From: an uncultured Peptococcaceae bacterium
GTDB lineage: Bacteria > Bacillota > Dehalobacteriia > UBA4068
Length of the DNA stretch: 64,000 nt
Direction: 5' to 3'
Assembly: GCA_949289995.1 (NCBI GenBank)
Contig: CASEQE010000009.1
Span: forward strand, 5,706 to 69,705
In this document: piece by piece, positions 1 through 64,000 of the stretch
Layout: the number at the start of each line of letters is the position of its first letter
How positions within the stretch are numbered: the first letter of the stretch is position 1
Position numbers and translations under genes: made by a program
Notes under the pieces: model-generated
The model's database searches: none
The model's input: the letters and a program-made list of their open reading frames with translations, nothing else
What the model was told of the DNA's origin: nothing

Positions 1-575
1 TGGCCGACGGCTTAATCGGCCAAATGATGGAACCGGTAACCCTGCCGGAATTCAAAAGCGATGCACAAATCCAAACGGCCAAACCTTGGGCGGCCACCGG
101 TTGGCATGAAGGTTGCGGCCGCCCTCGGGCCATCGTCAATTCTCTGCATATTACCGATGAAGACTTGGAAGCGCTGCATGAACGTTTGCAAGCTACTTAC
201 CGCCAAATTGAAGCCAATGAAGTACGGGTGGAATTGTTCAACACAGAAAATGCAGAAATTGTCATCGCCGCCTATGGTACCATTTCCCGGGTTTGCCGCT
301 CCGCCATTAATGAACTGGCAAAACAAGGCGTAAAAGTGGGCTTAATTCGTCCCATTACGCTTTGGCCCTTCCCCAGCCAAGCCATAGCCCAGGTTGCCGC
401 CGAGCAATCGGTGAAAAAGTTTTTAACCGTGGAAATCAGTGCCGGACAAATGGTAGAAGATGTACGTTTGGCGGTAAACGGTAAAAAACCGGTAGAATTT
501 TTCGGCTATCCGGGCAGCCGGATTGCCACGGTTGATGAAATTGTCGCCAAGGTTTTGGAAATGAAGGAGGGATAA
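1..575 (+). CDS. 2-oxoacid:ferredoxin oxidoreductase alpha subunit, C-terminal part (5' end lies outside the window)
   Basis: The reading frame is open from the window edge. The C-terminal region (GLIRPITLWPFP, EISAGQMVEDVRL, FGYPGS) is typical of KorA/PorA-family alpha subunits. Cognate beta and gamma subunits follow directly. Confidence 0.75.
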   Translation, partial: ADGLIGQMMEPVTLPEFKSDAQIQTAKPWAATGWHEGCGRPRAIVNSLHITDEDLEALHERLQATYRQIEANEVRVELFNTENAEIVIAAYGTISRVCRSAINELAKQGVKVGLIRPITLWPFPSQAIAQVAAEQSVKKFLTVEISAGQMVEDVRLAVNGKKPVEFFGYPGSRIATVDEIVAKVLEMKEG

Positions 576-577
576 GC

Positions 578-1312
578 ATGACCCAGGTATTTGCCAGAAC
601 AAAAGGTCTGCTGGATGTAGATTTTCACTATTGCCCAGGTTGCACCCACGGCATCGTTCACCGGCTGGTGGCGGAAGTATTGGAAGAAATGGGACTTCTG
701 GACAAAGCCATCGGCGTTGCGCCGGTAGGCTGCGCCGTATTTGCTTATAATTATTTTAACTGCGATATGTATGAAGCTGCCCACGGCCGGGCACCGGCAG
801 TGGCCACTGGCTGCAAACGAGTCCATCCCCAAAATATTGTATTCACCTATCAAGGCGACGGCGATTTGGCTTCCATTGGTACTGCGGAAATCGTACATGC
901 CGCCCATCGGGGAGAAAAAATAACCGCTATTTTCATTAACAACGCTATTTATGGTATGACCGGCGGACAAATGGCTCCTACTACCCTGGTAGGACAAAAA
1001 ACCACCACCAGTCCCTACGGTCGGGATAAAGAATTATGCGGCTCGCCGATTCGCATTGCGGAAATGCTGGCCACCATCGAAGGTTCCGCCTATATTGAAC
1101 GGGTTGCTTGCAACAATAACGCCAATATCATCCGTACCAAAAAAGCCATCCAGAAAGCTTTCCAAGCGCAAATAGATCGCAAAGGCTTTTCTATGGTGGA
1201 AGTATTGGCTACTTGCCCCACCAACTGGGGCAAATCGCCGGTGGAAGCTATGAAATGGCTGGAAGAAAATATGATTCCCTATTATCCCCTAGGCGTATAT
1301 AAGGAGGTGTAA
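578..1312 (+). CDS. 2-oxoacid:ferredoxin oxidoreductase beta subunit (TPP-binding)
   Basis: RBS AAGGAGG precedes the start, 2 nt after the alpha-subunit stop. Cys-rich N-terminus (CPGCTHG) and the TPP-binding GDGD motif are present. Length is about 244 aa. Confidence 0.8.
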   Translation: MTQVFARTKGLLDVDFHYCPGCTHGIVHRLVAEVLEEMGLLDKAIGVAPVGCAVFAYNYFNCDMYEAAHGRAPAVATGCKRVHPQNIVFTYQGDGDLASIGTAEIVHAAHRGEKITAIFINNAIYGMTGGQMAPTTLVGQKTTTSPYGRDKELCGSPIRIAEMLATIEGSAYIERVACNNNANIIRTKKAIQKAFQAQIDRKGFSMVEVLATCPTNWGKSPVEAMKWLEENMIPYYPLGVYKEV

Positions 1313-1316
1313 GCGC

Positions 1317-1862
1317 ATGCTGGAAAGAAACATTTTCGCCGGCTTTGGCGGACAAGGCGTTTTGCTGATGGGGCAATTATTGGCATATGCGGCTATGATC
1401 GAGGACAAACAGGTAGCCTGGCTGCCCTCCTACGGCCCGGAAATCCGCGGCGGCACGGCCAATTGCAGCGTAACCATTTCCGACCAACAAATCGCTTCGC
1501 CGATTGTCGATTATCCCAATTCCATTATTGTGATGAATCGTCCTTCTTTGGATAAATTTGAACCCCAACTGATCAAAGGCGGCAAATTATTTGTCAACAG
1601 CTCTATCATTGATCGCAAAGCGATACGAGACGATATTGAAGTCTATTATGTGCCTTGCAATGAACTGGCAATGGAACTAGGCGATGCCCGGGTGGCAAAT
1701 ATCGTAATGCTGGGCGCCTATTTGGCGGCTACCCACTGTGTCAGCAAAGAAAGCCTGATGGATGCCCTGTTGCATAAATTAGGAGAAAGAAAAGCCCATT
1801 TGCTCCCCATTAACCAAGAGGCTTTTGAAAAAGGAGCGGCCATCGTCAAACAAGGAAAATAA
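1317..1862 (+). CDS. 2-oxoacid:ferredoxin oxidoreductase gamma subunit
   Basis: Translationally coupled to the beta subunit, with RBS AAGGAGG. The 181 aa product has the gamma-subunit fold signature (GFGGQGV...GPE.RGG). Confidence 0.75.
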   Translation: MLERNIFAGFGGQGVLLMGQLLAYAAMIEDKQVAWLPSYGPEIRGGTANCSVTISDQQIASPIVDYPNSIIVMNRPSLDKFEPQLIKGGKLFVNSSIIDRKAIRDDIEVYYVPCNELAMELGDARVANIVMLGAYLAATHCVSKESLMDALLHKLGERKAHLLPINQEAFEKGAAIVKQGK

Positions 1863-1960
1863 GGCACTGTCAACGATAAAATTATTTACCCTTGAATTTT
1901 AGCTTACAATGTTATAGAATGGACTTGAGTTTGGAAAAAAAAAGAACAGGAGTTGATTTC

Positions 1961-3241
1961 ATGAAATTGGCGGATATGGATAAAAGCCAACTACAGGCCA
2001 TGAAGGCCGATCTGGAAAAACAATTTGGGGAATTTAAAGCACGGGGCCTGAAATTAAATATGGCCAGAGGTAAACCTTCTTCCGCCCAATTGGATCTTTC
2101 TATGGGATTGTTGCATGCTTTGGACGGTTGTTCGCTGAAAGCTGCCGACGGCACCGACGTACGCAATTACGGCGGTTTGAATGGTATTCCGGAAGCCAGA
2201 GCTTTGTTTGGCGAAATCCTCGGCATGCCGGCGGATCAAATTATTATTGGCGGCAGCGCCAGCCTGAACTTGATGTACGACACGATTAGCCGGGCTTTCC
2301 TCCATGGCGTTTTGCCTGGTTCTACTCCTTGGAGCAAAGTAGACGGCATTAAATTCCTCTGCCCTGCCCCTGGTTATGACCGGCATTTTTCCATTTGCCA
2401 ATCTTTCAACATCGAAATGATCCCCGTGCCGCTGAAAGAAGACGGCCCGGATATGGATATCATTGAAAAATTATTGGCTGCCGACGATACCATTAAAGGT
2501 ATTTGGTGCGTACCCATGTACTCCAATCCCGACGGCATCACCTACAGCGACGAAGTGGTCAAACGCTTTGCTGCTTTGAAACCCGCCGCCAAAGATTTCC
2601 GTATTTTCTGGGACAACGCCTATTGCATGCACCATCTGGATCCTAACAATCCGGATCATCTGTACAACATATATGATGCCTGCAAAGCTGCAGGAAATGA
2701 AGACATGGTCTATATGTTTGCTTCCACTTCCAAAATCACCTTTGCCGGCAGCGGTATCAGCGCCATGGCCGCTTCTCCCGCCAATATTGAATTCACCTCC
2801 AAACAATTAAATATTCAGACCATCAGCTATGACAAAGTAAACCAACTGCGTCATTGCAAATTCCTCCCCAACAAAGCTGCCATCGAAGCGCATATGGCAA
2901 AACATGCCGCCATTCTGAAACCCAAATTCCAAATGGTGGTTGAAACTTTGGAAAAAGAAATCGCTCCTTTGGGCGTTGCCCACTGGCATAACCCCAAAGG
3001 CGGCTACTTCGTATCTTTCTACGGCATGGACGGCACGGCGAAACGTACCGTTGAATTGTGCAAAGAAGGCGGCGTGGTATTGACCGGCGCCGGCGCTACC
3101 TATCCCTACGGCAAAGATCCTCATGACAGCAACATCCGTATCGCTCCTTCTCTGCCCCCGGTAGAAGAATTGAAACAGGCGATGGAACTGTTCTGCATCG
3201 CCGTAAAACTGGCCAGCGTGGAAAGATTGTTAGCTAAATAA
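1961..3241 (+). CDS. PLP-dependent aminotransferase (class I/II fold)
   Basis: ATG at 1961 is preceded by AGGAG; the ORF-track start at 1892 lacks an RBS. Internal STSK Schiff-base lysine context and class I aminotransferase length are consistent. It sits downstream of an OFOR, so it is probably an amino-acid to 2-oxoacid module. Confidence 0.6.
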   Translation: MKLADMDKSQLQAMKADLEKQFGEFKARGLKLNMARGKPSSAQLDLSMGLLHALDGCSLKAADGTDVRNYGGLNGIPEARALFGEILGMPADQIIIGGSASLNLMYDTISRAFLHGVLPGSTPWSKVDGIKFLCPAPGYDRHFSICQSFNIEMIPVPLKEDGPDMDIIEKLLAADDTIKGIWCVPMYSNPDGITYSDEVVKRFAALKPAAKDFRIFWDNAYCMHHLDPNNPDHLYNIYDACKAAGNEDMVYMFASTSKITFAGSGISAMAASPANIEFTSKQLNIQTISYDKVNQLRHCKFLPNKAAIEAHMAKHAAILKPKFQMVVETLEKEIAPLGVAHWHNPKGGYFVSFYGMDGTAKRTVELCKEGGVVLTGAGATYPYGKDPHDSNIRIAPSLPPVEELKQAMELFCIAVKLASVERLLAK

Positions 3242-3269
3242 CATCGTTCAACAACTTTATTTTTAAACC

Positions 3270-3299
3270 AAAAACCGCCCATATAGGCGGTTTTTGGTT
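3270..3299. terminator. Rho-independent terminator shared by convergent genes
   Basis: Hairpin AAACCGCC-CATATA-GGCGGTTT, A-rich on the 5' side and T-rich on the 3' side. Confidence 0.7.
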
Positions 3300-3335
3300 T
3301 GTCAGGAGATCTTTAGAAAAATTCAGTTTTAAAAA

Positions 3336-5747
3336 TTAGGCAGCTTGTCCTACTTGCGCGACCAAAATCGTAATATCATCTTTAATTTTACCACCGCTAA
3401 TACCCATGACTTCATTTAGCAAATATTCGGCCATTTCCTGAGGATCGCTATAGTTTGCCTGTTCAATCACCCGTGATAACCAGGCGCCGTCGCCTTTGAC
3501 ATCCGTGTCTAAAAGGCCATCCGATGCCAAAATAATAAAATCCCCAGGCAAAAGATGTTCACAAATGGTTTCTTTTTCCACATTATAGAGCATACCCACG
3601 GGTAAACTATCTCCTTTGATGGTTTTCACCGTACAACCTCTTTTAATATAGCTGGGGCTGCCGCCGGTTTTAATAAACTCCGCCTTACAATCATACAAAT
3701 CAATAATGCATAAATCCATCGTGACAAAGCTTTCTTCATTCCCACGCAAAGATAGGGCAGCGTTCACCACGTCGATGGCGGTATCTTCAACGAATCCAGC
3801 TTCCAACAAACGGCTGACTAACGATAAGGCGGCGCCGCTTTCCCGAGCAGCTTTTTCCCCTACGCCCATTCCGTCGCTAACCATTAATAAATGCCGTCCT
3901 TCTTCTAACAGCATACTGCCTCCCGTATCGCCGCAAACCCCTTTGCTATCTCTGGCTAATTGGGCTTGTCCAATTTTTATGCTATGAGCGCCGGCCGCCA
4001 ATAGGCGATAATAACAGCGTTCTTGACAATCCTTACCGCCGCAACGGTGTTCATAAACGAAGAAATCATTTCCAACCAAACGAGTCACTTCTTGTGCAAT
4101 CGTATCCCGGCAGTATATTTCGCCTGGACATTCTATATATTGCGCCCATATATCTACGGTTCGAGCATTAACGGAAATTAAACCTGCGCTTTCAATAGGC
4201 AATCCCCTTTTTGCTACCGCTCGCTGCAATTCTCTTTCCAACACTTCTCTTTCGTCGCCAAATTCAATGATTTCATGGGAAATTTTATCCATTACCTGGG
4301 CAGCACCATTTAATTGCGCCGCCAATAGTTTGCGGCTATTAATGCGTTGTAATTGCCAAAAGCTATCGCGACAATGCATATCATACAAGCAATTGATAAT
4401 GGCTACCAGCTCTTTAATATGTGGACAACGTTTAGAAAAGTTTTCCGGCACATCCTTCACTTCCGCTAAGCCATGATTGCGGATCACGTTAAATAAACCG
4501 ATTACCCCATCGAACGTCTCTCGATAATCCAACTCCCAACAAATATCCCGCAAGGAACAGGCGCCGCACAATTGGTGGGACAATTGATCCAAAGAGGCGC
4601 GAACCATATCCTCTTCCCCCAGTAGCTCTTCTCCACTAATATCGGCTAAAGTGGAAGACAATTCCCGATACAACCAACCGCAATTGCGCAACTTGCGTAC
4701 AGCTAAACGCAGCAAACGTTCATTTTTTTCTTCTTTGGCACTTTTTAAGCCCGACGATGAAAAAGCCCGTAACAAAAACGCATATGCTTTTTGAGGGATT
4801 GCAATAAAGAATATCGCAGCTATCAAGGATGATAGAAGATATGCGCTAATTTCTTCGCCGCTTAGCAAATACAAAGCCAAAATCAGATTTCCCAACAAAA
4901 AGCCTAATGTCGCCCCTAATTTGCCAAAGCTGGAAAACACCCCGGATAACATACCGGAAAAAGCGTATGCTGCAATAAGGGATGGGCTAATTACCGCCGA
5001 TAAACTAGGGACGATGCCCAACATAGCGCCAATTGCCGCTCCGGAACCAGCGCCCCCTAAATAAGCTACCATCAGGATTGCCAAACGACTAACAATGCTT
5101 TGTATATCGCAACCGCCAATTTGCCAGCCGGATAAGCCGCAAATTACCCCGATACCGGCAACAAATATACATATGGTTTCATCCGTGGTAAAACGTCTTG
5201 AAACGTCGAAACGACGGCAAGCGTTCAAAATCACCATAAATACCAAGGACAAACCGCCAGCAATAATAGCCTCAAAAACGCCGATCAATAATTGATAACT
5301 GTTAAAACCAGTAATTGCAATGACCAAACCTTTGCTGACCAATACTGCCGAAAGCACCATACCCGGTACCACAAACCATTGTTTTTTGCCATCTACACCA
5401 TACAACAGGAAAACAATGGTCAGTAAAGCAATAATCGACAAATAGACGAAAAACATCCTGCCGCTTAGTACCGTAAGGAAACCACACACGATTGGTAAAG
5501 CATAAATCGCTCCTCGCTTGGGGTATGTAACCATTACCGCTGCAAAAAAAGCGGGAGCAAAAGGGTATAATCCCCCCAAAACCTGCGCTCTTGCCAAAAG
5601 AAAACCTACGACAAAGAAAACGCAAAAGCGCAAAGCAAGCGTTCTGTTTCGCAACATACTTTTATGCTTGCCGCAAGGTTTAGCAGGCTGTTGGTCGTTT
5701 AAACCGCTTTTACGTTTAAACGGGTAAACCTGGGGAATATCCGACAT
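3336..5747 (-). CDS. spoIIE: Stage II sporulation protein E (PP2C phosphatase with polytopic N-terminus)
   Basis: 803 aa. The N-terminal about 330 aa is multi-TM, and the C-terminal region is a PP2C phosphatase domain (DGMGVGEKAARESGAA...ILASDGLL). The architecture is unique to SpoIIE. Confidence 0.9.
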   Translation of the reverse strand: MSDIPQVYPFKRKSGLNDQQPAKPCGKHKSMLRNRTLALRFCVFFVVGFLLARAQVLGGLYPFAPAFFAAVMVTYPKRGAIYALPIVCGFLTVLSGRMFFVYLSIIALLTIVFLLYGVDGKKQWFVVPGMVLSAVLVSKGLVIAITGFNSYQLLIGVFEAIIAGGLSLVFMVILNACRRFDVSRRFTTDETICIFVAGIGVICGLSGWQIGGCDIQSIVSRLAILMVAYLGGAGSGAAIGAMLGIVPSLSAVISPSLIAAYAFSGMLSGVFSSFGKLGATLGFLLGNLILALYLLSGEEISAYLLSSLIAAIFFIAIPQKAYAFLLRAFSSSGLKSAKEEKNERLLRLAVRKLRNCGWLYRELSSTLADISGEELLGEEDMVRASLDQLSHQLCGACSLRDICWELDYRETFDGVIGLFNVIRNHGLAEVKDVPENFSKRCPHIKELVAIINCLYDMHCRDSFWQLQRINSRKLLAAQLNGAAQVMDKISHEIIEFGDEREVLERELQRAVAKRGLPIESAGLISVNARTVDIWAQYIECPGEIYCRDTIAQEVTRLVGNDFFVYEHRCGGKDCQERCYYRLLAAGAHSIKIGQAQLARDSKGVCGDTGGSMLLEEGRHLLMVSDGMGVGEKAARESGAALSLVSRLLEAGFVEDTAIDVVNAALSLRGNEESFVTMDLCIIDLYDCKAEFIKTGGSPSYIKRGCTVKTIKGDSLPVGMLYNVEKETICEHLLPGDFIILASDGLLDTDVKGDGAWLSRVIEQANYSDPQEMAEYLLNEVMGISGGKIKDDITILVAQVGQAA

Positions 5748-5825
5748 AAAATCACCACCTATAAATCTTTTGTCCTTCCGTTTACTTGAAGTGATTTAAT
5801 TATAGATTTTCTTCCTTGAAAAACA

Positions 5826-5832
5826 TGTCGAA
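5826..5832 (+). promoter_or_regulatory. Candidate Spo0A box (TGTCGAA) upstream of spoIIE; a second box-like TGTCGCA lies on the minus strand at 5858-5864
   Basis: Exact match to the 0A-box heptamer about 80 nt upstream of the spoIIE start. In Bacillus, spoIIE is Spo0A~P-dependent. Confidence 0.3.
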
Positions 5833-6001
5833 ACAGTGAAAAGAACGGAAATTAGTTTGCGACAAATATTGAGCAAACTATATTTTTCCAGATAAAAATC
5901 GCATTTCCACAATTTGGATTTGGGTTTATATTGCACAATATGTTAAAATAACATATATTCTGATGAATATTTGTTCTAGATAAAAAACAAGGGGGCATAT
6001 T

Positions 6002-6829
6002 ATGAAACGTATTCAAAAACAAATATGGGCTATCTTGATTATTGCTTTGCTGGTTTTGTTTCCCATAAGCGCCAGCGCCGTCAGCAACGTAAATGATTGT
6101 AGCGATTGTGGCGCTAATACGATCTGTAACGACATTACTCGCGCCGCCAACGACGTCTGTCCTGATCAAGAGAACCCATGCACAACAAACAATTTGGGCG
6201 ATACATATACAAACGCCCGGCAAGAAAAGACGGCAAATCCATATGACGTCCAAGACGTCAACGCAAATGCACAAAAGAATGATGACCGTGCCGCTTTTTC
6301 ATGGACAAGCCTAGTCCAATACTTATTTGGCAATAGCGATTTCGCTCAATATTTAGCCAATCTTTTCGCTATCCAAGCGCCGTCTACCGCGCAAGAGATT
6401 GATACGGAAACGCCGCAAATGGTTACCTATCAATCCCCTAGCTTGGAAGGATATGCGCAACAGGTATTAGATTTGGTGAATCAAGAACGGGCAAAGGAAA
6501 ATTTACCGTCTTTAAGTCTGGATCCTAATCTGGCTGCCGCCGCACAAATCCGCGCCGGGGAAATCAGTCTGAGCTTTAGCCATACCCGTCCCGACGGTAG
6601 CAGCTGTTTTACCGCGTTAACGGAAGCTGGCGCTACTTATAATAAAGCCGGCGAAAATATTGCAATCGGTCAAAATACGCCGGAAGAAGTAGTGGCAGAC
6701 TGGATGGCTTCACCGGGACATAGAGATAATATTATGAACGCCAATTATAGCCGTATCGGCATCGGCGTAGAGGAAAGCACCGACAATCAATACGGCGGCT
6801 ATGCCTGGACACAATTCTTTGCCGATTAA
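6002..6829 (+). CDS. Secreted CAP/SCP/PR-1 domain protein (YkwD-like), Cys-rich after the signal peptide
   Basis: N-terminal signal peptide. The C-terminal CAP domain has GHRDNIMNANYSRIGIG and GENIAIG motifs. Confidence 0.7.
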   Translation: MKRIQKQIWAILIIALLVLFPISASAVSNVNDCSDCGANTICNDITRAANDVCPDQENPCTTNNLGDTYTNARQEKTANPYDVQDVNANAQKNDDRAAFSWTSLVQYLFGNSDFAQYLANLFAIQAPSTAQEIDTETPQMVTYQSPSLEGYAQQVLDLVNQERAKENLPSLSLDPNLAAAAQIRAGEISLSFSHTRPDGSSCFTALTEAGATYNKAGENIAIGQNTPEEVVADWMASPGHRDNIMNANYSRIGIGVEESTDNQYGGYAWTQFFAD

Positions 6830-6925
6830 ACTTTGCTGCTAACCATATCGTCATTGACGATCTATCCAACCGACATACTGCATAAAAACGCCTGACAAAC
6901 CCTTATCTTGCATAGTATTTACAAC

Positions 6926-6964
6926 AAATCGCCGTCTTCTGCCAAAGAAAACGGCGATTTTGTA
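6926..6964 (+). terminator. Rho-independent terminator after the CAP-domain gene
   Basis: A 10-bp stem (AAATCGCCGT / ACGGCGATTT) is followed by TTTGT. Confidence 0.5.
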
Positions 6965-7243
6965 CAAAAGCAAACGTAAATCTCTTCCATTATATTTTAT
7001 TTCCCTGAAAGCAAGCTTATTGCCTTTGCTTTATGCACTGGCCAATCATTATGCCAGAGACGTTTGCTTTTCTTTGCGATCAAAATAAAAACCTTATATT
7101 TTCAGGGATAAATTTTCATTTATTGTTCATAAAAAATTCAGGTAACAATTTACTTGAAATCAAATTGGCAAATTATGCTAAAATATATAAAGCACGAATG
7201 GTATTAGAAAAGCTATAATAAATAAAGGAAAGGGGTATAAAGC

Positions 7244-8281
7244 ATGATCAATTTTGAAAAAATTCGGGTTGTCCAGTATGGTTGCGGTAAAATGAGCAAA
7301 TATATCCTGCGCTATTTATATGAAAAAGGAGCAGAAATTGTTGGCGCCATCGACGTCAATCCAGAAATCGTCGGTATGGATATTGGCGACTTCGCTGATT
7401 TAGGCTGTCATTTAGGCGTTGCGATTCGTGACGATGCCGACGCCGTTTTGGACGAATGCGATCCGGATATTGCGATTCTCACTTTGTTTAGTTTCATGGA
7501 TGACGTATACCCGCATTTCGAACGCTGCGCTTCCCGTGGCATTAACGTAATCACCACCTGCGAAGAAGCCATTTACCCCTGGACCACCTCCGCGGCTATC
7601 ACCAATAAATTGGATAAAATGGCCAAAGAAAACGGCTGCACCATCGTTGGTTCCGGTATGCAGGATATTTATTGGATTAATATGATCGGCTGCGTAGCCG
7701 GTGGCGTACACCGTATCGATAAAATCGAGGGAGCGGTTAGCTACAACGTAGAAGACTATGGTCTTGCTTTGGCCGAAGCCCATGGCGCCGGTATGACGCC
7801 AGAAGAATTTGAAGAAAAAATCGCTCACCCCACTACCTTGGAACCTAGCTATGTATGGAATTCCAATGAAGCCTTGTGCAATAAAATGGGTTGGACGATT
7901 AAATCGCAAACCCAAAAATGCGTGCCTTATTTCTACGACAAGGACTTATATTCCGCAACGTTAGGGCGCACGATTCCCAAAGGCAATTGTATTGGTATGA
8001 GCGCCGTGGTCACCACCGAAACTTTCCAAGGACCGATTATCGAAACGCAATGCATTGGTAAAGTATATGGCCCGGACGATGGCGATATGTGCGATTGGAA
8101 AATTACTGGCGAACCGGATACCACCTTCTTTGTACAAAAACCTGCCACGGTAGAACACACTTGCGCCACCATCGTCAATCGTATTCCCGATGTACTGAAC
8201 GCCCCTGCAGGTTATATTACGGCAGAAAAACTGCCGGAGGCCCACTATTTATCCTGGCCTATGCATATCTATATTGACTAA
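7244..8281 (+). CDS. DapB-like NAD(P)-dependent oxidoreductase (2,4-diaminopentanoate dehydrogenase / native amine dehydrogenase family)
   Basis: N-terminal Rossmann motif ([21 protein letters not shown]) and a 345 aa length are typical of Ord/nat-AmDH enzymes. RBS AGGAAAGGGG precedes the start. No ornithine-fermentation partners (ora/ort) are nearby. Confidence 0.45.
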
Positions 8282-8332
8282 TTCTCCCTCTAAACATCAG
8301 AACCTCAAGAAAAATCCTTTTCCCAAATTGCA

Positions 8333-8364
8333 GGGCCTCTCTTTTTCGAGAGGTCCTTTTTCTT
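8333..8364 (+). terminator. Rho-independent terminator
   Basis: Hairpin CCTCTC-TTTTTC-GAGAGG followed by TCCTTTTTCTT. Confidence 0.5.
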
Positions 8365-8462
8365 CACGTTGCCCCCCTTGTCCACCAAGACGATTCGCCA
8401 TAAGCAAGCATAAAACATACCCTCAAGGCATAATATGAAGAAAAACGCCTGGAGGAACAGCT

Positions 8463-8810
8463 ATGGAAAACGAGAAATATATGACTCTTAAAGAAGTAAG
8501 CGATCTAGCGCATATTCCCTATGCTACGGTAAAAAGAGATATTGATAACGGCGTTCTCCCCGCCTATAAAGTAGGCAGAAAATACTTCATCGCCTTAAAG
8601 GATGGCCAAACATATGCGAAACATAAACAAGAAATTTTATCCACGCAAGGTTATACGATCAAAGAATTGCAGGAAATCTTGCCTTTAAGCTATGCCTTTA
8701 TTATCGAATTAATCAAAAGTCATAAATTACACGCCATAAAAAGCGGCCGTCGCTATATCATTCCCCATGCCGAATTTCATCGTTTTTTGGAAAGCAGCTC
8801 GCTAAAGTAA
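8463..8810 (+). CDS. Small DNA-binding protein with two tandem excisionase/MerR-type HTH domains
   Basis: Two repeats of the HTH_17-like pattern (MTLKEVSDLAHIPYATVKRDIDNGVLPAYKVGRKYFI and YTIKELQEILPLSYAFIIELIKSHKLHAIKSGRRYIIPHAEF). 115 aa. Confidence 0.55.
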   Translation: MENEKYMTLKEVSDLAHIPYATVKRDIDNGVLPAYKVGRKYFIALKDGQTYAKHKQEILSTQGYTIKELQEILPLSYAFIIELIKSHKLHAIKSGRRYIIPHAEFHRFLESSSLK

Positions 8811-8879
8811 TTTCTATCTATGGCGGATAAAGGAATTACCCTGTCGAACAGCCAATTATTCTTTCAGAGGTGTGCATAA

Positions 8880-9860
8880 ATGAAAGAAGAATGGCAAAAC
8901 TTGGAAGATCAGTGGCTTGCCCCCTGGGCTGCCCACAGCCGCAACAGCAAAGGACGCATACGTCCCGAACTGGAATGTTCCGTACGCACATGTTATCAAA
9001 GAGATCGAGATAGAATTATTCATACAAAAGCTTTCCGCCGCCTGATGCATAAAGCGCAGGTGTTTTTACACCCCCAAAGCGAACATTTCCGCACACGCCT
9101 GACCCATACCTTGGAATTGTCTCAGATTGCTAGAACGGCGGCAAGGGCATTGCATTTAAACGAGGATTTAACAGAAGCCATTGCAATGGGACATGATTTG
9201 GGCCATGCTCCCTTTGGCCATGCCGGCGAGCGCGCCCTGGCGGAACTCTGTCCCGGCTTCGCCCACAACAAACATAGTTTGCGCATTGTCGATCATTTAG
9301 AAAAAAACAACAAAGGTTTGAACTTAAGCTTCGAAGTACGAGACGGTATCTTAAACCATAGCGGCGACCAGGGCGTTCCTCACACCCTGGAAGGCAAACT
9401 GGTTCGTCTGTGCGACCGAATCGCTTATTTAAATCATGATATTGACGATGCGATTCGTGCAGGATTGATTCAACAACAAAGCCTACCTCCAGCCGCATTG
9501 TTTTTTGGCGAAAGCCAAAGCCAACGAATTAACGCCATGGTCTTGGACTTGGTGGAAAATAGCCGCAATCAACCGCATATTCAAATGTCTTCGACGGCTG
9601 CGGATGCATTGACGAACTTGCGGGAATTTATGTTTGACACCGTCTATTTAAATCCACAAAAATTGGCCGAAGAACGACAAGCGCGCCGGATAATCCACAA
9701 TTTATATGCTTATTATCTGGAAAATCCCCATTTATTACCCCCGGAACATACGCAATATCCATTACAAACAGCCGTTGTAGATTATATTGCCGGTATGACG
9801 GATAAATTTGCTATTGAACATTATTTATCCCTATTTCCAGAAGATCGGCTGTCGTTTTGA
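8880..9860 (+). CDS. dgt: dGTP triphosphohydrolase-like HD-domain protein
   Basis: HD motif (RLTHTLELSQIAR ... HDLGHAPFGH). It sits directly upstream of dnaG, as in many Firmicutes. Confidence 0.8.
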   Translation: MKEEWQNLEDQWLAPWAAHSRNSKGRIRPELECSVRTCYQRDRDRIIHTKAFRRLMHKAQVFLHPQSEHFRTRLTHTLELSQIARTAARALHLNEDLTEAIAMGHDLGHAPFGHAGERALAELCPGFAHNKHSLRIVDHLEKNNKGLNLSFEVRDGILNHSGDQGVPHTLEGKLVRLCDRIAYLNHDIDDAIRAGLIQQQSLPPAALFFGESQSQRINAMVLDLVENSRNQPHIQMSSTAADALTNLREFMFDTVYLNPQKLAEERQARRIIHNLYAYYLENPHLLPPEHTQYPLQTAVVDYIAGMTDKFAIEHYLSLFPEDRLSF

Positions 9861-9983
9861 ACCGCCGTGTTTTACAAAAGGTATAGCATGCGGAAAAATA
9901 GGCCATAATAGCAGCAGTTTGGCAGGAAATGGCAGAAATAAAAGCGAATAACTTTGGGCACGGCAAAAGGCGGTGAAGCAACA

Positions 9984-11789
9984 ATGCACGGATTGATTCC
10001 TCCGGAGATTATAGAAGAAATCATCGAACGTAACGATATTGTGGAGGTAATCGGCGAATACGTGCCCTTGAAAAAAAGAGGACGTAATTATTTTGGGCTA
10101 TGCCCATTTCATCAAGAAGATACGGAAAGTTTTGCCGTAAACCAAGAGAAACAATTCTTCAATTGTTTTGGCTGCGGCAAAGGCGGTAACGTCATTGGCT
10201 TTGTACGGGATATTGAAGGCATATCCTTCCCTGAGGCCGCTCGCAAATTGGCGGAAAGAGTCGGTATTCATATTCCAGAAAAAAACCTTTCCCCTGACGA
10301 AAGGCAAAAACTGGAATTGCGTCAACAAATGTTGAACGCCAACGAAGCGGCTAAAGATTTTTACCAACAATGCCTATGGTCTGCCGCTCATAATAGCGGA
10401 CAAGCATATTTACAAAAACGGGGACTCAGCCAAGAAATTAGCAAACGTTTTTCTCTGGGTTATGCTTCGGAAAACCATTGGCAAGCCCTATACGATCATC
10501 TAAAAATAAAATTTAATGAAAATATTTTAACGCAAGCGGGACTAATTAGCAAAAGCGCTAAAAATGGACGGTATTATGATAAATTTCATGGACGTTTGAT
10601 TTTTCCCATCCGTGATTATCAAGGCCGGGTAGTCGCTTTTGGCGGTCGGACCTTAACCGGAGATGCAGCAAAATATTTAAACTCCATGAACACGCCTTTG
10701 TTCAACAAATCCCAGGTACTATACGGGCTGGATGTAGCGGGCCAGGCCGTTCGTCAAAGCCGGCAAATTTTTATCATGGAAGGCTATATGGACGTAATCG
10801 CCGCTCATCAATTTGGTATAACCAATGCGGTGGCTACTTTGGGCACCGCATTTACCGAAGCCCATAGCCGTCTGCTTAAACGTTATGCCCCCGATCCACC
10901 GCAGAAACTCGTTGTGTATTTGGCTTTCGACGGCGATCAAGCCGGCGCAAAAGCTGCAGGCGGCGGTTTAAATAAATTGCGCAACTTGGATTATATCGAC
11001 GTACGAATCCTAGTATTACCCCCCGGACAGGATCCTGATGACTTCCTTCGCAGTCAAGGCCCAGAGGCATGGCATAATTTAGCCGCCGAACACGCTTACA
11101 CCATTTTGGATTACGTCTTGGAACAGGCTTTAAATCACCACGATATCAGCAATGCAAGCGGCAAAAGCAACCTGGTGGCAGAATTGTTGCCATCCATAGC
11201 CGCAACTACTAGCGATGTGGAACGGGATAGCTTTATTCGACGCTTAGCCCAAATTTTGCAAGTAGACGTAGAAAGTATTTATGCGGATTTGCGGCGTAGC
11301 GGTTTACAAATTAGCCGTCCTAGGCAACAAACCGTTCACCCGGCGGCTTGGAAAGAACCGGTAATTCATAAAGCTAGCTTTTTTCTTCTTCGTTTGGCAA
11401 TTGAAAATCCTGGCATATTTGCGGACGCCGCGCAAGACTTGGAGGAAGCTTTTGCCAACGTTCCCGAAGGACTTCAGCTCATTGGCCTGATCAAACAATT
11501 GGCTGAAGGATACGATTTTCACCCCGCTACATTATTCAACCATATCGACGCGAATAGTGAAGGGTTACGGAAGTTTTTGTTGAAATTATTACAAGCGGAT
11601 CTTCCACAGGGAGATTCAGAACAACTGGCCGCTGAAGCGATAAAGGGTATGAAACGCGCCTTACTAATGGATAAAAAGGAACGGCTGAAACAAGAATTAA
11701 ACGCCGCCTTGGCTGCAAAGCAAGACGTCAAAGATCTATTAGTTAAACAAATGGCGCTGGATAAACAGTTGGAAGATTTAAAGGGATAG
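9984..11789 (+). CDS. dnaG: DNA primase
   Basis: CHC2 zinc finger (CPFHQEDTESF...CFGCGKGGNVIGFV), then TOPRIM and a DnaB-binding C-terminus. The start was moved to ATG 9984, which has an upstream RBS, rather than 9954. Confidence 0.9.
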   Translation: MHGLIPPEIIEEIIERNDIVEVIGEYVPLKKRGRNYFGLCPFHQEDTESFAVNQEKQFFNCFGCGKGGNVIGFVRDIEGISFPEAARKLAERVGIHIPEKNLSPDERQKLELRQQMLNANEAAKDFYQQCLWSAAHNSGQAYLQKRGLSQEISKRFSLGYASENHWQALYDHLKIKFNENILTQAGLISKSAKNGRYYDKFHGRLIFPIRDYQGRVVAFGGRTLTGDAAKYLNSMNTPLFNKSQVLYGLDVAGQAVRQSRQIFIMEGYMDVIAAHQFGITNAVATLGTAFTEAHSRLLKRYAPDPPQKLVVYLAFDGDQAGAKAAGGGLNKLRNLDYIDVRILVLPPGQDPDDFLRSQGPEAWHNLAAEHAYTILDYVLEQALNHHDISNASGKSNLVAELLPSIAATTSDVERDSFIRRLAQILQVDVESIYADLRRSGLQISRPRQQTVHPAAWKEPVIHKASFFLLRLAIENPGIFADAAQDLEEAFANVPEGLQLIGLIKQLAEGYDFHPATLFNHIDANSEGLRKFLLKLLQADLPQGDSEQLAAEAIKGMKRALLMDKKERLKQELNAALAAKQDVKDLLVKQMALDKQLEDLKG

Positions 11790-11810
11790 AGCGAAAGCGA
11801 GGATTGACCA

Positions 11811-12908
11811 TTGGAACGCACCAAGGAGGAAATCGTTAAAAAGCTCATTGAAGGGGCCAAACCCAAAGGCTATATTTCTTATACGGAAATTATGGATGCC
11901 TTAAACGAGCTTGAATTAACGCCGGAACGAATTGACGAAATCTATGAACAATTGGCGCAAGCCGGTATTGAAATCGGCTCGGCCGATATTGTCATGGAAG
12001 CGCTAACCGACCCGGACGATACGGAAGTATTGCCCGTAGTGGAACCTTTAGAAATAGATTTGTCCGTACCGGAAGGCATAGCGATCGACGATCCGGTAAG
12101 AATGTACCTCAAAGAAATCGGCCGTGTACCTCTGCTAACCGCTGACGAAGAAGTACTATATGCCAAATTAATGGAAGAAGGCGACGAAGAGGCAAAACGC
12201 CGCCTGGCCGAAGCCAATTTACGCCTGGTGGTCAGTATCGCCAAACGCTATGTTGGCCGCGGTATGTTGTTTTTAGACCTGATTCAAGAGGGCAATCTGG
12301 GCTTGATCAAAGCCGTAGAAAAATTCGACTATCATAAAGGTTATAAATTTAGCACGTACGCCACTTGGTGGATTCGCCAAGCCATCACGAGAGCCATAGC
12401 CGATCAGGCTAGAACCATTCGTATCCCCGTCCATATGGTGGAAACCATCAATAAATTGATTCGTATCCAACGGCAACTGATACAAGAACTGGGGCGAGAT
12501 CCTACGCCGGAAGAAATCGCCGCAGAAATGGAAATTTCCGTGGAAAGAGTACGGGAAATCCTGAAAATTTCTCAGGAACCAGTTTCTTTGGAGACGCCGA
12601 TTGGCGAAGAAGAAGATAGCCACTTAGGGGATTTTATCGAAGATGAAGAAGCACTGGCTCCGGCAGAAGCCGCTTCATTTTTCCTTCTCAGAGAGCAATT
12701 GGAAGATGTTTTAGGCACGTTAACACCGAGAGAGAAAAAAGTATTGCAATTGCGCTTCGGTTTGGAAGATGGAAGAACCCGTACCTTAGAAGAAGTAGGG
12801 CAAGTATTTGGCGTCACCCGCGAAAGAATCCGTCAAATTGAAGCCAAAGCCCTGCGTAAACTGCGTCATCCCAGTCGTAGCAAAAAACTAAAAGACTATC
12901 TCGATTAA
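11811..12908 (+). CDS. sigA: Primary RNA polymerase sigma factor (sigma-70/SigA)
   Basis: Regions 1.2 through 4 are present ([79 protein letters not shown]). Apparent TTG start with RBS GCGAGGA. Confidence 0.9.
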
Positions 12909-12930
12909 ATAAATCGATTGGTATACATGA

Positions 12931-12969
12931 AAAGCAAACCGGTTTTCCCCATACCGGTTTGCTTTTTTG
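12931..12969 (+). terminator. Rho-independent terminator after sigA
   Basis: GCAAACCGG-loop-CCGGTTTGC followed by TTTTTT. Confidence 0.75.
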
Positions 12970-13227
12970 CCCTAAGATTCCCGGACATACGGCTGGTATG
13001 GACGAGGATAGATATTTCCCCTAGCTCCGCCAAAAACAAAAATTTATCCCGCATCTTCTTAGCCGGCGAACATCTTAGCATAACATCGGTTAGCCGTAGC
13101 CGGCGACGGCCGGGAGACCGCTACTAACGCCTACATCAACCTCCCGCTTATCTAACGACCTGGAACAATATGCATCTCTCCACGCCATTGGCGGTTATAC
13201 GCTGGCTTTAGGATAACAAAATTCCCC

Positions 13228-13256
13228 TTGACCCCATAAAATAAATCAAGTATAAT
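13228..13256 (+). promoter_or_regulatory. Sigma-A-type promoter for the downstream tRNA
   Basis: TTGACC, 17-nt spacer, TATAAT. The -10 element ends about 20 nt before the tRNA 5' end. Confidence 0.55.
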
Positions 13257-13276
13257 AACTGTTGTGGCAATCCCAA

Positions 13277-13352
13277 GGGCCCTTAGCTCAGTTGGTAGAG
13301 CTCCCGGCTCATAACCGGTCGGTCACTGGTTCGAATCCAGTAGGGCCCACCA
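13277..13352 (+). tRNA. tRNA with anticodon CAT, most like tRNA-Ile2 (lysidine-modified LAU) rather than elongator Met
   Basis: 76-nt cloverleaf with encoded CCA. The anticodon loop is CUCAUAA. TilS identity pairs C4:G69, C5:G68 and C29:G41 are present, and the acceptor and D-arm closely resemble E. coli ileX. It is not an initiator, since positions 1:72 are paired. Confidence 0.6.
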
Positions 13353-13382
13353 AAGCCCGGCTTTTTTATGCCGGGCTTTTTG
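13353..13382 (+). terminator. Rho-independent terminator after the tRNA
   Basis: AAGCCCGGC-TTTTTTAT-GCCGGGCTT followed by TTTTG. Confidence 0.75.
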
Positions 13383-13396
13383 CTTAAGGAGGAAAT

Positions 13397-14698
13397 ATGG
13401 GGGGAAAAATCAGCGGCGTTATGCCGCATAGCATTGCCGAAGAATTGGATCTACATTCTGGAGACATATTGCTGCAAATCAATGGCAAAACGGTAAAAGA
13501 TATTATCGACTACGACTTTTTAACCGCAGAAGAATATCTGGAATTAACCATTCAATTGGCAAACGGTGAAATAGTAGTTTTTGAGATTGAAAAAGACTAT
13601 GATGAACCGATAGGTTTGATTTTCGATTCCGACGTATTCGACGGTATTCGAACCTGCGCCAATCATTGCTTATTCTGTTTTATCGATCAATTACAGCCCA
13701 ACCCCCGTCCTTCTCTACTATTAAAAGATGACGATTACCGTATGTCGTTCCTGGAAGGAAATTTTATTACCGCCACCAACCTAAAAGAAGCAGACTTTCA
13801 ACGAATTCAAACTTTAAAACTCAGCCCGCTATATATATCTGTACATAGTACAGATCCTAAACTGCGACAAGAATTGCTGGGGTTCAAAAAAGATGCAGCT
13901 ATTTTACCTACGTTGCAACGACTAATCGACTATGGCTGCCGTATCCATTGCCAAATCGTCCTTTGTCCAGATATTAACGATGGGAACGCCCTAGAAAAGA
14001 CCATAAACGACTTAATCCCGCTTCATCCTGGGGTTGCTTCCGTAGCAGTGGTGCCGGTAGGCCTAACCCAGTATCAGACCAATCCCCGTCTGCGACTTTA
14101 TTCATCCCAGGAAGCAGGTAAAATTTTGACGCAAATCGAAACTATACAACGGCATTGCCGCGAAAAACTAGGCGATTGTTTTGTATTTGCCGCCGATGAA
14201 CTATATATCAAAGCCGGCCGGCCTTTTCCAGATGCCGACCATTATGGCGAATTTCCGCAACTGGAAAACGGCGTGGGGATGGCGGCTTTGTTTCAGAAAC
14301 AATGGTATGATTTATCCCACCGGCTTCCCCACAGCTTATCCTTGCAGCAAAAAACCGCCGTCGTAACCGGCATAAACGGAGCGGCAGTGCTACAGCCATT
14401 GCTGCAACCGTATCTATTGAAGCCGCAGAAAACAAATCTTTATTTACACACGGTAGAAAATCATTTTTATGGGCCGCAAACGACGGCTACCGGCTTACTG
14501 AGCGGATCTTGTTTGTTGCAGTCGATCCCTCCCGGTCAATATCAACGTTTATTATTGCCGGCAAATATGTTTAAATTTGACAGCCAGTTGTTTCTGGACG
14601 ATTTAACAGCCGCGCAAGTAGCCAACCGGCTTAACTGTCAAATCCAAATCATTGAACCCAACGCCGCCGCTTTAATCGCCGCCCTAAGCGGTAACTAG
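13397..14698 (+). CDS. PDZ-domain / radical-SAM-like DUF512 family protein
   Basis: N-terminal PDZ-like segment, then a CxxxCxxC motif (CANHCLFC) and the DUF512-type C-terminal region. Conserved position upstream of der. Confidence 0.55.
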   Translation: MGGKISGVMPHSIAEELDLHSGDILLQINGKTVKDIIDYDFLTAEEYLELTIQLANGEIVVFEIEKDYDEPIGLIFDSDVFDGIRTCANHCLFCFIDQLQPNPRPSLLLKDDDYRMSFLEGNFITATNLKEADFQRIQTLKLSPLYISVHSTDPKLRQELLGFKKDAAILPTLQRLIDYGCRIHCQIVLCPDINDGNALEKTINDLIPLHPGVASVAVVPVGLTQYQTNPRLRLYSSQEAGKILTQIETIQRHCREKLGDCFVFAADELYIKAGRPFPDADHYGEFPQLENGVGMAALFQKQWYDLSHRLPHSLSLQQKTAVVTGINGAAVLQPLLQPYLLKPQKTNLYLHTVENHFYGPQTTATGLLSGSCLLQSIPPGQYQRLLLPANMFKFDSQLFLDDLTAAQVANRLNCQIQIIEPNAAALIAALSGN

Positions 14699-14727
14699 CC
14701 ATCACTTTTATTCGCGAAGGAGTGCTT

Positions 14728-16068
14728 ATGTCTAAACCTATCGTCGCCATTGTGGGCAGGGAAAACGTCGGTAAATCCACCTTATTCAACCGTATCATTG
14801 GCGAACGCCAGGCGATTGTAGAAGATACGCCGGGCATTACCCGCGATCGTCTATATCGTGATGGCGAATGGTTAAACCGTCCGTTCACGCTAATTGATAC
14901 TGGCGGTATTAAATTTACCGATGCGGAAGGATTTATTTACGGCAAAGTCAAACAACAAGCCGAATTAGCCATTGAAGAAGCGCAAGTGATTATTTTCGTA
15001 GTCGATTTTCTGGCAGGCGTAACCGCTGAAGATATGGATGTGGCTGATTTGTTGCGCAAAAGCGGTAAACCGGTTATTTTGGCAGTAAACAAAACCGACA
15101 ATTTTAATAGCGATGAGGATTTGCTGCCTGTTTATGATTTCTATACTTTGGGATTAGGCGATCCCATTCCTGTTTCCGCCAGTCAAGCTTTGAATATCGG
15201 CGATCTCTTGGACGAAGTAATCGCTCATTTTCAACCAATAGATGAAGATGACAATGAAGGCGACGTGGTGAAAATCGCTTTTATCGGCCGTCCTAACGTA
15301 GGCAAAAGTTCTCTGGTCAATCGATTATTGGGGCAGGAGCGAGTAATCGTTTCCGATATGCCTGGCACCACTCGAGATGCCATCGATACCAAACTATGCA
15401 AAGATGGAAGAGAGTATTTGATTATCGATACAGCCGGCATGCGGCATAAGCCAAAAATTAACGAACCGGCAGAATATTATAGCATGGCCCGAGCGCTAAA
15501 CGCTTTAGGACGAGCGGATGTGGCGGTGTTGGTCATCGATGCAGTTAGCGGCATCACGGAGCAAGACAAACGGATTGCCGGTTATGCACATCAGGAAGGC
15601 AAGGGATTGCTAATTTTAGTAAACAAATGGGATTTGCCGGAAAAAGACGACAAAACCATGAATAAATTTGAAAAAGATATTAAAGAACAGCTTTCATTTG
15701 CTTCTTATGCCCTTACGTTATTTGTATCGGCAAAAACCGGCCAACGTTGCGATAAAATTTTACCATTGGCAGATTTTATTTCCGAACAAGCGAGCCGTCG
15801 TATTACTACGGCAGCCTTTAACGAAGTGCTCCGGGAGGCGGTGGCCTTAAATTCTCCGCCTACCGACAAGGGTAAAAGATTAAAAATTCTCTATGGTACG
15901 CAGGTAGGGGTAAAACCGCCCAAACTGGTAATTTTTCTAAACGAACCGGAGATGATGCATTTTTCTTATGCAAGATATTTAGAGAATAAAATTCGCGAAG
16001 CATTTGGTTTTGCAGGAACGCCTATTTCCCTAATTTGGCGCAAACGGGACAAAGATCCCCAATCATAA
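14728..16068 (+). CDS. der: Ribosome-associated GTPase Der/EngA (two tandem GTPase domains plus KH-like C-terminus)
   Basis: Two G1 motifs (GRENVGKST, GRPNVGKSS) and two DxxG motifs. Start set to ATG 14728 after GAAGGAG. Confidence 0.9.
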   Translation: MSKPIVAIVGRENVGKSTLFNRIIGERQAIVEDTPGITRDRLYRDGEWLNRPFTLIDTGGIKFTDAEGFIYGKVKQQAELAIEEAQVIIFVVDFLAGVTAEDMDVADLLRKSGKPVILAVNKTDNFNSDEDLLPVYDFYTLGLGDPIPVSASQALNIGDLLDEVIAHFQPIDEDDNEGDVVKIAFIGRPNVGKSSLVNRLLGQERVIVSDMPGTTRDAIDTKLCKDGREYLIIDTAGMRHKPKINEPAEYYSMARALNALGRADVAVLVIDAVSGITEQDKRIAGYAHQEGKGLLILVNKWDLPEKDDKTMNKFEKDIKEQLSFASYALTLFVSAKTGQRCDKILPLADFISEQASRRITTAAFNEVLREAVALNSPPTDKGKRLKILYGTQVGVKPPKLVIFLNEPEMMHFSYARYLENKIREAFGFAGTPISLIWRKRDKDPQS

Positions 16069-16108
16069 TCGACAAGCTATAAAAAATAATCGTGAAAAAG
16101 GTGATTAT

Positions 16109-16702
16109 ATGGTTTGGCAATGGATCGCGCTACTAATCGGCGCCTATCTATTGGGGTCGATTCCTTCCGCTTATCTTTTGGTAAAATTCTATCGAGGCAT
16201 CGATATTCGAAAATTTGGTTCCGGTAACGTAGGTAGCACAAACACGGTTCGGGCGGCTGGCAAAGGCGCAGGAATCCTGGTGTTTCTCATAGACTCATTA
16301 AAAGGGGCGATTCCCACTCTGATCGGCTTAAAACTAGGCGGCGAAAATATGGCGGCAGCGGCAGGCGCAATGGCCGTAGTGGGGCATATGTTTCCCGTCT
16401 GGTTAAAATTCAAAGGAGGCAAAGGCGTGGCCACCACCATCGGCATGTCGTTTGTACTGACGCCATGGGGGGCGTTGATTACCTTTGCCATATGGTTTGT
16501 CACGCTGATCGCCACCGGCTATGTATCCCTAGGCTCTTGCGTCGGCGGCGTGGTGCTGTGGATTTGTTACCTTTGCGGCCGGCATTCATTTGTTGTGAAC
16601 GTTATCCTTTTGGCTATCGTCCTACTCGTCTTATGGAAACATAGAAGCAATTTTCGCAACATCAAAAACGGCACGGAAAGCAAATCCTTTCGAAAATACT
16701 AA
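16109..16702 (+). CDS. plsY: Glycerol-3-phosphate acyltransferase PlsY
   Basis: 197 aa membrane protein with the GSGNVGSTN motif. Confidence 0.85.
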   Translation: MVWQWIALLIGAYLLGSIPSAYLLVKFYRGIDIRKFGSGNVGSTNTVRAAGKGAGILVFLIDSLKGAIPTLIGLKLGGENMAAAAGAMAVVGHMFPVWLKFKGGKGVATTIGMSFVLTPWGALITFAIWFVTLIATGYVSLGSCVGGVVLWICYLCGRHSFVVNVILLAIVLLVLWKHRSNFRNIKNGTESKSFRKY

Positions 16703-16745
16703 CGCCGTCCTTTGCCTGAATTATCTCATTTAGGGGGAATCGTTT

Positions 16746-17741
16746 ATGCGAATCAAAGTCTTAGGTGCCGGTAGTTGGGGTACAGCCTTATCCTTATTAC
16801 TCTATCAAAACGGTCATAATGTCAGCGTATGGGATTGGGATGCCAACCATGTAGAAGAAATGCTACGCGATGGCGAAAACCGTATTTTTATGCCTGGCGT
16901 GCCTTTGCCCACGGATCTACTGATTTCCAATCATATTTCCGGTGTGGCTAGCGCCGATATGGTGTTGTTTTCCGTCCCCTCCACCGCTATACGCTCCGTA
17001 GCGAAACAAGTTCGTCCTTTTATTAAGCCGGAAGCTATTTTAGTTAACACGGCCAAAGGGTTCTACCCGGAAGGGCAAAAACGCTTGTCCCAGGTGATTC
17101 AAGAAGTTCTGCCGAACCACGCTTGCGTAACCATTTCCGGTCCCAGCCATGCGGAAGAAGTTGCTCGCAAACTACCGACTACCGTCGTGGTTGCCGGCGC
17201 AGAGTTATCTACCCTGCAATTGGTGCAAGACGTGTTTATGAACACGTTTTTCCGCGTATATACGAATAACGATATTATTGGCGTAGAAGTAGGCGGGGCG
17301 GTAAAAAATATCATCGCTTTAGGCGCAGGCATTGTAGACGGTCTGGGTCTAGGCGATAACGCCAAAGCCGCCTTGATCACCAGAGGTCTGGCGGAAATTA
17401 CCCGTTTGGGCGTAGCCATGGGCGCCAATCCGGCAACGTTTGCCGGTTTGGCGGGCATAGGCGATTTGGTGGTTACTTGTACCTCTCGACATAGCCGTAA
17501 TTATCGTGCTGGACGAGAAATTGGCTTGGGGCGGCCCTGGAATCAAGTGGTAGAAGATATGTGCATGGTAGTAGAAGGCGTTTATGCAACAGAATCCACC
17601 TACAAACTAGCCAAACGCTATCAGGTAGAAATGCCGATTACAGAGCAGATTTACCAATTGCTTTATCATGGCCGCAGTCCACGGGAAGCGATGTGGGCAT
17701 TAATGACCAGAGCCCGGACCCAAGAGGAAAATCATCTATAA
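16746..17741 (+). CDS. gpsA: NAD(P)H-dependent glycerol-3-phosphate dehydrogenase
   Basis: N-terminal GAGSWGTAL Rossmann motif, 331 aa. The der-plsY-gpsA synteny is conserved. Confidence 0.9.
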   Translation: MRIKVLGAGSWGTALSLLLYQNGHNVSVWDWDANHVEEMLRDGENRIFMPGVPLPTDLLISNHISGVASADMVLFSVPSTAIRSVAKQVRPFIKPEAILVNTAKGFYPEGQKRLSQVIQEVLPNHACVTISGPSHAEEVARKLPTTVVVAGAELSTLQLVQDVFMNTFFRVYTNNDIIGVEVGGAVKNIIALGAGIVDGLGLGDNAKAALITRGLAEITRLGVAMGANPATFAGLAGIGDLVVTCTSRHSRNYRAGREIGLGRPWNQVVEDMCMVVEGVYATESTYKLAKRYQVEMPITEQIYQLLYHGRSPREAMWALMTRARTQEENHL

Positions 17742-17908
17742 CGTTTCTACCCTCCCTTTCTTGGCAGCGCCGGTTCGCTTTCAAAAAAAATTTTTTCATA
17801 GACACATAAAAATCAATGGCCAAACATAAAAAGTATGGAGCGTATCCATACTTTTTCTTTTGCCAAAATAACGCTCGCCCCAATATATAATCAAAGGGAG
17901 GGAAAAGA

Positions 17909-19387
17909 GTGGAGAATTTTGATGTACTGAAAGACGTCTCCGAAAGAACTGGGGGGGATATCTATTTAGGCGTGGTTGGACCGGTGCGTACCGGGAAATC
18001 AACCTTCATCAAGCGGTTCATGGAAACATTGGTCCTTCCCAACATAGAAGATTTCCATGAACGCAACCGGGCATTGGACGAAACGCCGCAAAGCGGAGCC
18101 GGCCGCACGATCATGACCAGCGAACCCAAATTTATCCCCGCCGAAGCCGTAGCTGTGGAGGTGGCGGATGGAATTACTATGCGGGTCAGACTTGTGGATT
18201 GCGTGGGTTATGGCGTGGAAGGCGCCTTAGGTTTTATGGAAGAGGATGAACCGCGCATGGTGAACACGCCTTGGTTTAGCGAACCGATCCCCTTCAACGA
18301 AGCCGCGGAACTGGGAACACGCAAAGTGATTAGCGAACACAGCACCATTGGTTTGGTTATGACTACCGACGGCAGCTTTGGCGATTTGCCTAGAGAAAAC
18401 TTTGTTCCTGCAGAGCAAAGAGTCGTTGGGGAACTGAAAGAATTGGGCAAACCCTTTGTTATTATTCTCAATAGCGCTCATCCGGATGAAGATACCACGT
18501 TGGATTTGGCACAAGAGTTAAGCGATCAATACCAAGTGACGGTAGTACCAGTGGATGCTCTGCGTATGGACTATCAAGATATTTTAGAAATATTGAATGC
18601 TTCTTTATATGAATTCCCGGTTAGCGAAATCAACATCACTCTACCGCGCTGGGTAGAAGAATTGGAAGCGGAACATCCACTACGACAAACTCTAGAACGG
18701 CAAGTAGGGCAATCGGTTGCCAATGTGAGCAAAGTACGGGATATCAGCCAACTGCTTACCGATCTACAAATCGAAGACGTCACCGGCGCTATCGCATTAT
18801 CCAACTTGGATTTAGGCCAAGGAGCAGCTTCCATCAAAATAGATGCTGCCGACGGCTTATTTAATCAAATCCTCAGTGAATATGCCGGCACGCCGATTGA
18901 AGGAGAACATACCATTTTAAAAGTGATTCGCCAATTTGGTCAAGGCGCCCGAGAGTGGAGAAAGATTGCGCCGGCCATGGCGGAAGTTTTAGAAAACGGT
19001 TACGGCGTAGTTACGCCGCAGTTGGAAGAAATGTATCTAGAAGAACCGGAACTCATCAAACAAGGCGGCCATTTCGGCGTAAAATTGCGGGCCTCTGCCC
19101 CCAGCTATCATATTATTCGCGCCAATGTTTCAGCGGAACTAACACCTTTAATCGGCACGGAAAAACAATGCGAAGAATTGGTGCGCTATATCATGAGTGA
19201 ATTTGAGGACGATCCGCAAAAACTGTGGAGCACCAATATTTTTGGCAAATCTCTGCATGATTTGGTATCCGAAGAAATTAGCGGCAAGCTAACCCGTATG
19301 CCGGACAATGCACAGGCCAAATTAGCTGAAACCCTACAAAGAATCGTCAATGAAACCGGCGGCGGACTGATTTGCATCATCATCTAA
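17909..19387 (+). CDS. spoIVA: Stage IV sporulation protein A (spore coat basement-layer ATPase)
   Basis: Walker A motif (GPVRTGKSTFIKRF), 492 aa. It lies downstream of gpsA, as in B. subtilis. Confidence 0.9.
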   Translation: MENFDVLKDVSERTGGDIYLGVVGPVRTGKSTFIKRFMETLVLPNIEDFHERNRALDETPQSGAGRTIMTSEPKFIPAEAVAVEVADGITMRVRLVDCVGYGVEGALGFMEEDEPRMVNTPWFSEPIPFNEAAELGTRKVISEHSTIGLVMTTDGSFGDLPRENFVPAEQRVVGELKELGKPFVIILNSAHPDEDTTLDLAQELSDQYQVTVVPVDALRMDYQDILEILNASLYEFPVSEINITLPRWVEELEAEHPLRQTLERQVGQSVANVSKVRDISQLLTDLQIEDVTGAIALSNLDLGQGAASIKIDAADGLFNQILSEYAGTPIEGEHTILKVIRQFGQGAREWRKIAPAMAEVLENGYGVVTPQLEEMYLEEPELIKQGGHFGVKLRASAPSYHIIRANVSAELTPLIGTEKQCEELVRYIMSEFEDDPQKLWSTNIFGKSLHDLVSEEISGKLTRMPDNAQAKLAETLQRIVNETGGGLICIII

Positions 19388-19401
19388 TTGGGCCAAAACG
19401 T

Positions 19402-19441
19402 AAAAAAGACAAAACCTGGTCCTAGCGGCCAGGTTTTGTCA
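19402..19441. terminator. Hairpin terminator between convergent spoIVA and the SLH protein gene
   Basis: GACAAAACCTGG...CCAGGTTTTGTC. The T-run is canonical on the minus-strand reading. A-run on the 5' side of the plus strand. Confidence 0.55.
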
Positions 19442-19449
19442 GTCCATCA

Positions 19450-21111
19450 TCAATTCATTAAATCAGCTGCTAAATACTCATCTATTCTCTGCAAAATCGC
19501 AGCTGTCTGCGCCCGGGTTGCCGTACCACGAGGCGCCACCGTTCCATCCGGCATACCGGTAAGCAAAGCTGCCTCGGTACAAAAGGCAATACCGGGCAAC
19601 GCCCATTCATCAATTGTAGCCGTATCGCTATATACCGCCAGTATGCCGAGATAATCCTCGCTGTGCAGTAAGGTCTGTCCTTGGCTGCGGTAATAATAAT
19701 CCATATAGGCAAAAATAATTTTTGCCATTTGTTGACGGCTTATCGCATCATTGGGACCAAAATTGCCGTTACCATAGCCGTCAATAATTCCCGTTGATAC
19801 GCCCCAAGCTACATATTTGGCGAAATAGTCATCTGCTTGCACATCCGCAAATAAATTACTCCTACCTGTTTCATCAATGACGCTGCCCCCAGCCTCATAC
19901 ATTCTTCCCAAAACGGTAATGAACATACCTCGGGTAACGCCCTGATCAGGGGCAAACAAATTGTTTCCTACGCCGGCAAAATATCCTTTTGCCGCCACAT
20001 ATTCGACTGACTCTTCAGCCCAATGCCCCGAAATATCGTTAAAAGCACTAGTTTGATTACCAAACATCAAGTAGGGCGTAATATTGACCGTCAACTGGCT
20101 ACCAATGGATGAACAGTCGATTTTATCTTCCGCTCCGTTGCCTTGACGAAAATATACATAACGACTCGTTTCAGGGATTTGGCAAAAATAATCCCAATTG
20201 ACAAATTTGTTCACCACACCGTCAATACTATAAGTATAGATTTGACTGGGATCACAAAATAACCAACCAATTTGCGGTAAGTAGAATTCCAGCCAAGTAT
20301 GGCGCAAACTATCGATTTGCAAACCGTTAGCAGTATCGGAAGATAAATTTACAATCTGATCCTCAGGTTGGAACAGATAACCGCTTTGAGCCCTCGCCGG
20401 TATCCCCGCCGCCCGCAACAAAGCCACCAGTAAATTTACATATCCTTCGCAATAGGCGGTACGACGGTTTAATACGGATTTGGCATCTTGGGGTAAATCG
20501 CTTTCTTGATAATACACCTGTAAATTAACGGCGGCAAATAGCATTTTGGCAATTAAATACGGGTTGGTTTCTTGGCCAATCACATTTTGCACATATTGGC
20601 TAATTTCCCAATCATCGCTTTGGCTATATTCATCCGGCAACAAATAATTGGACAAAAGCGCAATCTGATCGTAATCATAATTCGTCGCCGTATAATCGAT
20701 ATGGTAGCGCAAAGCCGAAGTACTCACTGCAAATTTCTGATAGAAAACCAATTGTTCCCCGGCCTCCAGCCGGTCTATATAATATATGGCGAAACGGCGC
20801 CCCTGATCGTCGCTAATAATGGAATCCGGATAAGGCGTTAATTGCTCGCGAATGAGGGTATAATACACGGGAACGCTATCGTCCATTAATGGAATGGACA
20901 ATACCACATTTCGGGCGGCTCCGTCCTGCTCATTGCTAACGGTTACTTCATGAACCAACGTATAACCCCATTGACCGGTAACCGTATAATAATTTTGCTG
21001 GTCTGTGCCGATACCGGCGTCATCCGCCGCCAATGTTGCTAGGGAACAACTGAACAGAAAAAGAAAACAACAGCAGAAACAAAAAAACCGTATTGCTAGT
21101 CTTTTCATCAT
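19450..21111 (-). CDS. Secreted transglutaminase-like cysteine protease-fold protein with three C-terminal SLH domains
   Basis: Signal peptide with a Cys-rich h-region (FFCFCCCFLFLFSCS). Transglutaminase-like core (AYCEGYVNLLVALLRAAGIPAR, then H and D downstream). Three SLH repeats (FNDISGHWAEESVEYVAAKGYF, FADVQADDYFAKYVAWGVSTGII, and a C-terminal repeat). Confidence 0.6.
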   Translation of the reverse strand: MMKRLAIRFFCFCCCFLFLFSCSLATLAADDAGIGTDQQNYYTVTGQWGYTLVHEVTVSNEQDGAARNVVLSIPLMDDSVPVYYTLIREQLTPYPDSIISDDQGRRFAIYYIDRLEAGEQLVFYQKFAVSTSALRYHIDYTATNYDYDQIALLSNYLLPDEYSQSDDWEISQYVQNVIGQETNPYLIAKMLFAAVNLQVYYQESDLPQDAKSVLNRRTAYCEGYVNLLVALLRAAGIPARAQSGYLFQPEDQIVNLSSDTANGLQIDSLRHTWLEFYLPQIGWLFCDPSQIYTYSIDGVVNKFVNWDYFCQIPETSRYVYFRQGNGAEDKIDCSSIGSQLTVNITPYLMFGNQTSAFNDISGHWAEESVEYVAAKGYFAGVGNNLFAPDQGVTRGMFITVLGRMYEAGGSVIDETGRSNLFADVQADDYFAKYVAWGVSTGIIDGYGNGNFGPNDAISRQQMAKIIFAYMDYYYRSQGQTLLHSEDYLGILAVYSDTATIDEWALPGIAFCTEAALLTGMPDGTVAPRGTATRAQTAAILQRIDEYLAADLMN

Positions 21112-21203
21112 CAGCCCCCATGATTCTCATATTTCAATGATCGTTTACACATGATTCAGGAAAGGTAGACACATTCTACCTTATAATAGACGCTTTCCTT
21201 AGG

Positions 21204-21704
21204 CTAAAAAGTTCCCTCGCCATGGTATTTTCTTTGCAAAGCTTTAGCCACGGAAGGCGGCACTAAAGCATCCACGGAAGCGCCTAATTTAGCAGATTTA
21301 CGAATAATACTAGAACTAATAAATAAATACCGGGAACCGCTCATCAAAAAAACGGTATCAATTCCCTGCTTTAAGCTACGGTTCAGCAAAGCCATTTGAA
21401 ATTCTTGATCAAAATCGGAAATAGCGCGCAAACCGCGAATAATCGAACAAGCCCCTTGAGCAGCGCAATAATCTACCAATAAACCGGAAAAAGAATCTAC
21501 TACCACATTATTTCCGCAATTTTGTTCCTGAATGGCGCTACGAATCAAAGCGCAACGTTCTTCCATAGTAAATAACGGTTGCTTATAATTATCTTCCGCA
21601 ACGGCTATAATTACTTTATCAAATAAACTGGCTGCTCTTTTAGCAATATCCAAATGACCGTTGGTAATGGGGTCGAAAGTACCGGCATACACGCCTATCT
21701 TCAT
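21204..21704 (-). CDS. coaD: Phosphopantetheine adenylyltransferase
   Basis: MKIGVYAGTFDPITNGHLDI with the T/HxGH motif. Start set at the ATG preceded by GAGGAG; the ORF-track start 66 nt upstream has no RBS. Confidence 0.85.
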   Translation of the reverse strand: MKIGVYAGTFDPITNGHLDIAKRAASLFDKVIIAVAEDNYKQPLFTMEERCALIRSAIQEQNCGNNVVVDSFSGLLVDYCAAQGACSIIRGLRAISDFDQEFQMALLNRSLKQGIDTVFLMSGSRYLFISSSIIRKSAKLGASVDALVPPSVAKALQRKYHGEGTF

Positions 21705-21717
21705 AACGACTATCTCC

Positions 21718-22380
21718 TCATATAATTTCTTCTTGTATATAGCGAACCAAAGCCCGCATATCTTCTTCATATGCTTGTCGCAAACCAGGATTATACATCA
21801 CCGCAGCCGGATGATATAAGGGGAAAACGGCGCGTTCTCCAGCGATAAATGGTTTGCCATGATATTGACTCATTTGCGGCTTATCCTGCGTAAAACAGGA
21901 TAACGGCACTGCGCCCAAAGTTACGATCAATTTGGGACGCACAAGCGCCAATTCCGTTTGTAAATGACGCCGGCAGGCCGTAATTTCGCCAGGAGCAGGC
22001 GGACGATTGCTCCATGTTCCTGGACGTTTGCCTGGTTTAACCGGACGGCATTTCACCGTATTGCCAATATAAAGCCTTTCCTCAGCGATCTGGCTTTCAG
22101 CCAAAAATTGCCGCAACAATTTACCTGCTGCGCCAGCAAAAGGACGTCCTAGCCGATCTTCCGCTGCGCCGGGAGCTTCGCCCAATAACATAATATCGCC
22201 TTGATAACGGCGATTGCCGCAAACTGCCTGCGTTCGGGTAAGAGCCAAAGGGCAATCGCGGCATGTTCGCACCTGCAATTCATAAGCGGCAATTTGCCCA
22301 GTCTGATAAGGTAAAATGGACTTGTCTACATAATGATTCATTGACATATTATACAATATTTTAGCTATCCCGTCAAACAA
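21718..22380 (-). CDS. Uracil-DNA glycosylase, family 4 (Fe-S type)
   Basis: CRDCPL motif, GEAPGAAEDRLGRPFAGAAGKLL and a C-terminal HPAAV region. The N-terminus runs about 25 aa longer than the Thermotoga enzyme, so the true start may be an internal Met. Confidence 0.7.
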   Translation of the reverse strand: MFDGIAKILYNMSMNHYVDKSILPYQTGQIAAYELQVRTCRDCPLALTRTQAVCGNRRYQGDIMLLGEAPGAAEDRLGRPFAGAAGKLLRQFLAESQIAEERLYIGNTVKCRPVKPGKRPGTWSNRPPAPGEITACRRHLQTELALVRPKLIVTLGAVPLSCFTQDKPQMSQYHGKPFIAGERAVFPLYHPAAVMYNPGLRQAYEEDMRALVRYIQEEII

Positions 22381-22414
22381 AACCCCCGCCTTATTTTACC
22401 AAGGCGGGGGTTAG
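22378..22414 (-). terminator. Rho-independent terminator downstream of argG
   Basis: AACCCCCGCC-loop-GGCGGGGGTT, with a T-run on the minus strand. Confidence 0.65.
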
Positions 22415-22437
22415 ATACATTTTTAACGTATTTACAT

Positions 22438-23649
22438 TTATTTATTTTTTGCTTGCATCATCGCTCTAACTTTTAGCGGTAAACCAAACAAGTTAATGAA
22501 TCCGGCGGAATCTTTCTGATCATAAACTTCATCTTCGCCAAAGGTGGCCAAATCTTCATCATACAAGGAGTATGGGCTCTTCATACCGACTACAACGGCA
22601 GAGCCCTTATACAGCTTCACCCGGACGATACCGCTAACGGTTTTTTGCGTTTCATCCACAAAAGCGGATAGCGCTTCACGCAGCGGCGAATACCACATGC
22701 CGTCGTATACCAGTTCGGCAAAACGCAAAGCCACCATTTCTTTATAATGAGCGGTAGCCCGATCCAAAGTCAATTCTTCCAAAGATTTATGGGCAGCGTA
22801 CAAAATAGTTCCGCCAGGGGTTTCATATACGCCACGGGATTTCATGCCCACCAAACGGTTTTCCACCAAATCGGCAATACCTACGCCATTCGCGGCGCCT
22901 AAACGGTTCAATTCCGTAACGATAGCTGCCGGGGACATGGCTTTGCCATCAATTTTAATCGGTTCGCCTTGGGCAAATTCAATTTCCACATAAGTAGGTT
23001 TATCCGGCGCCGCTTCCGGCGTTTGGCAAATCTTCAGCATTTCAGCCTGCGGCTCATTCCAAGGATCTTCCAAATCCATACCTTCATGAGATAAATGCCA
23101 AATATTCCGATCCATACTATAGTTATCTTTTTTGGTTACCGGCACGGGAATTCCATGCGCTTCCGCATAATCGATTTCTTCTTCTCTAGATTTCAAATCC
23201 CATTCCCGCCAAGGAGCGATAATTTGCATTTCCGGCGCCAAAGCTTTAATCGACAGCTCAAAACGAACTTGGTCGTTACCTTTACCAGTACAACCGTGGC
23301 AAATGGCATCACAACCTTCCGCTTTGGCAATATCTACAAGATAACGAGCAATAATCGGACGGGCGTGAGACGTTCCCAACAAATATTTTCCTTCATATAC
23401 GGCCCCTGCTTTTAAGGTGGGGAAAATAAAATCTTTTACATATTCTTCCGTTAAATCGCCCACGAAAACTTTGGAAGCGCCGCTTTTCAACGCTTTTTCC
23501 CGCACAGGATCCACTTCTTTGCCTTGTCCCACGTCGCCGCAAATAGCGATCACTTCGCAACCATAATTTTCTTTCAGCCAAGGGATAATGATAGACGTGT
23601 CTAAACCGCCGCTATAAGCCAAAGCCACTTTCTTAAAACTTTTTTTCAT
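22438..23649 (-). CDS. argG: Argininosuccinate synthase
   Basis: [11 protein letters not shown]-loop and ArgG body. Start set at MKKSFKK, which has GGGAGG 8 nt upstream. Confidence 0.9.
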
Positions 23650-23726
23650 ATATATATTCCTCCCTTTACAGAGCGATTTCGCCGCTGTTTGCAACGGCTT
23701 CCCTACAAAATAATAATACGACGATT

Positions 23727-23740
23727 TGCATAATAATGCA
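23727..23740. promoter_or_regulatory. ARG-box-like palindrome (candidate ArgR/AhrC operator)
   Basis: TGCATAATAATGCA is a perfect 14-bp palindrome about 80 nt upstream of the argG start, in the divergent argG/cwlD intergenic region. It resembles the TGAAT-N4-ATTCA ARG box. Confidence 0.35.
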
Positions 23741-23826
23741 ATGCCTAAGTTAAATTTTTTTTGGGATATCCAAAGCGGTGCCGGCATATTCTTAATTGGC
23801 AGCCAGAGGTTGGGAGGTATATTGCC

Positions 23827-24516
23827 ATGCGTATTATGATCGCTACATTTCGTCCGCCTTGGCGGATCTTCTGGATATTACCCCTATTATGTATCATATT
23901 CGCCTTAGCGATACAAGAGAGTCATACGGAACCAGCATTATCCCCTTCACTTTTTGGCAAAACCATCGTTGTTGATCCAGGACATGGCGATTGGGATCCT
24001 GGGGTAGTCGGAATCACTGGCGTTGAAGAAAAAGATATCAATTTAGCCATCGGTAAAAACTTGGCCGAGCTGTTACGTAACAGCGGCGCCATTGTGTTGC
24101 TTACTAGAGAAAACGACCATGTCGCTTATGACAAAAAAGAGGAGGACATACGGGCACGCGCCGCTTTAGCAGACGGGGCGGATCTATTTGTCAGCGTACA
24201 TGCCAACAGTTTTCCCGCTTCTCCCAGCAGTCATGGCGCACAAATTTTTTATGGCTCCGACAATGAAGCAGGGAAAAAACTAGCCGAGGAAATACAAGAA
24301 CAATGCGGCATATTACTAAATTCTAATCGCACAGCATTAGCCCACAGCAATGCTTATCTACTAAAAAATGTCGCTGCTCCTGCAGTTATTGCCGAAATGG
24401 GCTTTTTGTCTAATCCACAAGAAGAACAATCATTAGCCAACGCTGATTATCAATGGCAAGCTGCTTGGGCAATTTATGTGGGTATTATAAACTTTTTCAG
24501 CAATTTCCAGTCCTAA
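23827..24516 (+). CDS. cwlD: N-acetylmuramoyl-L-alanine amidase (Amidase_3), CwlD-like germination-specific type
   Basis: Signal/TM segment followed by [15 protein letters not shown]...[10 protein letters not shown] (Amidase_3 zinc ligands). Start at ATG 23827 after GGGAGG. Confidence 0.75.
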
Positions 24517-24895
24517 CTGTCGTTTTCAAATAGTACCTGGTATTCCCTGACGATCTTTAACCGATCCACAAATTAACCAAAACTTTTGTTCTTCTATAGA
24601 AAGGCCGATTTTACGGCTTTCATACTTCGCAAACCCATCGCTGAAATTTGCGCCTACCAACAAGAACAAGGCACTCAGATAATCCATTCTTTGCGACAGC
24701 TCCGACACCTGCCGATATAGTCGATCAGCCAGCTCTGCTAGGGGGTATTGGCGCTATCGATCCTCTTATACACCATATAAAATAAATATCAAAAAATAAA
24801 GCGAAGCAAAAACTATACGATTATTGACTGAGGAATGCCGTCAGGCAATTGCCAACTGCTCCTCCACGCTCTTGCCGTCTTGCATTTCATCATAT

Positions 24896-24956
24896 ATATA
24901 AACAAAAATAATATAGCGCAAAGAACGCCGCAATGCCGCGTGCAGCTTCTTTGCGC
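24896..24956 (-). terminator. Rho-independent terminator downstream of thrC
   Basis: GCGCAAAGAA-21 nt loop-TTCTTTGCGC, followed on the minus strand by TATATTATTTTTGTTT. Confidence 0.5.
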
Positions 24957-25028
24957 TTATCAAGGATCGCGATTGATTTTCTAAAAAACCCTACGGAATC
25001 ATACTCACGCGCAGAATCAACAAAATGA

Positions 25029-26504
25029 TCAGGCAAGATCCAAAATATGTTTTACGGTATCCCGCATCTCATTTTTTGCACAAAAACGGTTGTGCCGTAT
25101 GGGCAAGAAAGCGATTTGGCGCAAGCTCTCCGGAATGGGTACGTGGGTATAATCCTCCAACAGCTGCGGCATATCCGTTTCTGCAACTTGATCAATGGGC
25201 CGGTCTAAAGCAGACAGCACTGCTTGAGAGAACTTATAAGGGTTGGCTGTGGAAGCCAACAGTAGTGGATACTGCCGGCTATGCGCTTGCAAGTATTCTT
25301 CAGCCACCGTATATCCTACGGCGGTATGGGGATCTAACAAATAGCCATATTGTTCATATACTCTTTTAATAGTAACGGCCGCCTGCGCACTATCCGCTTT
25401 TCCGCCGCTCATCGCTTTCTGTACGGCAGATAGAATATGTGGTTCTAAAGAGAATTGGCCAGTTTCCTGCAGTTCTCTAAACCATTTGTTTACCAGAGTC
25501 GCATCATTGCCGCTAATATCAAAAAGAAAACGTTCAAAATTACTGGAAACCAAAATATCCATGGATGGACTAGTGGTTTTCAGCAAAGGCCGACAGCTAT
25601 TATATACGCCAGTTTCCAACACTTTGGTCAAAACGTCGTTTTCATTGGAAGCACAAAGCAAACGATGCACCGGCAAACCCATCTTTTTGGCATACCAGGC
25701 TGCCAAAATATTACCAAAATTTCCTGTGGGAACGGCAATATCAATTGGATCTCCCAATTCAATCCGTCCGGCACGATATAATTGACGATAGCCGTAGTAG
25801 TAATAGACGATTTGCGGTAATAAACGTCCCCAATTGATAGAATTGGCTGAGGTAAACTGTTTGTCGTTCATAGATAACAGCACGTTTAACTCCGCATCGG
25901 CAAATAAAGCTTTCACCCCAGATTGACAATCGTCGAAATTGCCTTCCACGCCAATCACATAGGTATTCTGACCGCCAGTCGTGCGCATTTGCAACTCTTG
26001 TGTAGCGCTTACGCCGTCTTTGGGATAAAAGACGATAATTTTTACCCCCGGTACATCTTTAAAACCCTCTAAAGCCGCTTTGCCCGTGTCGCCGGAAGTG
26101 GCGGTCAATACCACCAATTCCTTATCGTTACCACAGCAAGCGCCTGCCAATTTCATCAATCGTGGCAATGCCTGTAAAGCCATATCTTTAAAAGCTGCGG
26201 TGGGACCATGCCATAATTCCAAAATATGCATATCGCCTACGGATACGCAGGGCGCTACGTCTTCGGGGAAATGGGGTAAATAAGCGCCGGCAACGGCTTC
26301 CGCTATTTGTTCCGGCGAAAATTGTCTTAAATATAAAGCAAAAATACCCGCAGCAATTTCCACATAACTTTTTTCGCCAATTCCTTCAATTGGATACGCG
26401 GGAAAACGCTCCGGAACATATAATCCACCGTCCGGCGCTAAACCTTCCTGGATGGCTACGGCGGCGCTAACCTTGTCACCACCTCTAGTACTAAAATACT
26501 CCAT
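25029..26504 (-). CDS. thrC: Threonine synthase (long form)
   Basis: PLP-lysine motif TAAFKD, about 490 aa. Start MEYFSTRGG after GGAGG. The ORF-track upstream extension would overlap trmB. Confidence 0.85.
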   Translation of the reverse strand: MEYFSTRGGDKVSAAVAIQEGLAPDGGLYVPERFPAYPIEGIGEKSYVEIAAGIFALYLRQFSPEQIAEAVAGAYLPHFPEDVAPCVSVGDMHILELWHGPTAAFKDMALQALPRLMKLAGACCGNDKELVVLTATSGDTGKAALEGFKDVPGVKIIVFYPKDGVSATQELQMRTTGGQNTYVIGVEGNFDDCQSGVKALFADAELNVLLSMNDKQFTSANSINWGRLLPQIVYYYYGYRQLYRAGRIELGDPIDIAVPTGNFGNILAAWYAKKMGLPVHRLLCASNENDVLTKVLETGVYNSCRPLLKTTSPSMDILVSSNFERFLFDISGNDATLVNKWFRELQETGQFSLEPHILSAVQKAMSGGKADSAQAAVTIKRVYEQYGYLLDPHTAVGYTVAEEYLQAHSRQYPLLLASTANPYKFSQAVLSALDRPIDQVAETDMPQLLEDYTHVPIPESLRQIAFLPIRHNRFCAKNEMRDTVKHILDLA

Positions 26505-26505
26505 G

Positions 26506-27159
26506 TCAACCTCCTTCCCCCGGATGAGCGGCCATATAAAAAATCGGTTGACCACTTTTCCGATATCGACTTTCATATTCGGTAATGATAGCCGATTCTG
26601 CCAGTGGCAAATCATTACATATCCGTTCAATTTGCCAATTTGCAGCACGAAAATTTTCTAAAGACCAGTCAAATAACGGCCGATTATCTGTTTTAAAGCA
26701 CAATTTTCCTTTCGGATCCAAAATCATATGGTAAATAGATAAAAAAGAAGGCGCAGTTAAACGCCGTTTATGATGTCGGTTTTTTGGCCAAGGATCAGGA
26801 AAATTAAGAAAAATTTTTTCCACTTCGCCCGGTGCAAAAATTTCTGCAAGTCTGGCGGCATCACACCATAGCAGCCGCAGATTGTCTGGCGGTGCGGCGC
26901 CGTCTTCAGTTGCAAAACGCTGCAATGCCTGTAAAATCATCTCCGGACGTACTTCTAAAGCAACAAAAAAACAATCGGCGGTAGAATATGCGGAAGAAAA
27001 AATAAACTTTCCCCGCCCCATACCAATTTCCAAATGTAGCGGACGCCCATCACTGAATCGCCGCCAATACCCTTTATATGCAACCGCTTCTTGCTCTGTA
27101 AGCACTAGCGGGCTTTGGCCAATGGTGGAGGCGGCACCTGGAATATGCCGTAAACGCAT
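26506..27159 (-). CDS. trmB: tRNA (guanine46-N7)-methyltransferase
   Basis: LEIGMGRGKF SAM motif and FPDPWPK. Its stop and the thrC start form TGAcATG. Confidence 0.85.
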   Translation of the reverse strand: MRLRHIPGAASTIGQSPLVLTEQEAVAYKGYWRRFSDGRPLHLEIGMGRGKFIFSSAYSTADCFFVALEVRPEMILQALQRFATEDGAAPPDNLRLLWCDAARLAEIFAPGEVEKIFLNFPDPWPKNRHHKRRLTAPSFLSIYHMILDPKGKLCFKTDNRPLFDWSLENFRAANWQIERICNDLPLAESAIITEYESRYRKSGQPIFYMAAHPGEGG

Positions 27160-27168
27160 CCTCTACTC

Positions 27169-27507
27169 CTATTCCCACAAAGATTCCACTTTTTCTTGCA
27201 CTTCGTCGTTGCTTAGGCCTTCTATTTTAACCAAGCGTCTGGTAATTGCATCATCCCAAAACGCAGATTTTTCGGCCATTTTTTGAAACTTTTTACGATT
27301 CTCATTCTTTACCAGAGCACGGGTTTTAGCGTTGGCTCCCATGATGGAAAGGATACCCTTGGCCTTCAGCAAATCATCGACGGTTAAATCCTGATATTCC
27401 TTTTGCAAAAAGGCCATAACCGAAGTATAGTAAGATTGAAATTCCGCAAAAGGCAATTCTTCTTCCATTTTGATAAATTCGGCCATTTGATTAAACAACG
27501 ATTCCAT
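27169..27507 (-). CDS. Hypothetical small helical protein
   Basis: About 112 aa with no recognised domain. GGAGGAAAAA precedes the second ATG. It lies only about 20 nt from the mapped 3' end of the RNase P RNA. Confidence 0.4.
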   Translation of the reverse strand: MESLFNQMAEFIKMEEELPFAEFQSYYTSVMAFLQKEYQDLTVDDLLKAKGILSIMGANAKTRALVKNENRKKFQKMAEKSAFWDDAITRRLVKIEGLSNDEVQEKVESLWE

Positions 27508-27529
27508 TTTTTCCTCCATAAAATATAAA

Positions 27530-27895
27530 TCTGCCGAGCAAGCCTATAAGCCGGGTTCTGTCGTGGATGAACATCTATCTAAGCATACCGTTGCCGGTAT
27601 GCTTTAGCGACCGCAACGAAAAGCAGACGGGCCGCCCTATGCTTTTCTATAAACCGCAATGGTTCAAGGGTCTTGCTCCGAATGGGGTTTACCTAGCCGC
27701 CTGGTCTCCCAAGCGCTGGTGCGCTCTTACCGCACCGTTCCACCCTTACCGGCAAACGCCGGCGGTTTGTTTCTGTGGCACTGTCCTTAAGGTCGCCCTC
27801 ACCGGCCGTTAGCCGGCATTCCGCCCTATGGAGCCCGGACTTTCCTCAAGCGCGCCCTTGCGGGTTACGCTTGCGTCCATCCAGCTTACTCGGAA
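27530..27895 (-). ncRNA. rnpB: RNase P RNA (rnpB), bacterial type A architecture
   Basis: The minus strand carries P4 GAGGAAAGTCCGGGCTCCATAGGGC, GGTAAGGGTGGAACGGTGCGGTAAGAGCGCACCAGC and the 3' ACAGAACCCGGCTTAT. A P1 helix pairs CCGAGTAAGCT with AGGCTTGCTCGG. Length is about 366 nt. Confidence 0.85.
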
Positions 27896-27944
27896 ATTCT
27901 ACATTCTTTACTTATTTTATTCTGCTTTTATTCTGTCGCCAAAC

Positions 27945-28682
27945 TTATTCGTTATCGGTAAATAAAGCCCTACCGCATTTCTCACAATACGTTCGCTGAC
28001 CAGATACTGTCCTTTTATATAAAACCGGGGTAACTATAGTATGACATCCATCGCAAACGTGCTCTGATGACAAATACGCCACCGGCGATCCGCCAAATTT
28101 GTGCTGATTGGCCTCAAACCAAGCTAACTCCCCTTTTTCAATAGAGGGAAGCAAAGCTGCAATTTCTGCTGCCACTTCTGCCTCTTTATGCGCATAGTCT
28201 TCGCATATTTCTTTATAATCTAATTTCAATCGCTCAAAAGATTGACATTCTTCTTCAATTTTTTGTTTTAAATCTACCGCCTCTTGTTCAATTTGCTGCA
28301 AGTGATGAATTGCTTCTTCATCTTGGGTCTTAAGAGCTTCCATTTTTTCTCCTAAGGCGGTCATTTGCGCCTCTCTGGCGGATAAGACCTTGACCGTAGA
28401 GGTGGAGCCATCATACATTGCATCCTGTTCTTTTTGCAATTTATGATTTACATCCGCCAACGATTCTGCATATTCTTTACGATTTTGCAATAATTCACCG
28501 CGCATACAAGCCAATTGCTGCCAACGACGTTTATCAGCTTCATATTCCGATTTGATCTTTGCCATTTGGCAATAAGTTTCACTATGAAGTTTTTCTTGTT
28601 CCAACAATTTTTGCGCGTTTTGTAATTTTTGCAATTGATGTAGCTGCTTCAACATAATACTCTCCCTGTCCTCATCTTCCAC
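27945..28682 (-). CDS. Coiled-coil protein with C-terminal C4 zinc-ribbon (DUF164/zf-RING_7 family)
   Basis: Long Q/E/K-rich coiled coil, then CDGCHTIV...YCEKCGR. Adjacent to trmK, as in the Bacillus yqfN/yqfO region. Confidence 0.6.
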   Translation of the reverse strand: MEDEDRESIMLKQLHQLQKLQNAQKLLEQEKLHSETYCQMAKIKSEYEADKRRWQQLACMRGELLQNRKEYAESLADVNHKLQKEQDAMYDGSTSTVKVLSAREAQMTALGEKMEALKTQDEEAIHHLQQIEQEAVDLKQKIEEECQSFERLKLDYKEICEDYAHKEAEVAAEIAALLPSIEKGELAWFEANQHKFGGSPVAYLSSEHVCDGCHTIVTPVLYKRTVSGQRTYCEKCGRALFTDNE

Positions 28683-29382
28683 AACGACATAAAACTTTAT
28701 CTATTTGAGCGATAGAATTCTGCAATTGCTGCAAACGTTGAGCCGCGTTTTCTCCCGGCATGGCCGAAACCTGCTCAATTAATGATAACAAATCCTTACG
28801 TTTTAGCTGCAAAAAATTGGCTAAAAAAGGATGGGATCCCGCTAAAAGACAGGGACCAAAAGTTAATTCGTCCTCATCCAAACACATTTCGCCATGCTCA
28901 GCGGCAATAACTTCATAGTAAAAACCGTTATCCAACGCCAGCTGCTCCGCCACAATCCGCCACCCGTTATCCATTAACCAGCGGCGCAAGGCAGCCGTAT
29001 TTTTTTGCGGCTGCAACACCAATCTCTTTGTTTGACTGATGACCAAGGGCTGGCGGGATAAGATGTCTTGGATTAAATAACCGCCCATACCGGCTATGGT
29101 TATCGTCTCCGCTTCCCCGGGTTGTAAAGGCGCCAAACCATCGCCTAAACGAACGTCGATTTGGCGGGAAAGCGAAAGCAAATCTACCAATTGGCAAGCG
29201 TTTTCATAAGGTCCAACAGCCCTATCCACTGCGACAACAAAAGGACATATGCCGTTGATCACCAGATAAACGGGCAAATAATTATGATCCGTTCCAATAT
29301 CTGCCGCCGTTTTTCCCGGTAAAACAAACTCGGCTACGGCGTGCAAGCGATTACTGAGTTTCACTTGCATCTTCTCGTTCAC
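28672..29382 (-). CDS. trmK: tRNA (adenine22-N1)-methyltransferase
   Basis: 236 aa with an N-terminal SAM-MTase motif (DIGTDHNYLPVYL). YqfN/TrmK family. Confidence 0.7.
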   Translation of the reverse strand: MNEKMQVKLSNRLHAVAEFVLPGKTAADIGTDHNYLPVYLVINGICPFVVAVDRAVGPYENACQLVDLLSLSRQIDVRLGDGLAPLQPGEAETITIAGMGGYLIQDILSRQPLVISQTKRLVLQPQKNTAALRRWLMDNGWRIVAEQLALDNGFYYEVIAAEHGEMCLDEDELTFGPCLLAGSHPFLANFLQLKRKDLLSLIEQVSAMPGENAAQRLQQLQNSIAQIDKVLCRCGR

Positions 29383-29899
29383 CTCCAGATAAAGGGATGG
29401 TGCGAGTAACTTTTTCGCGCACTTCCATTACGTGCGCTTCAGCGCAAAATCACCAATTTTGGCTTATGCTGCTATTATACCATATGCAAGACTCTTGCGC
29501 CACAAAAAATTTACTTTTACCTGGATTTCGCAAAGCGCAGCGCTTACCAATAACCTCCATGCTGAATGATATCGTCTATCGTTTTCCTTCCTAACCAGCG
29601 GTATGCAAGCGAAACTTTACTTATTACCGTCTGTTTTACACTACTTCCAAGTTGATAAGTTTCGCCAAAACATGACTTTATTTTCTTTCATAAAAGGATA
29701 TCTCTTTATCCTTAAAGCGGTTAAAAGAGCAGATTATGTTTATTAAAAGTATTTCACGGTATAAAAAAGGTTATTGTTTAGCCACATAAAATATGTATGC
29801 CATTTTAAAACAAAAACTATACTTCATAAAAAAAATATGCTATATTGATGTAAATCAACATAAACCAAGCCAACAACTATAAAGAAAGAAAGGTAGCAG

Positions 29900-31303
29900 A
29901 TGGAAAATTGCCAAATCCAAAAAGTAGAATTATTGGTGCAAAACGCGCCCGGCGTTTTGGGCAGAGTCATTGCACATATACGCAATGAAGGCTGGAATAT
30001 CAAACGCCTATATGTGGATGAAACGGAAAATAGCGCCGTTTCTAAAATGGAAATCGATATAGAAGGTAAGCACAGCAAATTGGCGCAAGTTTTGGAACGA
30101 ATGTGTGCCATAGACTGTGTGATCAGCGTTATGCTCAACGGCCAAACCAAAACCAAAAACCAAGTTGTCTTACCCAGCGCCGAACCACGTATCACTATGC
30201 AACCGCCCCGTATCCAGGATAAGGCTGCTAACGTCTATCGGGTACTGACCATTAATCCTGGTTCTACATCTACCAAATTTGCCATCTACGACGATGACGA
30301 ATCCATTTTTATCCACACGATTCGTCATAGCAAAACAGATTTAAGCGGTTTTCCTACGCCAGCTGCACAAAAAGATTATCGAAAACAATGTATTCTCGAA
30401 GTTTTACAGCAGGTTGGTATGGATTTGCAATCTTTAGATGCCGTAGCTGGCAGAGGCGGTTTGCTCAAACCTATGGAAAGCGGCGTATATTTGGTCAATG
30501 AAGCCATGTTGAACGACTTGCAATCCCCAGCCGCCTCCATTCATGCATCCGCACTCGGCGCCATTATCGCCCATGAAATTGCCGCGGAACAAAACATCAA
30601 CGCCTATGTGGTAGATCCGGTGGTGGTAGATGAAATGGATCGCAACGCCAAACTAACCGGTTTGCCCGGCGTAGAACGAACTAGCATCTTTCATGCCTTA
30701 AATCAAAAAGCCATTGCCCGTAAACTTTCCGCAAATATTGGTAAACCCTATGAAAACTGCCGTTTGATTATCGCCCATTTGGGCGGCGGTATTACCATCG
30801 GCGCTCATCGTTATGGACGGGTTATCGATGTAAACGATGCCCTGGCAGGCGAAGGCGCCTTCACGCCTGAGCGCAGCGGCAGCATTCCTGCTTTGCCTTT
30901 AATCAAAATGTGCTTTTCTGGAGAATATACGGAACAAGAAATGATTGATAAAGTGGTAAAAAATGGCGGCATACAAGGATATTTAGGCACAAACGATATA
31001 CGTAAAGTAGAAAAAATGATGAACAACGGCGATGAATTTGCCGCCTTGGTTTTGGATTCTATGGCCTATCAAGTTTCAAAAGAAATCGGCGCCATGTGCG
31101 CCGTTTTGGAAGGCCGGGTGGACGCGATTATTCTCACCGGCGGTCTAGCCAATTCTATTCGATTTACCGGAGCGATTAAACAAAGAGTAGACAGATTGGC
31201 GCAAGTATACGTTTTTCCTGGCGAAGATGAAATGCAGGCCTTAATGGCCGGCGTTTTACGGGTATTGCGCGGCCAAGAACCGGTGGCGATATATGAGTCC
31301 TAA
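29900..31303 (+). CDS. buk: Butyrate (short/branched-chain acyl) kinase with N-terminal ACT-domain fusion
   Basis: Residues about 1-75 form an ACT-like βαββαβ segment (VELLVQNAPGVLGRVIAHIRNEGWNIKRLYV). Residues about 110-467 are an ASKHA butyrate kinase (INPGSTSTKFAIYDD...IAHLGGGITIGAHRYGRVID). Confidence 0.75.
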   Translation: MENCQIQKVELLVQNAPGVLGRVIAHIRNEGWNIKRLYVDETENSAVSKMEIDIEGKHSKLAQVLERMCAIDCVISVMLNGQTKTKNQVVLPSAEPRITMQPPRIQDKAANVYRVLTINPGSTSTKFAIYDDDESIFIHTIRHSKTDLSGFPTPAAQKDYRKQCILEVLQQVGMDLQSLDAVAGRGGLLKPMESGVYLVNEAMLNDLQSPAASIHASALGAIIAHEIAAEQNINAYVVDPVVVDEMDRNAKLTGLPGVERTSIFHALNQKAIARKLSANIGKPYENCRLIIAHLGGGITIGAHRYGRVIDVNDALAGEGAFTPERSGSIPALPLIKMCFSGEYTEQEMIDKVVKNGGIQGYLGTNDIRKVEKMMNNGDEFAALVLDSMAYQVSKEIGAMCAVLEGRVDAIILTGGLANSIRFTGAIKQRVDRLAQVYVFPGEDEMQALMAGVLRVLRGQEPVAIYES

Positions 31304-31444
31304 GCCGGCGTAAGCCCGCCTTAGCGGCAAAAAAGAACCGCTATCCAGCCTGGGACTGGATAGCGGTTCTTTTTGCTTGGATTCGCAATCTTTGCATAGG
31401 CGTTAACTTAGTCCACGCCAATCAACGCCCAGCCATGGGAAATG

Positions 31445-32446
31445 CTATCTTTCCTCTCTAAAATAATTAAAACCACAATGCTTAGGTATATTATGCTCTT
31501 TGCTCTGACGTACGCTCGTCAGAATCAGCACGAAAATCGTGGCCAGATAGGGTAGCAAATCATATATTTCAATCGGTATACCCAAAGGGATATACATACG
31601 AAGAATCGATAAACCGCCAAAAACCAAAGCGCCAAATATAGCCCGGCTGGGAGACCAAGTGGCAAAAATAACCAAAGCAACGGCAATCCATCCCCGGCCG
31701 CCAACGCAATTGTGAACCCATACGCCATACGCTGTGACCATACTAATATACATACCGCCAATACCACAAATGCCGCCGCCAATCACGGTGGCTAAATATT
31801 TATAGCGGTTTACGGCAATACCTGCCGCATCCGCCGCCGCCGGATCTTCGCCCACAGCCCGCAAATTCAATCCGGCACGGGTTTTATTCAAAAACCAAGC
31901 CAAAAGCAAAGCCACGACGATTGCGATATAAACCAGCAAGTTATAAGAAAAAAACAGCTTATTGATCCAGTATATCCATCGATTATCCGCAGCCAATTCT
32001 ACTAACCCCGGAAACAATGGGTTGTTGGCAAACGTCGCTTTCGCGCCGGTGGAAATCGCCATAAATTTTGTAGGCGAAGCGGAAGCGATAATCTCGCCAA
32101 AAAAGTTGGCGAACCCAATACCAAAAATGGTTAGTGTCAAACCGGTAACGTTTTGATTGGCCCGTAAAGTAATAGTAAGAAAACCGTAAATTAAAGCGCC
32201 AAACGCACCGCATACAAAGGCTGCCAGCAGAGCAATCAGCAAACAAATGATCCCGGTTAATTCTCCTAGCCACATTTCAGCAAAATATACACCCGCTAAA
32301 CCGGCAATGGCGCCCATAAACATCATGCCTTCTACGCCTAAATTCAAATTGCCAGATTTTTCGGTAAGAATTTCACCTAATGTGCCAAAAAGCAAGGGAG
32401 TGCCAGCCAAAACGGCCGCATAAAGCAAATTAACCAAATTATCCAC
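31445..32446 (-). CDS. ABC transporter permease (CUT2/BMP-nucleoside type), subunit 2
   Basis: 333 aa, about 9 TM segments. Its start overlaps the stop of the upstream permease by 8 nt. Confidence 0.75.
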   Translation of the reverse strand: MDNLVNLLYAAVLAGTPLLFGTLGEILTEKSGNLNLGVEGMMFMGAIAGLAGVYFAEMWLGELTGIICLLIALLAAFVCGAFGALIYGFLTITLRANQNVTGLTLTIFGIGFANFFGEIIASASPTKFMAISTGAKATFANNPLFPGLVELAADNRWIYWINKLFFSYNLLVYIAIVVALLLAWFLNKTRAGLNLRAVGEDPAAADAAGIAVNRYKYLATVIGGGICGIGGMYISMVTAYGVWVHNCVGGRGWIAVALVIFATWSPSRAIFGALVFGGLSILRMYIPLGIPIEIYDLLPYLATIFVLILTSVRQSKEHNIPKHCGFNYFREER

Positions 32447-33542
32447 GCTTTTTCCCCTCCTTGCGCAAAATCAAACGGTAATTGATAAAAAATTCACAAC
32501 CCAACATAAAAAATAGAATGATGCCGATTAAAACGTCAGAGGCGGAAGCTGGTATAGCATAAGTTGTCTGAATACGACCTGCCCCTTTTTCCAAAACGGC
32601 AATAAAAATGGCTACTACCACCATAGCCAACGGATTCAATTGCGCCAACCAAGCTACGGTAATCGCCGTAAAACCTACGCCGCCGGCAGTATTCTCCGTC
32701 AGCGTATAATCCGCACCCGCTACTTGAATAAAACCGACGATACCGGCCAAAGCTCCGGCAAAAATCATGGTTCGCACCAAAACTCTTCCCACATTCATGC
32801 CTGCGTAACGAGCCGTATTGGGGCTTTGGCCAACTACGGCCGTTTCAAAACCATGCTTGGAGCGGCTGAGAAAAATTGTCACCACCACCACCAAAACAAT
32901 AGCTATAATCCAACCAATATGGACGCCAAAAACTTTGGGTAAACGAGCGGCATCTTCAAACATAGCGATTTGCGGATGTCCACCGGGTTTTTGCCATGGG
33001 CCGGCCTGCAAATACTTAATCAATCCCAAAGCTACATAATTGAGCATCAGGGTAAACAGTGTCTCATTGGTATTCCATTTGGCTTTGCATAAGGCGGGAA
33101 TCGCGCCCCATAAAGCGCCGCCTACGGCAGCCGCCGCAAACATCAGGAGAAATAACGCCACAGCCGGAATGACGCCCACCCATTCCAAAGCAAAGTAAGT
33201 AGCGGCTATGCCGCCGGCCAAAATTTGCCCCTCCGCGCCAATATTCCAAAACTGCATTTTAAAAGATAGGGCTACGGATAAAGCGGCAATCAGTAAGGGA
33301 ATGGCGATTTTAATCGTGGACACCAAGCTAATTTTGGAGCCTACCGCTCCTCGAATCATTTCCGAATATACGGCAAAAGGAGAATGTCCCAAAAGCAAAA
33401 TCAACAACGCCCCGCATAAAATGGCGGCAATAAAAGCAGCCGCCCGGATGGACCAAGCTTTGCGCTGCGAAATCGTCGGCCGTTTGGCGATACGCAGCCA
33501 AGGTTCATGTTGCTTTGCAACTACCGCCGCTTGTTCAGTCAT
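32439..33542 (-). CDS. ABC transporter permease (CUT2/BMP-nucleoside type), subunit 1
   Basis: 367 aa polytopic membrane protein. It overlaps the ATPase stop by 8 nt. Confidence 0.75.
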   Translation of the reverse strand: MTEQAAVVAKQHEPWLRIAKRPTISQRKAWSIRAAAFIAAILCGALLILLLGHSPFAVYSEMIRGAVGSKISLVSTIKIAIPLLIAALSVALSFKMQFWNIGAEGQILAGGIAATYFALEWVGVIPAVALFLLMFAAAAVGGALWGAIPALCKAKWNTNETLFTLMLNYVALGLIKYLQAGPWQKPGGHPQIAMFEDAARLPKVFGVHIGWIIAIVLVVVVTIFLSRSKHGFETAVVGQSPNTARYAGMNVGRVLVRTMIFAGALAGIVGFIQVAGADYTLTENTAGGVGFTAITVAWLAQLNPLAMVVVAIFIAVLEKGAGRIQTTYAIPASASDVLIGIILFFMLGCEFFINYRLILRKEGKKRG

Positions 33543-35109
33543 TTGCGCTCGCCTCCTTCACCGCATCTTCCATACCGCCGACGTGCATCATCATCAAACC
33601 AATCTGTTCCTTGGTAGCCGTTGCGGCATCCACGACGCCGCTTACTTTACCGCCGCACAACACCATAATCCGATCGCTAATCTCCAATAACACATCCAAA
33701 TCCTCGCCGACGTATAAAACGGCCACGCCCTTTTTCTTCTCTTCGTTTAGCAGAGAGTAGATCGTATAAGACGAATTGATATCCAATCCCCGTACTGGAT
33801 ATGCGGCAATTAGCACCTGGGGCTGGGAAGAAATTTCTCTTCCCAAAAGCACCTTTTGTACGTTGCCACCGGAAAGCAAGCGCACGGGAGCATTGACGCC
33901 CGGCGTAACGATATCCAAACGGTCAATCAAATTTTCCGCCAATTTCCGTGGCGTATTGCGATCAACAAACGGGCCTTTGTTGCGATAATAGCTGCGCAAC
34001 ATCACATTATCCGTCATATTCATAGAGGCCACCAACCCCATGCCCAAGCGATCTTCCGGAACAAAACTCATAGAAATACCTCGCTTAATCATTTCTATCG
34101 GCGGCTGTCCTGCAATATTTTCCACTTGCGGCTTGCCTTGAGCGTCCTCATCATGAAAAAGGATAGAGCCGGCTTTTAAAGGCTGCAATCCAGCGAGAGC
34201 CTCGCATAATTCTTTTTGGCCGCTGCCGGCGATACCGGCAACCCCCAATATCTCCCCGCCATACAATTGCACGTCCACCCCGTCCAAAGTGGTCAGACCT
34301 TCCCCATTGACGCAGGTTAAATGGCTCGCATCTATAATCAGCTTTCTGTTCTGTACGATGGGTCTCTCGATGGCTAAAGAGACGGAACGTCCCACCATTT
34401 TTTCCGTCAGTTCCTGGGTGCTGGTCTGTTTGGTATCCACGGTTCCCACATAGCGCCCTTTGCGCAAAATATGCACGCGGTCGGATACCTCCAAAACTTC
34501 ATTCAGCTTATGGGTAATAATTACCACGGCCTTATTATCTTCCTTCATTCGCCGCAGCACCGCAAATAACTTGTTGGTTTCCTGAGGCGTTAGCACCGCC
34601 GTCGGTTCATCCAAAATCAGAATATCCGCCCCCCGGTATAACACCTTAACGATTTCTACCGTCTGTTTTTCCGATACGGACATATTATATATTTTCTTTT
34701 CCGGCGTCAAATCAAAGCCATATTTGGCAGCAATATCCCGAATTTGGGCATATAATGCCTTGCGATCAATGGTTATGCCCCCGGGTAAACCCAAAATAAT
34801 ATTTTCGGCGGCGGTAAATACATCGATCAATTTAAAATGCTGATGCACCATGCCTATCCCCAAATCAAAAGCATCTCGTGGACTGCGAATGGTAGCTTTT
34901 TTGCCATTCACAAAAATCTCGCCATGATCTGGATAATAAATACCGGATAACATATTAACCAAAGTGGTTTTACCGCTGCCGTTTTCACCCAACAATGCCA
35001 AAATTTCCCCCCGGCGAATATCCAAACTAATATTGTCATTCGCTACGGTTTTATCGAAAATTTTACTGATTTCTTTCATCTGGATGGCAATTTCATTTTG
35101 CTCCCCCAC
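33535..35109 (-). CDS. ABC transporter ATP-binding protein with duplicated ABC domains
   Basis: Two Walker A motifs (GENGSGKTT, GIAGSGQKE) and two signature motifs (LSGGNVQKV). Start reassigned to GTG 35109, which has GGAGG 8 nt upstream. The ORF-track start at 35151 lacks an RBS. Confidence 0.75.
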   Translation of the reverse strand: MGEQNEIAIQMKEISKIFDKTVANDNISLDIRRGEILALLGENGSGKTTLVNMLSGIYYPDHGEIFVNGKKATIRSPRDAFDLGIGMVHQHFKLIDVFTAAENIILGLPGGITIDRKALYAQIRDIAAKYGFDLTPEKKIYNMSVSEKQTVEIVKVLYRGADILILDEPTAVLTPQETNKLFAVLRRMKEDNKAVVIITHKLNEVLEVSDRVHILRKGRYVGTVDTKQTSTQELTEKMVGRSVSLAIERPIVQNRKLIIDASHLTCVNGEGLTTLDGVDVQLYGGEILGVAGIAGSGQKELCEALAGLQPLKAGSILFHDEDAQGKPQVENIAGQPPIEMIKRGISMSFVPEDRLGMGLVASMNMTDNVMLRSYYRNKGPFVDRNTPRKLAENLIDRLDIVTPGVNAPVRLLSGGNVQKVLLGREISSQPQVLIAAYPVRGLDINSSYTIYSLLNEEKKKGVAVLYVGEDLDVLLEISDRIMVLCGGKVSGVVDAATATKEQIGLMMMHVGGMEDAVKEASAND

Positions 35110-35542
35110 GATACCGCCCTCCTGTATAGATGATTTCAATGCAAGCATCATAGTTTACATTATAATATGCAATTCCATATATTGTCCAGATATTTTCTTT
35201 TTTCGCGAATGAAAGCGGAAAAAGATAAAACGACGTTTTGCTTATCTTCAAACCGCCTTTATAAAATAGAAGGCCAGTACATACCAAAGAACGCTTTGCT
35301 TTCCATGCGCTGCTATAATTCAAAGCGGCAAGCGACGGTTATCGGCGGCGGCAACCGCCTTCCGCATACAACCATCCCTTAGCCGGCCATGGCTGCCTCT
35401 GTCCAAAAAAATATATAGCGTACGCTGGGGAAAAGCCGCTTTCCCTGCGTACGCTATTAATAGGTTATATTACACGAAACCAACGGGGCGGTCCAAACAT
35501 TCTGCTTCAGCCGGCACAAAGGTTGGGGCAGAAAATTGGCAA

Positions 35543-36484
35543 TTATTTTCTGGCCAAAACCATTTTAGCCCGCATGGCAATGGCTTCCGGCGTTAAACCA
35601 TAATGTTTCAGCAATGCTTCTGGACTGCCGCTTTGACCAAACTGGTCGGCTATGCCCAGGCGAGACATAGGCGTTGGGCAATGCTCGGCCAAAGTTTCCG
35701 CAATAGCCGATCCCAAACCGCCAATGATACTATGTTCTTCCACAGTTAAAGCGGCGCCGGTATGGGTAGCCTGATCAATGATAAACTCTTCGTCCAAAGG
35801 TTTAATGGTGTGGATGTTAGCTACTGCAGCCTTAATGCCTTCCGTGCGCAACAATTCGGCAGCTTCCAATGCCTGATCCACCATCATACCACAGGCAAAA
35901 ATCACAATATCCGATCCAGGCAACAGCAATTCTCCGGAAAGCGGTTTGAAAGAACGGTTTTCTCCCGGCAATTGAGGCAATGCTAACCGTCCCAATCGCA
36001 AATATACCGGCCCATCATAAGCGGCCGCCCAACGAACCATTTGCTCCGTTTCCCAGGCATCCGCCGGAGTTAGAACCGTCATATTGGGCAAACTACGCAT
36101 TAAAGAAACGTCCTCAATCGCTTGATGAGAACCTCCATCTTCGCCAACGGTAATTCCGGCATGCGTGGCGGCAATTTTAACGTTCAGCTTAGGATAGGCC
36201 ACGCTATTACGAATCTGCTCAAAAGCCCGACCGGTGGCAAACACCGCAAAAGAACTAACAAAAGGAATTTTACCGCAGGCAGCCAAACCAGCCGCCACGC
36301 CAATCATATTTTGTTCAGCAATACCGCAATTGATAAACCGTTCCGGCGCTGTTTGTTTACTGTCCGCCGTTTTGGTAGATTTGGATAAATCCGCATCCAA
36401 TACGACAATATCGGTATTTTCCTTGGCTAAAACAGCCAAAGTTTTGCCATATGCTTCCCGGGTCGCTATTTTGATTTTATCCAT
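35543..36484 (-). CDS. Transketolase, C-terminal section
   Basis: Pyrimidine-binding and C-terminal domains, 313 aa. Start MDKIKIATREAYG after GGGAGG. The N-terminal-section gene is immediately upstream. Confidence 0.85.
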   Translation of the reverse strand: MDKIKIATREAYGKTLAVLAKENTDIVVLDADLSKSTKTADSKQTAPERFINCGIAEQNMIGVAAGLAACGKIPFVSSFAVFATGRAFEQIRNSVAYPKLNVKIAATHAGITVGEDGGSHQAIEDVSLMRSLPNMTVLTPADAWETEQMVRWAAAYDGPVYLRLGRLALPQLPGENRSFKPLSGELLLPGSDIVIFACGMMVDQALEAAELLRTEGIKAAVANIHTIKPLDEEFIIDQATHTGAALTVEEHSIIGGLGSAIAETLAEHCPTPMSRLGIADQFGQSGSPEALLKHYGLTPEAIAMRAKMVLARK

Positions 36485-36485
36485 A

Positions 36486-37301
36486 TCAATATCCTCCCAA
36501 TTGAGCCAAAGCCTGCTCCGCCTGCTCCTGATTGGGGGCGGACCCATGCCAACCGACCTGATTTTCCATAAAATCTACGCCTTTCCCTTTAATCGTATCG
36601 GCAATAATTACAGAGGGACGGTCTTTTTCCGCTTTTGCCCAATTGATTGCTGCCCGTATTGCCTGACAATCATGACCATCTATCCGCTGCACTTGCCAAC
36701 CAAAAGCCTGCCATTTGGCTTCCAAGGGTTCCGGTGACATAACATCCTCAATATTACCGTCAATTTGCAGGCGGTTATGATCCACAAAGGCAATCATTTT
36801 GCTCAAATGATAGTGAGAAGCAAACATAGCCGCTTCCCAAACCTGGCCTTCTTCCGTTTCACCATCACCCAAAACGGCATATATGTAGTAGGAATCCCCA
36901 TTGATTTTCCCTGCCATAGCCATACCGCAGGCGGCGGACAAACCTTGCCCCAGGGAACCGGTGGTCATATCCACACCAGGGGTTTTATGCATATCCGGAT
37001 GTCCCTGCAACTGACTGCCCAATTTACGCAAGCCAGCTAAATCTTCCACCGGGAAATATCCTTTTAAAGCCAACGCCGCATACAATGCTGGCGCAGCATG
37101 TCCCTTGCATAATACCAACCGATCTCGTTGAGGCCAGTCTGGTTTTGACGGATCGATCTGCATCTGGTCGAAATATAATGTAGCCAAAATATCCGTAGCG
37201 GAAAGCGAACCGCCGGGATGGCCGCTTTTGGCAGCCGCCAACATCATAATTGTTTGACGGCGCATTTGCAGGGCCAATTCTTCGGGAGAGCGAAACTCCA
37301 T
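36486..37301 (-). CDS. Transketolase, N-terminal section (TPP-binding)
   Basis: GHPGGSLS...GDGE...H motifs, 271 aa. Confidence 0.85.
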   Translation of the reverse strand: MEFRSPEELALQMRRQTIMMLAAAKSGHPGGSLSATDILATLYFDQMQIDPSKPDWPQRDRLVLCKGHAAPALYAALALKGYFPVEDLAGLRKLGSQLQGHPDMHKTPGVDMTTGSLGQGLSAACGMAMAGKINGDSYYIYAVLGDGETEEGQVWEAAMFASHYHLSKMIAFVDHNRLQIDGNIEDVMSPEPLEAKWQAFGWQVQRIDGHDCQAIRAAINWAKAEKDRPSVIIADTIKGKGVDFMENQVGWHGSAPNQEQAEQALAQLGGY

Positions 37302-37381
37302 AACACATCCTCCTTATGTTATACTGTGACATAATCGGTTATTTTTCTACGATCCATTTCGATTCAAAATCTATTTTACAA

Positions 37382-38486
37382 TTATACTTTAGGGGCAAAT
37401 TTTTGTAAATACGCTGCGATAAATCCATCCAAATCTCCATTCATAACCGCATCGGTATTGCCTACCTCATAACCGGTTCGATGATCTTTAACCAAACGAT
37501 AAGGTTGAAAAACATAAGAACGAATTTGGCTGCCCCAGCCTATCTCTTGTTGCTCGCCACGCAATTCATTCATTTGCGCTTCTCGTTCCCGCAGCTTTAG
37601 ATCCAATAATTTGGCCGCCAACAACTGCATGGCTCGATCTTTATTGGCGAACTGGGAGCGTTCATCCTGGCATTGCACCACGATCCCTGTGGGTAAATGG
37701 GTAATTCGAACTGCTGAATCGGTTTTATTCAAATGTTGCCCGCCTTTTCCGGAAGAACGATAGGTATCTATTCGCAAATCGTCGACATTGATCTCCACCT
37801 CATTATCATCCGCCACCTGTGGCAACACATCAACCGAAGCAAAAGAAGTATGACGTCGGCCAGCGGCATCATACGGAGAAATGCGCACCAACCTATGAAC
37901 ACCTCGCTCCGATTTCAAATACCCATAAGCATTTCTGCCGTTTACGGAAATGGTAACGCTTTTATAGCCTCCTTCATCTGCCGGTAAGCTATCAATAATT
38001 TCTACTTTATAACGATGATTCTCACAATACCGCGTATACATGCGCAGCAACATTTCTGTCCAATCCTGGGCCTCCAAACCGCCGGCGCCGGCATGCAGGG
38101 AAACAATGGCATTGTGACTGTCATATTCCCCGGACAAAAGCAGGGATAACTCCATGGCTGCCATTTCCTTGTTTACAGCGGTTAATTCTGCCGCTGCTTC
38201 TTTGGCTACACTTTCATCATTTTCTTCTGCAGCCAATTCATATAAGGTTGCGGCGTCACTAAAGTGGCGCTGCAAGCGTTGGTAGTCCTCTATCACATCC
38301 TTACGGCGATTAATTTGACTCAACAAGGCTTGGGCAGCTTGTCTGTCATCCCAAAAACCGGGCTCCAAAGTTTGTTTTTCCATCAAAGCCACGGCTTCCA
38401 TCTTTTGTTCCAGGTCAAAGAGACCCCCTTAACTGATTCAGTCTTTTTTCCCCTTCTTCCAGTAACGGTTTCAAATCTTCCAGCAT
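37382..38486 (-). CDS. prfB: Peptide chain release factor 2, produced by a programmed +1 frameshift
   Basis: ORF0 MLEDLKPLLEEGEKRLNQLRGSL ends at an in-frame TGA within CTT TGA C (plus strand gtcaaag, 38414-38420). The frame then shifts +1 into DLEQKMEAVALMEK... The SPF and GGQ motifs are present. An SD-like AGGGGG lies 3 nt upstream of the CTT codon (UCU spacer). Confidence 0.9.
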
Positions 38487-38511
38487 ATGATTCCTCCCTG
38501 AATACGTTTCA

Positions 38512-41127
38512 TTAATTCTTTCCGCAACAGTTTTTATATTTTTTACCGCTGCCGCAGGGGCATGGATCGTTGCGACCAATTTTCTTTTCCGTTCGCACCG
38601 GCTGTTTTTTAACCGGTGCACCATCACTGCGGTTTTCCTGTATATCCTTACGTTCCTTGGGAGCCTCCACCAAGCTTGCAAACATCACCAGGCGGGTTAC
38701 GCCGGATTGAATGTCCTCAATCATGCTTTGGAACATATCATAGGCTTCCCGTTTGTATTCCACCAATGGATCTCGCTGTCCATAGGCGCGCAGGCCAATG
38801 CCTTGGCGCAATTGATCCATAGCATCCAAATGATCCATCCATTTGGCGTCGGCAGTTTGCAACACGGCCAGTTTTTCTAGTTTGCGCATAATTTCGCTTC
38901 CCATTTGTTCTTCCCGCTCTTTATAGTAGCGATGGAAACGCTCTTGGAAGAAGGGGGCGATTTCATCATGGGATAACGTTTTCAATTCCTCTTCTTGCGG
39001 CAAATATTTAGGCAAATACTCGGACATATCTCGTAATAATGCGGACAATTCCCATTCTTCCGGATAGTTGCTGGCGCCGGCATAGCGGGCTACAATACGG
39101 TTTACGGTAGCATCAATCATCGCCAAAACGCTTTCGGAAATATCTTCCTCGGTTAAAGCGCGACGGCGTTCGGCATATATTACTTCTCTTTGCTGATTCA
39201 TCACGTCATCATAATCCAAAACGTGCTTCCGCATATCAAAATGGCGTTCTTCCACGCGTTTTTGTGCCGTTTCGATGGAACGGGAAACAATAGCCATATC
39301 AATCGGCGTACTGTCGTCCATTCCCACCCGATCCATAATTCCGGCAATATTGTCGCCGCCAAACCGGCGCATCAAATCATCCTCCATGGAAATAAAAAAG
39401 CGGGTGCTGCCCGGATCCCCTTGCCGTCCGGCTCTGCCTCGAAGCTGATTATCGATACGGCGGCTTTCATGCCGCTCCGTGCCAATAATATGCAAGCCGC
39501 CCAAAGCCACCACCTCTTCATGCTCCGCTTTGGTCTGCTGTTGATATTTGGCGATTAAATTATTTCTTTCTTCATTGCTGTATTCCACATCTCCGTGGGC
39601 ATTCATTTCCGCTTCCGCCATAAACTGCGCATTACCGCCTAAAACAATATCGGTACCACGGCCAGCCATATTGGTGGCAATGGTAATCGCTCCTTTTCGT
39701 CCGGCTTGGGCCACAATTTCCGCTTCTTTTTCATGAAATTTGGCGTTTAATACCTGATGAGCCAAACCACGACGGCTTAACATCTTACTCAGACGTTCCG
39801 ATTTTTCAATACTAACCGTACCTACCAAAACCGGGCGCCCTTTTTCATGTTCGGCGGCGATTTCTTCCACTACCGCTTCAAATTTACCATTTTCCGTACG
39901 ATATACGATATCCGGGTGATCCACACGAATCATCGGCAAATTGGTGGGTACCTCTACCACATCGAAATGATAAATCTTGCGAAATTCTTCTTCCTCCGTT
40001 TTCGCCGTACCAGTCATACCAGCCAACAAGTCGTACATACGGAAATAATTTTGAAAGGTAATGGTGGCCAAAGTTTGGCTTTCCCGCTCAATTTTTACTT
40101 TTTCTTTTGCCTCGATAGCTTGGTGCAGGCCTTCGCTATAGCGACGGCCAAACATTAAGCGGCCGGTAAATTCGTCGACGATAATGACTTGACCATCTTT
40201 GACCACATAATCCCGATCTCGTTTATATAAAACCTGCGCCCGCAAAGCTTGATTGATATGGTGGGCCAATTCAGTATTGGCGTCATCGTAAAGATTCTCC
40301 ACCGCCAAGGCTTTTTCCACTTTGGCTACACCTTGCTCCGTTAAGGCCACCTGACGGGTTTTAATATCTACGGTATAATCCTGATCCTCCCCTTCCCGCA
40401 AACGTGGTACAATGTTGGCCGCCTGATAGTACCGCTCGGAAGATTTGGCGGAAGGCCCGGAAATAATCAAGGGCGTACGCGCTTCGTCGATCAAAATGCT
40501 ATCCACTTCGTCTACAATGGCATAATGCAACGGGCGCTGCACCATAGCTTGCAGCGAAAAGGCCATGTTATCCCGAAGATAATCAAAACCAAATTCATTA
40601 TTGGTACCATAAGTAATATCAGCGGCATAAGCTTGGCGTTTCTGCGGCGCCATTAAACCATGCACCACCAATCCCACCGATAAGCCTAAAAATTTATATA
40701 CACGCCCCATCCATTCGCTGTCACGACTGGCCAGATAATCATTGACGGTAATCACATGCACACCCTTACCGCTTAATGCATGTAAATAAGCTGGGGCGGT
40801 AGCCACCAAAGTTTTACCCTCGCCGGTTTTCATTTCGGCGATACGACCGTCGGATAGCACCATACCGCCAATCATTTGCACATCAAAGTGACGCATGCCC
40901 AAGGTACGATAGGCAGCCTCTCGTACCACAGCAAAAGCTTCTTGTAATAAGGAAGAAATTTCAGCGCCTGCCTCCAGACGGCGTTTAAACTCGCCGGTTT
41001 TTGCAGCCAACTCCTGGTCGGAAAGAGCATGAATCTCCGGCTCCAGAGCGTTGATACCGGCTAATATTTTCGTATATTTTTTAATATCTTTGGCGTTATC
41101 GTCAAACAATTTCGCTAAAAAACCCAT
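38512..41127 (-). CDS. secA: Preprotein translocase ATPase SecA
   Basis: 871 aa with DEAD motor motifs and a C-terminal zinc-binding tail, [14 protein letters not shown]. Confidence 0.95.
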
Positions 41128-41409
41128 ATAACACCTTCCTTAGTTTTCACTGTATTCGTTAAAAGAAACCGGCTTATCCACCGGTTTACAGCTATTCTAG
41201 ATAGTATTCTAGATTCATTCTCTATTTCCTTTAGTCCCTACTGCATTAGCAAACGGCTTGACAATTTCCATACTGGAGAGGATAATAAAAAAATACCGTT
41301 AAGCGCCTGATCGCAGCAAAAGAGAAAAAACCAATGTGCATAGCCAGGGAAAGCTTCGTCAACAATAAAACAATCGTCGGATTGCGGCAAAATCCACAAG
41401 GAGTATACC

Positions 41410-42261
41410 ATGATACACGAAATTCTGCCCCATATTTTTGATAATGCTTTTTATATTGAACAGGCCAACGCCCAAGATATCGCTTTGGTTTTTCAAGGCG
41501 ATAATATCCTTTTGCGCAAGGATGTTAAGGGAGGAACATTGCCTTGTTTTGCTGATTTGTACTATGATAGAATCCCCGAAAATATTGAATATCTGTTTCG
41601 ACTGGATGAAAAAAGATTTTTTTTATCGCCGCTGCCTACCGCTATCCCCCCAAATATGGTTTTTAGTAAAGCCAATGTCAGTTTGCGCTTATTAGCGCCA
41701 CAACATTATGCATTTGCCGCCGTTACTGGTTGGCAACTATATCGTTGGCGGGAAAGTCGGCGTTTTTGCGGCCGCTGCGCTACGCCTATGCAAAAAGGAC
41801 AAACGGAACGTTCTGCCGTTTGCCCTAAATGCGGACTTATCGAATACCCTAAAATTTCACCAGCCATTATCGTAGCCGTAACCGACGGCGATCGCCTGCT
41901 GATGGCCAAACATCGCCACAGCGCCTACCAACGGTATGCGCTGATTGCCGGTTATTGTGAAATCGGTGAAACCTTCGAACAAACGGTACGCAGGGAAGTA
42001 TGGGAAGAAGTAGGTCTGCATATTAAAAATATTCAATACTACACCAGTCAACCCTGGGCCTTCTCCGATTCCGTTATGATCGGCTTTTTTGCAGAATTGG
42101 ATGGCGGCGACGCCATCAGCCTGGCGGAAGACGAGCTCAGCGACGCCCGTTGGTTTACGCTGGCAGAAATACCGGAAAACGGCAGCCGCTTGAGCATTTC
42201 TCAAGAATTAGTCGAAGCGGTGCGCCGGGGCGAACACCGCCGCTATTTATCCCGCCGCTAA
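41410..42261 (+). CDS. nudC: NAD+ diphosphatase (NADH pyrophosphatase), Nudix family with zinc ribbon
   Basis: CGRCATPM...CPKCG zinc ribbon and Nudix box GYCEIGETFEQTVRREVWEEVGL. Confidence 0.8.
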   Translation: MIHEILPHIFDNAFYIEQANAQDIALVFQGDNILLRKDVKGGTLPCFADLYYDRIPENIEYLFRLDEKRFFLSPLPTAIPPNMVFSKANVSLRLLAPQHYAFAAVTGWQLYRWRESRRFCGRCATPMQKGQTERSAVCPKCGLIEYPKISPAIIVAVTDGDRLLMAKHRHSAYQRYALIAGYCEIGETFEQTVRREVWEEVGLHIKNIQYYTSQPWAFSDSVMIGFFAELDGGDAISLAEDELSDARWFTLAEIPENGSRLSISQELVEAVRRGEHRRYLSRR

Positions 42262-42304
42262 ACTTTTGCCGCCAAAAGCAAACATCGGCAGCCCCACCAT
42301 ACCA

Positions 42305-42610
42305 TTAATCCACAAAGAAATCGCAAGAAACTCTGGCGCTACGAACGCTACTAATAAAAGCCGATACCTTTTTATGCTCTGGATGTTTGGTATAATACGC
42401 CAATTCAGCTTGACCGGCAAAATCAATTTCCAAGGCCATATCATAAGAACCTTCTTTACCTGTCACGTCTCGTCCGATATTCATTGATAGAATTTGCGGT
42501 ATCATCCCCTGCAAAGCCTGAAGCATTTCCGCTGCTTTGCGCATATTCTCATCTTTCGTAGCCCCTTCCGTCTGATCTTTAAATTTCCACATAACGATAT
42601 GTCTAAGCAT
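42305..42610 (-). CDS. Dabb (stress-responsive alpha/beta-barrel) domain protein
   Basis: About 101 aa starting MLRHIVMWKFKD. The ORF-track N-terminal extension was removed. Confidence 0.65.
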   Translation of the reverse strand: MLRHIVMWKFKDQTEGATKDENMRKAAEMLQALQGMIPQILSMNIGRDVTGKEGSYDMALEIDFAGQAELAYYTKHPEHKKVSAFISSVRSARVSCDFFVD

Positions 42611-42790
42611 AATCCTTCCCCTTTCCATTGTCGTTACTACTATTATACTTTCTGATTCCCAGATATGTAAAGACGGATATTTATTGAAAACCAACCGGGT
42701 TGCGAGTATAATAAAATTGTTGAAAATTCTTCTTCAAACATCTAAAGAAGCATGGAAACTGTATTCCAATAATAAACTGGAGGGAAAACC

Positions 42791-43783
42791 ATGGATATTA
42801 TCGCCCAAGTAAGGGAAAAAGCCAGAGCGCAGCATAAGCGCATCGTGTTGCCGGAAGGCACAGAAAAACGGACGGTGGCAGCGGCAGCGCAGTTGACAAA
42901 AGAGCATATTGCCGACGTTACGCTATTGGGATCGATAGACAAAATCAAAGCCATTGCAGCAGCTGAACAGGTGGATTTAAATGGTGTATCTATTATTGAC
43001 CCGGAAAAAGACCCACACTATAATCAATTTGCCGAAGAATTTTGCCAATTGCGGGCAAAAAAAGGTATGACAATGGATAAAGCCTTGGAAACGATGAAAA
43101 ATCCTTTATATTTCGGCGTCATGATGGTCTATAAAAATATATGCGACGGTATGGTAGCCGGCGCGGAAAACGCTACCGGCGACGTATTGCGTCCGGCACT
43201 GCAAATTATCAAAACCAAACCCGGCATCACCACCGTCTCCGGGGCGTTCATTATGGTAACCCAAGATGCGCATTTCGGCAAGGATGGTATTATGGTATTT
43301 GCCGACTGCGCTGTCAATCCAACTTTAACTGACGAACAAATGGCAGAAGTTGCCTATTGTAGCGCCCAAACTGCTCAAAACGTGGTAGGTATTGAAAATC
43401 CAAAGGTTGCTATGCTGTCCTTCTCCACCAAAGGCAGCGCCAAGCATGAGCTGGTGGACAAAGTAGCTTCCGCTACTGCCATCGCCAAAGAACGGTATCC
43501 TCAATTAACCGTGGATGGCGAATTGCAACTGGATGCCGCAGTAGTACCTTCGGTTGGTGAATTCAAAGCCCCTGGCAGCCCGGTAGCCGGACATGCCGAC
43601 GTACTCATTTTCCCCGATTTGCAGGCGGGTAACGCTTGCTATAAGGCTGTACAACGTTTTGGACATGCTCAAGCCATTGGCCCCATTTTGCAAGGTATGG
43701 CTAAACCTGTGAACGATTTATCCAGAGGTTGCAGCGTAGACGATATCGTCAACACCGTTGCACTGGTATGCTGCCAAGCATAA
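42791..43783 (+). CDS. pta: Phosphate acetyltransferase (short form) / phosphate acyltransferase
   Basis: 330 aa with Pta/Ptb family motifs (GMVAGA, DCAVN, SRGCSVDDIVN). RBS GGAGGG. Confidence 0.8.
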   Translation: MDIIAQVREKARAQHKRIVLPEGTEKRTVAAAAQLTKEHIADVTLLGSIDKIKAIAAAEQVDLNGVSIIDPEKDPHYNQFAEEFCQLRAKKGMTMDKALETMKNPLYFGVMMVYKNICDGMVAGAENATGDVLRPALQIIKTKPGITTVSGAFIMVTQDAHFGKDGIMVFADCAVNPTLTDEQMAEVAYCSAQTAQNVVGIENPKVAMLSFSTKGSAKHELVDKVASATAIAKERYPQLTVDGELQLDAAVVPSVGEFKAPGSPVAGHADVLIFPDLQAGNACYKAVQRFGHAQAIGPILQGMAKPVNDLSRGCSVDDIVNTVALVCCQA

Positions 43784-43830
43784 ATACACTATATTATTAT
43801 AAAACCAAAATATAATTAATGTTAAATAAA

Positions 43831-43886
43831 ATAGAACCGGTTTCCACCGCTATGCTTTTTGCGATAGAAACCGGTTCTATTTTATG
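43831..43886. terminator. Bidirectional hairpin terminator between pta and ribU
   Basis: A 14-bp stem (ATAGAACCGGTTTC / GAAACCGGTTCTAT) with T-rich flanks on both strands. Confidence 0.55.
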
Positions 43887-43908
43887 GTTCGATATCTGGG
43901 AACATCAT

Positions 43909-44592
43909 TTAAACTACGGTACCATGTTTTTTCTTTCTCCATGCATGGATGCTTCGATATACCAAATAGAGCAATAAAGAATTCAGACCCGCTTTCAATA
44001 AATTAAACGGTATCAAGCCAACCAAAAGCAACCCCTTCACCATCTGATAAGCGGTTACTGCCGCTTCTGAATAAGCGCCAGGTGTATAGCCTCCGCTTAG
44101 ACCGTCGATAAATATCCGGGCTGCTTCGCTTACGGAAACATCCATCATCACCTTGGGAGTAAATATAAAATTTAAGGGAATCATGATTAACGCCATGGAT
44201 ATGCTGCCACAAATTAAAGCAAGGATCATCCCCTTATTGGTTCTTTTGCAAGCGGCATAAATTGCATAGGCCACCAAAACCAAAGTACCGGAAGCAATCA
44301 TGTGCATCAAAAAGCCGATTGGTCCGTCGTGACCAAACAAAAACGCCTGGATAAAAGAGGCCACAGTTAAAACAATCATTCCCGGCCCCCAACCCATGGT
44401 AAAAGCGCACAACAGAATCGGTACATCCGCCATATCATATTTTAGGAAAGAAGCGGCAGGCACTAAGGGAAAACAAAGAAAGACCAATACCGAGGATACG
44501 GCAATCAACATTGCCATGCGTACCAGCTGCAAAGTGCTATCTTTTCCACCAATTGTTGCCGAATTCCGGCCTAAAAATTTTTGCTGCGACAT
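43909..44592 (-). CDS. ribU: ECF transporter S-component, riboflavin type (RibU-like)
   Basis: Polytopic small membrane protein immediately downstream of an FMN riboswitch. Start ATG 44592 after AAAGGAG. Confidence 0.7.
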   Translation of the reverse strand: MSQQKFLGRNSATIGGKDSTLQLVRMAMLIAVSSVLVFLCFPLVPAASFLKYDMADVPILLCAFTMGWGPGMIVLTVASFIQAFLFGHDGPIGFLMHMIASGTLVLVAYAIYAACKRTNKGMILALICGSISMALIMIPLNFIFTPKVMMDVSVSEAARIFIDGLSGGYTPGAYSEAAVTAYQMVKGLLLVGLIPFNLLKAGLNSLLLYLVYRSIHAWRKKKHGTVV

Positions 44593-44617
44593 ATGGATTT
44601 GCTCCTTTTCCGGCTGC

Positions 44618-44818
44618 TTCCAAAAAAACGCCCCATGCACATGCATGGGGCGGAGGCTAGCAATAACGCTACACTTCATCTTCTTTCATCCGGACTATAC
44701 CGTCGGCTCAGGAATCACACCTGATCAACGTTTGCCTACCATAGCGAAAACGCTCGCGGGCTAAGCGAATACGATCGCCTTACCGCCGGTGGGGACTTGC
44801 ACCCCGCCCCGAAGACAG
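44618..44818 (-). promoter_or_regulatory. FMN riboswitch (RFN element) with intrinsic-terminator expression platform
   Basis: Minus strand: CTTCGGGGCGGGGTGCAAGTCCCCACCGGCGGTAAGG ... GAGCCGACGGTATAGTCCGGATGAAAGAAGATGA. This aligns near base for base with the B. subtilis ribD RFN. It is followed by hairpin CCGCCCCATGCATGTGCATGGGGCG plus T7, then the ribU RBS. Confidence 0.9.
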
Positions 44819-44827
44819 CCTAATTGA

Positions 44828-45337
44828 TTATTTTTCAGATTCATTATACGTCGGCTGCTGTTTTCTGTCAACACCTTGCCTTTTTTGGCGGAAAAACTGT
44901 TTTAATAAATAAGCCGCCCGTTCTTCTTCCAAACCACCTTCCACCAACAAATGATGATTTAAGGCCGGGTGGCGGCAAAGATCCAAAACGCTGCCGCAAG
45001 CACCGCTTTTGGGGTCTGTGGCGGCATACACCAACCGGGCGATTCTGGCCTGAACCAAAGCGCCGGCGCACATCGGACAGGGTTCCAAGGTAACATATAG
45101 AACTGCTCCCGGCAAGCGCCAACCGCCCAGACAAGCACAGGCCTGGCGAATAGCAATCATTTCCGCATGCAGCGTGGCGTCTTTATCGGTTTCCTTACGG
45201 TTATGCCCCCGTCCGATAATGCGCCCATCTTTCACCACAATCGCTCCCACAGGAACTTCTTCAATATCTGCCGCCGCCTGGGCTTCCAGCAATGCTTCTT
45301 CCATAAACAAATGATCAGCCTGTGTAAACGAAGCCAT
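44828..45337 (-). CDS. tadA: tRNA-specific adenosine-34 deaminase
   Basis: HAEMIAI...PCPMCAGA zinc motif, 169 aa. Confidence 0.9.
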   Translation of the reverse strand: MASFTQADHLFMEEALLEAQAAADIEEVPVGAIVVKDGRIIGRGHNRKETDKDATLHAEMIAIRQACACLGGWRLPGAVLYVTLEPCPMCAGALVQARIARLVYAATDPKSGACGSVLDLCRHPALNHHLLVEGGLEEERAAYLLKQFFRQKRQGVDRKQQPTYNESEK

Positions 45338-45892
45338 TTAAATCAACTCCGCTCCTAAGCTATCCCGCATATGAGCCAATCCCCACCGCTGTCCTTCCTC
45401 ACTCAGCGCAGCGCAGGCATCTGTCTTAATCTTGACTTTATAGCCCCGGTAATACGCGTCCGTTACTGTATGCAAAACACAAATATCTGTGCAAACGCCG
45501 CATACCGTTAGTTCATCCACGCCTCGTTGCCGCAACATTCCGTCTAACGGCGTATCCTGAAAAGCCGAATACCAGACCTTTGGCAGATAAATCACCTGTT
45601 GCGGATAGGCCTTCTGCAATTTTTCAATCCATTCGCCAGTATGCCCGTAAATTTTTTCTCCCCATGTACCTGCTATGTTATGAGCCGGAAACAATGCCCG
45701 TTCCGGATGATATAAATCGGCTTCTTCATGTCGATCATTACAAACAATCACAAAACCACCGGCTGCTATTGTTTTTTCCATTAGACGGCAAATTGCTTCA
45801 TCCAATTTTTGCCCGGCAGCGCCACAGGTCAGCGCCCCCTGAGAATCAATAAAATCATTGCTGTAATCGATTACCAATAAAGCTTGGGACAT
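45338..45892 (-). CDS. pncA: Nicotinamidase/pyrazinamidase (isochorismatase family)
   Basis: Catalytic triad context (D..K..VCGVCTDICV), 184 aa. Confidence 0.7.
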   Translation of the reverse strand: MSQALLVIDYSNDFIDSQGALTCGAAGQKLDEAICRLMEKTIAAGGFVIVCNDRHEEADLYHPERALFPAHNIAGTWGEKIYGHTGEWIEKLQKAYPQQVIYLPKVWYSAFQDTPLDGMLRQRGVDELTVCGVCTDICVLHTVTDAYYRGYKVKIKTDACAALSEEGQRWGLAHMRDSLGAELI

Positions 45893-45911
45893 AGAAACAA
45901 CCTCCCCTTGT

Positions 45912-46475
45912 CTATAAAGTCAATTGTTCCGGTTCATCATTTGTCAGGCGAAGTTCTTCTCCGCTGTTTTGCGGATGTTCCGCCAGTTTAGGCAAATCAT
46001 CTAAAGAGGCCAAACCAAAATAGCTTAAAAAAGCATCTGTGGTACCATATAAAACCGCACGTCCAGGACCAGCCCGGCGTCCCACTTCTTTAATAAGGCG
46101 TTTTTCCAATAATTTGGCCACTACACCATCAGCATCCACCTGGCGAATTGCCGCCACATCAGCCTTGGCAATTGGTTGGCGATAAGCGATAATGGCCAAA
46201 GTTTCCATGGCAGCGGCGGATAATTGTTGCAGTTTTGGACGATACAATTTTTCAATGAAAGGCGCCCACTCCGCATCACTGGCAAATTGCCATCCTCCCG
46301 CCACATTGCGCAAATGAAAACCTTTATCTGCATATTCCTGGGCCAATTGAGCCAAAATCGCCTGCACTTCATTTTTGGCATTACCGGTAATTTCCGCCAA
46401 TTTTTCCACGGAAAGGGGTTCCGCCGTGACAAACAAAAGACACTCCACCCCTTGTTTCAGTTTTTGCAAATCCAT
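45912..46475 (-). CDS. scpB: Segregation and condensation protein B
   Basis: Tandem winged-helix ScpB signature, 187 aa. Downstream of scpA. Confidence 0.85.
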   Translation of the reverse strand: MDLQKLKQGVECLLFVTAEPLSVEKLAEITGNAKNEVQAILAQLAQEYADKGFHLRNVAGGWQFASDAEWAPFIEKLYRPKLQQLSAAAMETLAIIAYRQPIAKADVAAIRQVDADGVVAKLLEKRLIKEVGRRAGPGRAVLYGTTDAFLSYFGLASLDDLPKLAEHPQNSGEELRLTNDEPEQLTL

Positions 46476-46495
46476 CCGTCTGCGCTCCTTTCCCG

Positions 46496-47248
46496 CTAAT
46501 TGGCTACTGCCTGCAATACTGCAGAAGACGGGTAAAAATAAATTTCTTCATACGGTTGGTTTTGCGCGATAATCAATTGTTTATTGCGAGCCAATTCCAA
46601 AAGAGCCAAAAAAGTCACGATTAATTCTATACGGCTGGCGGTAGGTGAGAAAATTTGAGAAAAGGATATTCCTTGAGGTCTTTTACGTAACAATAAAGGC
46701 AACTCCATCAACTTATCTTGAACCGTAATTCGCTCACGGGGAATATTAATAGCGGAAATCTGTTCTTTAGCAGCTTTAGCCAATACTTTGGCAAAAGCCG
46801 CGGTAAGATCGGATAAAGTTTTACCTGCAACAGGGTTTTCTTCGCTAAATAAATTGACATACAATTCTTCTTCATTGGGTCGATAATAATGGAGAATTTC
46901 TTCCTGCCGGATCTGCCATAAATCAGCGGCGACTTCTTTAAAACGCAAATATTCCAAAATATCTTTTACCAATTCCTCTCTGGCGTCAACATATTCTGTT
47001 GTTTCTTCCGTAGCCGCAGCCGGTGGCAATAACATTCGCGCCTTAATGGATAATAAAGTAGCAGCCATTACCAAAAAATCTGAGGTAACTTCCAAATCCA
47101 ATTCTTGCATCGCCTGCAAATAGGACAAATATTCCGCGGTAATTTGCGCGATGGGTATATCGTAAATATCAATTTCGTTTTCTTTGATCAAATGCAAAAG
47201 CAGATCAAACGGCCCTTCAAAGGCCTGAATTTTGACCTGATAGGTCAT
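46496..47248 (-). CDS. scpA: Segregation and condensation protein A (kleisin)
   Basis: FEGPFDLLLHLI N-terminus, 250 aa. Confidence 0.85.
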   Translation of the reverse strand: MTYQVKIQAFEGPFDLLLHLIKENEIDIYDIPIAQITAEYLSYLQAMQELDLEVTSDFLVMAATLLSIKARMLLPPAAATEETTEYVDAREELVKDILEYLRFKEVAADLWQIRQEEILHYYRPNEEELYVNLFSEENPVAGKTLSDLTAAFAKVLAKAAKEQISAINIPRERITVQDKLMELPLLLRKRPQGISFSQIFSPTASRIELIVTFLALLELARNKQLIIAQNQPYEEIYFYPSSAVLQAVAN

Positions 47249-48234
47249 ATGCCAATCGCCTCTCGAACCATTTCCATAGTAATCTGAGCCTGTTTACGGG
47301 CAGCATTATTTCCATCCTCGATAATATCATCCAACAATTTTGGCATAGTCTCCAATTGCGCCCGTTTTTCGCGAATGGGGTCCAAAAAATCGTTGATTTT
47401 TTGCGTTAACATTTTTTTACATTGACCGCAACCGATAGAACCTGCCTGGCAGGCAGCGCAAATCTCCGGCTGTTCCGCCTGATTATAAAAACCATGATAG
47501 GCGTATACCGCGCAAATATCCGGATGTCCTGGATCGGTCTTGCGAATCCGTGCCGGATCGGTAATCATTTGCCAAACTTTTTCTTTTACCTCGTCGGCAG
47601 TAAAAGAAAGATTTATATAATTATTATAGCTTTTACTCATTTTGCGGTTATCCGTGCCAGGCAATACTTTTATTTTCGCCAAAATAGCTTCTGGTTCCGG
47701 GAAAATCTGTACGTTATACATGTTGTTAAAACGGCGCGCCAATTCTCTCGTGAATTCGCAATGGGGCAGCTGATCCTCGCCCACAGGTACGCCCGCCGGA
47801 CGATACATCAAAATATCCGCCGACATCAACAACGGATATCCCAAAAAACCATAGGTGGCGATATCCTTGCCTTGGGCTTTGAATTGCTGAACTTGTCCTT
47901 TATATGTAGGCACCCGTTCCAACCAGGATAAAGGCGTAATCATAGACATTAGCAAATGCAGTTCCGCATGTTCTTTAATATCGGATTGATGGAAAATATG
48001 GCATTTATTTGGATCTAAACCGGCAGAAATATAATCGATAACCACTTGGCGTTTATTTTCCCGCAGTTTATCGGTTTGATCAAACTGGGTGGTAATCGCA
48101 TGCCAATCTGCCGTAAAAAAATAAGCGTCATAATCTTGACAAAGTTTTGCCCAATTTTCAATTACGCTGTAATGTCCCAAATGCAAACGCCCGGTAGGCC
48201 GCATACCGCTTAAAATTCTTCCTCTTTCCGTCAT
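47245..48234 (-). CDS. trpS: Tryptophan--tRNA ligase with C-terminal Cys cluster
   Basis: HLGH and KMSKS motifs. The C-terminal segment is C-x17-C-x2-C-x6-C-x2-C (CAVYAYHGFYNQAEQPEICAACQAGSIGCGQC). Confidence 0.9.
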   Translation of the reverse strand: MTERGRILSGMRPTGRLHLGHYSVIENWAKLCQDYDAYFFTADWHAITTQFDQTDKLRENKRQVVIDYISAGLDPNKCHIFHQSDIKEHAELHLLMSMITPLSWLERVPTYKGQVQQFKAQGKDIATYGFLGYPLLMSADILMYRPAGVPVGEDQLPHCEFTRELARRFNNMYNVQIFPEPEAILAKIKVLPGTDNRKMSKSYNNYINLSFTADEVKEKVWQMITDPARIRKTDPGHPDICAVYAYHGFYNQAEQPEICAACQAGSIGCGQCKKMLTQKINDFLDPIREKRAQLETMPKLLDDIIEDGNNAARKQAQITMEMVREAIGI

Positions 48235-48258
48235 ACCGCTATCTCCTTTTGCAATATT

Positions 48259-48927
48259 TTATATACCAAACAGAGAATAAATTACTTGTATTAACCAATT
48301 GGCTGGAACAGTAATAATAACGCCCAATATATCCACGGCAGGCAAACCCAAAAGGCGCAAAATTTCCGGTAAAAACATCAATAATACCAATATACCAAAG
48401 CCATATCGTTCTAAAGTCAATTCTACATGCAATTTGCTTTCCGGCAACAAACCGCCTAATATTTTTGAACCGTCCAAAGGTGGGATGGGAATTAAATTAA
48501 ACACTGCCAGTACCACATTAATCATAACAAAATAGCTTAAAAAAACCAAGGCGTAATAATAGAAAGTATTAAATGTAGAAATAAAATGAACGATCAGCGA
48601 CATTATGCCGGCGCCAATCAAAGCTTCCACCAGGTTCATAGCAGGCCCAGCTACGGAAACTGCCATCATTTTTTTTCGGCGATTGTCTCCCAGAAGCCAG
48701 GGATTCACCGGAACCGGTTTTGCCCAACCAAAGCCGGCCACAATCAAAAGCAATGTACCCAGAATATCCAGGTGTCGCAGAGGATTCAGCGTCAAACGCC
48801 CCGCCTCCTTAGCTGTGGAATCGCCAAAAGCATAAGCCACTCGTGCATGGGCATATTCATGAAAGGTTAGGGCAATAATAATCGCTGGCACAGTAAACAG
48901 CAATCTGTTTAAAGAAAAGTCGAACAT
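48259..48927 (-). CDS. Site-2 protease family (M50) membrane metalloprotease
   Basis: HEYAH zinc motif in a TM helix and an LDG motif. Start at MFDFSL after GGAGG. Confidence 0.7.
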   Translation of the reverse strand: MFDFSLNRLLFTVPAIIIALTFHEYAHARVAYAFGDSTAKEAGRLTLNPLRHLDILGTLLLIVAGFGWAKPVPVNPWLLGDNRRKKMMAVSVAGPAMNLVEALIGAGIMSLIVHFISTFNTFYYYALVFLSYFVMINVVLAVFNLIPIPPLDGSKILGGLLPESKLHVELTLERYGFGILVLLMFLPEILRLLGLPAVDILGVIITVPANWLIQVIYSLFGI

Positions 48928-49101
48928 ATGAAGCTCCTCCACTTTGGCTCTGGCGCTTTCGCAATGGTTAACGCCAGCAAACAAGCAAGCGATACCGATT
49001 TTTTTATTATATCAAGCTTGAAAGTTTTTGGCAACATATCTCTAAGGAATTCAACATTGTATACCCTCTACCATCATTTTCAATGTTACACAAATACAAT
49101 T

Positions 49102-49136
49102 GAACGGCGGTTTTTCTTTCAGAAAAACCGCCGTTC
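49102..49136 (-). terminator. Rho-independent terminator after sigF
   Basis: GAACGGCGGTTTTT-loop-AAAAACCGCCGTTC. Confidence 0.6.
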
Positions 49137-49147
49137 ATGCATAAGGA

Positions 49148-49927
49148 TTAGAGGTTGTCTTGGTTCATGACGGCAATTTCCTGGCGTAACTGCCGCAAAG
49201 CCTTTTTTTCCAAACGAGATATTTGCACCTGGGACACGCCCATTTCCCGCGCTACTTCGGCTTGCGTCCAATCTTGATAGTAGCGGCGTTTCAGAATATG
49301 ACTCCAACGAGGAGGTAAAGCGGCCAATAATCGCTCCACGTCTAATTTTTCCAAAATAGTCTCGTCTTCCGCCAAGGTCATATCCTTTAAGCGGGCCAAC
49401 AGTTCGCTAGAAGAACCATCCTGATGTTGATGCGGTTCATGTATGGAAATTAACGGCCGGGATGACTGTACGGCCATGATTACCTGTTCCAAAGGCAAAT
49501 CCAGTGCGGCGGCAATTTGCGATAGAGTGGGCTCCTGTTGCAAACTGCGATATAACGCCTTGCGGGTTTTTTCCACCGCCGCCGCCCGTTCTTTTAACGT
49601 TCTACTAACCGATATAGGTCCATTATCCCGGATATAGCGGCGAATTTCTCCCATGATCAAAGGCACGGCATAGGTAGAAAAACATACCGGGTAGTTTAAA
49701 TCGAATTTATCCACTGCTTTGATCAATCCCAGACAACCGACTTGAAACAAATCTTCCGTATCATGTCCCAAACTGGCATAGCGATGAACAATACTATGCA
49801 CCAGACGTAAATTCGCTTTGATCAACGCCTCTTTTGCATAAAAATCTCCGTTTTGTGCCAATTGTAGCAGCTCGCGGGTTTTATCTTCGGGCAAAAGAGC
49901 ATCTTTTACTACCTGTACCGCAGTCAC
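49148..49927 (-). CDS. sigF: Sporulation sigma factor F
   Basis: Sigma-70 regions 2 and 4 (FSTYAVPLIMGEIRRYIRD, EVAREMGVSQVQISRLEKKALRQLR). Apparent GTG start directly after the spoIIAB stop. Third gene of a spoIIAA-AB-AC operon. Confidence 0.9.
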   Translation of the reverse strand: MTAVQVVKDALLPEDKTRELLQLAQNGDFYAKEALIKANLRLVHSIVHRYASLGHDTEDLFQVGCLGLIKAVDKFDLNYPVCFSTYAVPLIMGEIRRYIRDNGPISVSRTLKERAAAVEKTRKALYRSLQQEPTLSQIAAALDLPLEQVIMAVQSSRPLISIHEPHQHQDGSSSELLARLKDMTLAEDETILEKLDVERLLAALPPRWSHILKRRYYQDWTQAEVAREMGVSQVQISRLEKKALRQLRQEIAVMNQDNL

Positions 49928-50377
49928 TTATAGAAAATCCTTATGTAAAACCACGGTAGTACCGGCGCCGGGCAAGGAGGTTACCTCTACGCCGTCCATA
50001 AACGAGCGCATAAACGCAAAGCCTAAACCCATCCTTTCGCCGCTGCTGGAAAAGTTGGCTTTCATCGCTTGCTCAATATCAGCGATCCCCACGCCGTCAT
50101 CGTGTACAGATATGGACAAACGTTGCGTAGTTAATTTGAGCGTCATGGTGATTAAACAATCTTCTTTGCCTTGATAACCGTGAATAATGGCATTGGAAAC
50201 CGCTTCGCTAACCGCCACTTTCAGCTCGTCCAATTCTGCGATACTAATTTGTCGTTCCGCCGCCATAGCCGAAGCCACAAGCCTAGCTAAAGAAACGTTT
50301 TCACTGCGACTAAAAAACTCCAATTTGACCACATTCGCCGATTTAACGGGTAATTTATGATGTAACATCTCGTTCAT
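49928..50377 (-). CDS. spoIIAB: Anti-sigma F factor (serine kinase)
   Basis: HATPase_c motifs (EAVSNAIIHGY, DDGVGI, GLGFAFM), 149 aa. TAATG overlap with spoIIAA. Confidence 0.9.
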   Translation of the reverse strand: MNEMLHHKLPVKSANVVKLEFFSRSENVSLARLVASAMAAERQISIAELDELKVAVSEAVSNAIIHGYQGKEDCLITMTLKLTTQRLSISVHDDGVGIADIEQAMKANFSSSGERMGLGFAFMRSFMDGVEVTSLPGAGTTVVLHKDFL

Positions 50378-50730
50378 TATTTTTCCTCCTTGGCAAAATG
50401 CCCGCCAATCGGCAATTCCACTTCGATGAGGCGGTCTAATCCAGAAGCGGTTAGCAAGCGGTAAACTTGATCGTTGGCATGACGAATAATTATTCTTCCG
50501 CCTGTTAAAGCCAATTCCCGATAGCGGCCCATCAATACCCCTAGCCCAGAACTATCGATAAAGCTAACTCGCGAAAAATCCAACATCAGATAGCGAGTAC
50601 GGCTTTTGGCTAAGGCAGCCTTCAATTTATCTTTAAACTGATCCGCGGCGGACAAATCCAATTCGCCGCTTACCGCGACCACCAACCAATCCCGTCCTTG
50701 ATATTTTTTGCTTTCCGTTTGAAAATCCAT
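50377..50730 (-). CDS. spoIIAA: Anti-sigma F factor antagonist (STAS domain)
   Basis: STAS fold with phosphorylatable Ser context (DSSGLGVL). Start at MDFQTESKK after GGAGG. Confidence 0.85.
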   Translation of the reverse strand: MDFQTESKKYQGRDWLVVAVSGELDLSAADQFKDKLKAALAKSRTRYLMLDFSRVSFIDSSGLGVLMGRYRELALTGGRIIIRHANDQVYRLLTASGLDRLIEVELPIGGHFAKEEK

Positions 50731-50757
50731 AACGTCCTCCTGGTCTTTCGCTTTTCC

Positions 50758-50795
50758 CAAGATTCATTCTTGCCCGTTCCATGTCTTTCCTGCCG
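50758..50795 (-). promoter_or_regulatory. Putative sigma-H-type promoter for the spoIIA operon
   Basis: Minus strand has AGGAAAG followed about 18 nt later by GAAT, loosely matching RNAGGAWWT-N-RNNGAATWW. The spacing is non-ideal. Confidence 0.2.
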
Positions 50796-51064
50796 TAAAA
50801 AAACAGAAATAAAAGCAAAAATTTGCTAGTTTTGTCCCATTTTTGCTATATTTTTATAAACAGTATTTGGTTTCTTCGCATTTATTTGCCGAGGATAAAT
50901 TCGGCCGAAACAAGCAAGATATATAAGACCGCCGCCATTAAAAAATGGTATATGGCGAAAGCAGGTAAAACGTTTGCCGGCCGTTTTGCCATTGAGGGTT
51001 ATGTAATTTTTGCCATAATCCTAAAAAATTTTGCGGCGGAAAATAAATTGAAAGGAGGAAACCT

Positions 51065-52141
51065 TTGTATACGAAAAAATACGCAATAAACAAATTGCAC
51101 GCTGAAAAAATTTGCGCCTTGTTTTTGGCGTTAGCTTTGACGTTGGCCGGATGGTCGATGCCAGCTGTTGCCGCCGATGGCGCAATGCCTCACGTTTATG
51201 TAGGCGGACAATCCATCAGTATTTTTCTGCACAATCAGGGCGTCACCGTAGTGGGTTTTGCGCCAGTAATCACGGCAGACGGACAAGAAGTCAATCCTGC
51301 GGTAGATGCGGGATTGCAAATGGGCGATTATATTAGTGAGATCAACGGTAAAACAATTAACAGCCAGCAGCAACTGACGGAAATCATTAGCCAATGGACG
51401 GCGGAAGATCCGCCGCTGGAGCTGCTTTACAGCCGCAACGGCGAACGGGATGTCGCCTGGGTAACGCCGGTCTTTTGCAGCCAAAATCAATGTTATCGTA
51501 TCGGCTTATATGTGCGGGATAATACCGCCGGTATTGGTACGTTAACCTTTTATGAACCTCAAAGCGGCGTTTACGGCGCTTTAGGACATCAGGTCAGCAA
51601 TGCGGATCAAGATAGCGGTGAAGATGCTTTAGGCTCTATCGGTAGAGCGCCTATTTCGGGGATACGTATCGGTAAAGCCGGTTCCCCCGGTGAAAAAATG
51701 GGCGTATTCATCGCCGAGCCTACCGGCGTAGTGCAAGAAAACACGGTATACGGCCTATTTGGTATTTTATACCAAACGCCCCAACCGCTTTATTATTCCC
51801 AAACCATGCCGTTGGCACAAGTAAACGAAGTCACCACAGGCCCCGCCGAATTATTGACGGTAATCGACGGGGAAGAAATTGAATCCTTTACCATTAATAT
51901 TGTCAAAATTAACGCAAATTATAAGTCCAGCGGCAAAGGTATGGTCATAGAAATTACCGACGATGAATTGATTGAAAAAACTGGCGGTATCATCCAGGGT
52001 ATGTCTGGTTCGCCAATTATTCAAAACGGTAAGTTGGCCGGCGCAGTAAGCCATGTATTTGTCAACGATCCTTTGCACGGTTATGCCTGCTTTGCACAAT
52101 GGATGTGGGAAAAAGCCGAACCGTTAGAGAATGCGGCGTAA
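51065..52141 (+). CDS. spoIVB: SpoIVB peptidase (S55 serine peptidase with PDZ domain)
   Basis: Signal peptide, PDZ (GLQMGDYISEINGKTI) and catalytic GMSGSPI. Apparent TTG start after GGAGG. Upstream of spo0A, as in Bacillus. Confidence 0.85.
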   Translation: MYTKKYAINKLHAEKICALFLALALTLAGWSMPAVAADGAMPHVYVGGQSISIFLHNQGVTVVGFAPVITADGQEVNPAVDAGLQMGDYISEINGKTINSQQQLTEIISQWTAEDPPLELLYSRNGERDVAWVTPVFCSQNQCYRIGLYVRDNTAGIGTLTFYEPQSGVYGALGHQVSNADQDSGEDALGSIGRAPISGIRIGKAGSPGEKMGVFIAEPTGVVQENTVYGLFGILYQTPQPLYYSQTMPLAQVNEVTTGPAELLTVIDGEEIESFTINIVKINANYKSSGKGMVIEITDDELIEKTGGIIQGMSGSPIIQNGKLAGAVSHVFVNDPLHGYACFAQWMWEKAEPLENAA

Positions 52142-52146
52142 TCGCT

Positions 52147-52181
52147 AGCCGGAGCCATTTTGGCTCCGGCTTTTTCTTTTT
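52147..52181 (+). terminator. Rho-independent terminator after spoIVB
   Basis: AGCCGGAGCC-ATTTT-GGCTCCGGCT followed by TTTTTCTTTT. Confidence 0.8.
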
Positions 52182-52434
52182 GCGCAAAATTTTTATTATC
52201 AATAATTAGTCAAAATCTATCATATTCGACGAATTTTTTAAAGGAAAACTATTTTTTCACCACAAAACAGTTTAAAATAACGACAGTTTTCGAGTAGAAA
52301 AGTCGAAATTTAAATATATTTGTCGTAATAAAAACGGGGTATCTACGAATTATTCTGGAAGGATTTGGGATAGTTACACCGAAAAACTTAGAATATAAGG
52401 CCTTACAAAAAAAATAACTGAAAGCGGGGTACAT

Positions 52435-53202
52435 ATGGAGAAAATCATAAAAATATTAATCGTCGATGACGATAGAATCTTCGCTTCGGCATTAGAAGAA
52501 TATTTCTCCTCTTTAGATAACTATCAAGTATGCGCGAATGCAGAAAACGGACAAAAGGGCCTAGAGTTAATTGAAAAATATCATCCGGACGTGGTCATCT
52601 TGGATTTGGTTATGCCTCATTTGGATGGCATAGGCGTCCTCGAAGCTTTAAACTCCAATCCCTTATCCGATATGCCGCACATCATTTTTATCACTTCCTT
52701 TGCGCAAGCCAACTTAACCAAAAAGGCCATGGAACTAGGCGCAGCTTACTACATGATGAAACCTTTTGATTTAGATACCTTGGAAAAAAGAATACGCCAA
52801 ATTACCCATGTCAATGAAGCCGAAGTCATTACCGTGGGCAAAACAGCGAATATGGAAGTAGAAGTCACTCGAATCATTCACCAAATGGGCGTTCCAGCTC
52901 ATGTCAAAGGATATCAATACCTGCGTGACGCCATTTTATTGGTTACGAAAGAAGTCAATCTAATGGGCGCCGTAACTAAAGAATTATATCCGATGATTGC
53001 GGATAAATACAATACGACCGCCTCCAGAGTGGAACGGGCAATTCGCCACGCCATTGAATTGGCTTGGGATCGCGGTAATGTAGAAATGATGAATCGTTAT
53101 TTCGGATATACCATCAATATCGAAAGAGGAAAACCTACCAACTCGGAATTTATAGCGATGATCGCCGATAAACTGCGTATGGGCGATAAAATGGTTATGT
53201 AA
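52435..53202 (+). CDS. spo0A: Sporulation master response regulator Spo0A
   Basis: REC domain (ILIVDDD...[14 protein letters not shown]) plus the Spo0A_C DNA-binding domain ([14 protein letters not shown]). Confidence 0.95.
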
Positions 53203-53251
53203 AAAGCTTCGTTTTAACATATAATAGATGAATATTTTCGCATTGATCACC

Positions 53252-53303
53252 GCCGCTTTCTCTGCTATACTATATCGTATGGGAAAGCGGCTATATTATT
53301 TCT
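53252..53303 (+). terminator. Possible terminator after spo0A
   Basis: A 9-bp stem (GCCGCTTTC / GAAAGCGGC) with a 22-nt loop, followed by a T-rich tract. The long loop lowers confidence. Confidence 0.35.
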
Positions 53304-53331
53304 CCAAAAAAAAGGAAGAAGGATCGTCGGC

Positions 53332-54780
53332 ATGGATAAAAATCATTTAAGTTTATTATGCGATTACTACGAATTAACTATGAGCAACGGGTATTACGCC
53401 CATAATTTACATGAAAAAACCACCTACTTTGATCTATATTTTCGTCAGATACCTGATGGAGGAGGCTATGCAATCACAGCTGGTTTGCAGCAATTAATCG
53501 AATATATTGAAAATCTGCATTTTGATCAAGAAGATATTGCTTTTTTAAGACAAAAAAATATTTTTTCTAATGATTTTTTAAATTATTTGGCCAACTTTCA
53601 TTTCAGTGGTGATATTTATGCGATTCCTGAAGGAACTCCGGTATTTCCCGGTGAACCGTTGGTAATCGTCAAAGCACCCGCTGCCCAAGCTCAATTAATT
53701 GAAACCTATGCTTTACTTACGTTTAATCATCAATCCTTAATCGCCACCAAAGCCAATCGTATCGTGCGTGCTGCAAAAGGCCGCCCGGTGATGGAATTTG
53801 GTTCCCGCCGGGCACAAGGCGCGGACGCCGCCACTATCGGCGCGCGTGCCGCATATATCGGCGGCTGCGCCGCCACCGCTTGCACGCTCACCGACGCCAT
53901 CTATGGCGTACCAGCTAGCGGCACCATGGCCCATGCCTGGGTACAGATGTTTGAAAATGAATACGAGGCTTTTAAAGCCTATTGCCAAATCTATCCCCAC
54001 AACGCCACTTTATTGGTGGATACCTATAATACGCTAAAAAGCGGCGTACCCAATGCAATTCGCGTTTTTAAAGAAATTCTCTTGCCACAAGGTATTAAAA
54101 AATGCGCCATACGTTTGGACTCCGGAGATTTAGCCTTTCTGTCTCGTAGCGCCAGAAAAATGCTGGATGATGCCGGCCTGCCATTTTGCCAAATTGTGGC
54201 TTCAAATGCATTAGATGAATGGTTGATTCGTGATTTATTGGTACAAGGTGCACAAATTGACAGCTTTGGCGTAGGTGAAAAATTAATCACTGCTCGTAGT
54301 GAACCAGTTTTTGGCTGTATCTACAAATTGGTAGCTACAGAAGACGAAAGCGGCCAAATTATCCCCAAAATCAAAATCTCCGAAAACGTATCGAAAATTA
54401 CCACGCCCCACTTTAAAAAAGTATATCGTCTATATGAAAAAAACAGTGGCAAAGCAATTGCTGATCAGATTTGCGTATATGATGAAACCATAGATGAAAA
54501 TAAACCATTAGAAATTTTTGATCCCCTGGCTCCTTGGAAACGTAAAACTGTCAGCGATTTTACTGTAAAAGAATTGTTGGTTCCTATTTTTATTCATGGA
54601 AAAAAAGTATACCAACAGCCTTCTTTATCCCAAATCCAAGCTTATTGCAAGCAGCAAATTGATACGTTATGGGATGAAGTGAAACGTTTCGAATATCCCC
54701 ATCACTATTATGTGGATTTATCCCAAAAGTTATGGGATATTAAGCAAAAACTATTATATCAACAAACGCAACAAGCATAA
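53332..54780 (+). CDS. pncB: Nicotinate phosphoribosyltransferase
   Basis: 482 aa NAPRT family (YELTMSNGYY, MEFGSRRAQG, GTMAHAWVQMF). Confidence 0.85.
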   Translation: MDKNHLSLLCDYYELTMSNGYYAHNLHEKTTYFDLYFRQIPDGGGYAITAGLQQLIEYIENLHFDQEDIAFLRQKNIFSNDFLNYLANFHFSGDIYAIPEGTPVFPGEPLVIVKAPAAQAQLIETYALLTFNHQSLIATKANRIVRAAKGRPVMEFGSRRAQGADAATIGARAAYIGGCAATACTLTDAIYGVPASGTMAHAWVQMFENEYEAFKAYCQIYPHNATLLVDTYNTLKSGVPNAIRVFKEILLPQGIKKCAIRLDSGDLAFLSRSARKMLDDAGLPFCQIVASNALDEWLIRDLLVQGAQIDSFGVGEKLITARSEPVFGCIYKLVATEDESGQIIPKIKISENVSKITTPHFKKVYRLYEKNSGKAIADQICVYDETIDENKPLEIFDPLAPWKRKTVSDFTVKELLVPIFIHGKKVYQQPSLSQIQAYCKQQIDTLWDEVKRFEYPHHYYVDLSQKLWDIKQKLLYQQTQQA

Positions 54781-54888
54781 TTATACTATAAAACATATCC
54801 AATAAAGCTTTCATCCGCTTGCCAGTAAAAACCAGGCGCTACAGCCGCCACCTTCCCTATTCCCCCATCCGTTTGCTTCATAGTTCAG

Positions 54889-54950
54889 ACCGTTTTCCAA
54901 GACAAAGGCGGTATTACGTCTGTAAACCTCATGGAAAACGGTTTGTTTTA
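54889..54950 (+). terminator. Long-stem hairpin terminator after pncB
   Basis: An 11-bp stem (ACCGTTTTCCA / TGGAAAACGGT) with a structured loop, followed by TTGTTTTAT. Confidence 0.5.
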
Positions 54951-55073
54951 TCACCAGAATTAAGCGCGCAAGCCCTTTTGGTAATCCATGGATTTTACAG
55001 CAAAAAAAAGACATACTGGGAAAGCGGTTTCAAAAATATTGTATTTTCGATAACTAGACAAAAGGGAGAAAGA

Positions 55074-56030
55074 TTGAAAATAAAAAAGAGATATATTTTT
55101 CTGCCGTGTACTGCCATTTTGCTCCTTTTTATGTGGATAAATAATACAAGCCTATTTTGCGATAGTTCAGGTGAATATAGCTTTTTGGCACATCGAGGTT
55201 TAGCACAAAACTTTGACGTTTCAGAAGTAGAATGGGATACCAACACCGCTGCAATTATAGATGAACCCCAACACCCCTATTTGGAAAACACATTGGAATC
55301 CATGGAAATCGCCTTTGCCTATAACGCGCAATGCGTAGAATTAGATATACAATTAACCAAAGATGGTTACCTGGCAATTTTTCATGATTATGATTTAAGT
55401 ATGAGAACGGATGGAAAAGGATCGGTTTCTGATTGGACAATGGAGGAACCAAAACGATTGGATGTAGGATATGGATATACTGCCGATGGAGGAGAAACAT
55501 ATCCATTTCGTGGTAAAGGCGTTGGAGTCATGCCAGAACTGCAGGAGGTATTAGATGCTTTTCCAGATAAAGAACTATTGATTCATATGAATCATGGAGA
55601 TGTGAAAACGGCAGAAGCGCTATGGACATATTTGCAAAATATGTCTGACGAACGTCTACAGCAAATTGCGGTTTACGGTAATGACGAAGGATTAGATTAT
55701 TTAAGAGAACAATATGCAAATATAAGAGTATTATCTGCCGAACGCCTAAAAAAGGCTTTATTAAAATATGAATTACTAGGGTGGACAGGATATATCCCAA
55801 ATGAAATTCAAAATATGGAAATTCATATTCCTATAAAATATGCAAAATTCCTATGGAGATGGCCCAAAAAATTCGTTGCAAGAATGGCGTCGGTAAATAC
55901 GAAAGTGGTTGTCGTAGAAGGCAACGGAAAATGGTCGGAAGGATTTGATACAAAAGAGTCTCTTGAGAACATACCGGAAGGTTATTCGGGATATGTATGG
56001 ACAAATAGAATAGACTTAGTTACAGAATAA
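55074..56030 (+). CDS. Glycerophosphodiester phosphodiesterase-family protein, probable lipoprotein/secreted
   Basis: GDPD motifs (HRGLAQN..ENTLESM, VELDIQLTKDGYLAIFHD). Proposed TTG start at 55074 after GGGAGA. The in-frame stretch from 54819 is intergenic and contains the pncB terminator. Confidence 0.55.
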   Translation: MKIKKRYIFLPCTAILLLFMWINNTSLFCDSSGEYSFLAHRGLAQNFDVSEVEWDTNTAAIIDEPQHPYLENTLESMEIAFAYNAQCVELDIQLTKDGYLAIFHDYDLSMRTDGKGSVSDWTMEEPKRLDVGYGYTADGGETYPFRGKGVGVMPELQEVLDAFPDKELLIHMNHGDVKTAEALWTYLQNMSDERLQQIAVYGNDEGLDYLREQYANIRVLSAERLKKALLKYELLGWTGYIPNEIQNMEIHIPIKYAKFLWRWPKKFVARMASVNTKVVVVEGNGKWSEGFDTKESLENIPEGYSGYVWTNRIDLVTE

Positions 56031-56290
56031 CATTTTTCAGCCTCTTCGGGGTTGAGTGGGACAGAAACTTATTAAGGAGAAACGAAAAGCATTTTACATA
56101 ACAAACCATTCGTTACAAACCATTCGTTGGCAAAAGAACTGTAAATGATTTTAAATTGTCAAACGCATTCCCGAATAGTTTTAACATTCGAAAATGCGCA
56201 AGGCGTCGTGAATCGTATGGAGATCTTCCGTCTGGCGATAAACAAAACCGCAAAAGCCCGAAACTTTTAACATCAGACCTTGCATGCGAA

Positions 56291-56337
56291 AAAAGAACCG
56301 CAGCTTTGATACTTTATGATCAAAACTGCGGTTCTTT
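56291..56337. terminator. Bidirectional rho-independent terminator, ending tRNA-Sec transcription on the minus strand
   Basis: AAGAACCGCAG-loop-CTGCGGTTCTT, flanked by an A-run on the 5' side and a T-run on the 3' side. Confidence 0.7.
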
Positions 56338-56434
56338 TGGCGGAAGCGTGTGGGAATCGAACCCACCCAAGACGGGCGTACCGCCTCGCGTCGGATTTGA
56401 AGTCCGCGTCAGCCACCAGGCCAAATCCGCCCCC
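56338..56434 (-). tRNA. selC: tRNA-Sec (selenocysteine tRNA, anticodon UCA) candidate
   Basis: 97 nt. The 3' end ACGCTTCC-G-CCA is identical in form to the E. coli selC 3' end. 5-bp T-stem with GGTTCGATTCC. Anticodon loop CTTCAAA. 6-bp D-stem with a 4-nt D-loop. Long variable arm. 8-nt acceptor with two G·U pairs and one G×A mismatch. selA lies directly upstream. Confidence 0.65.
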
Positions 56435-56527
56435 ATAAAATATCCTATATAGAAACAAGCGGTAAAATCCCCTATTTATCCCATATGAAAGCTTTTCCGC
56501 CGCATAAAATTATCGAGAATCAACCGT

Positions 56528-57916
56528 TCATTCCACAGTACCGCAAATATGCTGCAAGGAAGCGGCAAAATCCTCCATATCATGGGCGCTTAGCGTCCGT
56601 GGATCGACAATAATCCGTTCTTTACGAATATAAACGATCGCCGGCGGCTCGCCTAAACGCAAAGCTTCGGCCAAATCGGCAGCATGAAAACGATTATGTT
56701 TTAACGACAGAGCATAACCAGGCAAACGCACTTGCGGTAGACTACCCCCGCCAACCTCCGTCTGAATTTGTTCCTCTTCAATCGTCAAACCGCGACAATT
56801 TGCCAACATCTTTCGGAGAAGCGTACACTTTTGCTGCAACTGTGACAAATCCTCTCCCAGCATAGCCAGCAAAGGGATTTCCATACATCGCCCCTGGCGG
56901 TATAACTGTAAAGTAGCGCTCAATGCCGCCAGAGCGAGCTTATCCGGACGCAATATCCGATATAACGGATTTTCTTGAATCGTTTGCAGCCATGTTTTTT
57001 TGCCCAAAATAATACCAGCCTGAGGACCGCCTAATAGCTTATCGCCGCTGATGGTGATCACGTCCGCCGTATGAACCATCTGGCGCAGCAAAGGTTCCTG
57101 ATCCGCCAACCAAGACGCCGCCGGATATAGACAACCGCTGCCCAAATCGGCCAATACAGGCAGGCCGCATGACTCGGCCAAAGCTTTTAACGCCTGCAAA
57201 TCCACAGACTGCACAAATCCTACCTGTTGGAAATTGCTTTGATGTACCCACAACAACAACGCAGTACGCTCGGTAATTTGACGCTGATAATCCTCCACAT
57301 AGGTTTTATTGGTACAGCCCACTTCGCGCAAAATAGCGCCGCTGCGGCAAATAATATCAGGAAGACGAAACGAACCGCCGATTTCTACCATCTGGCTACG
57401 CGAAATAATTACCTCGCCACCGCAAGCCAAAGCGTTTAAAGCTAAAAATACGGCGGCAGCATTATTGTTCACCACACAAGCATCCTCTGCGCCGCTTAAA
57501 TCGCATAACAACTCGATAATTTCTTGTCCCCGCCGGCTGCGTTTACCATTGACCAAATCCAATTCCAAATTACAATAGCCGGAAGCGCATTCCCGTATCG
57601 CCTCCAATGCAGCCTGGGCTAAAGGGGCACGCCCTAAATTGGTATGCAAAGGCACGCCTGTGGCGTTTAACACTTTACGCAAAGGCGGAATGGTCTTTCG
57701 TTTATAGATCTGTTGCGCTTTTGCCACTGCCAACGCCAATAGCTGGGATGAATCCAATGCCTGTTCCTGGCCCTGCAATAAATCCTGGCGCAACGAAGCT
57801 ACCGCTTCCCGGCAAGCTTCGCTAAGCAAAGCCGGATTACAAGCGCTGCCCATTTTTTGCTGCACTTGCAGCATAGTCTTATCTACGCCGGGTAAATCTC
57901 GTAAATTCATACGCAT
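56528..57916 (-). CDS. selA: L-seryl-tRNA(Sec) selenium transferase
   Basis: Strong similarity to E. coli SelA motifs (LGRAPL, GAEDACVVNNNAAAV, VEIGGSFR, SGDKLLGGPQAGII with PLP-Lys, RPDK). The start may be the third codon (ATG 57910), which has a better RBS. Confidence 0.9.
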   Translation of the reverse strand: MRMNLRDLPGVDKTMLQVQQKMGSACNPALLSEACREAVASLRQDLLQGQEQALDSSQLLALAVAKAQQIYKRKTIPPLRKVLNATGVPLHTNLGRAPLAQAALEAIRECASGYCNLELDLVNGKRSRRGQEIIELLCDLSGAEDACVVNNNAAAVFLALNALACGGEVIISRSQMVEIGGSFRLPDIICRSGAILREVGCTNKTYVEDYQRQITERTALLLWVHQSNFQQVGFVQSVDLQALKALAESCGLPVLADLGSGCLYPAASWLADQEPLLRQMVHTADVITISGDKLLGGPQAGIILGKKTWLQTIQENPLYRILRPDKLALAALSATLQLYRQGRCMEIPLLAMLGEDLSQLQQKCTLLRKMLANCRGLTIEEEQIQTEVGGGSLPQVRLPGYALSLKHNRFHAADLAEALRLGEPPAIVYIRKERIIVDPRTLSAHDMEDFAASLQHICGTVE

Positions 57917-57958
57917 CCCTATACTTCGGTAATCATCTTACAATTGACCGACCTGCCG

Positions 57959-58357
57959 TTATACATCCTCTACCACGCCGTCTTGCAATTGTTGGTTTTG
58001 CGATCCTGCATAAGGATCCTCTCTTTCCATAGAGCGCCACAAGCGACCAAACAGATAGATTTCCGCCTGTAATACATTGGGATATGGATTCAGCACGACG
58101 CCTTTGCCATCGATAACCGTCACTTGTTCCGGATCGCTATCAGGACGAAAACGGCCGGACAAATGAATGGTATAGCCCATGCCTTGATAAGTTCCGCTAT
58201 TTTCATCTGCGCTTTCCTCAAGGGTTTGGGTAAAAATCGGCTTTTTATAATCCCGAAACACACGATTATAATCGTTAATCACTAAAGTACCCCAAGTGAT
58301 AACTGCTAAAAACAGTAATCCAACTACAGATAAAGCAACAATTTTTCCTTTTTTCAT
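57959..58357 (-). CDS. Hypothetical N-terminally membrane-anchored protein
   Basis: 132 aa with one N-terminal TM helix and RBS AAGGAGG. No recognised domain. Confidence 0.45.
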   Translation of the reverse strand: MKKGKIVALSVVGLLFLAVITWGTLVINDYNRVFRDYKKPIFTQTLEESADENSGTYQGMGYTIHLSGRFRPDSDPEQVTVIDGKGVVLNPYPNVLQAEIYLFGRLWRSMEREDPYAGSQNQQLQDGVVEDV

Positions 58358-58395
58358 AAAACCTCCTTAGGGTAATGCCCGCAACATATCGATTT

Positions 58396-59601
58396 TCATT
58401 CGCCGTCCGCAACTTTCGCGATATGTTTAACGGTTTTTTTACGGCAATACAAGCCAACGCAAATCAGCGACGTTAACGGTATGGTCAACAAAATGCCAAA
58501 GCTACCGGCCAAAGCCTGCAATATCGCTACTACGATCATTTCTAAATTTAGTAATTCCAATATATTATCGTTATAGGCCGCCATCAACAGCGTCAAACAT
58601 AAATCGCTGCCAATATAAGCCAACACCAAGGTATTGGCCATGGTTCCCATAATATCCCGACCAATATTCATGCCGGAAGCGATCAAAGCCTTGGGCGAAA
58701 TATCCGGAGAATTGTGTTTCAACTCGTTTAAAGCGGAAGCCAGATCCATCGCCACATCCATGATAGCGCCCATAGCGCCAATAATAATAGCGGCAAAGAC
58801 AATGCCATGTAAATCGATTGGATGATTCGGATCCAGCAATTGTAAATACAAAGTATCCTCATCAATCATGCCCGTCAACCGTAACACTTTATCCATAATG
58901 ACGGTGATAATACCGGCGGCCGCCACGCCGGCGAAGCAACCGGCGCCGGCAGCGAAGCTTTTTGCAGAAGCTCCGTTAATTAACAACATCGTGCTAATGA
59001 TAACATACACGCAAGTTACCACCGAGCCTAGATAAATGTTTTCTCCGTTCAGCACGGCAGGCACAAAAACCGAAAATACAGACAAGCAGGTAAATACTAA
59101 CGCAATAAGGGTGTGTAATCCTTTCCAGCGGCCAAAAAATAGCAAACATAAAGCAAATATCACCGCCAAAATGATCAAAGCGTCGCTACGCAAATACTCC
59201 AACATCGTCCACTCTGCATCAGAACTGCCATCGGCATTAGGCGAAATCAAGACTTTATCGCCGACGCTTACTTCTTCCAAAACCGGATAATATGTAGGAT
59301 CAACAATTTGGCAAGCGACAACTTCCGCTCCCTTATCTTCGCCGCTCAAGACCTGCGCTCGGAAATAAACGTATTTGATGGTTTGCACCGTATCAGAGCT
59401 GATAGGAATATCCGTGGATCGGCTGGCGACAATCGTTTCAACCTGCGCTTTTACCGTATTTTGGCTATATACCGACTGTCGCTCGCCCTCTTGATGCGCC
59501 CATAGGCTGCCGGCCCATATATATGCAATAGAAAAAATAATGGTTAAAACAAAAATCAACAAATTTTTTTTATTTAAAGGTTGTATATCTCTTTTTTTCA
59601 T
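58396..59601 (-). CDS. YibE/F family membrane protein
   Basis: N-terminal TM plus an extracytoplasmic domain, then a 6-7 TM YibE/F-like core. Start set at MKKRDIQ after GGGAG. Confidence 0.55.
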   Translation of the reverse strand: MKKRDIQPLNKKNLLIFVLTIIFSIAYIWAGSLWAHQEGERQSVYSQNTVKAQVETIVASRSTDIPISSDTVQTIKYVYFRAQVLSGEDKGAEVVACQIVDPTYYPVLEEVSVGDKVLISPNADGSSDAEWTMLEYLRSDALIILAVIFALCLLFFGRWKGLHTLIALVFTCLSVFSVFVPAVLNGENIYLGSVVTCVYVIISTMLLINGASAKSFAAGAGCFAGVAAAGIITVIMDKVLRLTGMIDEDTLYLQLLDPNHPIDLHGIVFAAIIIGAMGAIMDVAMDLASALNELKHNSPDISPKALIASGMNIGRDIMGTMANTLVLAYIGSDLCLTLLMAAYNDNILELLNLEMIVVAILQALAGSFGILLTIPLTSLICVGLYCRKKTVKHIAKVADGE

Positions 59602-59624
59602 CAAACTAGCTCCCGTAGATTTGT

Positions 59625-60824
59625 TCAATTTGGCTGATAATGTTTAGCCAACCCTCCTTCCCCGGTTTCTCGATATTTGCTAAACAAATCTCGACCGGTT
59701 TCATACATGGTTTTCACCACGGTATCAAAAGAAATTTTTCGTGCATAGGTAAGAAAATTGGCCAATGATAAAGCGTTGATAGCGCGCATAGCCGCCACGG
59801 CATTTCGTTCGATACAAGGAATTTGTACCAATCCGGCCACGGGATCGCAAGTTAACCCCAAATGGTGTTCCAAAGCTACTTCGGCGGCATATTCAATTTG
59901 ATCCCAATCCATATCGTGCAAAGCGGCTAAAGCCGCCGCCGCCATGGAACAAGCGCTGCCGATTTCCGCCTGACAACCACATTCCGCCCCGCTGATGGAA
60001 GCATTGGTCTTGATTATATTGCCGATCAATCCAGCCGTCGCCAAAGCGCGCAAAATATCTTGATCCGTAAACCCCCGTTTATCCTGCATATATAATAGTA
60101 CGGATGGCAATACGCCGCAGGAACCGCAGGTCGGCGCGGTAACAATTTGGCCGCCGCTAGCGTTTTCTTCCGCCGCAGCAAAGGCGTAGGCGCAAACCAT
60201 ACGACATTCCCTGGTTTCGCTGGTCTCATCCATGTGCTTTTGTTGATATAAAAAACGGGCTTTGCGCAATACATGCAAGCCGCCGGCCAATTCCCCTTCC
60301 GCCGACAAACCGGCATAAATCTCATTTTTCATCGCCAACCAAATATCGGCTAAAAACAGCCATATTTCCGGCCCCTCCATTTGCTCCACATATTGCCAAC
60401 ATGTCAAAGCTTTATCGTGACAATACTCTTTAAGCTCCGTAAAACGGCGATGGGGGTATACGTCTGCCGCCGTTTCCCGTTCTTCCCCTTGGATAAGGAT
60501 TTTTCCTCCACCCACGCTTTCCACACGACATGTGCCGCAAACCGTACCATTGGTCAACGCCAATAAATCCATGGTATTCGGGTGGGCTACGGGCGTATGG
60601 GTATCAAAAACGATTGCGCAATCCTTGGGAGCAAAAACCTTTTGAATCGCCTGATCGGTTAAATGTCCCCGTCCAGTTTTCGCCAAAGAGCCATATAGCA
60701 CCGCCTGAAAGGAATGGGCATGAGGAAAACGTTCTTTGAAAATGCGGGCTGCTTTTTCCGGCCCCATGGTATGGGAACTGGAAGGTCCTCTGCCAATACG
60801 ATACAGTTCTCTTAGGGATTCCAT
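59625..60824 (-). CDS. sdaA: L-serine dehydratase, Fe-S dependent, single-chain (beta-alpha fused)
   Basis: N-terminal beta-type motif IGRGPSSSHTMGP and the alpha-type Cys cluster (PTCGSCG...ECGCQAEIGSACS). Start MESLREL after GGGAGG. Confidence 0.8.
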   Translation of the reverse strand: MESLRELYRIGRGPSSSHTMGPEKAARIFKERFPHAHSFQAVLYGSLAKTGRGHLTDQAIQKVFAPKDCAIVFDTHTPVAHPNTMDLLALTNGTVCGTCRVESVGGGKILIQGEERETAADVYPHRRFTELKEYCHDKALTCWQYVEQMEGPEIWLFLADIWLAMKNEIYAGLSAEGELAGGLHVLRKARFLYQQKHMDETSETRECRMVCAYAFAAAEENASGGQIVTAPTCGSCGVLPSVLLYMQDKRGFTDQDILRALATAGLIGNIIKTNASISGAECGCQAEIGSACSMAAAALAALHDMDWDQIEYAAEVALEHHLGLTCDPVAGLVQIPCIERNAVAAMRAINALSLANFLTYARKISFDTVVKTMYETGRDLFSKYRETGEGGLAKHYQPN

Positions 60825-60947
60825 GTTCCGCCTCCCAATCATTCTTTACCGCATCAACGCCATAGATATTATAACACAGAGGCGGCAAATTCAAAATCTT
60901 TTTCCTGCCATTCGTCTATTATTCAAAACAAAAAATTAATCAAGATT

Positions 60948-60975
60948 TTGCATTACTGTAAGAATGTGGTATAAT
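60948..60975 (+). promoter_or_regulatory. Near-consensus sigma-A promoter with extended -10
   Basis: TTGCAT, 16-nt spacer, TGgTATAAT. It lies about 65 nt upstream of the DUF2156 gene start. Confidence 0.55.
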
Positions 60976-61039
60976 ATAGCGAATGGTAAATCATCTTTGT
61001 TTTTCTATTTATTTTATACGCTACCGATAGGAGCCATAT

Positions 61040-61930
61040 ATGCAATATCGACCCATTACCCTTGCGGACAAACCGCTTTTCGATCAATTTCTATCCCTAC
61101 GCAGACATTCGTTAATCACCTATAACTTCGCTAATTTATTTCTCTGGCGCCATTGGGACCGTTTTTCCTGGCAAATATTGAACGATGCTCTGTGCATCAA
61201 AAGCGAATACAACAATCGTTCCATGGCTTTACCCCCTATTTGCGCCAGCGACCAAGGTATTTTAGCAACCACCGAACGGCTCATTCGTCAATATCAAGCC
61301 AACGGCCTACCCTTTATTATGACCGAGGTTTCTCAGGATATGTGGGATTTATTTGCACAAGCCTGGCCAGGACGTTTTCAAGCGGAAGCCCATCGCAGCG
61401 GCGCCAACTATATATACCGGCGGGAAGATTTGGCCAATCTAAAAGGCAAACGCTACGACTCCAAACGGAATCACATCCACCGCTTTGAAAAAGAATATCC
61501 AAACTATCAATTTGTTCCTTTATGCCAAGATTTGGTAGCCTTATGCAAACAAAGGCAGACGGAATGGCGTTACAGTCATGATCCCAACGACCAACAACTT
61601 ATCCTGGAAGAACAGGGGATCATGGAAGCTTTGGATCATTTTCAAGAATTAAATCTAAGCGGCGCCTGTTTATTGATCGACGATCATGTGGAAGGTTTTA
61701 CAATCGGCGACCGGTTAGATGACCAAACTTGGGCGGTGCATATTGAAAAAGGCAATATGAATATCCATGGTTCCTATCAAATCGTCAACCAACTGTACGC
61801 TCGAGATTATTGCCAGAACGTGCTTTACGTCAACCGTGCGGAAGATATGGGCGACCTTGGATTGCGCAAATCTAAACTAAGTTATCATCCATATCGTTTG
61901 GAAAACAAATATTTACTTTGCTTGCAATAG
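61040..61930 (+). CDS. DUF2156-family protein (standalone homolog of the aminoacyl-phosphatidylglycerol synthase C-terminal domain)
   Basis: 296 aa and soluble. Resembles the MprF/LPG-synthase C-terminal (aa-tRNA-dependent transferase, GNAT-like) domain. That assignment rests on my recollection of the family and has not been checked against a profile. Confidence 0.45.
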   Translation: MQYRPITLADKPLFDQFLSLRRHSLITYNFANLFLWRHWDRFSWQILNDALCIKSEYNNRSMALPPICASDQGILATTERLIRQYQANGLPFIMTEVSQDMWDLFAQAWPGRFQAEAHRSGANYIYRREDLANLKGKRYDSKRNHIHRFEKEYPNYQFVPLCQDLVALCKQRQTEWRYSHDPNDQQLILEEQGIMEALDHFQELNLSGACLLIDDHVEGFTIGDRLDDQTWAVHIEKGNMNIHGSYQIVNQLYARDYCQNVLYVNRAEDMGDLGLRKSKLSYHPYRLENKYLLCLQ

Positions 61931-61962
61931 ATGGCAAACAGCATAATCGTTATGAGGATATT

Positions 61963-62463
61963 ATGGGTAAGCGCGACTATATAACCATTATCGTCACCTT
62001 AATCTTGCTTTTAATCGGTACGCAGATTTTTCATGTGCTGCGCTATAATCAATTACGCCAAGAAATTGTCGGCGAATTCTGCGAACAATGCGCCGGTCTA
62101 TCCCAAGTTCTCGCAGATATCGCGTCGACCGGCATGGAAAATACGCCCCTGCCTCAGAAAATTGCCGACGGGCAAAGAATCGCCTATACGCTAACTGCAT
62201 TGGTCAATCATTTAGGGACAAGCGATCTAGAAACGGCGCAAATAAGCGAATTAACCATGTTCATTTGGCAAATTCCAACATACTTGGCGCAAAGCGCCCC
62301 GGGAAACGATTATTGGCAAAATATTGCCGTTTTATCGAATCTTTTCGATGATTTTGCCTCCTGCAGCCATGAAAAAGACGTAGCTGCCGCGTTATATCAA
62401 TCCATGCATGATGAAGCGACGCTTAGCGCGGTTTGCGCCGATATATTAAATTATGGAGAATAA
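61963..62463 (+). CDS. Hypothetical protein with a single N-terminal TM helix
   Basis: About 166 aa starting at ATG 61963 with a GAGGA RBS. It is 30 nt after the DUF2156 stop and overlaps the GNAT start by 11 nt. Confidence 0.45.
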   Translation: MGKRDYITIIVTLILLLIGTQIFHVLRYNQLRQEIVGEFCEQCAGLSQVLADIASTGMENTPLPQKIADGQRIAYTLTALVNHLGTSDLETAQISELTMFIWQIPTYLAQSAPGNDYWQNIAVLSNLFDDFASCSHEKDVAAALYQSMHDEATLSAVCADILNYGE

Positions 62464-63343
62464 ACGTACGCCCATCCGTATCGGCTATGCCGCCGCCCAG
62501 GATAAACAGGCGGTTATGGCATTATGGGCAAAAGATTTTGAAAGCTATGAACCATATTATAGCTGGTACTTCTCTTACGTATACCGGCCGGAACGCACGC
62601 TGGTAGCTTGGACTGGCAATCGTTTGGCCGCTTGCGTACAAATCGCCCCCTATACCATATCTTTTCCCCAGGGGCCCCGGCCAGCAGCCTATCTGGTAGG
62701 CGTAATTACCGAGCCCGCCCTGCGCGGCCAGGGTATCGCTAGACGGCTTTTGCTTTATACATTAGCCCGTTTGCAACAGCAGGGATATACGGCAGCATTA
62801 TTGTATACCGATATTCCTCAATTCTACCGTCCATTGGGTTTCCGCTATGCCTATGCCCTGCGACGTATTTCGTTACCGGCGTGCCGGCAAGATACTGCCG
62901 CCGGTTGGCAAAAAGCTACCGACGTTCATCCATCGATTCAACAATGCGCCGCCATATATCGTTGCATGACAGCCCCTTGGCGCGGGTATATCATCCGCAA
63001 CGATACCAACTGGCGGACGTTGTTGGGAGAACTGCAATGCGACCAAGGCGTCATATGGATTTTGCCGCAACAAGCTTACGTTTTGGCTTATCCCGAGGAC
63101 GACGATTTGATTATAAGAGAAATCGGCTATACGAACCAAGAATCCCTACAAGCTGCGTTATCTCTCTGTAGCCGCTTAGCGTTTGACGGCGGTTTTCGTC
63201 ATTGCCGGTGGCTAGCTCCTTTGACGGCGCCGCTACCTCAGGATACGCTAGGGAAAACCGTTCCCTTCGTGATGGCCAAATCTTTAACCGACGTCCCTTA
63301 TTTGCAACTATCCGCAGCCAACTGGATTAATGAATACACCTAA
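62453..63343 (+). CDS. GNAT-family N-acetyltransferase with a C-terminal extension
   Basis: Acetyl-CoA-binding motif (VGVITEPALRGQGIARRLL) in the N-terminal about 170 aa, plus about 120 aa of extra C-terminal domain. Confidence 0.6.
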   Translation: MENKRTPIRIGYAAAQDKQAVMALWAKDFESYEPYYSWYFSYVYRPERTLVAWTGNRLAACVQIAPYTISFPQGPRPAAYLVGVITEPALRGQGIARRLLLYTLARLQQQGYTAALLYTDIPQFYRPLGFRYAYALRRISLPACRQDTAAGWQKATDVHPSIQQCAAIYRCMTAPWRGYIIRNDTNWRTLLGELQCDQGVIWILPQQAYVLAYPEDDDLIIREIGYTNQESLQAALSLCSRLAFDGGFRHCRWLAPLTAPLPQDTLGKTVPFVMAKSLTDVPYLQLSAANWINEYT

Positions 63344-63359
63344 AAAGGAGACGCATATC

Positions 63360-64000
63360 ATGAAACAATATCGCCGGGGCGATGAAAATCTAGCTTTTTT
63401 GCTACGCTATGAAAATATTGCTTGGTATGAAGCGGGCAGCGTCCGCATCTTAGACCGGCGAATCTATCCGACAAAAAAAGAATTCGTTGTTTGCCACAAA
63501 TATCAAGAGGTAGCCCAGGCCATTGCGGATATGGTAACCCAAAGCGCGGGTCCATATTACGCCGCCGCCATGGGCATGGCCCTGGCGGCTTGGCAATGCC
63601 GTGAGAGCGCCGATCCCTTGGGATATTTAACGCAAGCCGCATATACGTTAAGCCATGCCCGTCCCACCACCAGCGTACGTATGGAGGCGGTAACCCAAGG
63701 CTGCTTGCGCGCCGCTGGGCAAGCATTGGCAGCCGGCCGCCCGCTGGATCAAGCCATCTTCGCTTATTCTCTGGATATGCTAGAAGCCAGATACCGCCGT
63801 ATCGCCCAAACCGCCGTCTACTTGGTAGATCTTTTCCCACAAAAAGGTTGCATTATGACCCAATGTTTCGCCGAAACTATTGTTGGCGCCATGTTGCGGG
63901 AAGCAGATGAAAGAGGCTATGATATTTCCCTAATCTGTCCGGAAACACGGCCCTATTTGCAGGGAGCCAGATTAACCGCTTCCGTGGCTTGCGATCAAGG
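63360..64000 (+). CDS. eIF-2B alpha/beta/delta-like family protein (MtnA / ribose-1,5-bisphosphate isomerase family), 3' end outside the window
   Basis: The frame is open to the window end. CPETRPYLQGARLTA matches the MtnA CETRPVLQGSRLTA block, and GCIMTQCFAE aligns with RIMTICNAGS. The N-terminal RGAPAIG block is divergent (QSAGPYYAAAMG). Confidence 0.55.
   Translation, partial: MKQYRRGDENLAFLLRYENIAWYEAGSVRILDRRIYPTKKEFVVCHKYQEVAQAIADMVTQSAGPYYAAAMGMALAAWQCRESADPLGYLTQAAYTLSHARPTTSVRMEAVTQGCLRAAGQALAAGRPLDQAIFAYSLDMLEARYRRIAQTAVYLVDLFPQKGCIMTQCFAETIVGAMLREADERGYDISLICPETRPYLQGARLTASVACDQ

Follow-up and report, generated by a model that had tools for sequence, protein, structure and literature searches.

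In the 64,000-nt stretch of DNA from an uncultured Peptococcaceae bacterium analyzed here (the window), the gene for a type-A RNase P RNA, rnpB, is closely followed on the same strand by a conserved 112-aa ORF, trmB and thrC. The most economical reading of this arrangement, to which we assign a probability of roughly 0.6, is that rnpB would be co-transcribed with the ORF-trmB-thrC genes and subsequently excised from the common transcript; it is preferred because the spacer between rnpB and the ORF contains neither a terminator nor a called promoter, and because the junction is kept in related genomes. Initiation would take place at the promoter that immediately precedes rnpB, possibly with an additional input by read-through from trmK and a zinc-ribbon gene, and RNA polymerase would then cross an unstructured 23-nt spacer and stop at a strong terminator past thrC. 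An endonuclease would cut within the AU-rich spacer and thereby free the ribozyme, whose 3' end would then be trimmed, and the leftover mRNA of ORF-trmB-thrC would offer GGAGG sites of its own for translation. From sequence features we infer the read-through and the cleavage site, as well as the nuclease, for which RNase Y, RNase J or an E/G-type enzyme are our guesses.

The Rfam cmscan analysis of the whole window identified rnpB on the minus strand (27892..27531) as a full-length match to RF00010, which covers model positions 1-367 of 367 with 284.9 bits (gathering score 100, E = 4.6e-92). This match upholds the type-A call of the original prediction and corrects it in that the feature belongs to the minus strand. 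Overlapping matches within the RNase P clan were reduced to the single best one, and RF00010 was the match reported; thus, RF00010 outcompeted the type-B model RF00011, an order that is read from the clan competition and comes with no separate RF00011 figure. The comparison of the two models by cmscan, which had been proposed as a check, was run in this way, and the type-B model did not score higher. The RF00010 alignment of rnpB contains the helices P1-P4, P12, P13, P14, P15-P17, and P18, with P1 pairing 27892..27883 with about 27545..27535. The P4-forming core motifs CR-I (GAGGAAAGUCCGGGCUCC; GAGGAAAGUCC) and CR-V (ACAGAACCCGGCUUA; ACAGAA..GGCUUA) align exactly in the window rnpB and are invariant in eight relatives. 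Both sequence strings quoted in the original prediction are found in the RF00010 alignment; the one that had been placed in P15-P16 (GGTAAGGGTGGAACGGTGCGGTAAGAGCGCACC / GGUAAGGGUGGAACGGUGCGGUAAGAGCGCACC) was misassigned, since the Rfam structure line gives it as the 3' strand of P12, J12/13, and P13, which belong to the specificity domain.

The presence of P13 and P14, as opposed to P10.1, discriminates between type A and type B (PMC1874661). In the window rnpB, the P13 (GGUGCGGUAAGAGCGCACC) and P14 hairpins, both type-A specificity-domain helices, are aligned to RF00010 with high posterior probability. The RNA deviates from the type-A consensus in two respects only, namely by an additional J15/16 hairpin and by the lack of the GGU motif. 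That it is in truth of type B (Bacillus-like) or atypical in some other way is extremely improbable in view of P13 and P14 and of the end-to-end match that survives the competition with RF00011, the latter result already refuting a type-B identity. We conclude that the window encodes a standard type-A catalytic RNA of RNase P with a predicted role in pre-tRNA 5' maturation; its type-A identity is real but ordinary, and it represents one more rnpB of a well-known family.

The extra hairpin, GAACC-AUUGC-GGUUU (27651..27665, minus strand), constitutes a 16-nt insertion in J15/16 relative to the RF00010 consensus. Hairpins of 4-6 bp are present at this place in the window and in six relatives (loci L008, L009, L013, L002, L005, and L010), and their stems differ by compensatory changes (AACC/GGUU, GGGC/GCCC, GGCU/AGCC, GGCUC/GAGCC) that support a J15/16 helix predicted from the sequences. 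The stem strands are out of register in the MAFFT alignment; therefore, these changes were read directly from the sequences and carry no formal covariation count. The GGU motif of the P15/16 internal loop, which pairs with the 3'-CCA of tRNA, is absent in the window, where J16/15 reads GUUGC. Two relatives, L001 and L011, lack the hairpin and retain CGGGUAAGG / GGGUAAGG (GGU) in J16/15, so that across the compared rnpB RNAs the loss of GGU coincides with the presence of the hairpin. As GGU is typical of many, not all, type-A RNAs and is not a defining element, the type-A membership stands, and the J15/16 hairpin together with the GGU loss is a minor structural variant. CCA is encoded in all four tRNA genes inspected, two from the window and one each from L001 and L010. 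The P17 hairpin with its U-run inside rnpB was flagged as terminator-like in the window (27625-27637, minus strand), in L010 (2288-2302), and in L002 (3855-3871); it belongs to the ribozyme fold, and we treat it as a false positive.

The type-A RNA had been presented as unexpected in view of the type-B RNAs of Bacillus-class organisms, type B being named after Bacillus (PMC4919922). This expectation fails for the lineage in question. Among species-representative genomes, the closest named relatives are metagenome-assembled genomes labelled "uncultured Peptococcaceae bacterium," and the next group is Lachnospiraceae; as the Peptococcaceae are part of the class Clostridia, the organism, a gut bacterium, is assigned to this class and not to the Bacillus group. 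The sporulation genes cotJA, cotJB, and cotJC are present in the relatives. For Clostridium acetobutylicum and C. botulinum, the family RNaseP_bact_a, not the type-B family, is given (Chen et al., 2011; PMC3025663), and the occurrence of type A in some Firmicutes had already been recorded in a survey of 2007 (PMC1874661). The window lineage has in common with these two species that they are Clostridia-class Firmicutes with a type-A RNase P RNA; it differs in being an uncultured lineage labelled Peptococcaceae, and the likeness covers the RNA type. The significance is small: a type-A rnpB is added from an uncultured Clostridia-class lineage, and the notion of type B across the Firmicutes is corrected. 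Elsewhere in the window, there is a tRNA-Sec gene (56338-56434, minus strand; RF01852, 69 bits; anticodon TCA by ARAGORN), which implies selenoprotein synthesis in this organism, and an FMN riboswitch (44674-44820, minus strand; RF00050, 116 bits).

The genes around rnpB form a compact cluster on the minus strand, in the order trmK, zinc-ribbon gene, rnpB, 112-aa ORF, trmB, and thrC. The first gene, trmK (28672..29382; PF04816 TrmK, 1.3e-56), encodes tRNA (adenine22-N1)-methyltransferase and overlaps by 11 nt with a gene for a coiled-coil and C4 zinc-ribbon protein (27945..28682; CT398/COG1579-like), for which the PF02591 Zn_ribbon_9 match (2e-4) is below the cut-off; its orthologs in the relatives show weak PF24481 CT398_CC matches. 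The zinc-ribbon gene stops 52 nt upstream of rnpB, and the terminator scan detected no terminator in this gap. On the other side of rnpB, the conserved 112-aa ORF (27169..27507) starts with the ATG at 27507, which is preceded by GGAGG at 27517..27513; this choice of start over an upstream in-frame ATG at 27519 is backed by the N-termini of homologs, and the upstream codon has no ribosome-binding site. The ORF stop is separated by 9 nt from the start of trmB (TAG-GAGTAGAGG-ATG), which encodes tRNA (guanine46-N7)-methyltransferase (26506..27159; PF02390, 1.4e-41; TIGR00091, 2.9e-44). The threonine synthase gene thrC (25029..26504) is supported by TIGR00260 (4.4e-71) as well as by Thr_synth_N, PALP, and THR4_C. 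The TGAcATG arrangement of trmB and thrC given in the original prediction is borne out by the junction GGAGGTTGAcATG, in which the thrC ATG lies 1 nt past the trmB stop and a GGAGG lies within the 3' end of trmB. The cluster is closed by an intrinsic terminator past thrC (24900..24962, minus strand), a long G+C-rich hairpin followed by AUAUUAUUUUUGUUU. This terminator was flagged by the terminator scan, and the surrounding region (24965..24900) folds with -28.1 kcal/mol (z = -3.87; 1 of 200 shuffles folds as well), with the U-tract following it. Divergently from trmK, the plus strand encodes a 467-aa protein (29900-31303) in which an N-terminal ACT domain is fused to an acetate/butyrate-kinase-family domain.

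The junction between rnpB and the ORF consists of an AU-rich 23-nt spacer, AUUUAUAUUUUAUGGAGGAAAAA (27508..27530, minus strand), which includes the Shine-Dalgarno sequence of the ORF and is followed by AUG. The distance from rnpB to the ATG amounts to 23 nt from the Rfam end (27531) or 27 nt from the last P1 pair (27535), in agreement with the prediction of GGAGG and an ORF start about 20 nt after rnpB. Neither the terminator scan nor folding revealed a terminator-like hairpin in the spacer, and the junction region (27545..27480) folds with -9.1 kcal/mol (z = +0.71), 149 of 200 shuffles being at least as stable. From trmK to thrC, the minus strand contains terminator candidates only inside genes, and the sole extragenic candidate is the one that follows thrC; the scan covers terminators of the intrinsic type, and Rho-dependent termination is beyond the reach of sequence. 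A candidate sigma-70-type promoter for rnpB, TTGGCG-17-TAAAAT (27914..27942, minus strand), is defined by consensus match (9/12), with its end about 21 nt upstream of the mature 5' end. By the same kind of consensus scan, no two-hexamer sigma-70-like promoter was found on the minus strand from 27914 to 26638, which covers rnpB and the spacer; this crude scan misses -35-less and alternative-sigma sites, e.g., in the 3' part of rnpB, and weak promoters escape it. Moreover, a promoter and a leader with a Shine-Dalgarno sequence do not fit in the 23-nt spacer. A terminator or an independent promoter between rnpB and the ORF, either of which the original prediction had named as evidence against a common transcript, was thus found neither by the scans nor by folding.

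About 10 related metagenome genomes share the gene order trmK-(Zn-ribbon)-rnpB-ORF-trmB-thrC, and their TrmB identity ranges from 46 to 76%. On their contigs, trmK is succeeded in most cases by the zinc-ribbon gene and then by a gap of ~430 nt, the ORF, trmB, and thrC, and the gap gave a full-length RF00010 match every time (265-300 bits). In all relatives examined (L001, L002, L004, L005, L008, L009, L010, L011, and L013), rnpB is located directly upstream of the ORF, with 20-68 nt between the Rfam end and the start codon. Promoters with a 10/12 match were found right upstream of rnpB in three of them: L002 and L010 share TTGACG-17-TATGAT, and L001 has TTGTAA-17-TATAAT preceded by TG as an extra element. 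They are stronger than the 9/12 promoter of the window and occupy the same place. In the relatives scanned, no terminator was reported from rnpB to the ORF. Outside the clade, the linkage was sought among 80 trmB loci from species-representative genomes, where rnpB or the ORF occurs nearby only in L012 and L013; the trmB loci of Lachnospiraceae and Brevibacillus are without it, and a linkage of rnpB and trmB beyond the clade is thereby rejected. A few kb downstream of the cluster, a cspA thermoregulator (RF01766) precedes a cold-shock gene in L001 (7110-7437) and L013 (4440-4808).

Alternatively, rnpB and ORF-trmB-thrC may form separate units, with the RNase P transcript ending after P1 by non-canonical or Rho-dependent termination aided by the U-tract, and with the downstream genes using a weak or -35-less promoter of their own in the rnpB end or the spacer. 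We consider this arrangement unlikely, although several features of the spacers point in its direction. TATAAT-like boxes recur there, reading TATATT in the window and L009 and TATAAT in the longer spacers of L001, L002, and L010, the last of which has the extended -10 form TGCTATAAT; the downstream operon may therefore own a promoter in the three genomes with TATAAT. In the window, however, transcripts initiated from a -10 element at TATATT would begin within or behind GGAGG and would thus lack a usable leader, and, as for the window, the consensus scan called no two-hexamer promoter on the coding strand within rnpB or the spacer for L001, L002, L010, and L011. With respect to termination, P1 is directly succeeded by U-rich tracts in the window, L009, and L013, and these could favor some termination or pausing. 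The 68-nt spacer of L011, a more distant relative, contains a 10-bp hairpin, AAAGUCUGGC-UUG-GCCGGGCUUU (160-185, plus strand), with UUUU behind it; this element could cause leaky termination or serve as a signal for processing. The window junction, in contrast, has no local hairpin, and P1 is a long-range helix around ~340 nt, unlike the geometry of an intrinsic terminator, which is not a long-range helix enclosing a segment of this size. Taken together, the TATAAT-containing spacers and the L011 hairpin make extra promoters or leaky termination possible in some relatives, and for the window we continue to favor co-transcription of rnpB with ORF-trmB-thrC followed by excision.

The product of the 112-aa ORF is an acidic protein (pI 5.0), for which AlphaFold2 gives a five-helix bundle with a pLDDT of 96.6. 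Its 14 close homologs (52-100% identity) all originate from uncultured Bacillota, and the family alignment has the invariant motifs ELPF and RKKF.KMAEK..FW. No relative was found in Pfam, NCBIfam, or PDB, and fold searches returned only generic helical-repeat matches. When 1.84 billion representative proteins were searched with a profile, only 59 clusters (at 50% identity) were obtained for this family, and a second profile search widened it to Brevibacillus, Halalkalibacter, Alkalihalophilus, Ammoniphilus, and Desulforamulus, with all members (P0001-P0185 being the family sequences) annotated as hypothetical.

In every clade member, rnpB and trmB flank the ORF and trmK is found upstream, and the protein is well conserved and has a confidently predicted fold; these observations would suit a dedicated tRNA-maturation operon, trmK-rnpB-ORF-trmB, in which the ORF product acts as an accessory factor tied to RNase P or tRNA maturation. 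An elaborate version would have a ribozyme excised from mRNA and two tRNA methyltransferases expressed from one promoter, the ORF product as a new accessory factor, and the J15/16 hairpin, which replaces the CCA-binding GGU motif, perhaps as its docking site. We regard both versions as very improbable. Five family members outside the clade (from Desulforamulus, Brevibacillus, Halalkalibacterium, and two metagenomic lineages; 44-46% identity) are found in unrelated gene contexts, and no Pfam-annotated trmB was called beside the ORF in these five loci, a result that covers protein genes annotated by Pfam. Thus, the linkage of the ORF with rnpB looks clade-specific and lends little support to a functional tie, and guilt by association is rejected for this pair. 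The generic results of the fold searches also speak against such a role, as does the presence in the same cluster of thrC, which has no link to tRNA. Furthermore, the acidic pI is not what is expected of an RNA-binding cofactor.

The start of an ORF about 20 nt after rnpB is not special to this locus, since tight junctions of this kind appear to be a common layout that is recurrent in many unrelated lineages. We scanned JGI metagenome contigs for the pattern ACAGAACCCGGCTTA, 15-45 nt, GGAGG, 4-9 nt, and ATG, and obtained matches in at least 120 loci (L097-L216); as the scan has no denominator, it demonstrates recurrence, not frequency. Among the matches listed, 86 loci have an ORF that begins at this ATG and is at least 100 aa long, and these long ORFs represent 46 Pfam families, including AIR-synthase-related (19), YebC/TACO1 (13), LpxC (4), and MatE (4) proteins. 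In the same set of listed matches, 95 ORFs reach a length of 60 aa, and only 2 of these fall into the 112-aa family. An RF00010 match ending 16-39 nt before the ORF was confirmed for 16 of 20 loci sampled from the matches listed. As type-A rnpB often has a real ORF with a ribosome-binding site within 16-40 nt downstream, read-through units of rnpB and mRNA may be widespread. The recurrence also suggests that the cutting of RNase P RNA out of transcripts that contain mRNA may be widespread and under-described, a point that is not specific to the window.

Papers on Borrelia and Listeria and an E. coli compendium contained nothing relevant to co-transcription of rnpB. The window RNA and its junction can be set beside three further known systems. 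With the type-A RNAs of RF00010, such as E. coli M1 RNA and the Thermotoga maritima P RNA, the window RNA shares the full-length model match, CR-I, CR-V, and the P helices; it differs from them in the clade-specific J15/16 hairpin of 4-6 bp and in the lack of GGU in J16/15, and, relative to the RF00010 consensus, its P3 loop and P12 are slightly reduced in length. With respect to processing, RNase E takes part in the maturation of E. coli M1 RNA, as cited in a passage of PMC11251521, and the mature 3' end is proposed there to arise from an endonucleolytic cut of a longer transcript. The same kind of origin is proposed here for the window RNA; according to that passage the E. coli RNA undergoes RNase E cleavage and trimming, whereas for the window organism the nuclease is a guess. 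A parallel in gene layout is E. coli ssrS, which encodes 6S RNA and is co-transcribed with ygfA as a conserved bicistronic unit (PMC2848244). In both cases, the gene of a stable non-coding RNA has a protein gene behind it in the same orientation, no intrinsic terminator lies between them (at rnpB-ORF, in an unstructured 23-nt spacer), and the layout is maintained across the clade. The two systems differ in the RNA and in the downstream genes, and co-transcription has been demonstrated for ssrS-ygfA, whereas for rnpB-ORF we infer it.

Follow-up and report, generated by a model that had tools for sequence, protein, structure and literature searches.

The gene at 29900..31303 (+ strand) of the 64-kb window, the whole stretch of DNA that was analysed, encodes a butyrate kinase (Buk) to which an ACT domain of the AHAS small-subunit type is fused, and this ACT module is predicted to be a branched-chain amino acid (BCAA) sensor with valine as its likeliest ligand. 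The gene is a single open reading frame of 467 aa plus stop with an ATG start, and its product (P0001) is recorded as an identical protein on two ENA contigs, independently assembled in two samples. A first-pass annotation of this DNA had proposed an ACT-like module joined by a linker to a complete Buk; PF22629, TIGR02707 and the AF2 and Foldseek results agree with this architecture, HMM and structure prediction both giving an ACT fold at the N-terminus. The same annotation had treated the fusion as a singular oddity, which it is not: the family, here called ACT-Buk, comprises no fewer than 120 clusters at the 90% identity level.

The butyrate kinase domain (30236..31300, + strand; residues 113-467) belongs to the ASKHA acetate/butyrate kinase family. 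Residues 114-461 align to positions 1-348 of the 351 of TIGR02707 with 495.7 bits (cutoff 289.1), NF002834 gives 500.7 bits (cutoff 222), and the match to Thermotoga maritima Buk2 (1saz/1x9j) runs end to end with E=1e-107, kinase residues 2-352 falling on chain residues 2-353. Among 120 ACT-Buk homologues, N119, K126, D239, H265, H293, R325, E442 and E444 are each found in 120/120 and R185 in 118/120. By motif, we take N119, R185, H265, R325 and E442 to be the counterparts of acetate kinase N7, R91, H180, R241 and E384. The domain is complete, its catalytic motifs are intact, and the protein is predicted to be an acyl kinase. The nearest canonical Buks are ~54-57% identical to the kinase domain. 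Canonical Buk, of ~355 aa as the first annotation stated, aligns over its full length with residues 113-466, and ACT-Buk adds ~112 N-terminal residues made up of the ACT domain and the linker.

The ACT domain lies at 29912..30136 (+ strand). Pfam ACT_AHAS_ss (PF22629) matches residues 10-75 with 42.0 bits in the whole protein and 45.2 bits in the N-terminus alone (cutoff 27). Compared with the PDB, the profile of the family matched solely AHAS regulatory subunits (6u9h at 9e-15, 2f1f at 7e-10), a minimal ACT-only IlvN included. The AF2 model presents the elements E5-14, H19-30, E33-41, E47-56, H58-69 and E74-79 with a pLDDT of 82-91. Its top Foldseek matches are the IlvN.Val structure 5ypp, yeast AHAS 6u9d and PGDH, with an rmsd of 1.0-1.9 A over ~75 residues; 2pc6 and 2f1f are also among the matches to the module, at 1.0-1.9 A, and the ACT domains of PGDH, Rel and homoserine dehydrogenase score similarly. 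The HMM scan gave no match in the protein to ALS_ss_C, the second domain of IlvH-type subunits, and the AHAS regulatory subunit equivalogs stay under their cutoffs (TIGR00119, 39-42 bits versus 56.9; NF008864, 39-42 versus 119). Judged by these profiles, ACT-Buk shares a domain with the AHAS subunits but is not predicted to be an AHAS subunit itself. The closest matches of residues 5-85, in sequence as in structure, are the AHAS small subunits IlvN/IlvH/Ilv6, and the stand-alone AHAS small subunits from the same search are 36-44% identical to ACT-Buk. The N-terminus is a single ACT-only module, as in minimal IlvN; however, it is carried covalently on the kinase, whereas AHAS subunits are bound non-covalently to a ThDP-dependent synthase.

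In IlvH, the first ACT domain binds valine (PMC13381585), and PMC11893703, which cites Kaplun 2006, gives N11, N29, L9, L16 and V35 as valine-site residues. In the alignment to 2f1f, IlvH N11, G14, L16, N29 and V35 fall on N15, G18, L20, N33 and V39 of ACT-Buk. The equivalents V13, N15, G18, L20, N33 and V39 are conserved, with 98-100% at N15 (119/120), G18 (120/120), L20 (118/120) and N33 (120/120), and the valine-binding positions have the highest conservation within the ACT domain among the 120 homologues. Trp32 is invariant where AHAS subunits carry Phe or Tyr, the motif being E30-G31-W32-N33 as compared with R-G-[FY]-N. In C. glutamicum IlvN, a mutation of the Gly-hydrophobic-hydrophobic loop abolishes inhibition by all three BCAAs (PMC8406616). 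The first-pass annotation had suggested direct allosteric control by an amino acid: the AHAS-type ACT domain and the conserved equivalents of N11, G14, L16 and N29 lend support to this, while the control itself is something that we infer.

The inter-domain linker (30137..30235, + strand; residues 80-112) measures 31-38 residues across the family and is predicted to be disordered, with a pLDDT of 42-48 around residues 89-100. Its mean column conservation is 0.40, compared with 0.75 for the ACT domain and 0.81 for the kinase (120 homologues), which points to selection on the ACT part. K108 is the sole invariant linker residue; the linker varies in the family by in-frame indels only, next to an ACT part with protein-level conservation. 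Linker disorder and a pTM of 0.64 make the relative placement of ACT domain and kinase in the full-length AF2 monomer unreliable.

Upstream, an AT-rich divergent intergenic region of 517 bp (29383..29899; GC 0.30-0.40) separates ACT-buk from a trmK-like gene (28672-29382, - strand) and presumably contains both promoters. It had been called a 516-bp AT-rich leader; the AT-richness holds, but the region is a divergent intergenic one whose transcription as a 5' UTR is unsupported. The Rfam scan found no family in it at the gathering threshold or at E<=1, only chance eukaryotic matches, and at these thresholds gave no riboswitch or T-box upstream of the gene. On its + strand the pattern scan gave no strong sigma-70 match. 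Direct reading of the sequence identifies a Shine-Dalgarno-like GAAAGG (29888..29893, + strand) 6 nt 5' of the ATG. Since the corresponding gap is 22-211 bp in homologue loci, compared with 517 bp here, the length of the region is not conserved. With the divergent gene 5' and a convergent permease gene 3', ACT-buk is monocistronic by geometry, as had been proposed. The gap downstream had been described as terminator-less. On the contrary, pattern scan and sequence reveal a bidirectional intrinsic terminator (31329..31375), made of an A-tract, a perfect 19-bp stem, a 7-nt loop and a U-tract, which is common to ACT-buk and the permease gene (permease end at 31445). The RNA fold of this 141-nt gap has -56.7 kcal/mol and z=-4.31, and 0/200 shuffles are as stable. 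Sporulation genes including Spo0A are present in the window, the host being a spore-former. SecA assigns the window to uncultured Bacillota, and this assignment and the sporulation genes speak against the spirochaete origin that the names of the hits had suggested.

All of the best 120 clusters, which come from independent assemblies (NCBI, JGI, ENA, Logan), have the uninterrupted ACT-linker-Buk architecture, as do 67 metagenome loci. Its carriers number in the hundreds and are uncultured bacteria of guts and digesters. With identities of at least 60%, ACT-Buk proteins group tightly in a single clade apart from the canonical Buks, with Bacillota-labelled members, this spore-former included, and a large Treponema-labelled group; the majority of the family bears spirochaete labels. 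Only one full-length fusion representative is found among the best 150 Buk representatives at 50% identity. Ten longer Buk proteins (420-753 aa) scanned for ACT contained none; they are Ptb-Buk fusions or carry chorismate mutase, ABC substrate-binding protein or SAF domains. Independent ACT-Buk fusions elsewhere are unsupported among these 150 representatives and ten long Buks. A scan of genome contigs with generic kinase patterns, which is not a phyletic census, had 3 fusion loci among the matches listed. The databases annotate ACT-Buk as "butyrate kinase" only. Our literature search found no study of the fusion and, in the literature searched, no description of an ASKHA acetate, propionate or butyrate kinase with a fused ACT domain; to our knowledge, none is known. 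PMC8674449, on Treponema and BCFA in a digester, makes no relevant statement on the ACT-Buk enzyme.

The sole phosphotransacylase of the window is, as first noted, the gene 11 kb away at 42791..43783 (+ strand). It is a true pta, for phosphate acetyltransferase, by TIGR00651 (379.9 bits, cutoff 311); it is the only PTA_PTB-family gene and the sole Ptb-HMM match in the 64 kb, and Ptb models score it at 54-79 bits versus cutoffs of 400-475. It is a possible partner of ACT-Buk. A PTA_PTB gene is absent within 10 kb of the fusion in the window and in 9 other long neighbourhoods (0/10), and a Ptb-type gene lies beside the fusion in 4 of ~80 metagenome loci, two directly upstream on the same strand, compared with 69/77 canonical buk loci whose retrieved flank contains a PTA_PTB gene, in line with the adjacency to ptb that had been claimed for canonical Buk. 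The earlier statement that there is no partner phosphotransacylase describes the gene order here and in the 10/10 long neighbourhoods but fails for the four metagenome loci; lack of an adjacent ptb is a family tendency, not a rule. Directly 5' of the fusion, two loci (L100, L160) have a P_butyryltrans-type gene, and on two spirochaete contigs (L173, L174) a Ptb of this type is the first gene of a canonical ptb-buk-ferredoxin 2-oxoacid oxidoreductase operon. In two other loci (L003, L004), such an oxidoreductase cluster lies at a distance of 7-10 kb from the fusion. Across 10/10 long neighbourhoods, neither ptb nor an oxidoreductase nor a BCAA transporter recurs near the fusion, and no AHAS catalytic gene (ilvB/ilvI) lies beside it in the window or in homologue neighbourhoods. 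When 615 neighbour ORFs were clustered in search of recurrent functional neighbours, nothing emerged beyond synteny confined to particular lineages (M23 peptidase, SpoU methylase, DUF1361, MoxR, MatE) and a single antisense shadow ORF. As single cases, one locus (L086) has a class IV aminotransferase 4 kb from the fusion and another (L090) an acc/fab cluster at 5-10 kb.

The best explanation, which we hold tentatively and somewhat short of probable, is a butyrate/branched-chain acyl kinase gated by free branched-chain amino acids that would act as the last step of a catabolic pathway with an unlinked phosphotransacylase. As the AHAS regulatory subunits suggest, two chains of a Buk oligomer would pair through their ACT domains, with the amino-acid sites at the interface. 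Each site would combine the Asn15/Gly18/Leu20 loop of one chain with Asn33 of its partner; its occupancy may then be relayed to the kinase via the ~33-residue flexible linker. In the presumed pathway, the amino acid would be converted to 2-oxoacid, acyl-CoA, acyl-phosphate and finally acid + ATP, ACT-Buk catalysing the final, ATP-yielding step and the amino acid serving as a feed-forward signal. A phosphotransacylase whose gene lies away from the fusion would supply the acyl-phosphate: a Ptb would do so in certain family members, and here it would be the Pta at 42791 or a Ptb that is not linked to the fusion. For ACT-Buk we infer which ligand binds, whether it activates or inhibits and which way the flux runs, and feed-forward activation is a guess, because the ACT domain of the same subtype inhibits, and does not activate, in AHAS. 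The selection on the ACT part speaks for BCAA gating, and the Ptb-type genes upstream of the fusion in L100 and L160, the operon of L173 and L174 and the oxidoreductase cluster of L003 and L004 speak for a link to Ptb and 2-oxoacids. Against this explanation, the gene context is uninformative in 10/10 long neighbourhoods and there are no BCAA or acyl-CoA genes within the 64-kb window.

A rival reading, which we regard as rather unlikely, has the same enzyme with the flux reversed: salvage to acyl-CoA would begin with the activation of exogenous isobutyrate, 2-methylbutyrate or isovalerate to acyl-phosphate by ACT-Buk, under feedback inhibition by Val/Ile/Leu. The acyl-CoA would go to branched-chain lipid primers or, by reductive carboxylation, to BCAA. 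The ACT domain is the feedback module of AHAS and keeps the valine-site residues; its effect in AHAS is inhibition (PMC13381585, PMC8406616). In Listeria, Buk/Ptb has been documented to activate extracellular 2-methylbutyrate (PMC10026030). A stand-alone, separately terminated and allosterically switched gene would also be more in keeping with a committed entry step than with the final reaction of an operon pathway. Many rumen and oral treponemes require isobutyrate or 2-methylbutyrate for growth, which fits such an entry step, and the separate canonical ptb-buk-oxidoreductase operon of the spirochaete contigs would already cover the catabolic role if fusion carriers share it. Nevertheless, there is no recurrent tie to fatty-acid initiation or BCAA biosynthesis, L086 and L090 being single cases, and a phosphotransacylase is required here too. 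Less likely still is the wider proposition that ACT-Buk is the first ASKHA acyl kinase to carry its own amino-acid switch, that BCAA exert feedback through it on the entry of branched-acid salvage in treponemes and uncultured Bacillota, and that the fused gene has moved between phyla.

That the ACT domain does not sense BCAA, and is an oligomerisation or stability module or a binder of another small molecule on what would be a plain butyrate kinase with an appendage, appears improbable. The ligands of ACT domains are diverse, and some of these domains have a structural role only; those of PGDH, Rel and homoserine dehydrogenase score similarly, as noted above, the fusion is devoid of ALS_ss_C, and the change to E30-G31-W32-N33 may have altered the pocket. 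However, a purely structural role would not need 98-100% conservation at the IlvH valine positions, and by sequence the family profile matches AHAS regulatory subunits alone. Very unlikely is an orphan generator of acyl-phosphate that would convey amino-acid status, making butyryl- or branched acyl-phosphate from acid + ATP as a phospho- or acyl-donor for regulatory or other proteins. In Clostridium acetobutylicum, a Spo0A-related signalling role has been proposed for butyryl-phosphate. This proposal, the sensor domain on a kinase of a spore-former with Spo0A and the scarcity of adjacent ptb relative to canonical buk are in its favour; but it is entirely speculative, linkage to response regulators is not beyond chance, some fusion members sit in a ptb-buk arrangement, and the Pta in the window could consume acyl-phosphates. 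An artefact, by which an ilvN-like gene and buk were merged through sequencing, assembly or gene-calling error, or an internal Met is the start and the ACT-like stretch is untranslated, has nothing specific for it beyond several other long database Buks that resemble gene mergers, and it is for practical purposes refuted by the same architecture in the best 120/120 clusters and 67 metagenome loci, the assembly of the sequence in two samples, the protein-level conservation of the ACT part, the in-frame linker indels and the ribosome-binding site before the first ATG.

Among characterised activities, PMC8085960 describes a spirochaete C4-C5 acyl kinase activity that gives ATP from Val/Leu/Ile fermentation, with 2-methylpropanoate, 2-methylbutanoate, butyrate and valerate as substrates and several NTPs. 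Its link to ACT-Buk is the spirochaete labels of most fusions, the comparison being with the biochemical description in that paper. We know of no sequence tied to the purified activity. The canonical ptb-buk-oxidoreductase operon of the spirochaete contigs is a candidate at least as good as the fusion. Buk-Ptb of the Listeria/Bacillus bkd locus belongs to the same kinase family and acts on branched C4-C5 acids; there buk is operon-linked to ptb and bkd and has no ACT domain, and ACT-Buk differs in both respects. Aspartate kinase, 3-phosphoglycerate dehydrogenase and phenylalanine hydroxylase share with ACT-Buk the design of an ACT and a catalytic domain on one chain, and their ligand sites lie between paired ACT domains on the same principle. 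ACT-Buk differs from them by its new catalytic partner. As its two parts and its design principle are well known, the system is not one of a new kind.

Acetate, propionate and butyrate kinases are usually regarded as unregulated equilibrium enzymes, their flux being set by expression and substrate supply. A conserved kinase family with a covalent AHAS-type sensor suggests direct regulation by amino-acid status, and some anaerobes, such as termite-gut treponemes and uncultured, spore-forming digester Bacillota, may gate substrate-level phosphorylation or acid activation on BCAA status. The "butyrate kinase" annotation could be improved, metabolic models of how gut communities ferment amino acids and turn over branched short-chain fatty acids may be refined, and the fusion might offer a compact valine-responsive kinase module for engineering. 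If the enzyme does serve the salvage of branched acids, it would provide a molecular handle on the dependence of treponemes on isobutyrate/2-methylbutyrate.

The ACT-Buk gene is a single ORF (29900..31303, + strand) with an ATG start, preceded 6 nt 5' of the start codon by a GAAAGG motif, and encodes 467 residues. The kinase part is complete, as the first-pass annotation had proposed: the butyrate kinase equivalog TIGR02707 matched residues 114-461 with 495.7 bits (cutoff 289), and the alignment to Thermotoga Buk2 (1saz/1x9j) ran end to end with E=1e-107. In Pfam, the ACT_AHAS_ss model (PF22629) scored 42 bits (cutoff 27) on residues 10-75, together with weaker matches to generic ACT families and to Acetate_kinase. 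Among solved structures, the N-terminal part matched only regulatory subunits of AHAS, whether used by itself or as a family profile built from 28 sequences (Arabidopsis 6u9h, 9e-15; E. coli IlvH 2f1f, 7e-10; Thermotoga 2fgc; yeast 6u9d; IlvN 6lpi/2lvw). The predicted structure presents the N-terminal part, then a linker modelled with low confidence, then the kinase fold. When the N-terminal model was compared with the PDB by Foldseek, the first match was IlvN.Val (5ypp); AHAS regulatory subunits of yeast, plants and bacteria and the ACT domain of PGDH came next, with rmsd values of 1.0-1.9 Å over ~75 residues. The ACT fold put forward at first pass is supported by both HMM and structure and, judged from sequence and model, can be narrowed to the IlvN/IlvH type. 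The protein belongs both to the butyrate kinases and to the carriers of an AHAS-type ACT domain. Its assignment as an AHAS regulatory subunit was rejected: it scores below the TIGR00119 cutoff, lacks the ALS_ss_C domain and an ilvB neighbour, and has its ACT fused to a kinase.

Across 120 homologues, the mean column conservation was 0.81 in the kinase, 0.75 in the ACT and 0.40 in the linker, whose length stayed within 31-38 residues. PMC11893703 (citing Kaplun et al. 2006) names as valine-binding residues of IlvH N11 and N29, from the two monomers of the ACT dimer, with L9, L16 and V35. The first ACT domain of IlvH is where valine binds (PMC13381585). In the HMMER alignment ACT-Buk residue n corresponds to IlvH residue n-4, so that the counterparts of N11 and N29 are N15 (119/120 homologues) and N33 (120/120), and those of L9, L16 and V35 are V13 (position kept in 111/120), L20 (118/120) and V39 (106/120). 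G18, present in 120/120, we take to correspond to G14 of IlvH and G20 of IlvN from C. glutamicum. Mutation of that loop of the C. glutamicum protein is reported to abolish inhibition by BCAA (PMC8406616). One consistent difference separates the two groups: AHAS subunits carry an R-G-[FY]-N motif, whereas the ACT-Buk family carries E-G-W-N with an invariant Trp32. The kinase motif residues N119, K126, D239, H265, H293, R325, E442 and E444 were each found in all 120 homologues, and the kinase is presumably active. Together these data show an IlvN-type ACT whose valine-site residues are kept under selection, a Buk catalytic domain that is intact, and a flexible tether.

In a sub-group (e.g. P0070, P0072, P0081, P0099, P0120; columns 59-80 of alignment A1) the beta2-beta3 loop of the ACT presents an acidic or hydrophobic insertion and reaches up to 27 residues, versus a median of 5 (for example '...DDDFLVISPAEFAPFAADS...'); in proteins with this insertion the ACT domain is sometimes not called by Pfam.

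On its 5' side the gene has a divergent gene for a TrmK-type methyltransferase (28672-29382, −) and on its 3' side a convergent one for an ABC permease (31445-32446, −); it is therefore monocistronic by geometry, in agreement with the earlier reading. The 141-nt gap 3' of its stop codon (fold z=-4.3) had been called terminator-less; this is incorrect, since positions 31329-31375 form a textbook bidirectional intrinsic terminator (A-tract, perfect 19-bp stem, 7-nt loop, U-tract) serving both convergent genes. Upstream, the 517-bp stretch described as an AT-rich leader is indeed AT-rich (GC 0.30-0.40), but it is the intergenic region of two divergent genes and its length is not kept, the gap in homologues being only 22-211 bp. 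An Rfam scan of this region matched no family, permissive thresholds included.

The phyletic survey suggested at first pass revealed a conserved family. The best 120 matches in a database of 5.8 billion proteins are 456-498 aa long, cover 97-100% of the query at 62-75% identity and carry the motif I-R-x-E-G-W-N-I, replaced in a single case by V-R-N-E-G-W-N-I. When 50%-identity representatives were searched exhaustively, the family was reduced to a single one (P0045), all other strong matches being canonical Buks of ~355 aa that cover only residues 112-466 with at best 54% identity; no ACT domain was found in the ten longer Buk-containing representatives scanned. The fusions are also monophyletic relative to canonical Buks in a rough NJ tree without support values. 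On these grounds, the fusion appears to have arisen once. The most divergent member found (L163 10001-10204, on the 150-kb contig Ga0082212_10000065; ACT 44% identical) branches basally among the fusions in this tree and may be informative on the origin of the fusion. The ACT-motif scan also caught stand-alone ORFs of 164-219 aa (L162, L164, L166, L167, L170), 36-44% identical to the ACT of the fusion, which look like ordinary AHAS small subunits and the closest relatives that the module has outside the fusion.

Named homologues come from Treponema sp. and from Spirochaetia and Spirochaetaceae MAGs, and the ACT-specific metagenome scan gave 80 loci, most of them, to judge from sample names, from termite-gut-type JGI samples. 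A spirochaete origin of the window itself was ruled out by the relatives of its SecA (38512-41127, −; 94% identity to a 'Firmicutes bacterium' MAG protein, with named relatives further out in Clostridia/Bacillota) and by its sporulation genes spoIIE, spoIVA, spoIVB and spo0A (3336-5747, 17909-19387, 51065-52141, 52435-53202). An SLH-domain protein is also encoded. By gene content, the source is an uncultured endospore-forming Bacillota. Another ACT-Buk member (P0103/L089) is likewise surrounded by sporulation genes, the P0008 cluster includes 'Clostridiales bacterium' proteins, and in the NJ tree the Bacillota-labelled fusions fall in a 26-tip clade outside the 125-tip clade containing all spirochaete-labelled members. 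Since identity is at least 60% across phyla, the simplest reading would be transfer of the already-fused gene between phyla, in either direction.

The window also contains a full-length bacterial class A RNase P RNA (27531-27892, −; 285 bits), which accounts for both the island of high GC (0.59) and the spurious ORFs located at 27567-27999. In a spore-forming Bacillota, an RNase P RNA of class A fits the Moorella/Peptococcaceae-like relatives seen for SecA. An FMN riboswitch (44674-44820, −; 116 bits) lies directly upstream of ORF 43909-44679 (−), whose 256-aa membrane protein has weak similarity to ECF-transporter permeases of the MPN527 family and which is probably a riboflavin uptake gene controlled by FMN. 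A tRNA-Sec (56342-56434, −) adjoins selA (L-seryl-tRNA selenium transferase, 56528-57916, −), so the organism makes selenoproteins. Transketolase is split into adjacent genes for its N- and C-terminal halves (35543-36547 and 36486-37301, −), which as listed overlap by ~60 nt.

With a Ptb HMM made from fetched canonical buk loci, a PTA_PTB gene was detected in the flank of 69 of 77 such loci, in most cases immediately 5' of buk and co-oriented with it; among the other eight, several have hardly any upstream sequence. No PTA_PTB gene was found near the fusion in ten long, mutually different neighbourhoods (the window, L003, L004, L083, L084, L086, L088, L089, L090, L091), and the gene at 42791, a true Pta, is the only member of the family in the window, as claimed before. 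The absence of a partner phosphotransacylase thus holds for these neighbourhoods but not for the whole family, since 4 of about 80 metagenome loci have one beside the fusion: directly upstream on the same strand in L100 (3-1810) and L160 (427-1584), convergent and abutting in L151 (257-2637), and convergent 1.4 kb downstream in L159 (2-3288). These genes are of the phosphate-butyryltransferase type (396 bits versus an equivalog cutoff of 410.5), and the three loci placeable on the tree (L100, L151, L159) are all within the spirochaete-labelled clade. The orphan arrangement is the norm for the family, and the fusion can take the buk slot behind ptb.

Orthologues of the fusion-linked Ptb (72-76% identity) stand first in a canonical operon of spirochaete contigs L173 (466-6009) and L174 (872-6116), followed by a plain buk (335-366 aa, no ACT), a 175-aa gene and a ferredoxin-type 2-oxoacid oxidoreductase (Fer4, POR_N and TPP/POR domains); a ptb-buk pair is present on spirochaete metagenome contig L172 (5555-7590). 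With L172 included, the plain Buks span 335-375 aa, and those of the operon are only 48-50% identical to the window kinase domain. For the classic pathway of BCAA fermentation in spirochaetes this operon is a good candidate at the gene level, and it stands apart from the ACT-Buk lineage. In L003 and L004 a ferredoxin-type 2-oxoacid oxidoreductase cluster lies 7-10 kb from the fusion.

Comparison of the homologue neighbourhoods revealed no recurrent neighbour family beyond lineage-level synteny. In one Treponema-type lineage (L086 4898-9979; also L114 and L149), the fusion follows a co-oriented aconitase-family gene at a distance of 22 bp, and 4 kb upstream there is a class IV (BCAA-type) aminotransferase; near the fusion of L151 is a gene of the isocitrate/isopropylmalate dehydrogenase family. 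These neighbours may be coincidental. DegV (fatty-acid-binding, FakB-like) genes 5-6 kb downstream in two unrelated neighbourhoods (L088 16633-17526; L090 16681-17499, the latter adjoining an acc/fab fatty-acid synthesis cluster) may be chance, there being two cases only.

By analogy with the IlvH dimer (PMC11893703), ACT domains of separate subunits would pair, the paired domains would bind Val/Ile/Leu, and their occupancy would alter kinase activity. We tentatively favour a catabolic, ATP-yielding role, a little short of an even chance, because some members are ptb-linked, because their Ptb is of the type found in the 2-oxoacid oxidoreductase operon, and because spirochaetes offer a precedent in BCAA fermentation that yields ATP via a branched-chain acyl kinase (PMC8085960). 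The main rival, to which we give about one chance in four, is reverse flux, in which the fusion would admit branched short-chain acids to a salvage route and be inhibited by its end product: in AHAS the module acts as an inhibitory feedback sensor, a paralogue with its own transcript and an allosteric switch suits a committed step, and Buk/Ptb activate exogenous 2-methylbutyrate in Listeria (PMC10026030). It is unlikely that the ACT does not sense at all, and a role in acyl-phosphate signalling is highly improbable. An artefact is effectively excluded; two independently assembled ENA contigs on record carry an identical protein.

Where the homologues are named in databases, the name is 'butyrate kinase' only, and no paper in the literature searched mentions a butyrate kinase in connection with an ACT domain; we therefore rate ACT-Buk as an undescribed domain fusion, real and conserved, though neither categorically new nor unique to the window. 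Its two parts and the principle of its design are already familiar and the role is inferred, and the fusion gives a clear regulatory hypothesis that is cheap to test.

Follow-up and report, generated by a model that had tools for sequence, protein, structure and literature searches.

The stretch of DNA analysed here, 64,000 nucleotides long and hereafter the window, carries on its minus strand a selA gene followed directly by selC, the gene for the selenocysteine (Sec) tRNA, and this locus is very likely one part, selA together with selC, of a functioning bacterial Sec system, of which selB, selD and the selenoprotein genes would lie elsewhere on the chromosome. The Sec-decoding capacity claimed in an earlier, sequence-only reading is supported as regards the identification of the two genes, both of which are intact. 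An uncultured spore-forming Bacillota lineage thus very probably uses selenocysteine, the spore-forming habit, likewise claimed earlier, being corroborated by the presence in the window of Spo0A, SpoIVB, SpoIIE, SpoIVA, SigF and CwlD. The locus and its upstream neighbours are arranged as follows.

56285 to 56338, minus strand: intrinsic terminator, a 20-bp hairpin (56291-56338) followed by a U-run, identified by folding against shuffles
56338 to 56434, minus strand: selC, tRNA-Sec, with the anticodon UCA at 56398-56400, identified by ARAGORN and Rfam RF01852
56435 to 56527, minus strand: selA-selC spacer of 93 nt, without terminator, by fold energy and terminator scan
56528 to 57916, minus strand: selA, L-seryl-tRNA(Sec) selenium transferase, 462 aa, by TIGR00474 and Pfam SelA
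57959 to 58357, minus strand: ORF for a 132-aa membrane-anchored protein, upstream of selA and probably in the same operon
58396 to 59628, minus strand: YibE/F-like membrane protein (Pfam PF07907, 259.9 bits)
59625 to 60842, minus strand: L-serine ammonia-lyase (serine dehydratase; TIGR00720, 375.6 bits against a cutoff of 345.1)

The sequence-only reading had proposed a 97-nt tRNA with a UCA anticodon at this position, naming ARAGORN as a check and rejection of the fold by a Sec-specific covariance model as grounds for giving the proposal up. ARAGORN returned a tRNA-SeC of 97 nt on the minus strand (tca at tRNA position 35), and RF01852 accepts the fold at 69.0 bits, its gathering threshold being 47 (E = 5e-12, the entire window being searched); an overlapping match of the generic tRNA model from the same Rfam clan scored below RF01852 and so was dropped. 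Hand reading recovered the 8/5 stems, the 6-bp D-stem with its 4-nt loop and the long variable arm that had been described. The acceptor stem comprises G1-C93, G2-C92, G3.U91, G4.U90, G5-C89, C6-G88, G7-C87 and G8xA86, that is, seven standard or wobble pairs, two of them G.U, and a terminal eighth position occupied by a GxA mismatch. Following the linker A9 U10, the D-stem pairs 11-16 with 21-26 around the loop UGGU; the anticodon stem runs from C27-G46 and G28-C45, past a bulged A44, to C29-G43 through A32-U40 and closes a 7-nt loop, CUUCAAA; the variable arm has an 8-bp stem (47-54 with 60-67) and a 5-nt loop, and the T-stem has 5 bp (69-73 with 81-85). The acceptor/T branch is consequently of the 8 + 5 type with 13 layers and eight residues per acceptor strand, and the discriminator G94 (G73) precedes a gene-encoded CCA. 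The selC-like 3' terminus also holds, CTTCCGCCA being common to the window selC and to that of E. coli; the E. coli sequence used for this comparison matches annotated tRNA-Sec genes in E. coli genomes at 100%. The selC of L034, a further sample from the window species, is identical to the window selC.

The neighbouring gene is no less clearly assigned. The TIGR00474 equivalog matches SelA over profile positions 1-454 of 455 with 501.6 bits against a cutoff of 267.9, a full-length match that confirms the earlier identification of selA, and Pfam SelA (PF03841) gives 420 bits; the database gene call for the protein (P0001) begins at the third codon and so has 460 aa. Residues 5-457 align to residues 5-449 of Aquifex aeolicus SelA (3W1H), with the SGDKLLGGPQAG motif that bears the PLP lysine falling opposite its counterpart in 3W1H and residues 5-75 opposite the N-terminal tRNA(Sec)-binding domain of that protein. 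This domain is evidently divergent, since PF12390, the Pfam model for it, does not reach E = 0.01 on the window SelA. When conserved columns are defined as those at least 95% conserved across 37 other SelA proteins, the window SelA keeps 104 of 112 and the SelA of L002, a relative in which selB lies next door, keeps 103; mean identities to the 37 outgroups are 47.5% and 48.7%, respectively. By these outgroup identities and conserved columns, compared with L002, no faster evolution of SelA is seen after loss of the selB linkage. Between two samples of the window species selA shows unusual divergence in its 5' half, the tract containing 35 synonymous and 19 non-synonymous changes.

Where the partner genes reside is best approached from the gene order in relatives. 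The order small ORF-selA-selB-selC, which is still found in L002 and in L042/L043, is probably ancestral. The closest relative with the window gene order is L001 (metagenome-assembled genome (MAG) GCA_024679955.1, contig JAILCQ010000002.1), the SelA of which is 74% identical, and we infer that selB left the selA-selC locus in the common ancestor of the two. A complete SelB (P0162/P0242), comprising the GTP_EFTU, D2 and beta-barrel domains and both winged-helix domains, is encoded by a different contig of this MAG, JAILCQ010000037.1; MAGs may hold mis-binned contigs, and the tetranucleotide profiles of this contig and JAILCQ010000002.1 correlate at 0.978. The splitting of the Sec machinery claimed earlier finds its support here, in a complete SelB on a separate contig of the closest relative's MAG.

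For the window species itself the candidate is P0160, encoded on L048, an unassigned contig from an ENA assembly. This protein has 67% identity to the P0162 SelB, with any other SelB at 51% or less, and the gene fragment upstream of it has 84% identity to the neighbour of selB in L001's MAG, the neighbour in both cases being an HI0933-like flavoprotein gene. The GC3 of the P0160 gene is 0.54 and that of the window selA 0.50, the corresponding values for selB and selA in L001's MAG being 0.74 and 0.75. P0160 is a probable orthologue of window-like base composition, its contig being tied to the window species via synteny and base composition only. Neighbour-joining (NJ) analysis of 78 SelB proteins groups P0162 with P0160 at 100% bootstrap support; their position as sister to the L002 SelB recurs in only about 50% of bootstraps, so that selB may have been either relocated or replaced. 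Another protein, P0201, has the top local identity of the SelB hits to the L002 SelB (54%, with 55% of the query covered); it comes from an unrelated genome that has a selA-selB pair of its own and was therefore discounted as the SelB of the window species. Two metagenome matches (L032, L033) to the anticodon-arm pattern GACGCGGACTTCAAATCCGNCG were likewise set aside; they look like chance, since both stretches are without a tRNA call and without a selA homologue.

Inside the window the partners are absent, as the sequence-only reading had stated. NCBIfam scans of the 50 window ORFs of at least 150 aa returned no selB, selD or selenoprotein family, and tblastn of the window found no selB with a relative's SelB and no selD with E. 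coli SelD. The latter probe, which is distant from this clade, detected selD in six other loci, proteobacterial or actinobacterial, and none in the examined loci of this clade. No Rfam SECIS family scored above threshold in the window, and no convincing case of an in-frame ORF pair split by TGA was found there.

Such an arrangement would also be expected from a Sec trait in decay, in which selB and/or selD had been lost and selA and selC persisted as recent leftovers. The disappearance of selB from its position in relatives and the lack of selB, selD or a selenoprotein gene in 64 kb are both in keeping with this, and a precedent is provided by Yersinia pestis CO92, which retains selA, selC and selD beside a selB pseudogene (PMC1273633). 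However, the order without selB is old, being common to the window and to L001 at 74% SelA identity, and an intact SelB is encoded elsewhere in L001's MAG. Moreover, between the two selA genes dN is 0.17 and dS about 1.5 (dN/dS about 0.12), the conserved columns of SelA are kept, the protein evolves no faster than that of L002, and the window tRNA shows six differences from that of L001, each of which either lies in a loop or keeps or improves pairing. Purifying selection on both selA and selC since the window and L001 parted is supported by these comparisons, and decay appears improbable.

The working-system reading also has to accommodate the unusual stems of the tRNA. The two G.U pairs, the GxA mismatch and the bulged A noted earlier are real; their description as atypical does not stand, since the mismatch and the bulged base recur in relatives with complete selA-selB-selC operons. 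None of the four related tRNAs has a standard eighth acceptor pair, three having GxA and one GxG. Such a pair and the additional base in the 3' strand of the anticodon stem both occur in the operon-borne tRNAs of L002 and L035. The tRNA-Sec genes of complete selA-selB-selC operons score 64.4-73.9 bits with RF01852, a range that includes the 69.0 bits of the window tRNA. Pair counts over the four related sequences give 96.2% paired cells, a share that drops to 39-53% on sliding the partners, and each of the five helices contains one compensatory pair; G28-C45 is replaced by A-U in L035, a change that supports the two pairs beyond the A44 bulge. For bacterial tRNA-Sec, moreover, an anticodon-stem bulge at position 43a has already been published (PMC5330540). 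As the same traits and the same Rfam scores are found in tRNAs of complete operons, the stems are no warning sign; the GxA eighth pair and the bulged anticodon-stem base are, on this comparative evidence, to be regarded as inherited traits of the lineage and not as damage. For annotation it follows that a mismatched eighth acceptor pair and an anticodon-stem bulge are normal here and should not be taken as signs of a pseudogene.

The eighth pair also bears on whether the two genes have been repurposed, either by SelA taking on a job outside Sec synthesis, of the sort suggested for the Helicobacter pylori protein, or by the tRNA functioning without SelB, for example by EF-Tu delivery. An acceptor stem of 8 bp is rejected by EF-Tu and recognised by SelB (PMC7609411), so that an eighth pair which is not of Watson-Crick type could speak for such a change, as could the lost selA-selB linkage and the divergence of the selA 5' half between the two samples. 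Against this, the mismatch is present also where selB adjoins (L002, L035), and synonymous changes in the divergent tract outnumber non-synonymous ones about twofold (35 versus 19). The tRNA is still adjacent and conserved, and the window SelA has the N-terminal tRNA-binding domain, which non-Sec, repurposed SelA proteins are without (PMC4607533). Repurposing is, on balance, highly unlikely.

A selC*-type tRNA-Cys bears the CysRS identity base U73. That the RNA is a tRNA-Sec look-alike, either an opal suppressor of this type or an allo-tRNA, is barely credible: Clostridial examples resemble it in the long variable arm and in having longer acceptor and anticodon stems, and allo-tRNAs also in the long D-stem with a 4-nt loop, but their acceptor/T branch has 12 bp, divided 8/4 or 9/3, and may carry a bulge at 51a (PMC5389517), whereas the window tRNA has eight residues per acceptor strand, a 5-bp T-stem and a discriminator G, scores with RF01852 like bona fide selC genes, and lies 93 nt 3' of selA, which is the position of selC in the selA-selB-selC operons of relatives.

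How selC is expressed may be envisaged from its surroundings. The gap from 56435 to 56527 is exactly the 93 nt on the same strand given in the sequence-only reading, and the terminator of the tRNA, also claimed there, is a hairpin of -30.5 kcal/mol (z = -7.65, with none of 200 shuffles as stable) followed by the U-run; since there is an A-run on the other flank, this element could also serve the GDPD-like gene that converges on it and ends at 56030. The spacer folds like its shuffles (z = -0.53); no terminator-like site was found in it, nor did a sigma-70 promoter scan of it yield a convincing site, and it is not conserved with L001 save for a short TATA-like stretch right before the tRNA. Upstream, the L-serine ammonia-lyase gene, in the product of which Pfam SDH_alpha and SDH_beta are both detected, apparently opens the selA operon and overlaps the YibE/F-like gene by 4 nt. 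selC would be cotranscribed with an operon of sda, yibE/F, the small ORF and selA, or else have its own weak promoter, and the transcript would end at the strong hairpin and be trimmed to the encoded CCA.

Charging of tRNA-Sec by seryl-tRNA synthetase through the long variable arm and the discriminator G is established for the family, and the window tRNA would be charged with serine in this way. The SelA N-terminal domain would then bind the 6-bp D-arm and the T-loop, and SelA, equipped with the motifs for the reaction, would with PLP and selenophosphate from SelD convert Ser-tRNA(Sec) to Sec-tRNA(Sec). SelB, which is seen in relatives, would finally bring the Sec-tRNA(Sec) to UGA codons with a SECIS hairpin behind them.

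Directly 5' of selA, in all ten contexts seen, lies the gene for a small membrane protein of 117-136 aa, which is restricted to this rare clade of uncultured Bacillota. At 69-77% identity in the L001, L002 and L041-L047 contexts it is better conserved than SelA, and neither the protein nor any of ten remote relatives belongs to a Pfam or NCBIfam family; its AlphaFold model is only moderate (pLDDT 69). It would be a long shot to see in it a new accessory factor of selenocysteine synthesis, acting for instance in selenium delivery at the membrane. By the contrasting view the gene is a neighbour retained merely through shared ancestry. This small protein without a family is nevertheless the sole item of some potential at the locus.

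In E. coli selA and selB form an operon, and selC and selD occupy separate loci. The Sec genes are there likewise distributed over several loci, although the partition differs: E. coli has selA with selB and selC alone, whereas here selA goes with selC, and selB would stand alone. The two tRNAs share the 8/5 branch, the 6-bp D-stem with its 4-nt loop, the discriminator G and the 3' end CTTCCGCCA; in contrast to the window tRNA, that of E. coli pairs throughout its 8-bp acceptor stem and has no bulge in the anticodon stem. The bacterial selA-selB-selC operon, present in L002 and L035 and known from many bacteria (PMC1794560, PMC5330540), has the same selA and selC genes in the same order and on the same strand, with the tRNA 3'-most and followed by a terminator; the L002 and L041-L046 contexts also have the small upstream ORF and other neighbours in common with the window. 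The difference is that the 93-nt spacer, in which there are no coding remnants, stands in place of a selB of about 1.9 kb. The Sec system being known in several organisations, the locus contributes a further gene order, with selC next to selA and selB moved elsewhere, and otherwise adds little. With the 7/5 (12-bp) variant tRNA-Sec (Santesmasses et al. 2017, PMC5330540), a type with the 43a bulge that occurs in Clostridiales, the window tRNA shares only this bulge; it is 8/5 with GxA and not 7/5, because eight residues run from A86 to C93. Finally, the orphan SelA of Helicobacter pylori (PMC4607533) has likewise lost its linkage to selB, but H. pylori is without selB, selC and selD, and the N-terminal tRNA-binding domain of its SelA is gone, whereas in the window selC adjoins selA and the domain is kept.

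The locus carries the selA-selC half of the standard bacterial Sec system, comprising two features (window coordinates):

56528-57916, minus strand: selA, 462 aa, TIGR00474
56338-56434, minus strand: selC, tRNA-SeC with anticodon tca, 97 nt, called by ARAGORN

The selA ORF matches the equivalog profile TIGR00474 over positions 1-454 of 455 with 501.6 bits (cutoff 267.9) and Pfam SelA with 420 bits, and residues 5-457 of its product align to Aquifex aeolicus SelA (3W1H; its residues 5-449), with the PLP-lysine motif SGDKLLGGPQAG and the N-terminal domain both covered. The sequence-only reading had placed a 97-nt UCA tRNA-Sec on the strand of selA, 93 nt downstream of it, and on both points it was right: the spacer is exactly 93 nt, its structure not being significant (z = -0.53), and the ARAGORN call is joined by an end-to-end match to the Rfam tRNA-Sec family RF01852 at 56342-56434 (69.0 bits, gathering score 47), which outscores the overlapping generic-tRNA match. 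As also proposed, selC ends in its own terminator, a 20-bp hairpin and then a U-run directly after the encoded CCA (dG -30.5 kcal/mol, z -7.65; 0 of 200 shuffles fold as well).

Reading the tRNA by hand from the sequence returns the fold first described, with two G.U pairs, a terminal GxA, an A bulge, 8/5 stems and a 6-bp D-stem. The acceptor stem, with eight residues per strand, runs G1-C93, G2-C92, G3.U91, G4.U90, G5-C89, C6-G88, G7-C87 and G8xA86, and is linked by AU to the D-stem, whose loop is UGGU; A44 has to be bulged for the anticodon stem to extend to 6 bp, and the remainder consists of an 8-bp variable-arm stem, a 5-bp T-stem, discriminator G and the CCA. The 3' terminus CTTCCGCCA is, as had been claimed, identical to that of E. 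coli selC, a sequence that matches annotated tRNA-Sec genes at 100%. The selC* tRNA-Cys carries discriminator U73. The RNA is neither an allo-tRNA nor a tRNA-Cys of the selC* type, since in those the acceptor/T branch is of 12 bp, arranged 8/4 or 9/3 (PMC5389517).

One question then is whether the stems are atypical. Relatives gathered with SelA as query include only three other close lineages, namely L034 (the same species in a different sample, DNA identity 98.4%), L001 (an uncultured Bacillota MAG, SelA identity 74%) and L002 (an uncultured Peptococcaceae MAG, 55%); the next best SelA proteins, for example that of L035, are 49-50% identical, and both L002 and L035 hold complete selA-selB-selC operons. 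When the pairs of the hand-drawn structure were counted on an alignment of four distinct related tRNAs, standard pairs filled 96.2% of cells, as against 39-53% with the 3' partners slid by one to three columns, and all five helices contained a double-sided pair change. L035 has A-U where the window has G28-C45, which supports the two outer anticodon-stem pairs, and these need one bulged base (two in L035). The eighth acceptor pair is non-standard in all four tRNAs (GxA in three, GxG in L035). Since this pair and the bulge recur across the four, selB-adjacent tRNAs included, both are conserved traits of the group; the mismatch and bulge singled out as unusual are thus real, but not unusual among relatives. 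The RF01852 scores agree (window 69.0 bits, L001 67.5, L002 69.2, L035 64.4; 66.5-73.9 for selC of the proteobacterial L008 and L010 and the Chitinivibrionales L007). Santesmasses et al. 2017 (PMC5330540) describe some bacterial tRNA-Sec, with Clostridiales among their sources, that have an anticodon-stem bulge at 43a; their branch is 7/5, whereas the tRNA of the window has eight residues per acceptor strand with its 5-bp T-stem.

No sign of decay was found in selA-selC by dN/dS, outgroup identity, conserved columns, N-terminal domain or tRNA differences. For selA of the window against that of L001, dN is 0.17, dS about 1.5 and dN/dS about 0.12. Compared with 37 outgroup SelA proteins, the SelA of the window averages 47.5% identity and that of L002 48.7%, and of the 112 columns conserved to 95% or more in this outgroup set the former keeps 104 and the latter 103. 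The SelA of non-Sec organisms loses the N-terminal tRNA-binding domain (PMC4607533), which is present here. The tRNAs of the window and L001 differ at six positions, G5-C89 to A5-U89 being compensatory and the others G.U to G-C, A-U to G.U or in the T-loop.

The two samples of the species, the window and L034, differ at 72 of 4545 positions, 54 of them within selA (35 synonymous, 19 non-synonymous) and mostly in its first 650 nt (57285-57940, the 5' part, about 7% divergence), while divergence in the flanking genes is 0.3-0.7% and the tRNA is identical; the divergent tract resembles a segment imported by recombination, or else a strain mosaic of the Logan assembly.

Directly upstream of selA lies a small ORF, which precedes selA in 10 of 10 contexts seen and, of 5.8 billion proteins, is represented in just five clusters:

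57959-58357, minus strand: small ORF of the window
L001 9578-9988; L002 1885-2250; L034 2448-2846; also L041-L047: small ORF in relatives

The gene order is small ORF-selA-selB-selC in L002, small ORF-selA-selB in L042 and L043, whose contigs end there, and small ORF-selA-selC in the window, L034 and L001, with serine dehydratase, YibE/F and LPG-synthase-like neighbours common to the clade. By these orders and neighbours the locus is ancestral, and selB was lost from it in the ancestor that the window and L001 share. The product of the small ORF (117-136 aa, without cysteine, in no Pfam or NCBIfam family) carries a membrane helix at its N-terminus as well as a small beta domain (AlphaFold pLDDT 69); its members are 69-77% identical among themselves, above SelA conservation, with some 98 remote relatives, likewise without family, among 1.84 billion representatives. 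The genes for L-serine dehydratase and a YibE/F-like membrane protein (58396-60842, minus strand) overlap by 4 nt. The small ORF and selA follow at gaps of 38 and 42 nt, which makes an apparent four-gene operon with selC at its end; in L002 and L041-L044 the small ORF has a threonine-aldolase-like gene inserted ahead of it.

That selB, selD and selenoprotein genes are missing from the 64 kb was borne out by every search. With L002 SelB as tblastn query, selB has no match in the window or in the locus of L001, and NCBIfam scans of the 50 window ORFs of at least 150 aa turned up ordinary sporulation and housekeeping genes and no family for selB, selD or a selenoprotein. An E. coli SelD probe, which detects selD in six other loci, is negative in the window and every examined locus of the clade, and no selenoprotein gene was found for any clade member in the DNA examined. 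No Rfam SECIS family exceeds threshold in the window, and an in-frame TGA scan requiring open frames on both sides yields only five weak candidates, opposite known genes or beside short unannotated ORFs. As a positive control, SECIS_3 (81.8 bits) was recovered at 4699-4757 of L010, an alphaproteobacterial locus, about 5 kb upstream of selA, a position in keeping with the known fdhA-selA-selB-selC arrangement.

Elsewhere in the window, prfB (37382-38401, minus strand), the gene for the UGA-reading release factor 2, begins at profile position 24, and ahead of it, at 38414-38420, stands CTTTGAC, the classic programmed +1 frameshift site. A class A RNase P RNA of this spore-forming Bacillota bacterium lies at 27531-27892 (minus strand, 285 bits), and an FMN riboswitch (44674-44820, minus strand, 116 bits) stands ahead of a 256-aa ORF (43909-44679). 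Neither this ORF nor a pair of ORFs of 245 and 236 aa that adjoin each other (27945-29382, minus strand) has an NCBIfam family at E <= 1e-30, nor has a 553-aa ORF (19450-21111, minus strand) at E <= 1e-25; a radical-SAM protein (13397-14698, plus strand) matches TIGR03279, a family of unknown function, with 400 bits, below the cutoff of 575.

In the sister MAG, selB lies elsewhere. A search with L002 SelB, followed by cluster look-ups, led to the first of these two proteins:

L040 10001-12013 (JAILCQ010000037.1): selB of the MAG of L001, product P0162/P0242
L048 529-2436, on a 2.6-kb ENA contig: second SelB, P0160

P0162/P0242 has all SelB domains and is encoded in GCA_024679955.1, the MAG that also holds L001 (JAILCQ010000002.1); in tetranucleotide profile the two contigs show a correlation of 0.978, MAG binning itself being no proof that they share one chromosome. 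This selB stands alone between genes for an HI0933-like flavoprotein and a hybrid-cluster (Prismane) protein, the latter followed by a tRNA Val-Asp-Phe-Gly cluster, and neither selC nor selA is near it in L040. P0160 is 67% identical to P0162 (every other SelB at most 51%), the gene fragment upstream of it shares 84% identity with the HI0933-like gene preceding selB in L040, and its GC3 of 0.54 is near the 0.50 for selA of the window, unlike that of selB and selA in L001's MAG (0.74 and 0.75). Judged by synteny and base composition, P0160 probably belongs to the window's species or to a near relative of it. Neighbour-joining places P0162 and P0160 together as sister to L002 SelB in only about half of the bootstraps, so selB may have been either moved or replaced.

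In the working system, SerRS would charge the tRNA-Sec, SelA would turn Ser into Sec with selenophosphate supplied by SelD, and SelB would bring the product to UGA codons with a SECIS element after them. We would accordingly expect selA-selC to be expressed, co-transcribed and enzymatically active, and selB, selD and selenoprotein genes to lie elsewhere in the window's own genome. In E. coli, selAB, selC and selD occupy three loci. More generally, selD seldom adjoins selAB (PMC1273633). Dispersed sel genes are thus normal, and the window adds a minor variation in gene order to a known system.

Follow-up and report, generated by a model that had tools for sequence, protein, structure and literature searches.

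Free-standing bacterial DUF2156 proteins are a large family, which clustering at 50% identity divides into at least 4,000 groups and which has members in Bacteroides, Parabacteroides, Veillonella and Helicobacter. One crystal structure dates back to 2006, but the family has no established biochemical function, and the functional data are indirect only (PMC10700544). According to that report, the active site of 2HQY contains acetyl-CoA, and deletion of the Helicobacter pylori homologue (HPB8_1270) leads to a partial loss of RNase J acetylation at K323, K397, K511 and K649. In fungi, free-standing DUF2156 enzymes have Gly-tRNA as a substrate (PMC8913301), and a positively charged helix is a feature common to aminoacyl-tRNA (aa-tRNA) transferases (PMC6103681; PMC7334510). 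Here we describe a member of this family encoded in a 64,000-nucleotide stretch of DNA (hereafter, the window), where it is the first of three intact open reading frames, ORF1, ORF2 and ORF3. A preliminary description had grouped the three as a triad, composed of a soluble aa-tRNA-dependent transferase, a membrane anchor and an acetyltransferase.

ORF1 (61040..61930, + strand; 296 amino acids) is a DUF2156 double-GNAT transferase of the BT_3689/2HQY type. As had been proposed, it is made up of the DUF2156 domain alone, without a flippase or transmembrane part, and the orphan ORF2 is the sole source of a membrane segment beside it. The Pfam profile PF09924 (LPG_synthase_C) matched ORF1 with an E-value of 1.3e-46 (159.5 bits against a cutoff of 27.5), and residues 27-293 spanned positions 10-297 of its 298, essentially the full length. 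In the PDB, 2HQY was matched over residues 3-295 (E 2.5e-48), and a profile of 41 sequences from the ORF1 clade matched the same entry with an E-value of 2.5e-103. This profile found only 2HQY and no MprF domain of known structure even at E <= 1, and two fragment searches at E <= 10 likewise returned only 2HQY, leaving no sequence match by which MprF catalytic residues could be placed on ORF1. The AF2 model of ORF1 (pLDDT 95.6) has a tandem GNAT fold, for which Foldseek gave 2HQY as the closest structure (TM 0.93), then MprF domains (0.64-0.69), FemX (0.60) and Sbb17/Sba18 (0.56), with acyl-CoA tandem GNATs (0.32-0.49) below these aa-tRNA transferase folds. The likeness to MprF catalytic domains noted in the preliminary description therefore stands at the level of fold and Pfam family only, and ORF1 belongs to the free-standing BT_3689/2HQY clade.

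The ORF1 family comprises 4054 cluster representatives at E <= 1e-30, and the best 150 of these are nearly all 287-314 amino acids long. The dN/dS of ORF1 is 0.19, measured against the locus L006. No record was returned by an exact-sequence lookup, and a genome scan using peptide words from the single ORF1 sequence confirmed no relative; an alignment-based genome scan with the C-terminal signature of ORF1 recovered at least 592 genomic loci. This signature, N265-R-x-x-D-x-G-x-x-G-x-R-x-x-K-x-S-Y-x-P284 (codons 61832..61891, + strand), is composed of invariant or nearly invariant columns of the family alignment (A1). Between GNAT halves I and II lies a basic segment, residues 132-153 (ANLKGKRYDSKRNHIHRFEKEY; codons 61433..61498, + strand), which the model folds into a helix at residues 137-152. 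Across the 41 sequences K142 and N144 are invariant, R143 and H145 are nearly so, and the segment has a median of 5 lysines or arginines versus 1 aspartate or glutamate, while the median pI of the whole proteins is 6.0. Alignment and model together make this segment a candidate alpha(+) tRNA-binding helix.

ORF3 (62453..63343, + strand; 296 amino acids) is an Eis-family acetyl-CoA N-acetyltransferase (COG4552, a family built of Acetyltransf_9, Acetyltransf_17 and SCP2_2) that has lost its SCP2 domain by internal deletion and has kept its C-terminal tail. Pfam assigned it to Acetyltransf_9 (E 3.5e-21), and its family profile matched Eis-type structures from Bacillus anthracis (3N7Z, 4.8e-24) and Mycobacterium tuberculosis (Mtb; 2.5e-6). 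The model (pLDDT 92.7) contains two alpha/beta domains, and the best 50 Foldseek matches are all Eis-family proteins (TMq 0.66-0.76 over about 290-305 aligned columns). The extra acyltransferase-fold domain that had been reported for this protein is present, although it is better placed as the central, second GNAT-like domain of the Eis family, as modelled, than as a C-terminal addition. Relative to homologues of 375-389 amino acids, ORF3 is missing about 90 residues that correspond to the SCP2 region; the alignment (A2) places this deletion internally, 347-residue intermediates exist, and Pfam gave no SCP2_2 match. Acetyltransf_17 falls under threshold in ORF3 and above threshold in the 389-residue relatives.

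The expected catalytic elements of an Eis enzyme can also be recognized. The CoA pyrophosphate-binding P-loop of GNAT motif A, R91-G-Q-G-I-A96 (codons 62723..62740, + strand), aligns with the R-x-x-G loops of Eis-family structures, R91 and G94 being invariant in A2 and G94 also in a further alignment (A3). Y125 (codon 62825..62827, + strand), invariant in both alignments, lines up with the tyrosine of the FYRxxGY/W motif in 3N7Z, 2HV2, 2I00, 4MY0 and 2OZG; it is the predicted general acid, equivalent to Y126 of Mtb Eis, for which this role is described (PMC4964394). In Eis the C-terminal residue extends into the active site (PMC4964394), with the terminal carboxylate as a remote base. The corresponding tail of ORF3, NWINEYT (codons 63320..63340, + strand), is retained despite the SCP2 deletion and is common to the 347- and 389-residue relatives, with E294 invariant. 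The dN/dS of ORF3 is 0.18.

The three genes are driven by a sigma-A (sigma-70) type promoter with an extended -10 element (60947..60975, + strand), which had been proposed from inspection and was recovered by a consensus scan with a score of 10/12. It reads TTTGCA-17-TGgTATAAT, and the register TTGCAT-16-TGgTATAAT at 60948-60975 describes the same site. Promoter-like sites are not enriched in this region (10 versus 8.4 +/- 2.9 in shuffled sequences), and the assignment draws on a phylogenetic footprint: in the orthologous locus L001, whose ORF1 is 80% identical, the -35 block TTTTGCATT and the extended -10 block GAATGTGGTATAATATAGCG are unchanged, whereas the spacer and flanks have diverged. 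A Shine-Dalgarno sequence, GGAG (61030..61033, + strand), lies 6 nucleotides upstream of the ORF1 ATG and is kept in both L001 and L006. An Rfam search revealed no leader RNA or riboswitch, its one sub-threshold match being to an sRNA on the opposite strand (25 bits against a gathering score of 80).

Downstream, a gene of the S-methyl-5-thioribose-1-phosphate isomerase family, mtnA (63361..64000, + strand; cut by the window end), begins 17 nucleotides past the ORF3 stop codon with its own AAGGAG, and a scan of the interval found no terminator-like site. The assignment comes from its orthologue, which scores 308 bits against the NF004326 cutoff of 271. Rather than being an unrelated flank, as first thought, mtnA is probably co-transcribed with ORF1-ORF3. 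It follows the pair only in the window, L001 and L006, and in L001 the same-strand run continues as mtnA-coaX-birA; these genes are lineage-specific operon company outside the conserved module.

For ORF2 (61963..62463, + strand; 166 amino acids) the most probable start is the ATG at 61963, which is preceded by GAGGA and is also the start in L006, in place of a TTG at 61918. With this start ORF2 follows ORF1 by 32 nucleotides; the overlap of the last two genes stands, at 11 nucleotides, and probably couples the translation of ORF3 to that of ORF2. A limited test identifies ORF2 as a real gene, as its dN/dS is 0.235, its other frames are rich in stops, and it is intact in two strains. As described previously, it has a single hydrophobic segment (residues 7-25, Kyte-Doolittle 2.33), a helix followed by about 140 further residues. 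It matched nothing in Pfam, NCBIfam or the PDB, a weak similarity to the WalK N-terminus (E 0.05) being noise, and its sole relative among 5.8 billion protein clusters is a protein of the same species at 95% identity (P0063). Foreign DNA was ruled out by composition, since the GC content of 0.449 is typical of the window. ORF2 is missing from L001, where the orthologues of ORF1 and ORF3 lie 90 nucleotides apart, and from every other locus compared, and the same junction in other lineages holds unrelated inserts. ORF2 is a recent insertion, confined to this species, that separates the pair and lies outside the conserved module, and the triad is not conserved because ORF2 is found only in its own species.

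The two enzymes flanking this insertion, by contrast, are coupled across two phyla, which bears out the functional link between the DUF2156 and GNAT genes that had been suspected. Of 80 loci drawn from Bacteroidota and Bacillota, about 72% have an Eis-type GNAT immediately after the DUF2156 gene. When the neighbours in 87 DUF2156 loci were clustered, 60 loci contained an Eis-type GNAT, which in 58 of these 60 followed immediately in the same orientation (median gap 32 nucleotides), and every other neighbour occurred in at most 13 of the 87. By tblastn, the downstream Eis-type gene was found in 32 of 34 informative loci of Bacteroidota, 11 of 15 of Clostridia and other Bacillota, and 10 of 22 of Negativicutes. 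About a quarter of loci have no adjacent Eis-type gene, so DUF2156 proteins can act alone; divergent GNATs hidden in these loci were ruled out, the downstream genes encoding aminotransferases, LarA, a PBP, LeuA and an HTH protein. The genes flanking the pair are wholly different from lineage to lineage. Several were considered as core parts and rejected as clade-restricted, each occurring in at most 13 loci: lrgAB, pta-ackA and cdaA in Bacteroides, purL in Selenomonadaceae, DUF1934-argS in some Negativicutes, and a class-Ic aminoacyl-tRNA synthetase. In the closest Clostridia clade lgt is oriented divergently from the pair; this arrangement was counted in six Clostridia lineages, and in three Bacteroidales loci lgt is near the pair. 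Its position is the one hint of phosphatidylglycerol or another glycerolipid as acceptor.

The two activities are also joined in single polypeptides. A scan of ten long family members identified seven independent DUF2156-Eis fusions, with the domains arranged as in the operon; one (P0144) is present on four contigs, three of them listed, from different sequencing runs. Two further fusions, each on one contig, join DUF2156 to a RimJ/L-like Acetyltransf_3 domain (P0060) and, once, to an M18 aminopeptidase (P0224). As a recurrent neighbour the M18 aminopeptidase was rejected, only one having been found, 4.4 kb away at one locus. Together, these observations indicate that what is conserved is a cytoplasmic module of two acyl-transfer enzymes and not a triad. 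The DUF2156-Eis pair is an undescribed, widespread module across gut anaerobes, in agreement with the earlier remark that the locus represents no known named pathway.

What such a module might do depends on the donor used by ORF1. Our main reading, to which we assign a probability of roughly 0.4, is that aminoacyl transfer by ORF1 is followed by N-acetylation by ORF3. [quoted passage not shown] ORF3 would then use acetyl-CoA to N-acetylate the newly added free amine, which would neutralise it and stabilise the product. The modelled fold, ranking MprF, FemX and Sbb17/Sba18 over acyl-CoA tandem GNATs, favours an aa-tRNA donor, as do the conservation of the K-R-N-H helix in otherwise acidic proteins and the precedent of fungal free-standing DUF2156 enzymes that use Gly-tRNA (PMC8913301). 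Coupling of DUF2156 to N-acetyltransferases of two subfamilies (Eis-type and Acetyltransf_3) fits a product with a free alpha-amine, and the single aminopeptidase fusion fits it as well. The aminoacyl-tRNA synthetase neighbours (argS, GlxRS) are weak evidence, as they reflect clade-specific synteny. Donor specificity could have changed, however, because the ORF1 clade has no detectable sequence link to the solved MprF domains. We also propose, more tentatively, that an undescribed two-step pathway is common to Bacteroidales, many Clostridia and some Negativicutes, sometimes as one fused enzyme: DUF2156 would divert aa-tRNA to the aminoacylation of a cellular acceptor, and the Eis-type enzyme would N-acetylate the product. 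In a still more unusual variant, ORF1 would acetylate aa-tRNA or another RNA end, so that a tRNA-type helix and the acetyl-CoA reported for 2HQY would no longer be at odds.

The same features can be read as a pair of acetyltransferases, a possibility that we regard as doubtful but serious, and over which aminoacylation followed by N-acetylation is slightly favoured. ORF1 would use acetyl-CoA or another acyl-CoA, like its BT_3689 and HPB8_1270 relatives, next to an Eis-type ORF3, and the two would modify two sites of one substrate or overlapping protein lysines, N-termini or polyamine-like amines. The acetyl-CoA of 2HQY and the RNase J effect in H. pylori (PMC10700544) point in this direction, as does the close match of ORF1 to 2HQY against its distant one to MprF. 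The invariant S281-Y282 in the last helix of GNAT II could provide the general acid of a GNAT, numerous amines and proteins serve as Eis substrates (PMC4964394, PMC5799202), and in Bacteroides the pair adjoins pta-ackA and lrgAB, genes of acetyl-CoA and pyruvate overflow. The H. pylori effect, however, is partial and indirect, and deletions of rimI and pta-ackA affect the same lysines (PMC10700544). Moreover, no acyl-CoA tandem GNAT comes as close to ORF1 in fold as the aa-tRNA transferases do, its conserved basic helix has no obvious role with acetyl-CoA, and repeated coupling to acetyltransferases of different subfamilies would be less economical than complementary chemistry.

An unlikely sub-case of aminoacylation followed by N-acetylation specifies a protein N-terminus as the acceptor: DUF2156 would add a residue there, as L/F-transferase and ATE1 do, and the new terminus would be N-alpha-acetylated by the Eis-type enzyme. 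The clade of aa-tRNA-dependent GNATs also includes the L/F- and R-transferases (PMC6103681, PMC2922099), Mycobacterium smegmatis Eis acetylates peptide N-termini (PMC4964394), and the RimJ/L-like and aminopeptidase fusions and the H. pylori protein acetylation phenotype (PMC10700544) would agree; all of this is purely circumstantial, however, the two fusions each come from a single contig, and the neighbourhoods examined revealed no ClpS or degron link. Least probable is the original triad, in which ORF2 would anchor soluble DUF2156 and GNAT enzymes at the membrane to (amino)acylate a lipid such as phosphatidylglycerol, since its support, namely a real gene that overlaps ORF3, one strong hydrophobic helix and nothing further for an anchor, and the lgt gene next to the pair in the closest Clostridia clade, which encodes a phosphatidylglycerol-using enzyme, is outweighed by the confinement of ORF2 to its own species, its absence from L001 and every other locus, the unrelated inserts elsewhere and the fusions that link DUF2156 straight to GNAT.

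The coupling and fusion to an Eis-type acetyltransferase provide the first concrete pathway hypothesis for free-standing DUF2156 proteins. If ORF1 is an aminoacyl transferase, tRNA-dependent aminoacylation in abundant gut anaerobes would not be limited to lipid modification of the MprF type, and if both proposed steps occur, major gut bacteria would make lipids, metabolites or protein termini of a new, N-acetyl-aminoacylated class. If acetyl-CoA is instead the donor, part of the Pfam "lysyl-PG synthase" family would be mis-named, and annotations such as 'phosphatidylglycerol lysyltransferase domain-containing protein' would mislead.

Among known systems, ORF1 most resembles BT_3689 of Bacteroides thetaiotaomicron (2HQY) and H. 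pylori HPB8_1270, which are likewise about 300 amino acids long, with two GNAT halves and no other domain. ORF1 and 2HQY are 33% identical over the Foldseek structural alignment and have the invariant motifs in common, and most Bacteroides loci fetched for BT_3689-type homologues have an Eis-type gene directly downstream. ORF1 differs in coming from a spore-forming, Clostridia-like genome and in having a partner GNAT without SCP2. The C-terminal domains of MprF and other aminoacyl-phosphatidylglycerol synthases (4V34-4V36, 5VRV, 6LV0, 7DUW) share PF09924, the tandem GNAT fold and a basic helix between the halves, but they are 10-16% identical to ORF1, and that protein has no flippase and is partnered by an acetyltransferase, not a hydrolase.

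Fungal ErgS, a Gly-tRNA:ergosterol glycyltransferase that is described together with ErdS, is free-standing and without a membrane domain, like ORF1, and illustrates that a DUF2156 domain needs no further part to function as an aa-tRNA-dependent enzyme (PMC8913301, PMC7334510). By description, ErgS differs in being eukaryotic, in using a sterol acceptor and in being paired with the hydrolase ErdH, not with an N-acetyltransferase. The Eis enzymes (Mtb Eis, B. anthracis 3N7Z, E. faecalis 2HV2/2I00) share with ORF3 the R-x-x-G-x-A loop, the catalytic tyrosine, and the order of N-terminal catalytic GNAT, central GNAT-like domain and C-terminal tail. Unlike them, ORF3 has SCP2 deleted and carries a distinctive N-terminal motif, LW-x-x-x-FE-x-x-EP-Y/F-x-x-WYF, and its type is coupled or fused to DUF2156, an arrangement undescribed for characterised Eis enzymes. 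Finally, VlmA, Sbb17/Sba18 and FemX (TM 0.56-0.61 to ORF1) are soluble tandem-GNAT aa-tRNA-dependent transferases that act on small molecules or peptidoglycan precursors; they reside in biosynthetic or cell-wall clusters, whereas the DUF2156-Eis pair is found in housekeeping surroundings that vary by lineage.

The region at 60843-64000 opens with a 197-nt AT-rich intergenic stretch (GC 0.315), followed by four genes on the same strand; no Rfam family is present in it. The promoter proposed upstream of the first gene in the preliminary description is a genuine sequence match, reading TTTGCA-17-TATAAT with a TG extension at 60947-60975 (+) and scoring 10/12 against the consensus. Because consensus matches in the region are not enriched over shuffled sequences (10 versus 8.4 +/- 2.9), we examined conservation of the promoter in L001, a locus whose DUF2156 gene is 80% identical. 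Both the -35 block TTTTGCATT and the block GAATGTGGTATAATATAGCG match exactly between the two loci, and the spacer and remaining intergenic sequence have diverged around them; this footprint provides good evidence that the predicted promoter is functional, with transcription predicted to begin about 7 nt past 60975. Gene calling in L001 also places a 36-aa ORF (9864-9974, minus strand) in the stretch that separates sdaA from the DUF2156 promoter region.

The DUF2156 gene (ORF1, 61040-61930) has GGAG 6 nt before its start. For the small membrane protein gene (ORF2), the most likely start is the ATG at 61963, which is preceded by GAGGA and is also the start called on a 99%-identical contig, rather than the TTG at 61918. 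The GNAT gene (ORF3, 62453-63343) begins within the final codons of ORF2 (attATGGAGAATAA) and lacks a Shine-Dalgarno sequence of its own. The operon had been described as ending there. However, an mtnA-family gene with AAGGAG ahead of it follows 17 nt past the ORF3 stop with no terminator-like site between them, and in L001 the same-strand run extends through mtnA-coaX-birA, where no convincing intergenic terminator was found. With the ORF2 start and the 3' end so corrected, the observation as a whole was confirmed. Further upstream, the genes of 47245-60842, assigned by synteny with L001, comprise spoIIAA-spoIIAB-sigF-like genes, a SpoIVB-type peptidase, spo0A, NAPRTase, selA, a YibE_F membrane protein and a fused-type L-serine dehydratase, indicating that the window derives from an endospore-forming Bacillota (Clostridia-like) genome.

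Comparison across genomes revealed that the conserved unit is not the three-gene set but the pair formed by the DUF2156 gene and an Eis-type GNAT gene, which is conserved very strongly. The order in L001 is sdaA, DUF2156, 90 nt, GNAT (297 aa), mtnA, coaX and birA. Orthologs of 43-48% identity sit in a wholly different neighborhood, where lgt lies divergently upstream and the downstream genes vary, and nevertheless have an Eis-type GNAT of 347-389 aa 15-71 nt after DUF2156. An alignment-based scan using one genome per species returned at least 592 loci, of which 80 were listed and analyzed. A tblastn search placed a same-strand Eis-type gene downstream of DUF2156 in 32 of the 34 Bacteroidota loci that were informative, 11 of 15 from Clostridia and other Bacillota, and 10 of 22 from Negativicutes (54 of about 75 informative loci overall, among the 80 listed); where this partner is missing, the downstream genes are unrelated. 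Unsupervised clustering of neighbors within 6 kb placed an Eis-type cluster in 60 of 87 loci, directly downstream in 58 of the 60 (median gap, 32 nt), and the next most frequent neighbor of DUF2156 occurs in only 13 loci. The proposed co-occurrence of all three genes is thus borne out for the two enzymes and not for ORF2.

Several other candidate partners were rejected as clade-specific synteny, including lrgA-lrgB, pta-ackA and cdaA in Bacteroides, purL in Selenomonadaceae, and DUF1934-argS in some Negativicutes. In 11-13 Bacteroides/Phocaeicola loci (for example L078 6900-9950, L029, L054 and L086), pta-ackA on the opposite strand is followed by lrgA-lrgB-DUF2156-Eis-type GNAT, the gap between the end of lrgB and DUF2156 being about 59 nt. 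In that group, the arrangement connects the pair with acetyl-CoA/pyruvate overflow genes. Three Negativicutes loci (L020, L031 and L033) carry same-strand DUF1934-argS after DUF2156, as do L013 and L015 at a greater distance; the Negativicutes loci of this kind have no Eis-type partner. In L033 (Pectinatus cerevisiiphilus), a class-Ic aminoacyl-tRNA synthetase of neighbor cluster c14 lies 659 nt upstream of DUF2156; the c14 member in L002 carries tRNA-synt_1c domains. L013 (DATMYQ010000236.1) is labeled 'Patescibacteria group bacterium', and this contig may be mis-binned, since its DUF2156 and DUF1934-argS (c15/c16) genes resemble those of Negativicutes.

The lgt gene encodes prolipoprotein diacylglyceryl transferase, which consumes phosphatidylglycerol. 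It is divergent to the pair at a distance of 109-164 nt in six Clostridia lineages whose other neighbors differ (all minus strand: L002 9040-9837, L004 9044-9838, L008 1182-1958, L010 4052-4888, L011 305-1048 and L012 7167-7892), and it lies 1.2-2.1 kb downstream on the opposite strand in three Bacteroidales loci (L044, L058 and L069). In the window, lgt is not adjacent to the pair. This proximity may hint at a phosphatidylglycerol/lipoprotein connection, or may be inherited synteny.

The two enzymes also occur as single polypeptides. When 1.84 billion representatives were scanned in full with HMMER, 4,054 DUF2156 family members were recovered at E <= 1e-30, and the best 150, as listed, are nearly all 287-314 aa. 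Seven of the ten longer members scanned combine an N-terminal DUF2156 with a C-terminal Eis-type GNAT. One of these, P0144, contains a complete Acetyltransf_9, Acetyltransf_17 and SCP2_2 set, and its ORF is present on four contigs (three shown) from different sequencing runs, so the fusion is not an assembly artifact. That the genes are adjacent in unrelated contexts in two phyla and have fused repeatedly argues strongly that the DUF2156 and Eis-type enzymes act together as one functional unit. Two further fusions were each found on one contig only. P0060 (L095 815-2224), a 469-aa ORF, joins an N-terminal DUF2156 to a RimJ/RimL-type GNAT (Acetyltransf_3), placing another acetyltransferase subfamily in the C-terminal position that the Eis-type domain occupies in the other fusions. 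P0224 (L094 4001-6205), a single ORF of 734 aa, joins DUF2156 to a C-terminal M18 (aspartyl) aminopeptidase, an arrangement reminiscent of the paired synthases and hydrolases of aminoacyl-lipid systems. Elsewhere, M18 genes do not recur as neighbors of DUF2156.

As anticipated, ORF1 matches PF09924 (LPG_synthase_C/DUF2156) from end to end in Pfam (E 1.3e-46). Its closest solved relative in the PDB is 2HQY (E 2.5e-48), the free-standing 'conserved hypothetical' BT_3689 of Bacteroides thetaiotaomicron. When a 41-sequence profile of the ORF1 clade was run against the PDB, 2HQY (2.5e-103) was the sole match at E <= 1 and no MprF domain was retrieved; ORF1 fragment queries likewise returned 2HQY alone, so the tie to MprF is invisible in sequence save through the broad Pfam model. 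The AlphaFold model of ORF1 (pLDDT 95.6) gave a TM score of 0.93 to 2HQY. The structural resemblance that had been proposed was also recovered, with TM scores of 0.64-0.69 for MprF catalytic domains, 0.60-0.61 for FemX and 0.56 for the aminoacyl-tRNA-dependent peptide synthases Sbb17 and Sba18, all ranking above acyl-CoA tandem GNATs (clavulanate CBG, VipF and Eis; 0.32-0.49). The 22-residue inter-GNAT segment is basic in every clade member (median 5 K/R versus 1 D/E) and has a conserved K-R-N-H core with K142 and N144 invariant; apart from it, the proteins are acidic (median pI 6.0). A further invariant cluster consists of E236/K237/N265/R266/D269/K279/S281/Y282. These data show ORF1 to be a DUF2156-family transferase with two GNAT halves; carrying every feature tested, it belongs to the BT_3689-type free-standing members of the family.

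The assignment of ORF3 as a GNAT was likewise supported by a Pfam match to Acetyltransf_9 and by its model (pLDDT 92.7), whose top 50 structure matches are all Eis family (TMq 0.66-0.76). Both the CoA loop (R91-G-Q-G-I-A) and Tyr125 of ORF3 show conservation, and in alignments they correspond to residues of Eis-family structures whose roles in Eis have been described (PMC4964394). ORF3 shows all the catalytic hallmarks of an Eis-type N-acetyltransferase that uses acetyl-CoA. Three length classes can be distinguished among its relatives (about 290-300, 347 and 375-389 aa), and alignment with the longer ones shows that ORF3 has lost the SCP2 domain by deletion of some 90 internal residues while the extreme C-terminal tail, NWINEYT, is kept. 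The domain is lost stepwise, from 389 aa (L002 10902-12071) through 347 aa (P0069 and P0075) to about 296 aa in the window (62453-63343). These last seven residues are kept throughout, which suggests that the tail matters more than the domain carrying it.

Two readings of the donor used by ORF1 are nearly balanced. In the reading that we slightly favor, with a probability of roughly 0.4, ORF1 would aminoacylate from aminoacyl-tRNA and the Eis-type enzyme would then N-acetylate. The fold ranking of the ORF1 model is consistent with this, as is the conserved, predicted basic helix between the GNAT halves of otherwise acidic proteins, a feature common to aminoacyl-tRNA transferases (PMC6103681; PMC7334510); in fungi, a free-standing DUF2156 enzyme uses Gly-tRNA (PMC8913301). 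The partner is an N-acetyltransferase from one of two subfamilies or, in a single case, an aminopeptidase, and this would make chemical sense if the product of ORF1 bears a new free amine. A precedent for an N-acylated aminoacyl-lipid is N-succinyl-Lys-PG of B. subtilis, whose enzyme is not known (PMC6103681). Alternatively, and only slightly less probably, both members could be acetyltransferases, with ORF1 using acetyl-CoA: the active site of 2HQY is stated to contain acetyl-CoA, and four lysines of RNase J are reported to lose part of their acetylation when the H. pylori homolog HPB8_1270 is deleted (PMC10700544). However, the same lysines respond to rimI and pta-ackA deletions (PMC10700544), making this genetic evidence indirect. 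The remaining probability falls to other acceptor-specific or unforeseen variants.

ORF2 gave no family or structure match, and its one strong hydrophobic helix spans residues 7-25. Its single relative among 5.8 billion protein clusters is the 95%-identical copy from the same species. ORF2 is probably a real gene, of native base composition, with a dN/dS of 0.235 between two strains (10 synonymous and 9 non-synonymous differences) and alternative frames full of stops. Enlarged junctions in other lineages hold inserts unlike ORF2 and unlike one another (DUF3990-like, AbiEii-like and an opposite-strand TonB-like gene), so the DUF2156-GNAT junction evidently tolerates insertions, ORF2 being one such. 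DUF3990-like small proteins lie there in some Bacteroidales (L028 1076-2600, L034 8885-9518 and L035 8885-9534), and L028 additionally has an AbiEii-like nucleotidyltransferase inserted; the junction seems to be a recurrent insertion point. Given that L001 has no gene at this position, the membrane-anchored triad envisaged in the preliminary description is highly improbable; of that interpretation the functional pair survives, with the ORF1 donor left between the two readings.

Neither the DUF2156-Eis coupling nor the fusions were described in the literature reached by full-text searches on DUF2156/BT_3689. The function of bacterial free-standing DUF2156 proteins, a specialist-level question, is made directly testable by a defined partner and natural fusions. 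With respect to known systems, ORF1 is not an MprF: the flippase domain is absent, as had been proposed, and the fold is MprF-like, but a sequence-level link to MprF catalytic domains is lacking. ORF3 departs from the Eis family in one defining feature, the SCP2 domain, and is best called an SCP2-less Eis variant. Together, these are known enzyme kinds assembled into an undescribed but widespread module that is not peculiar to the window.
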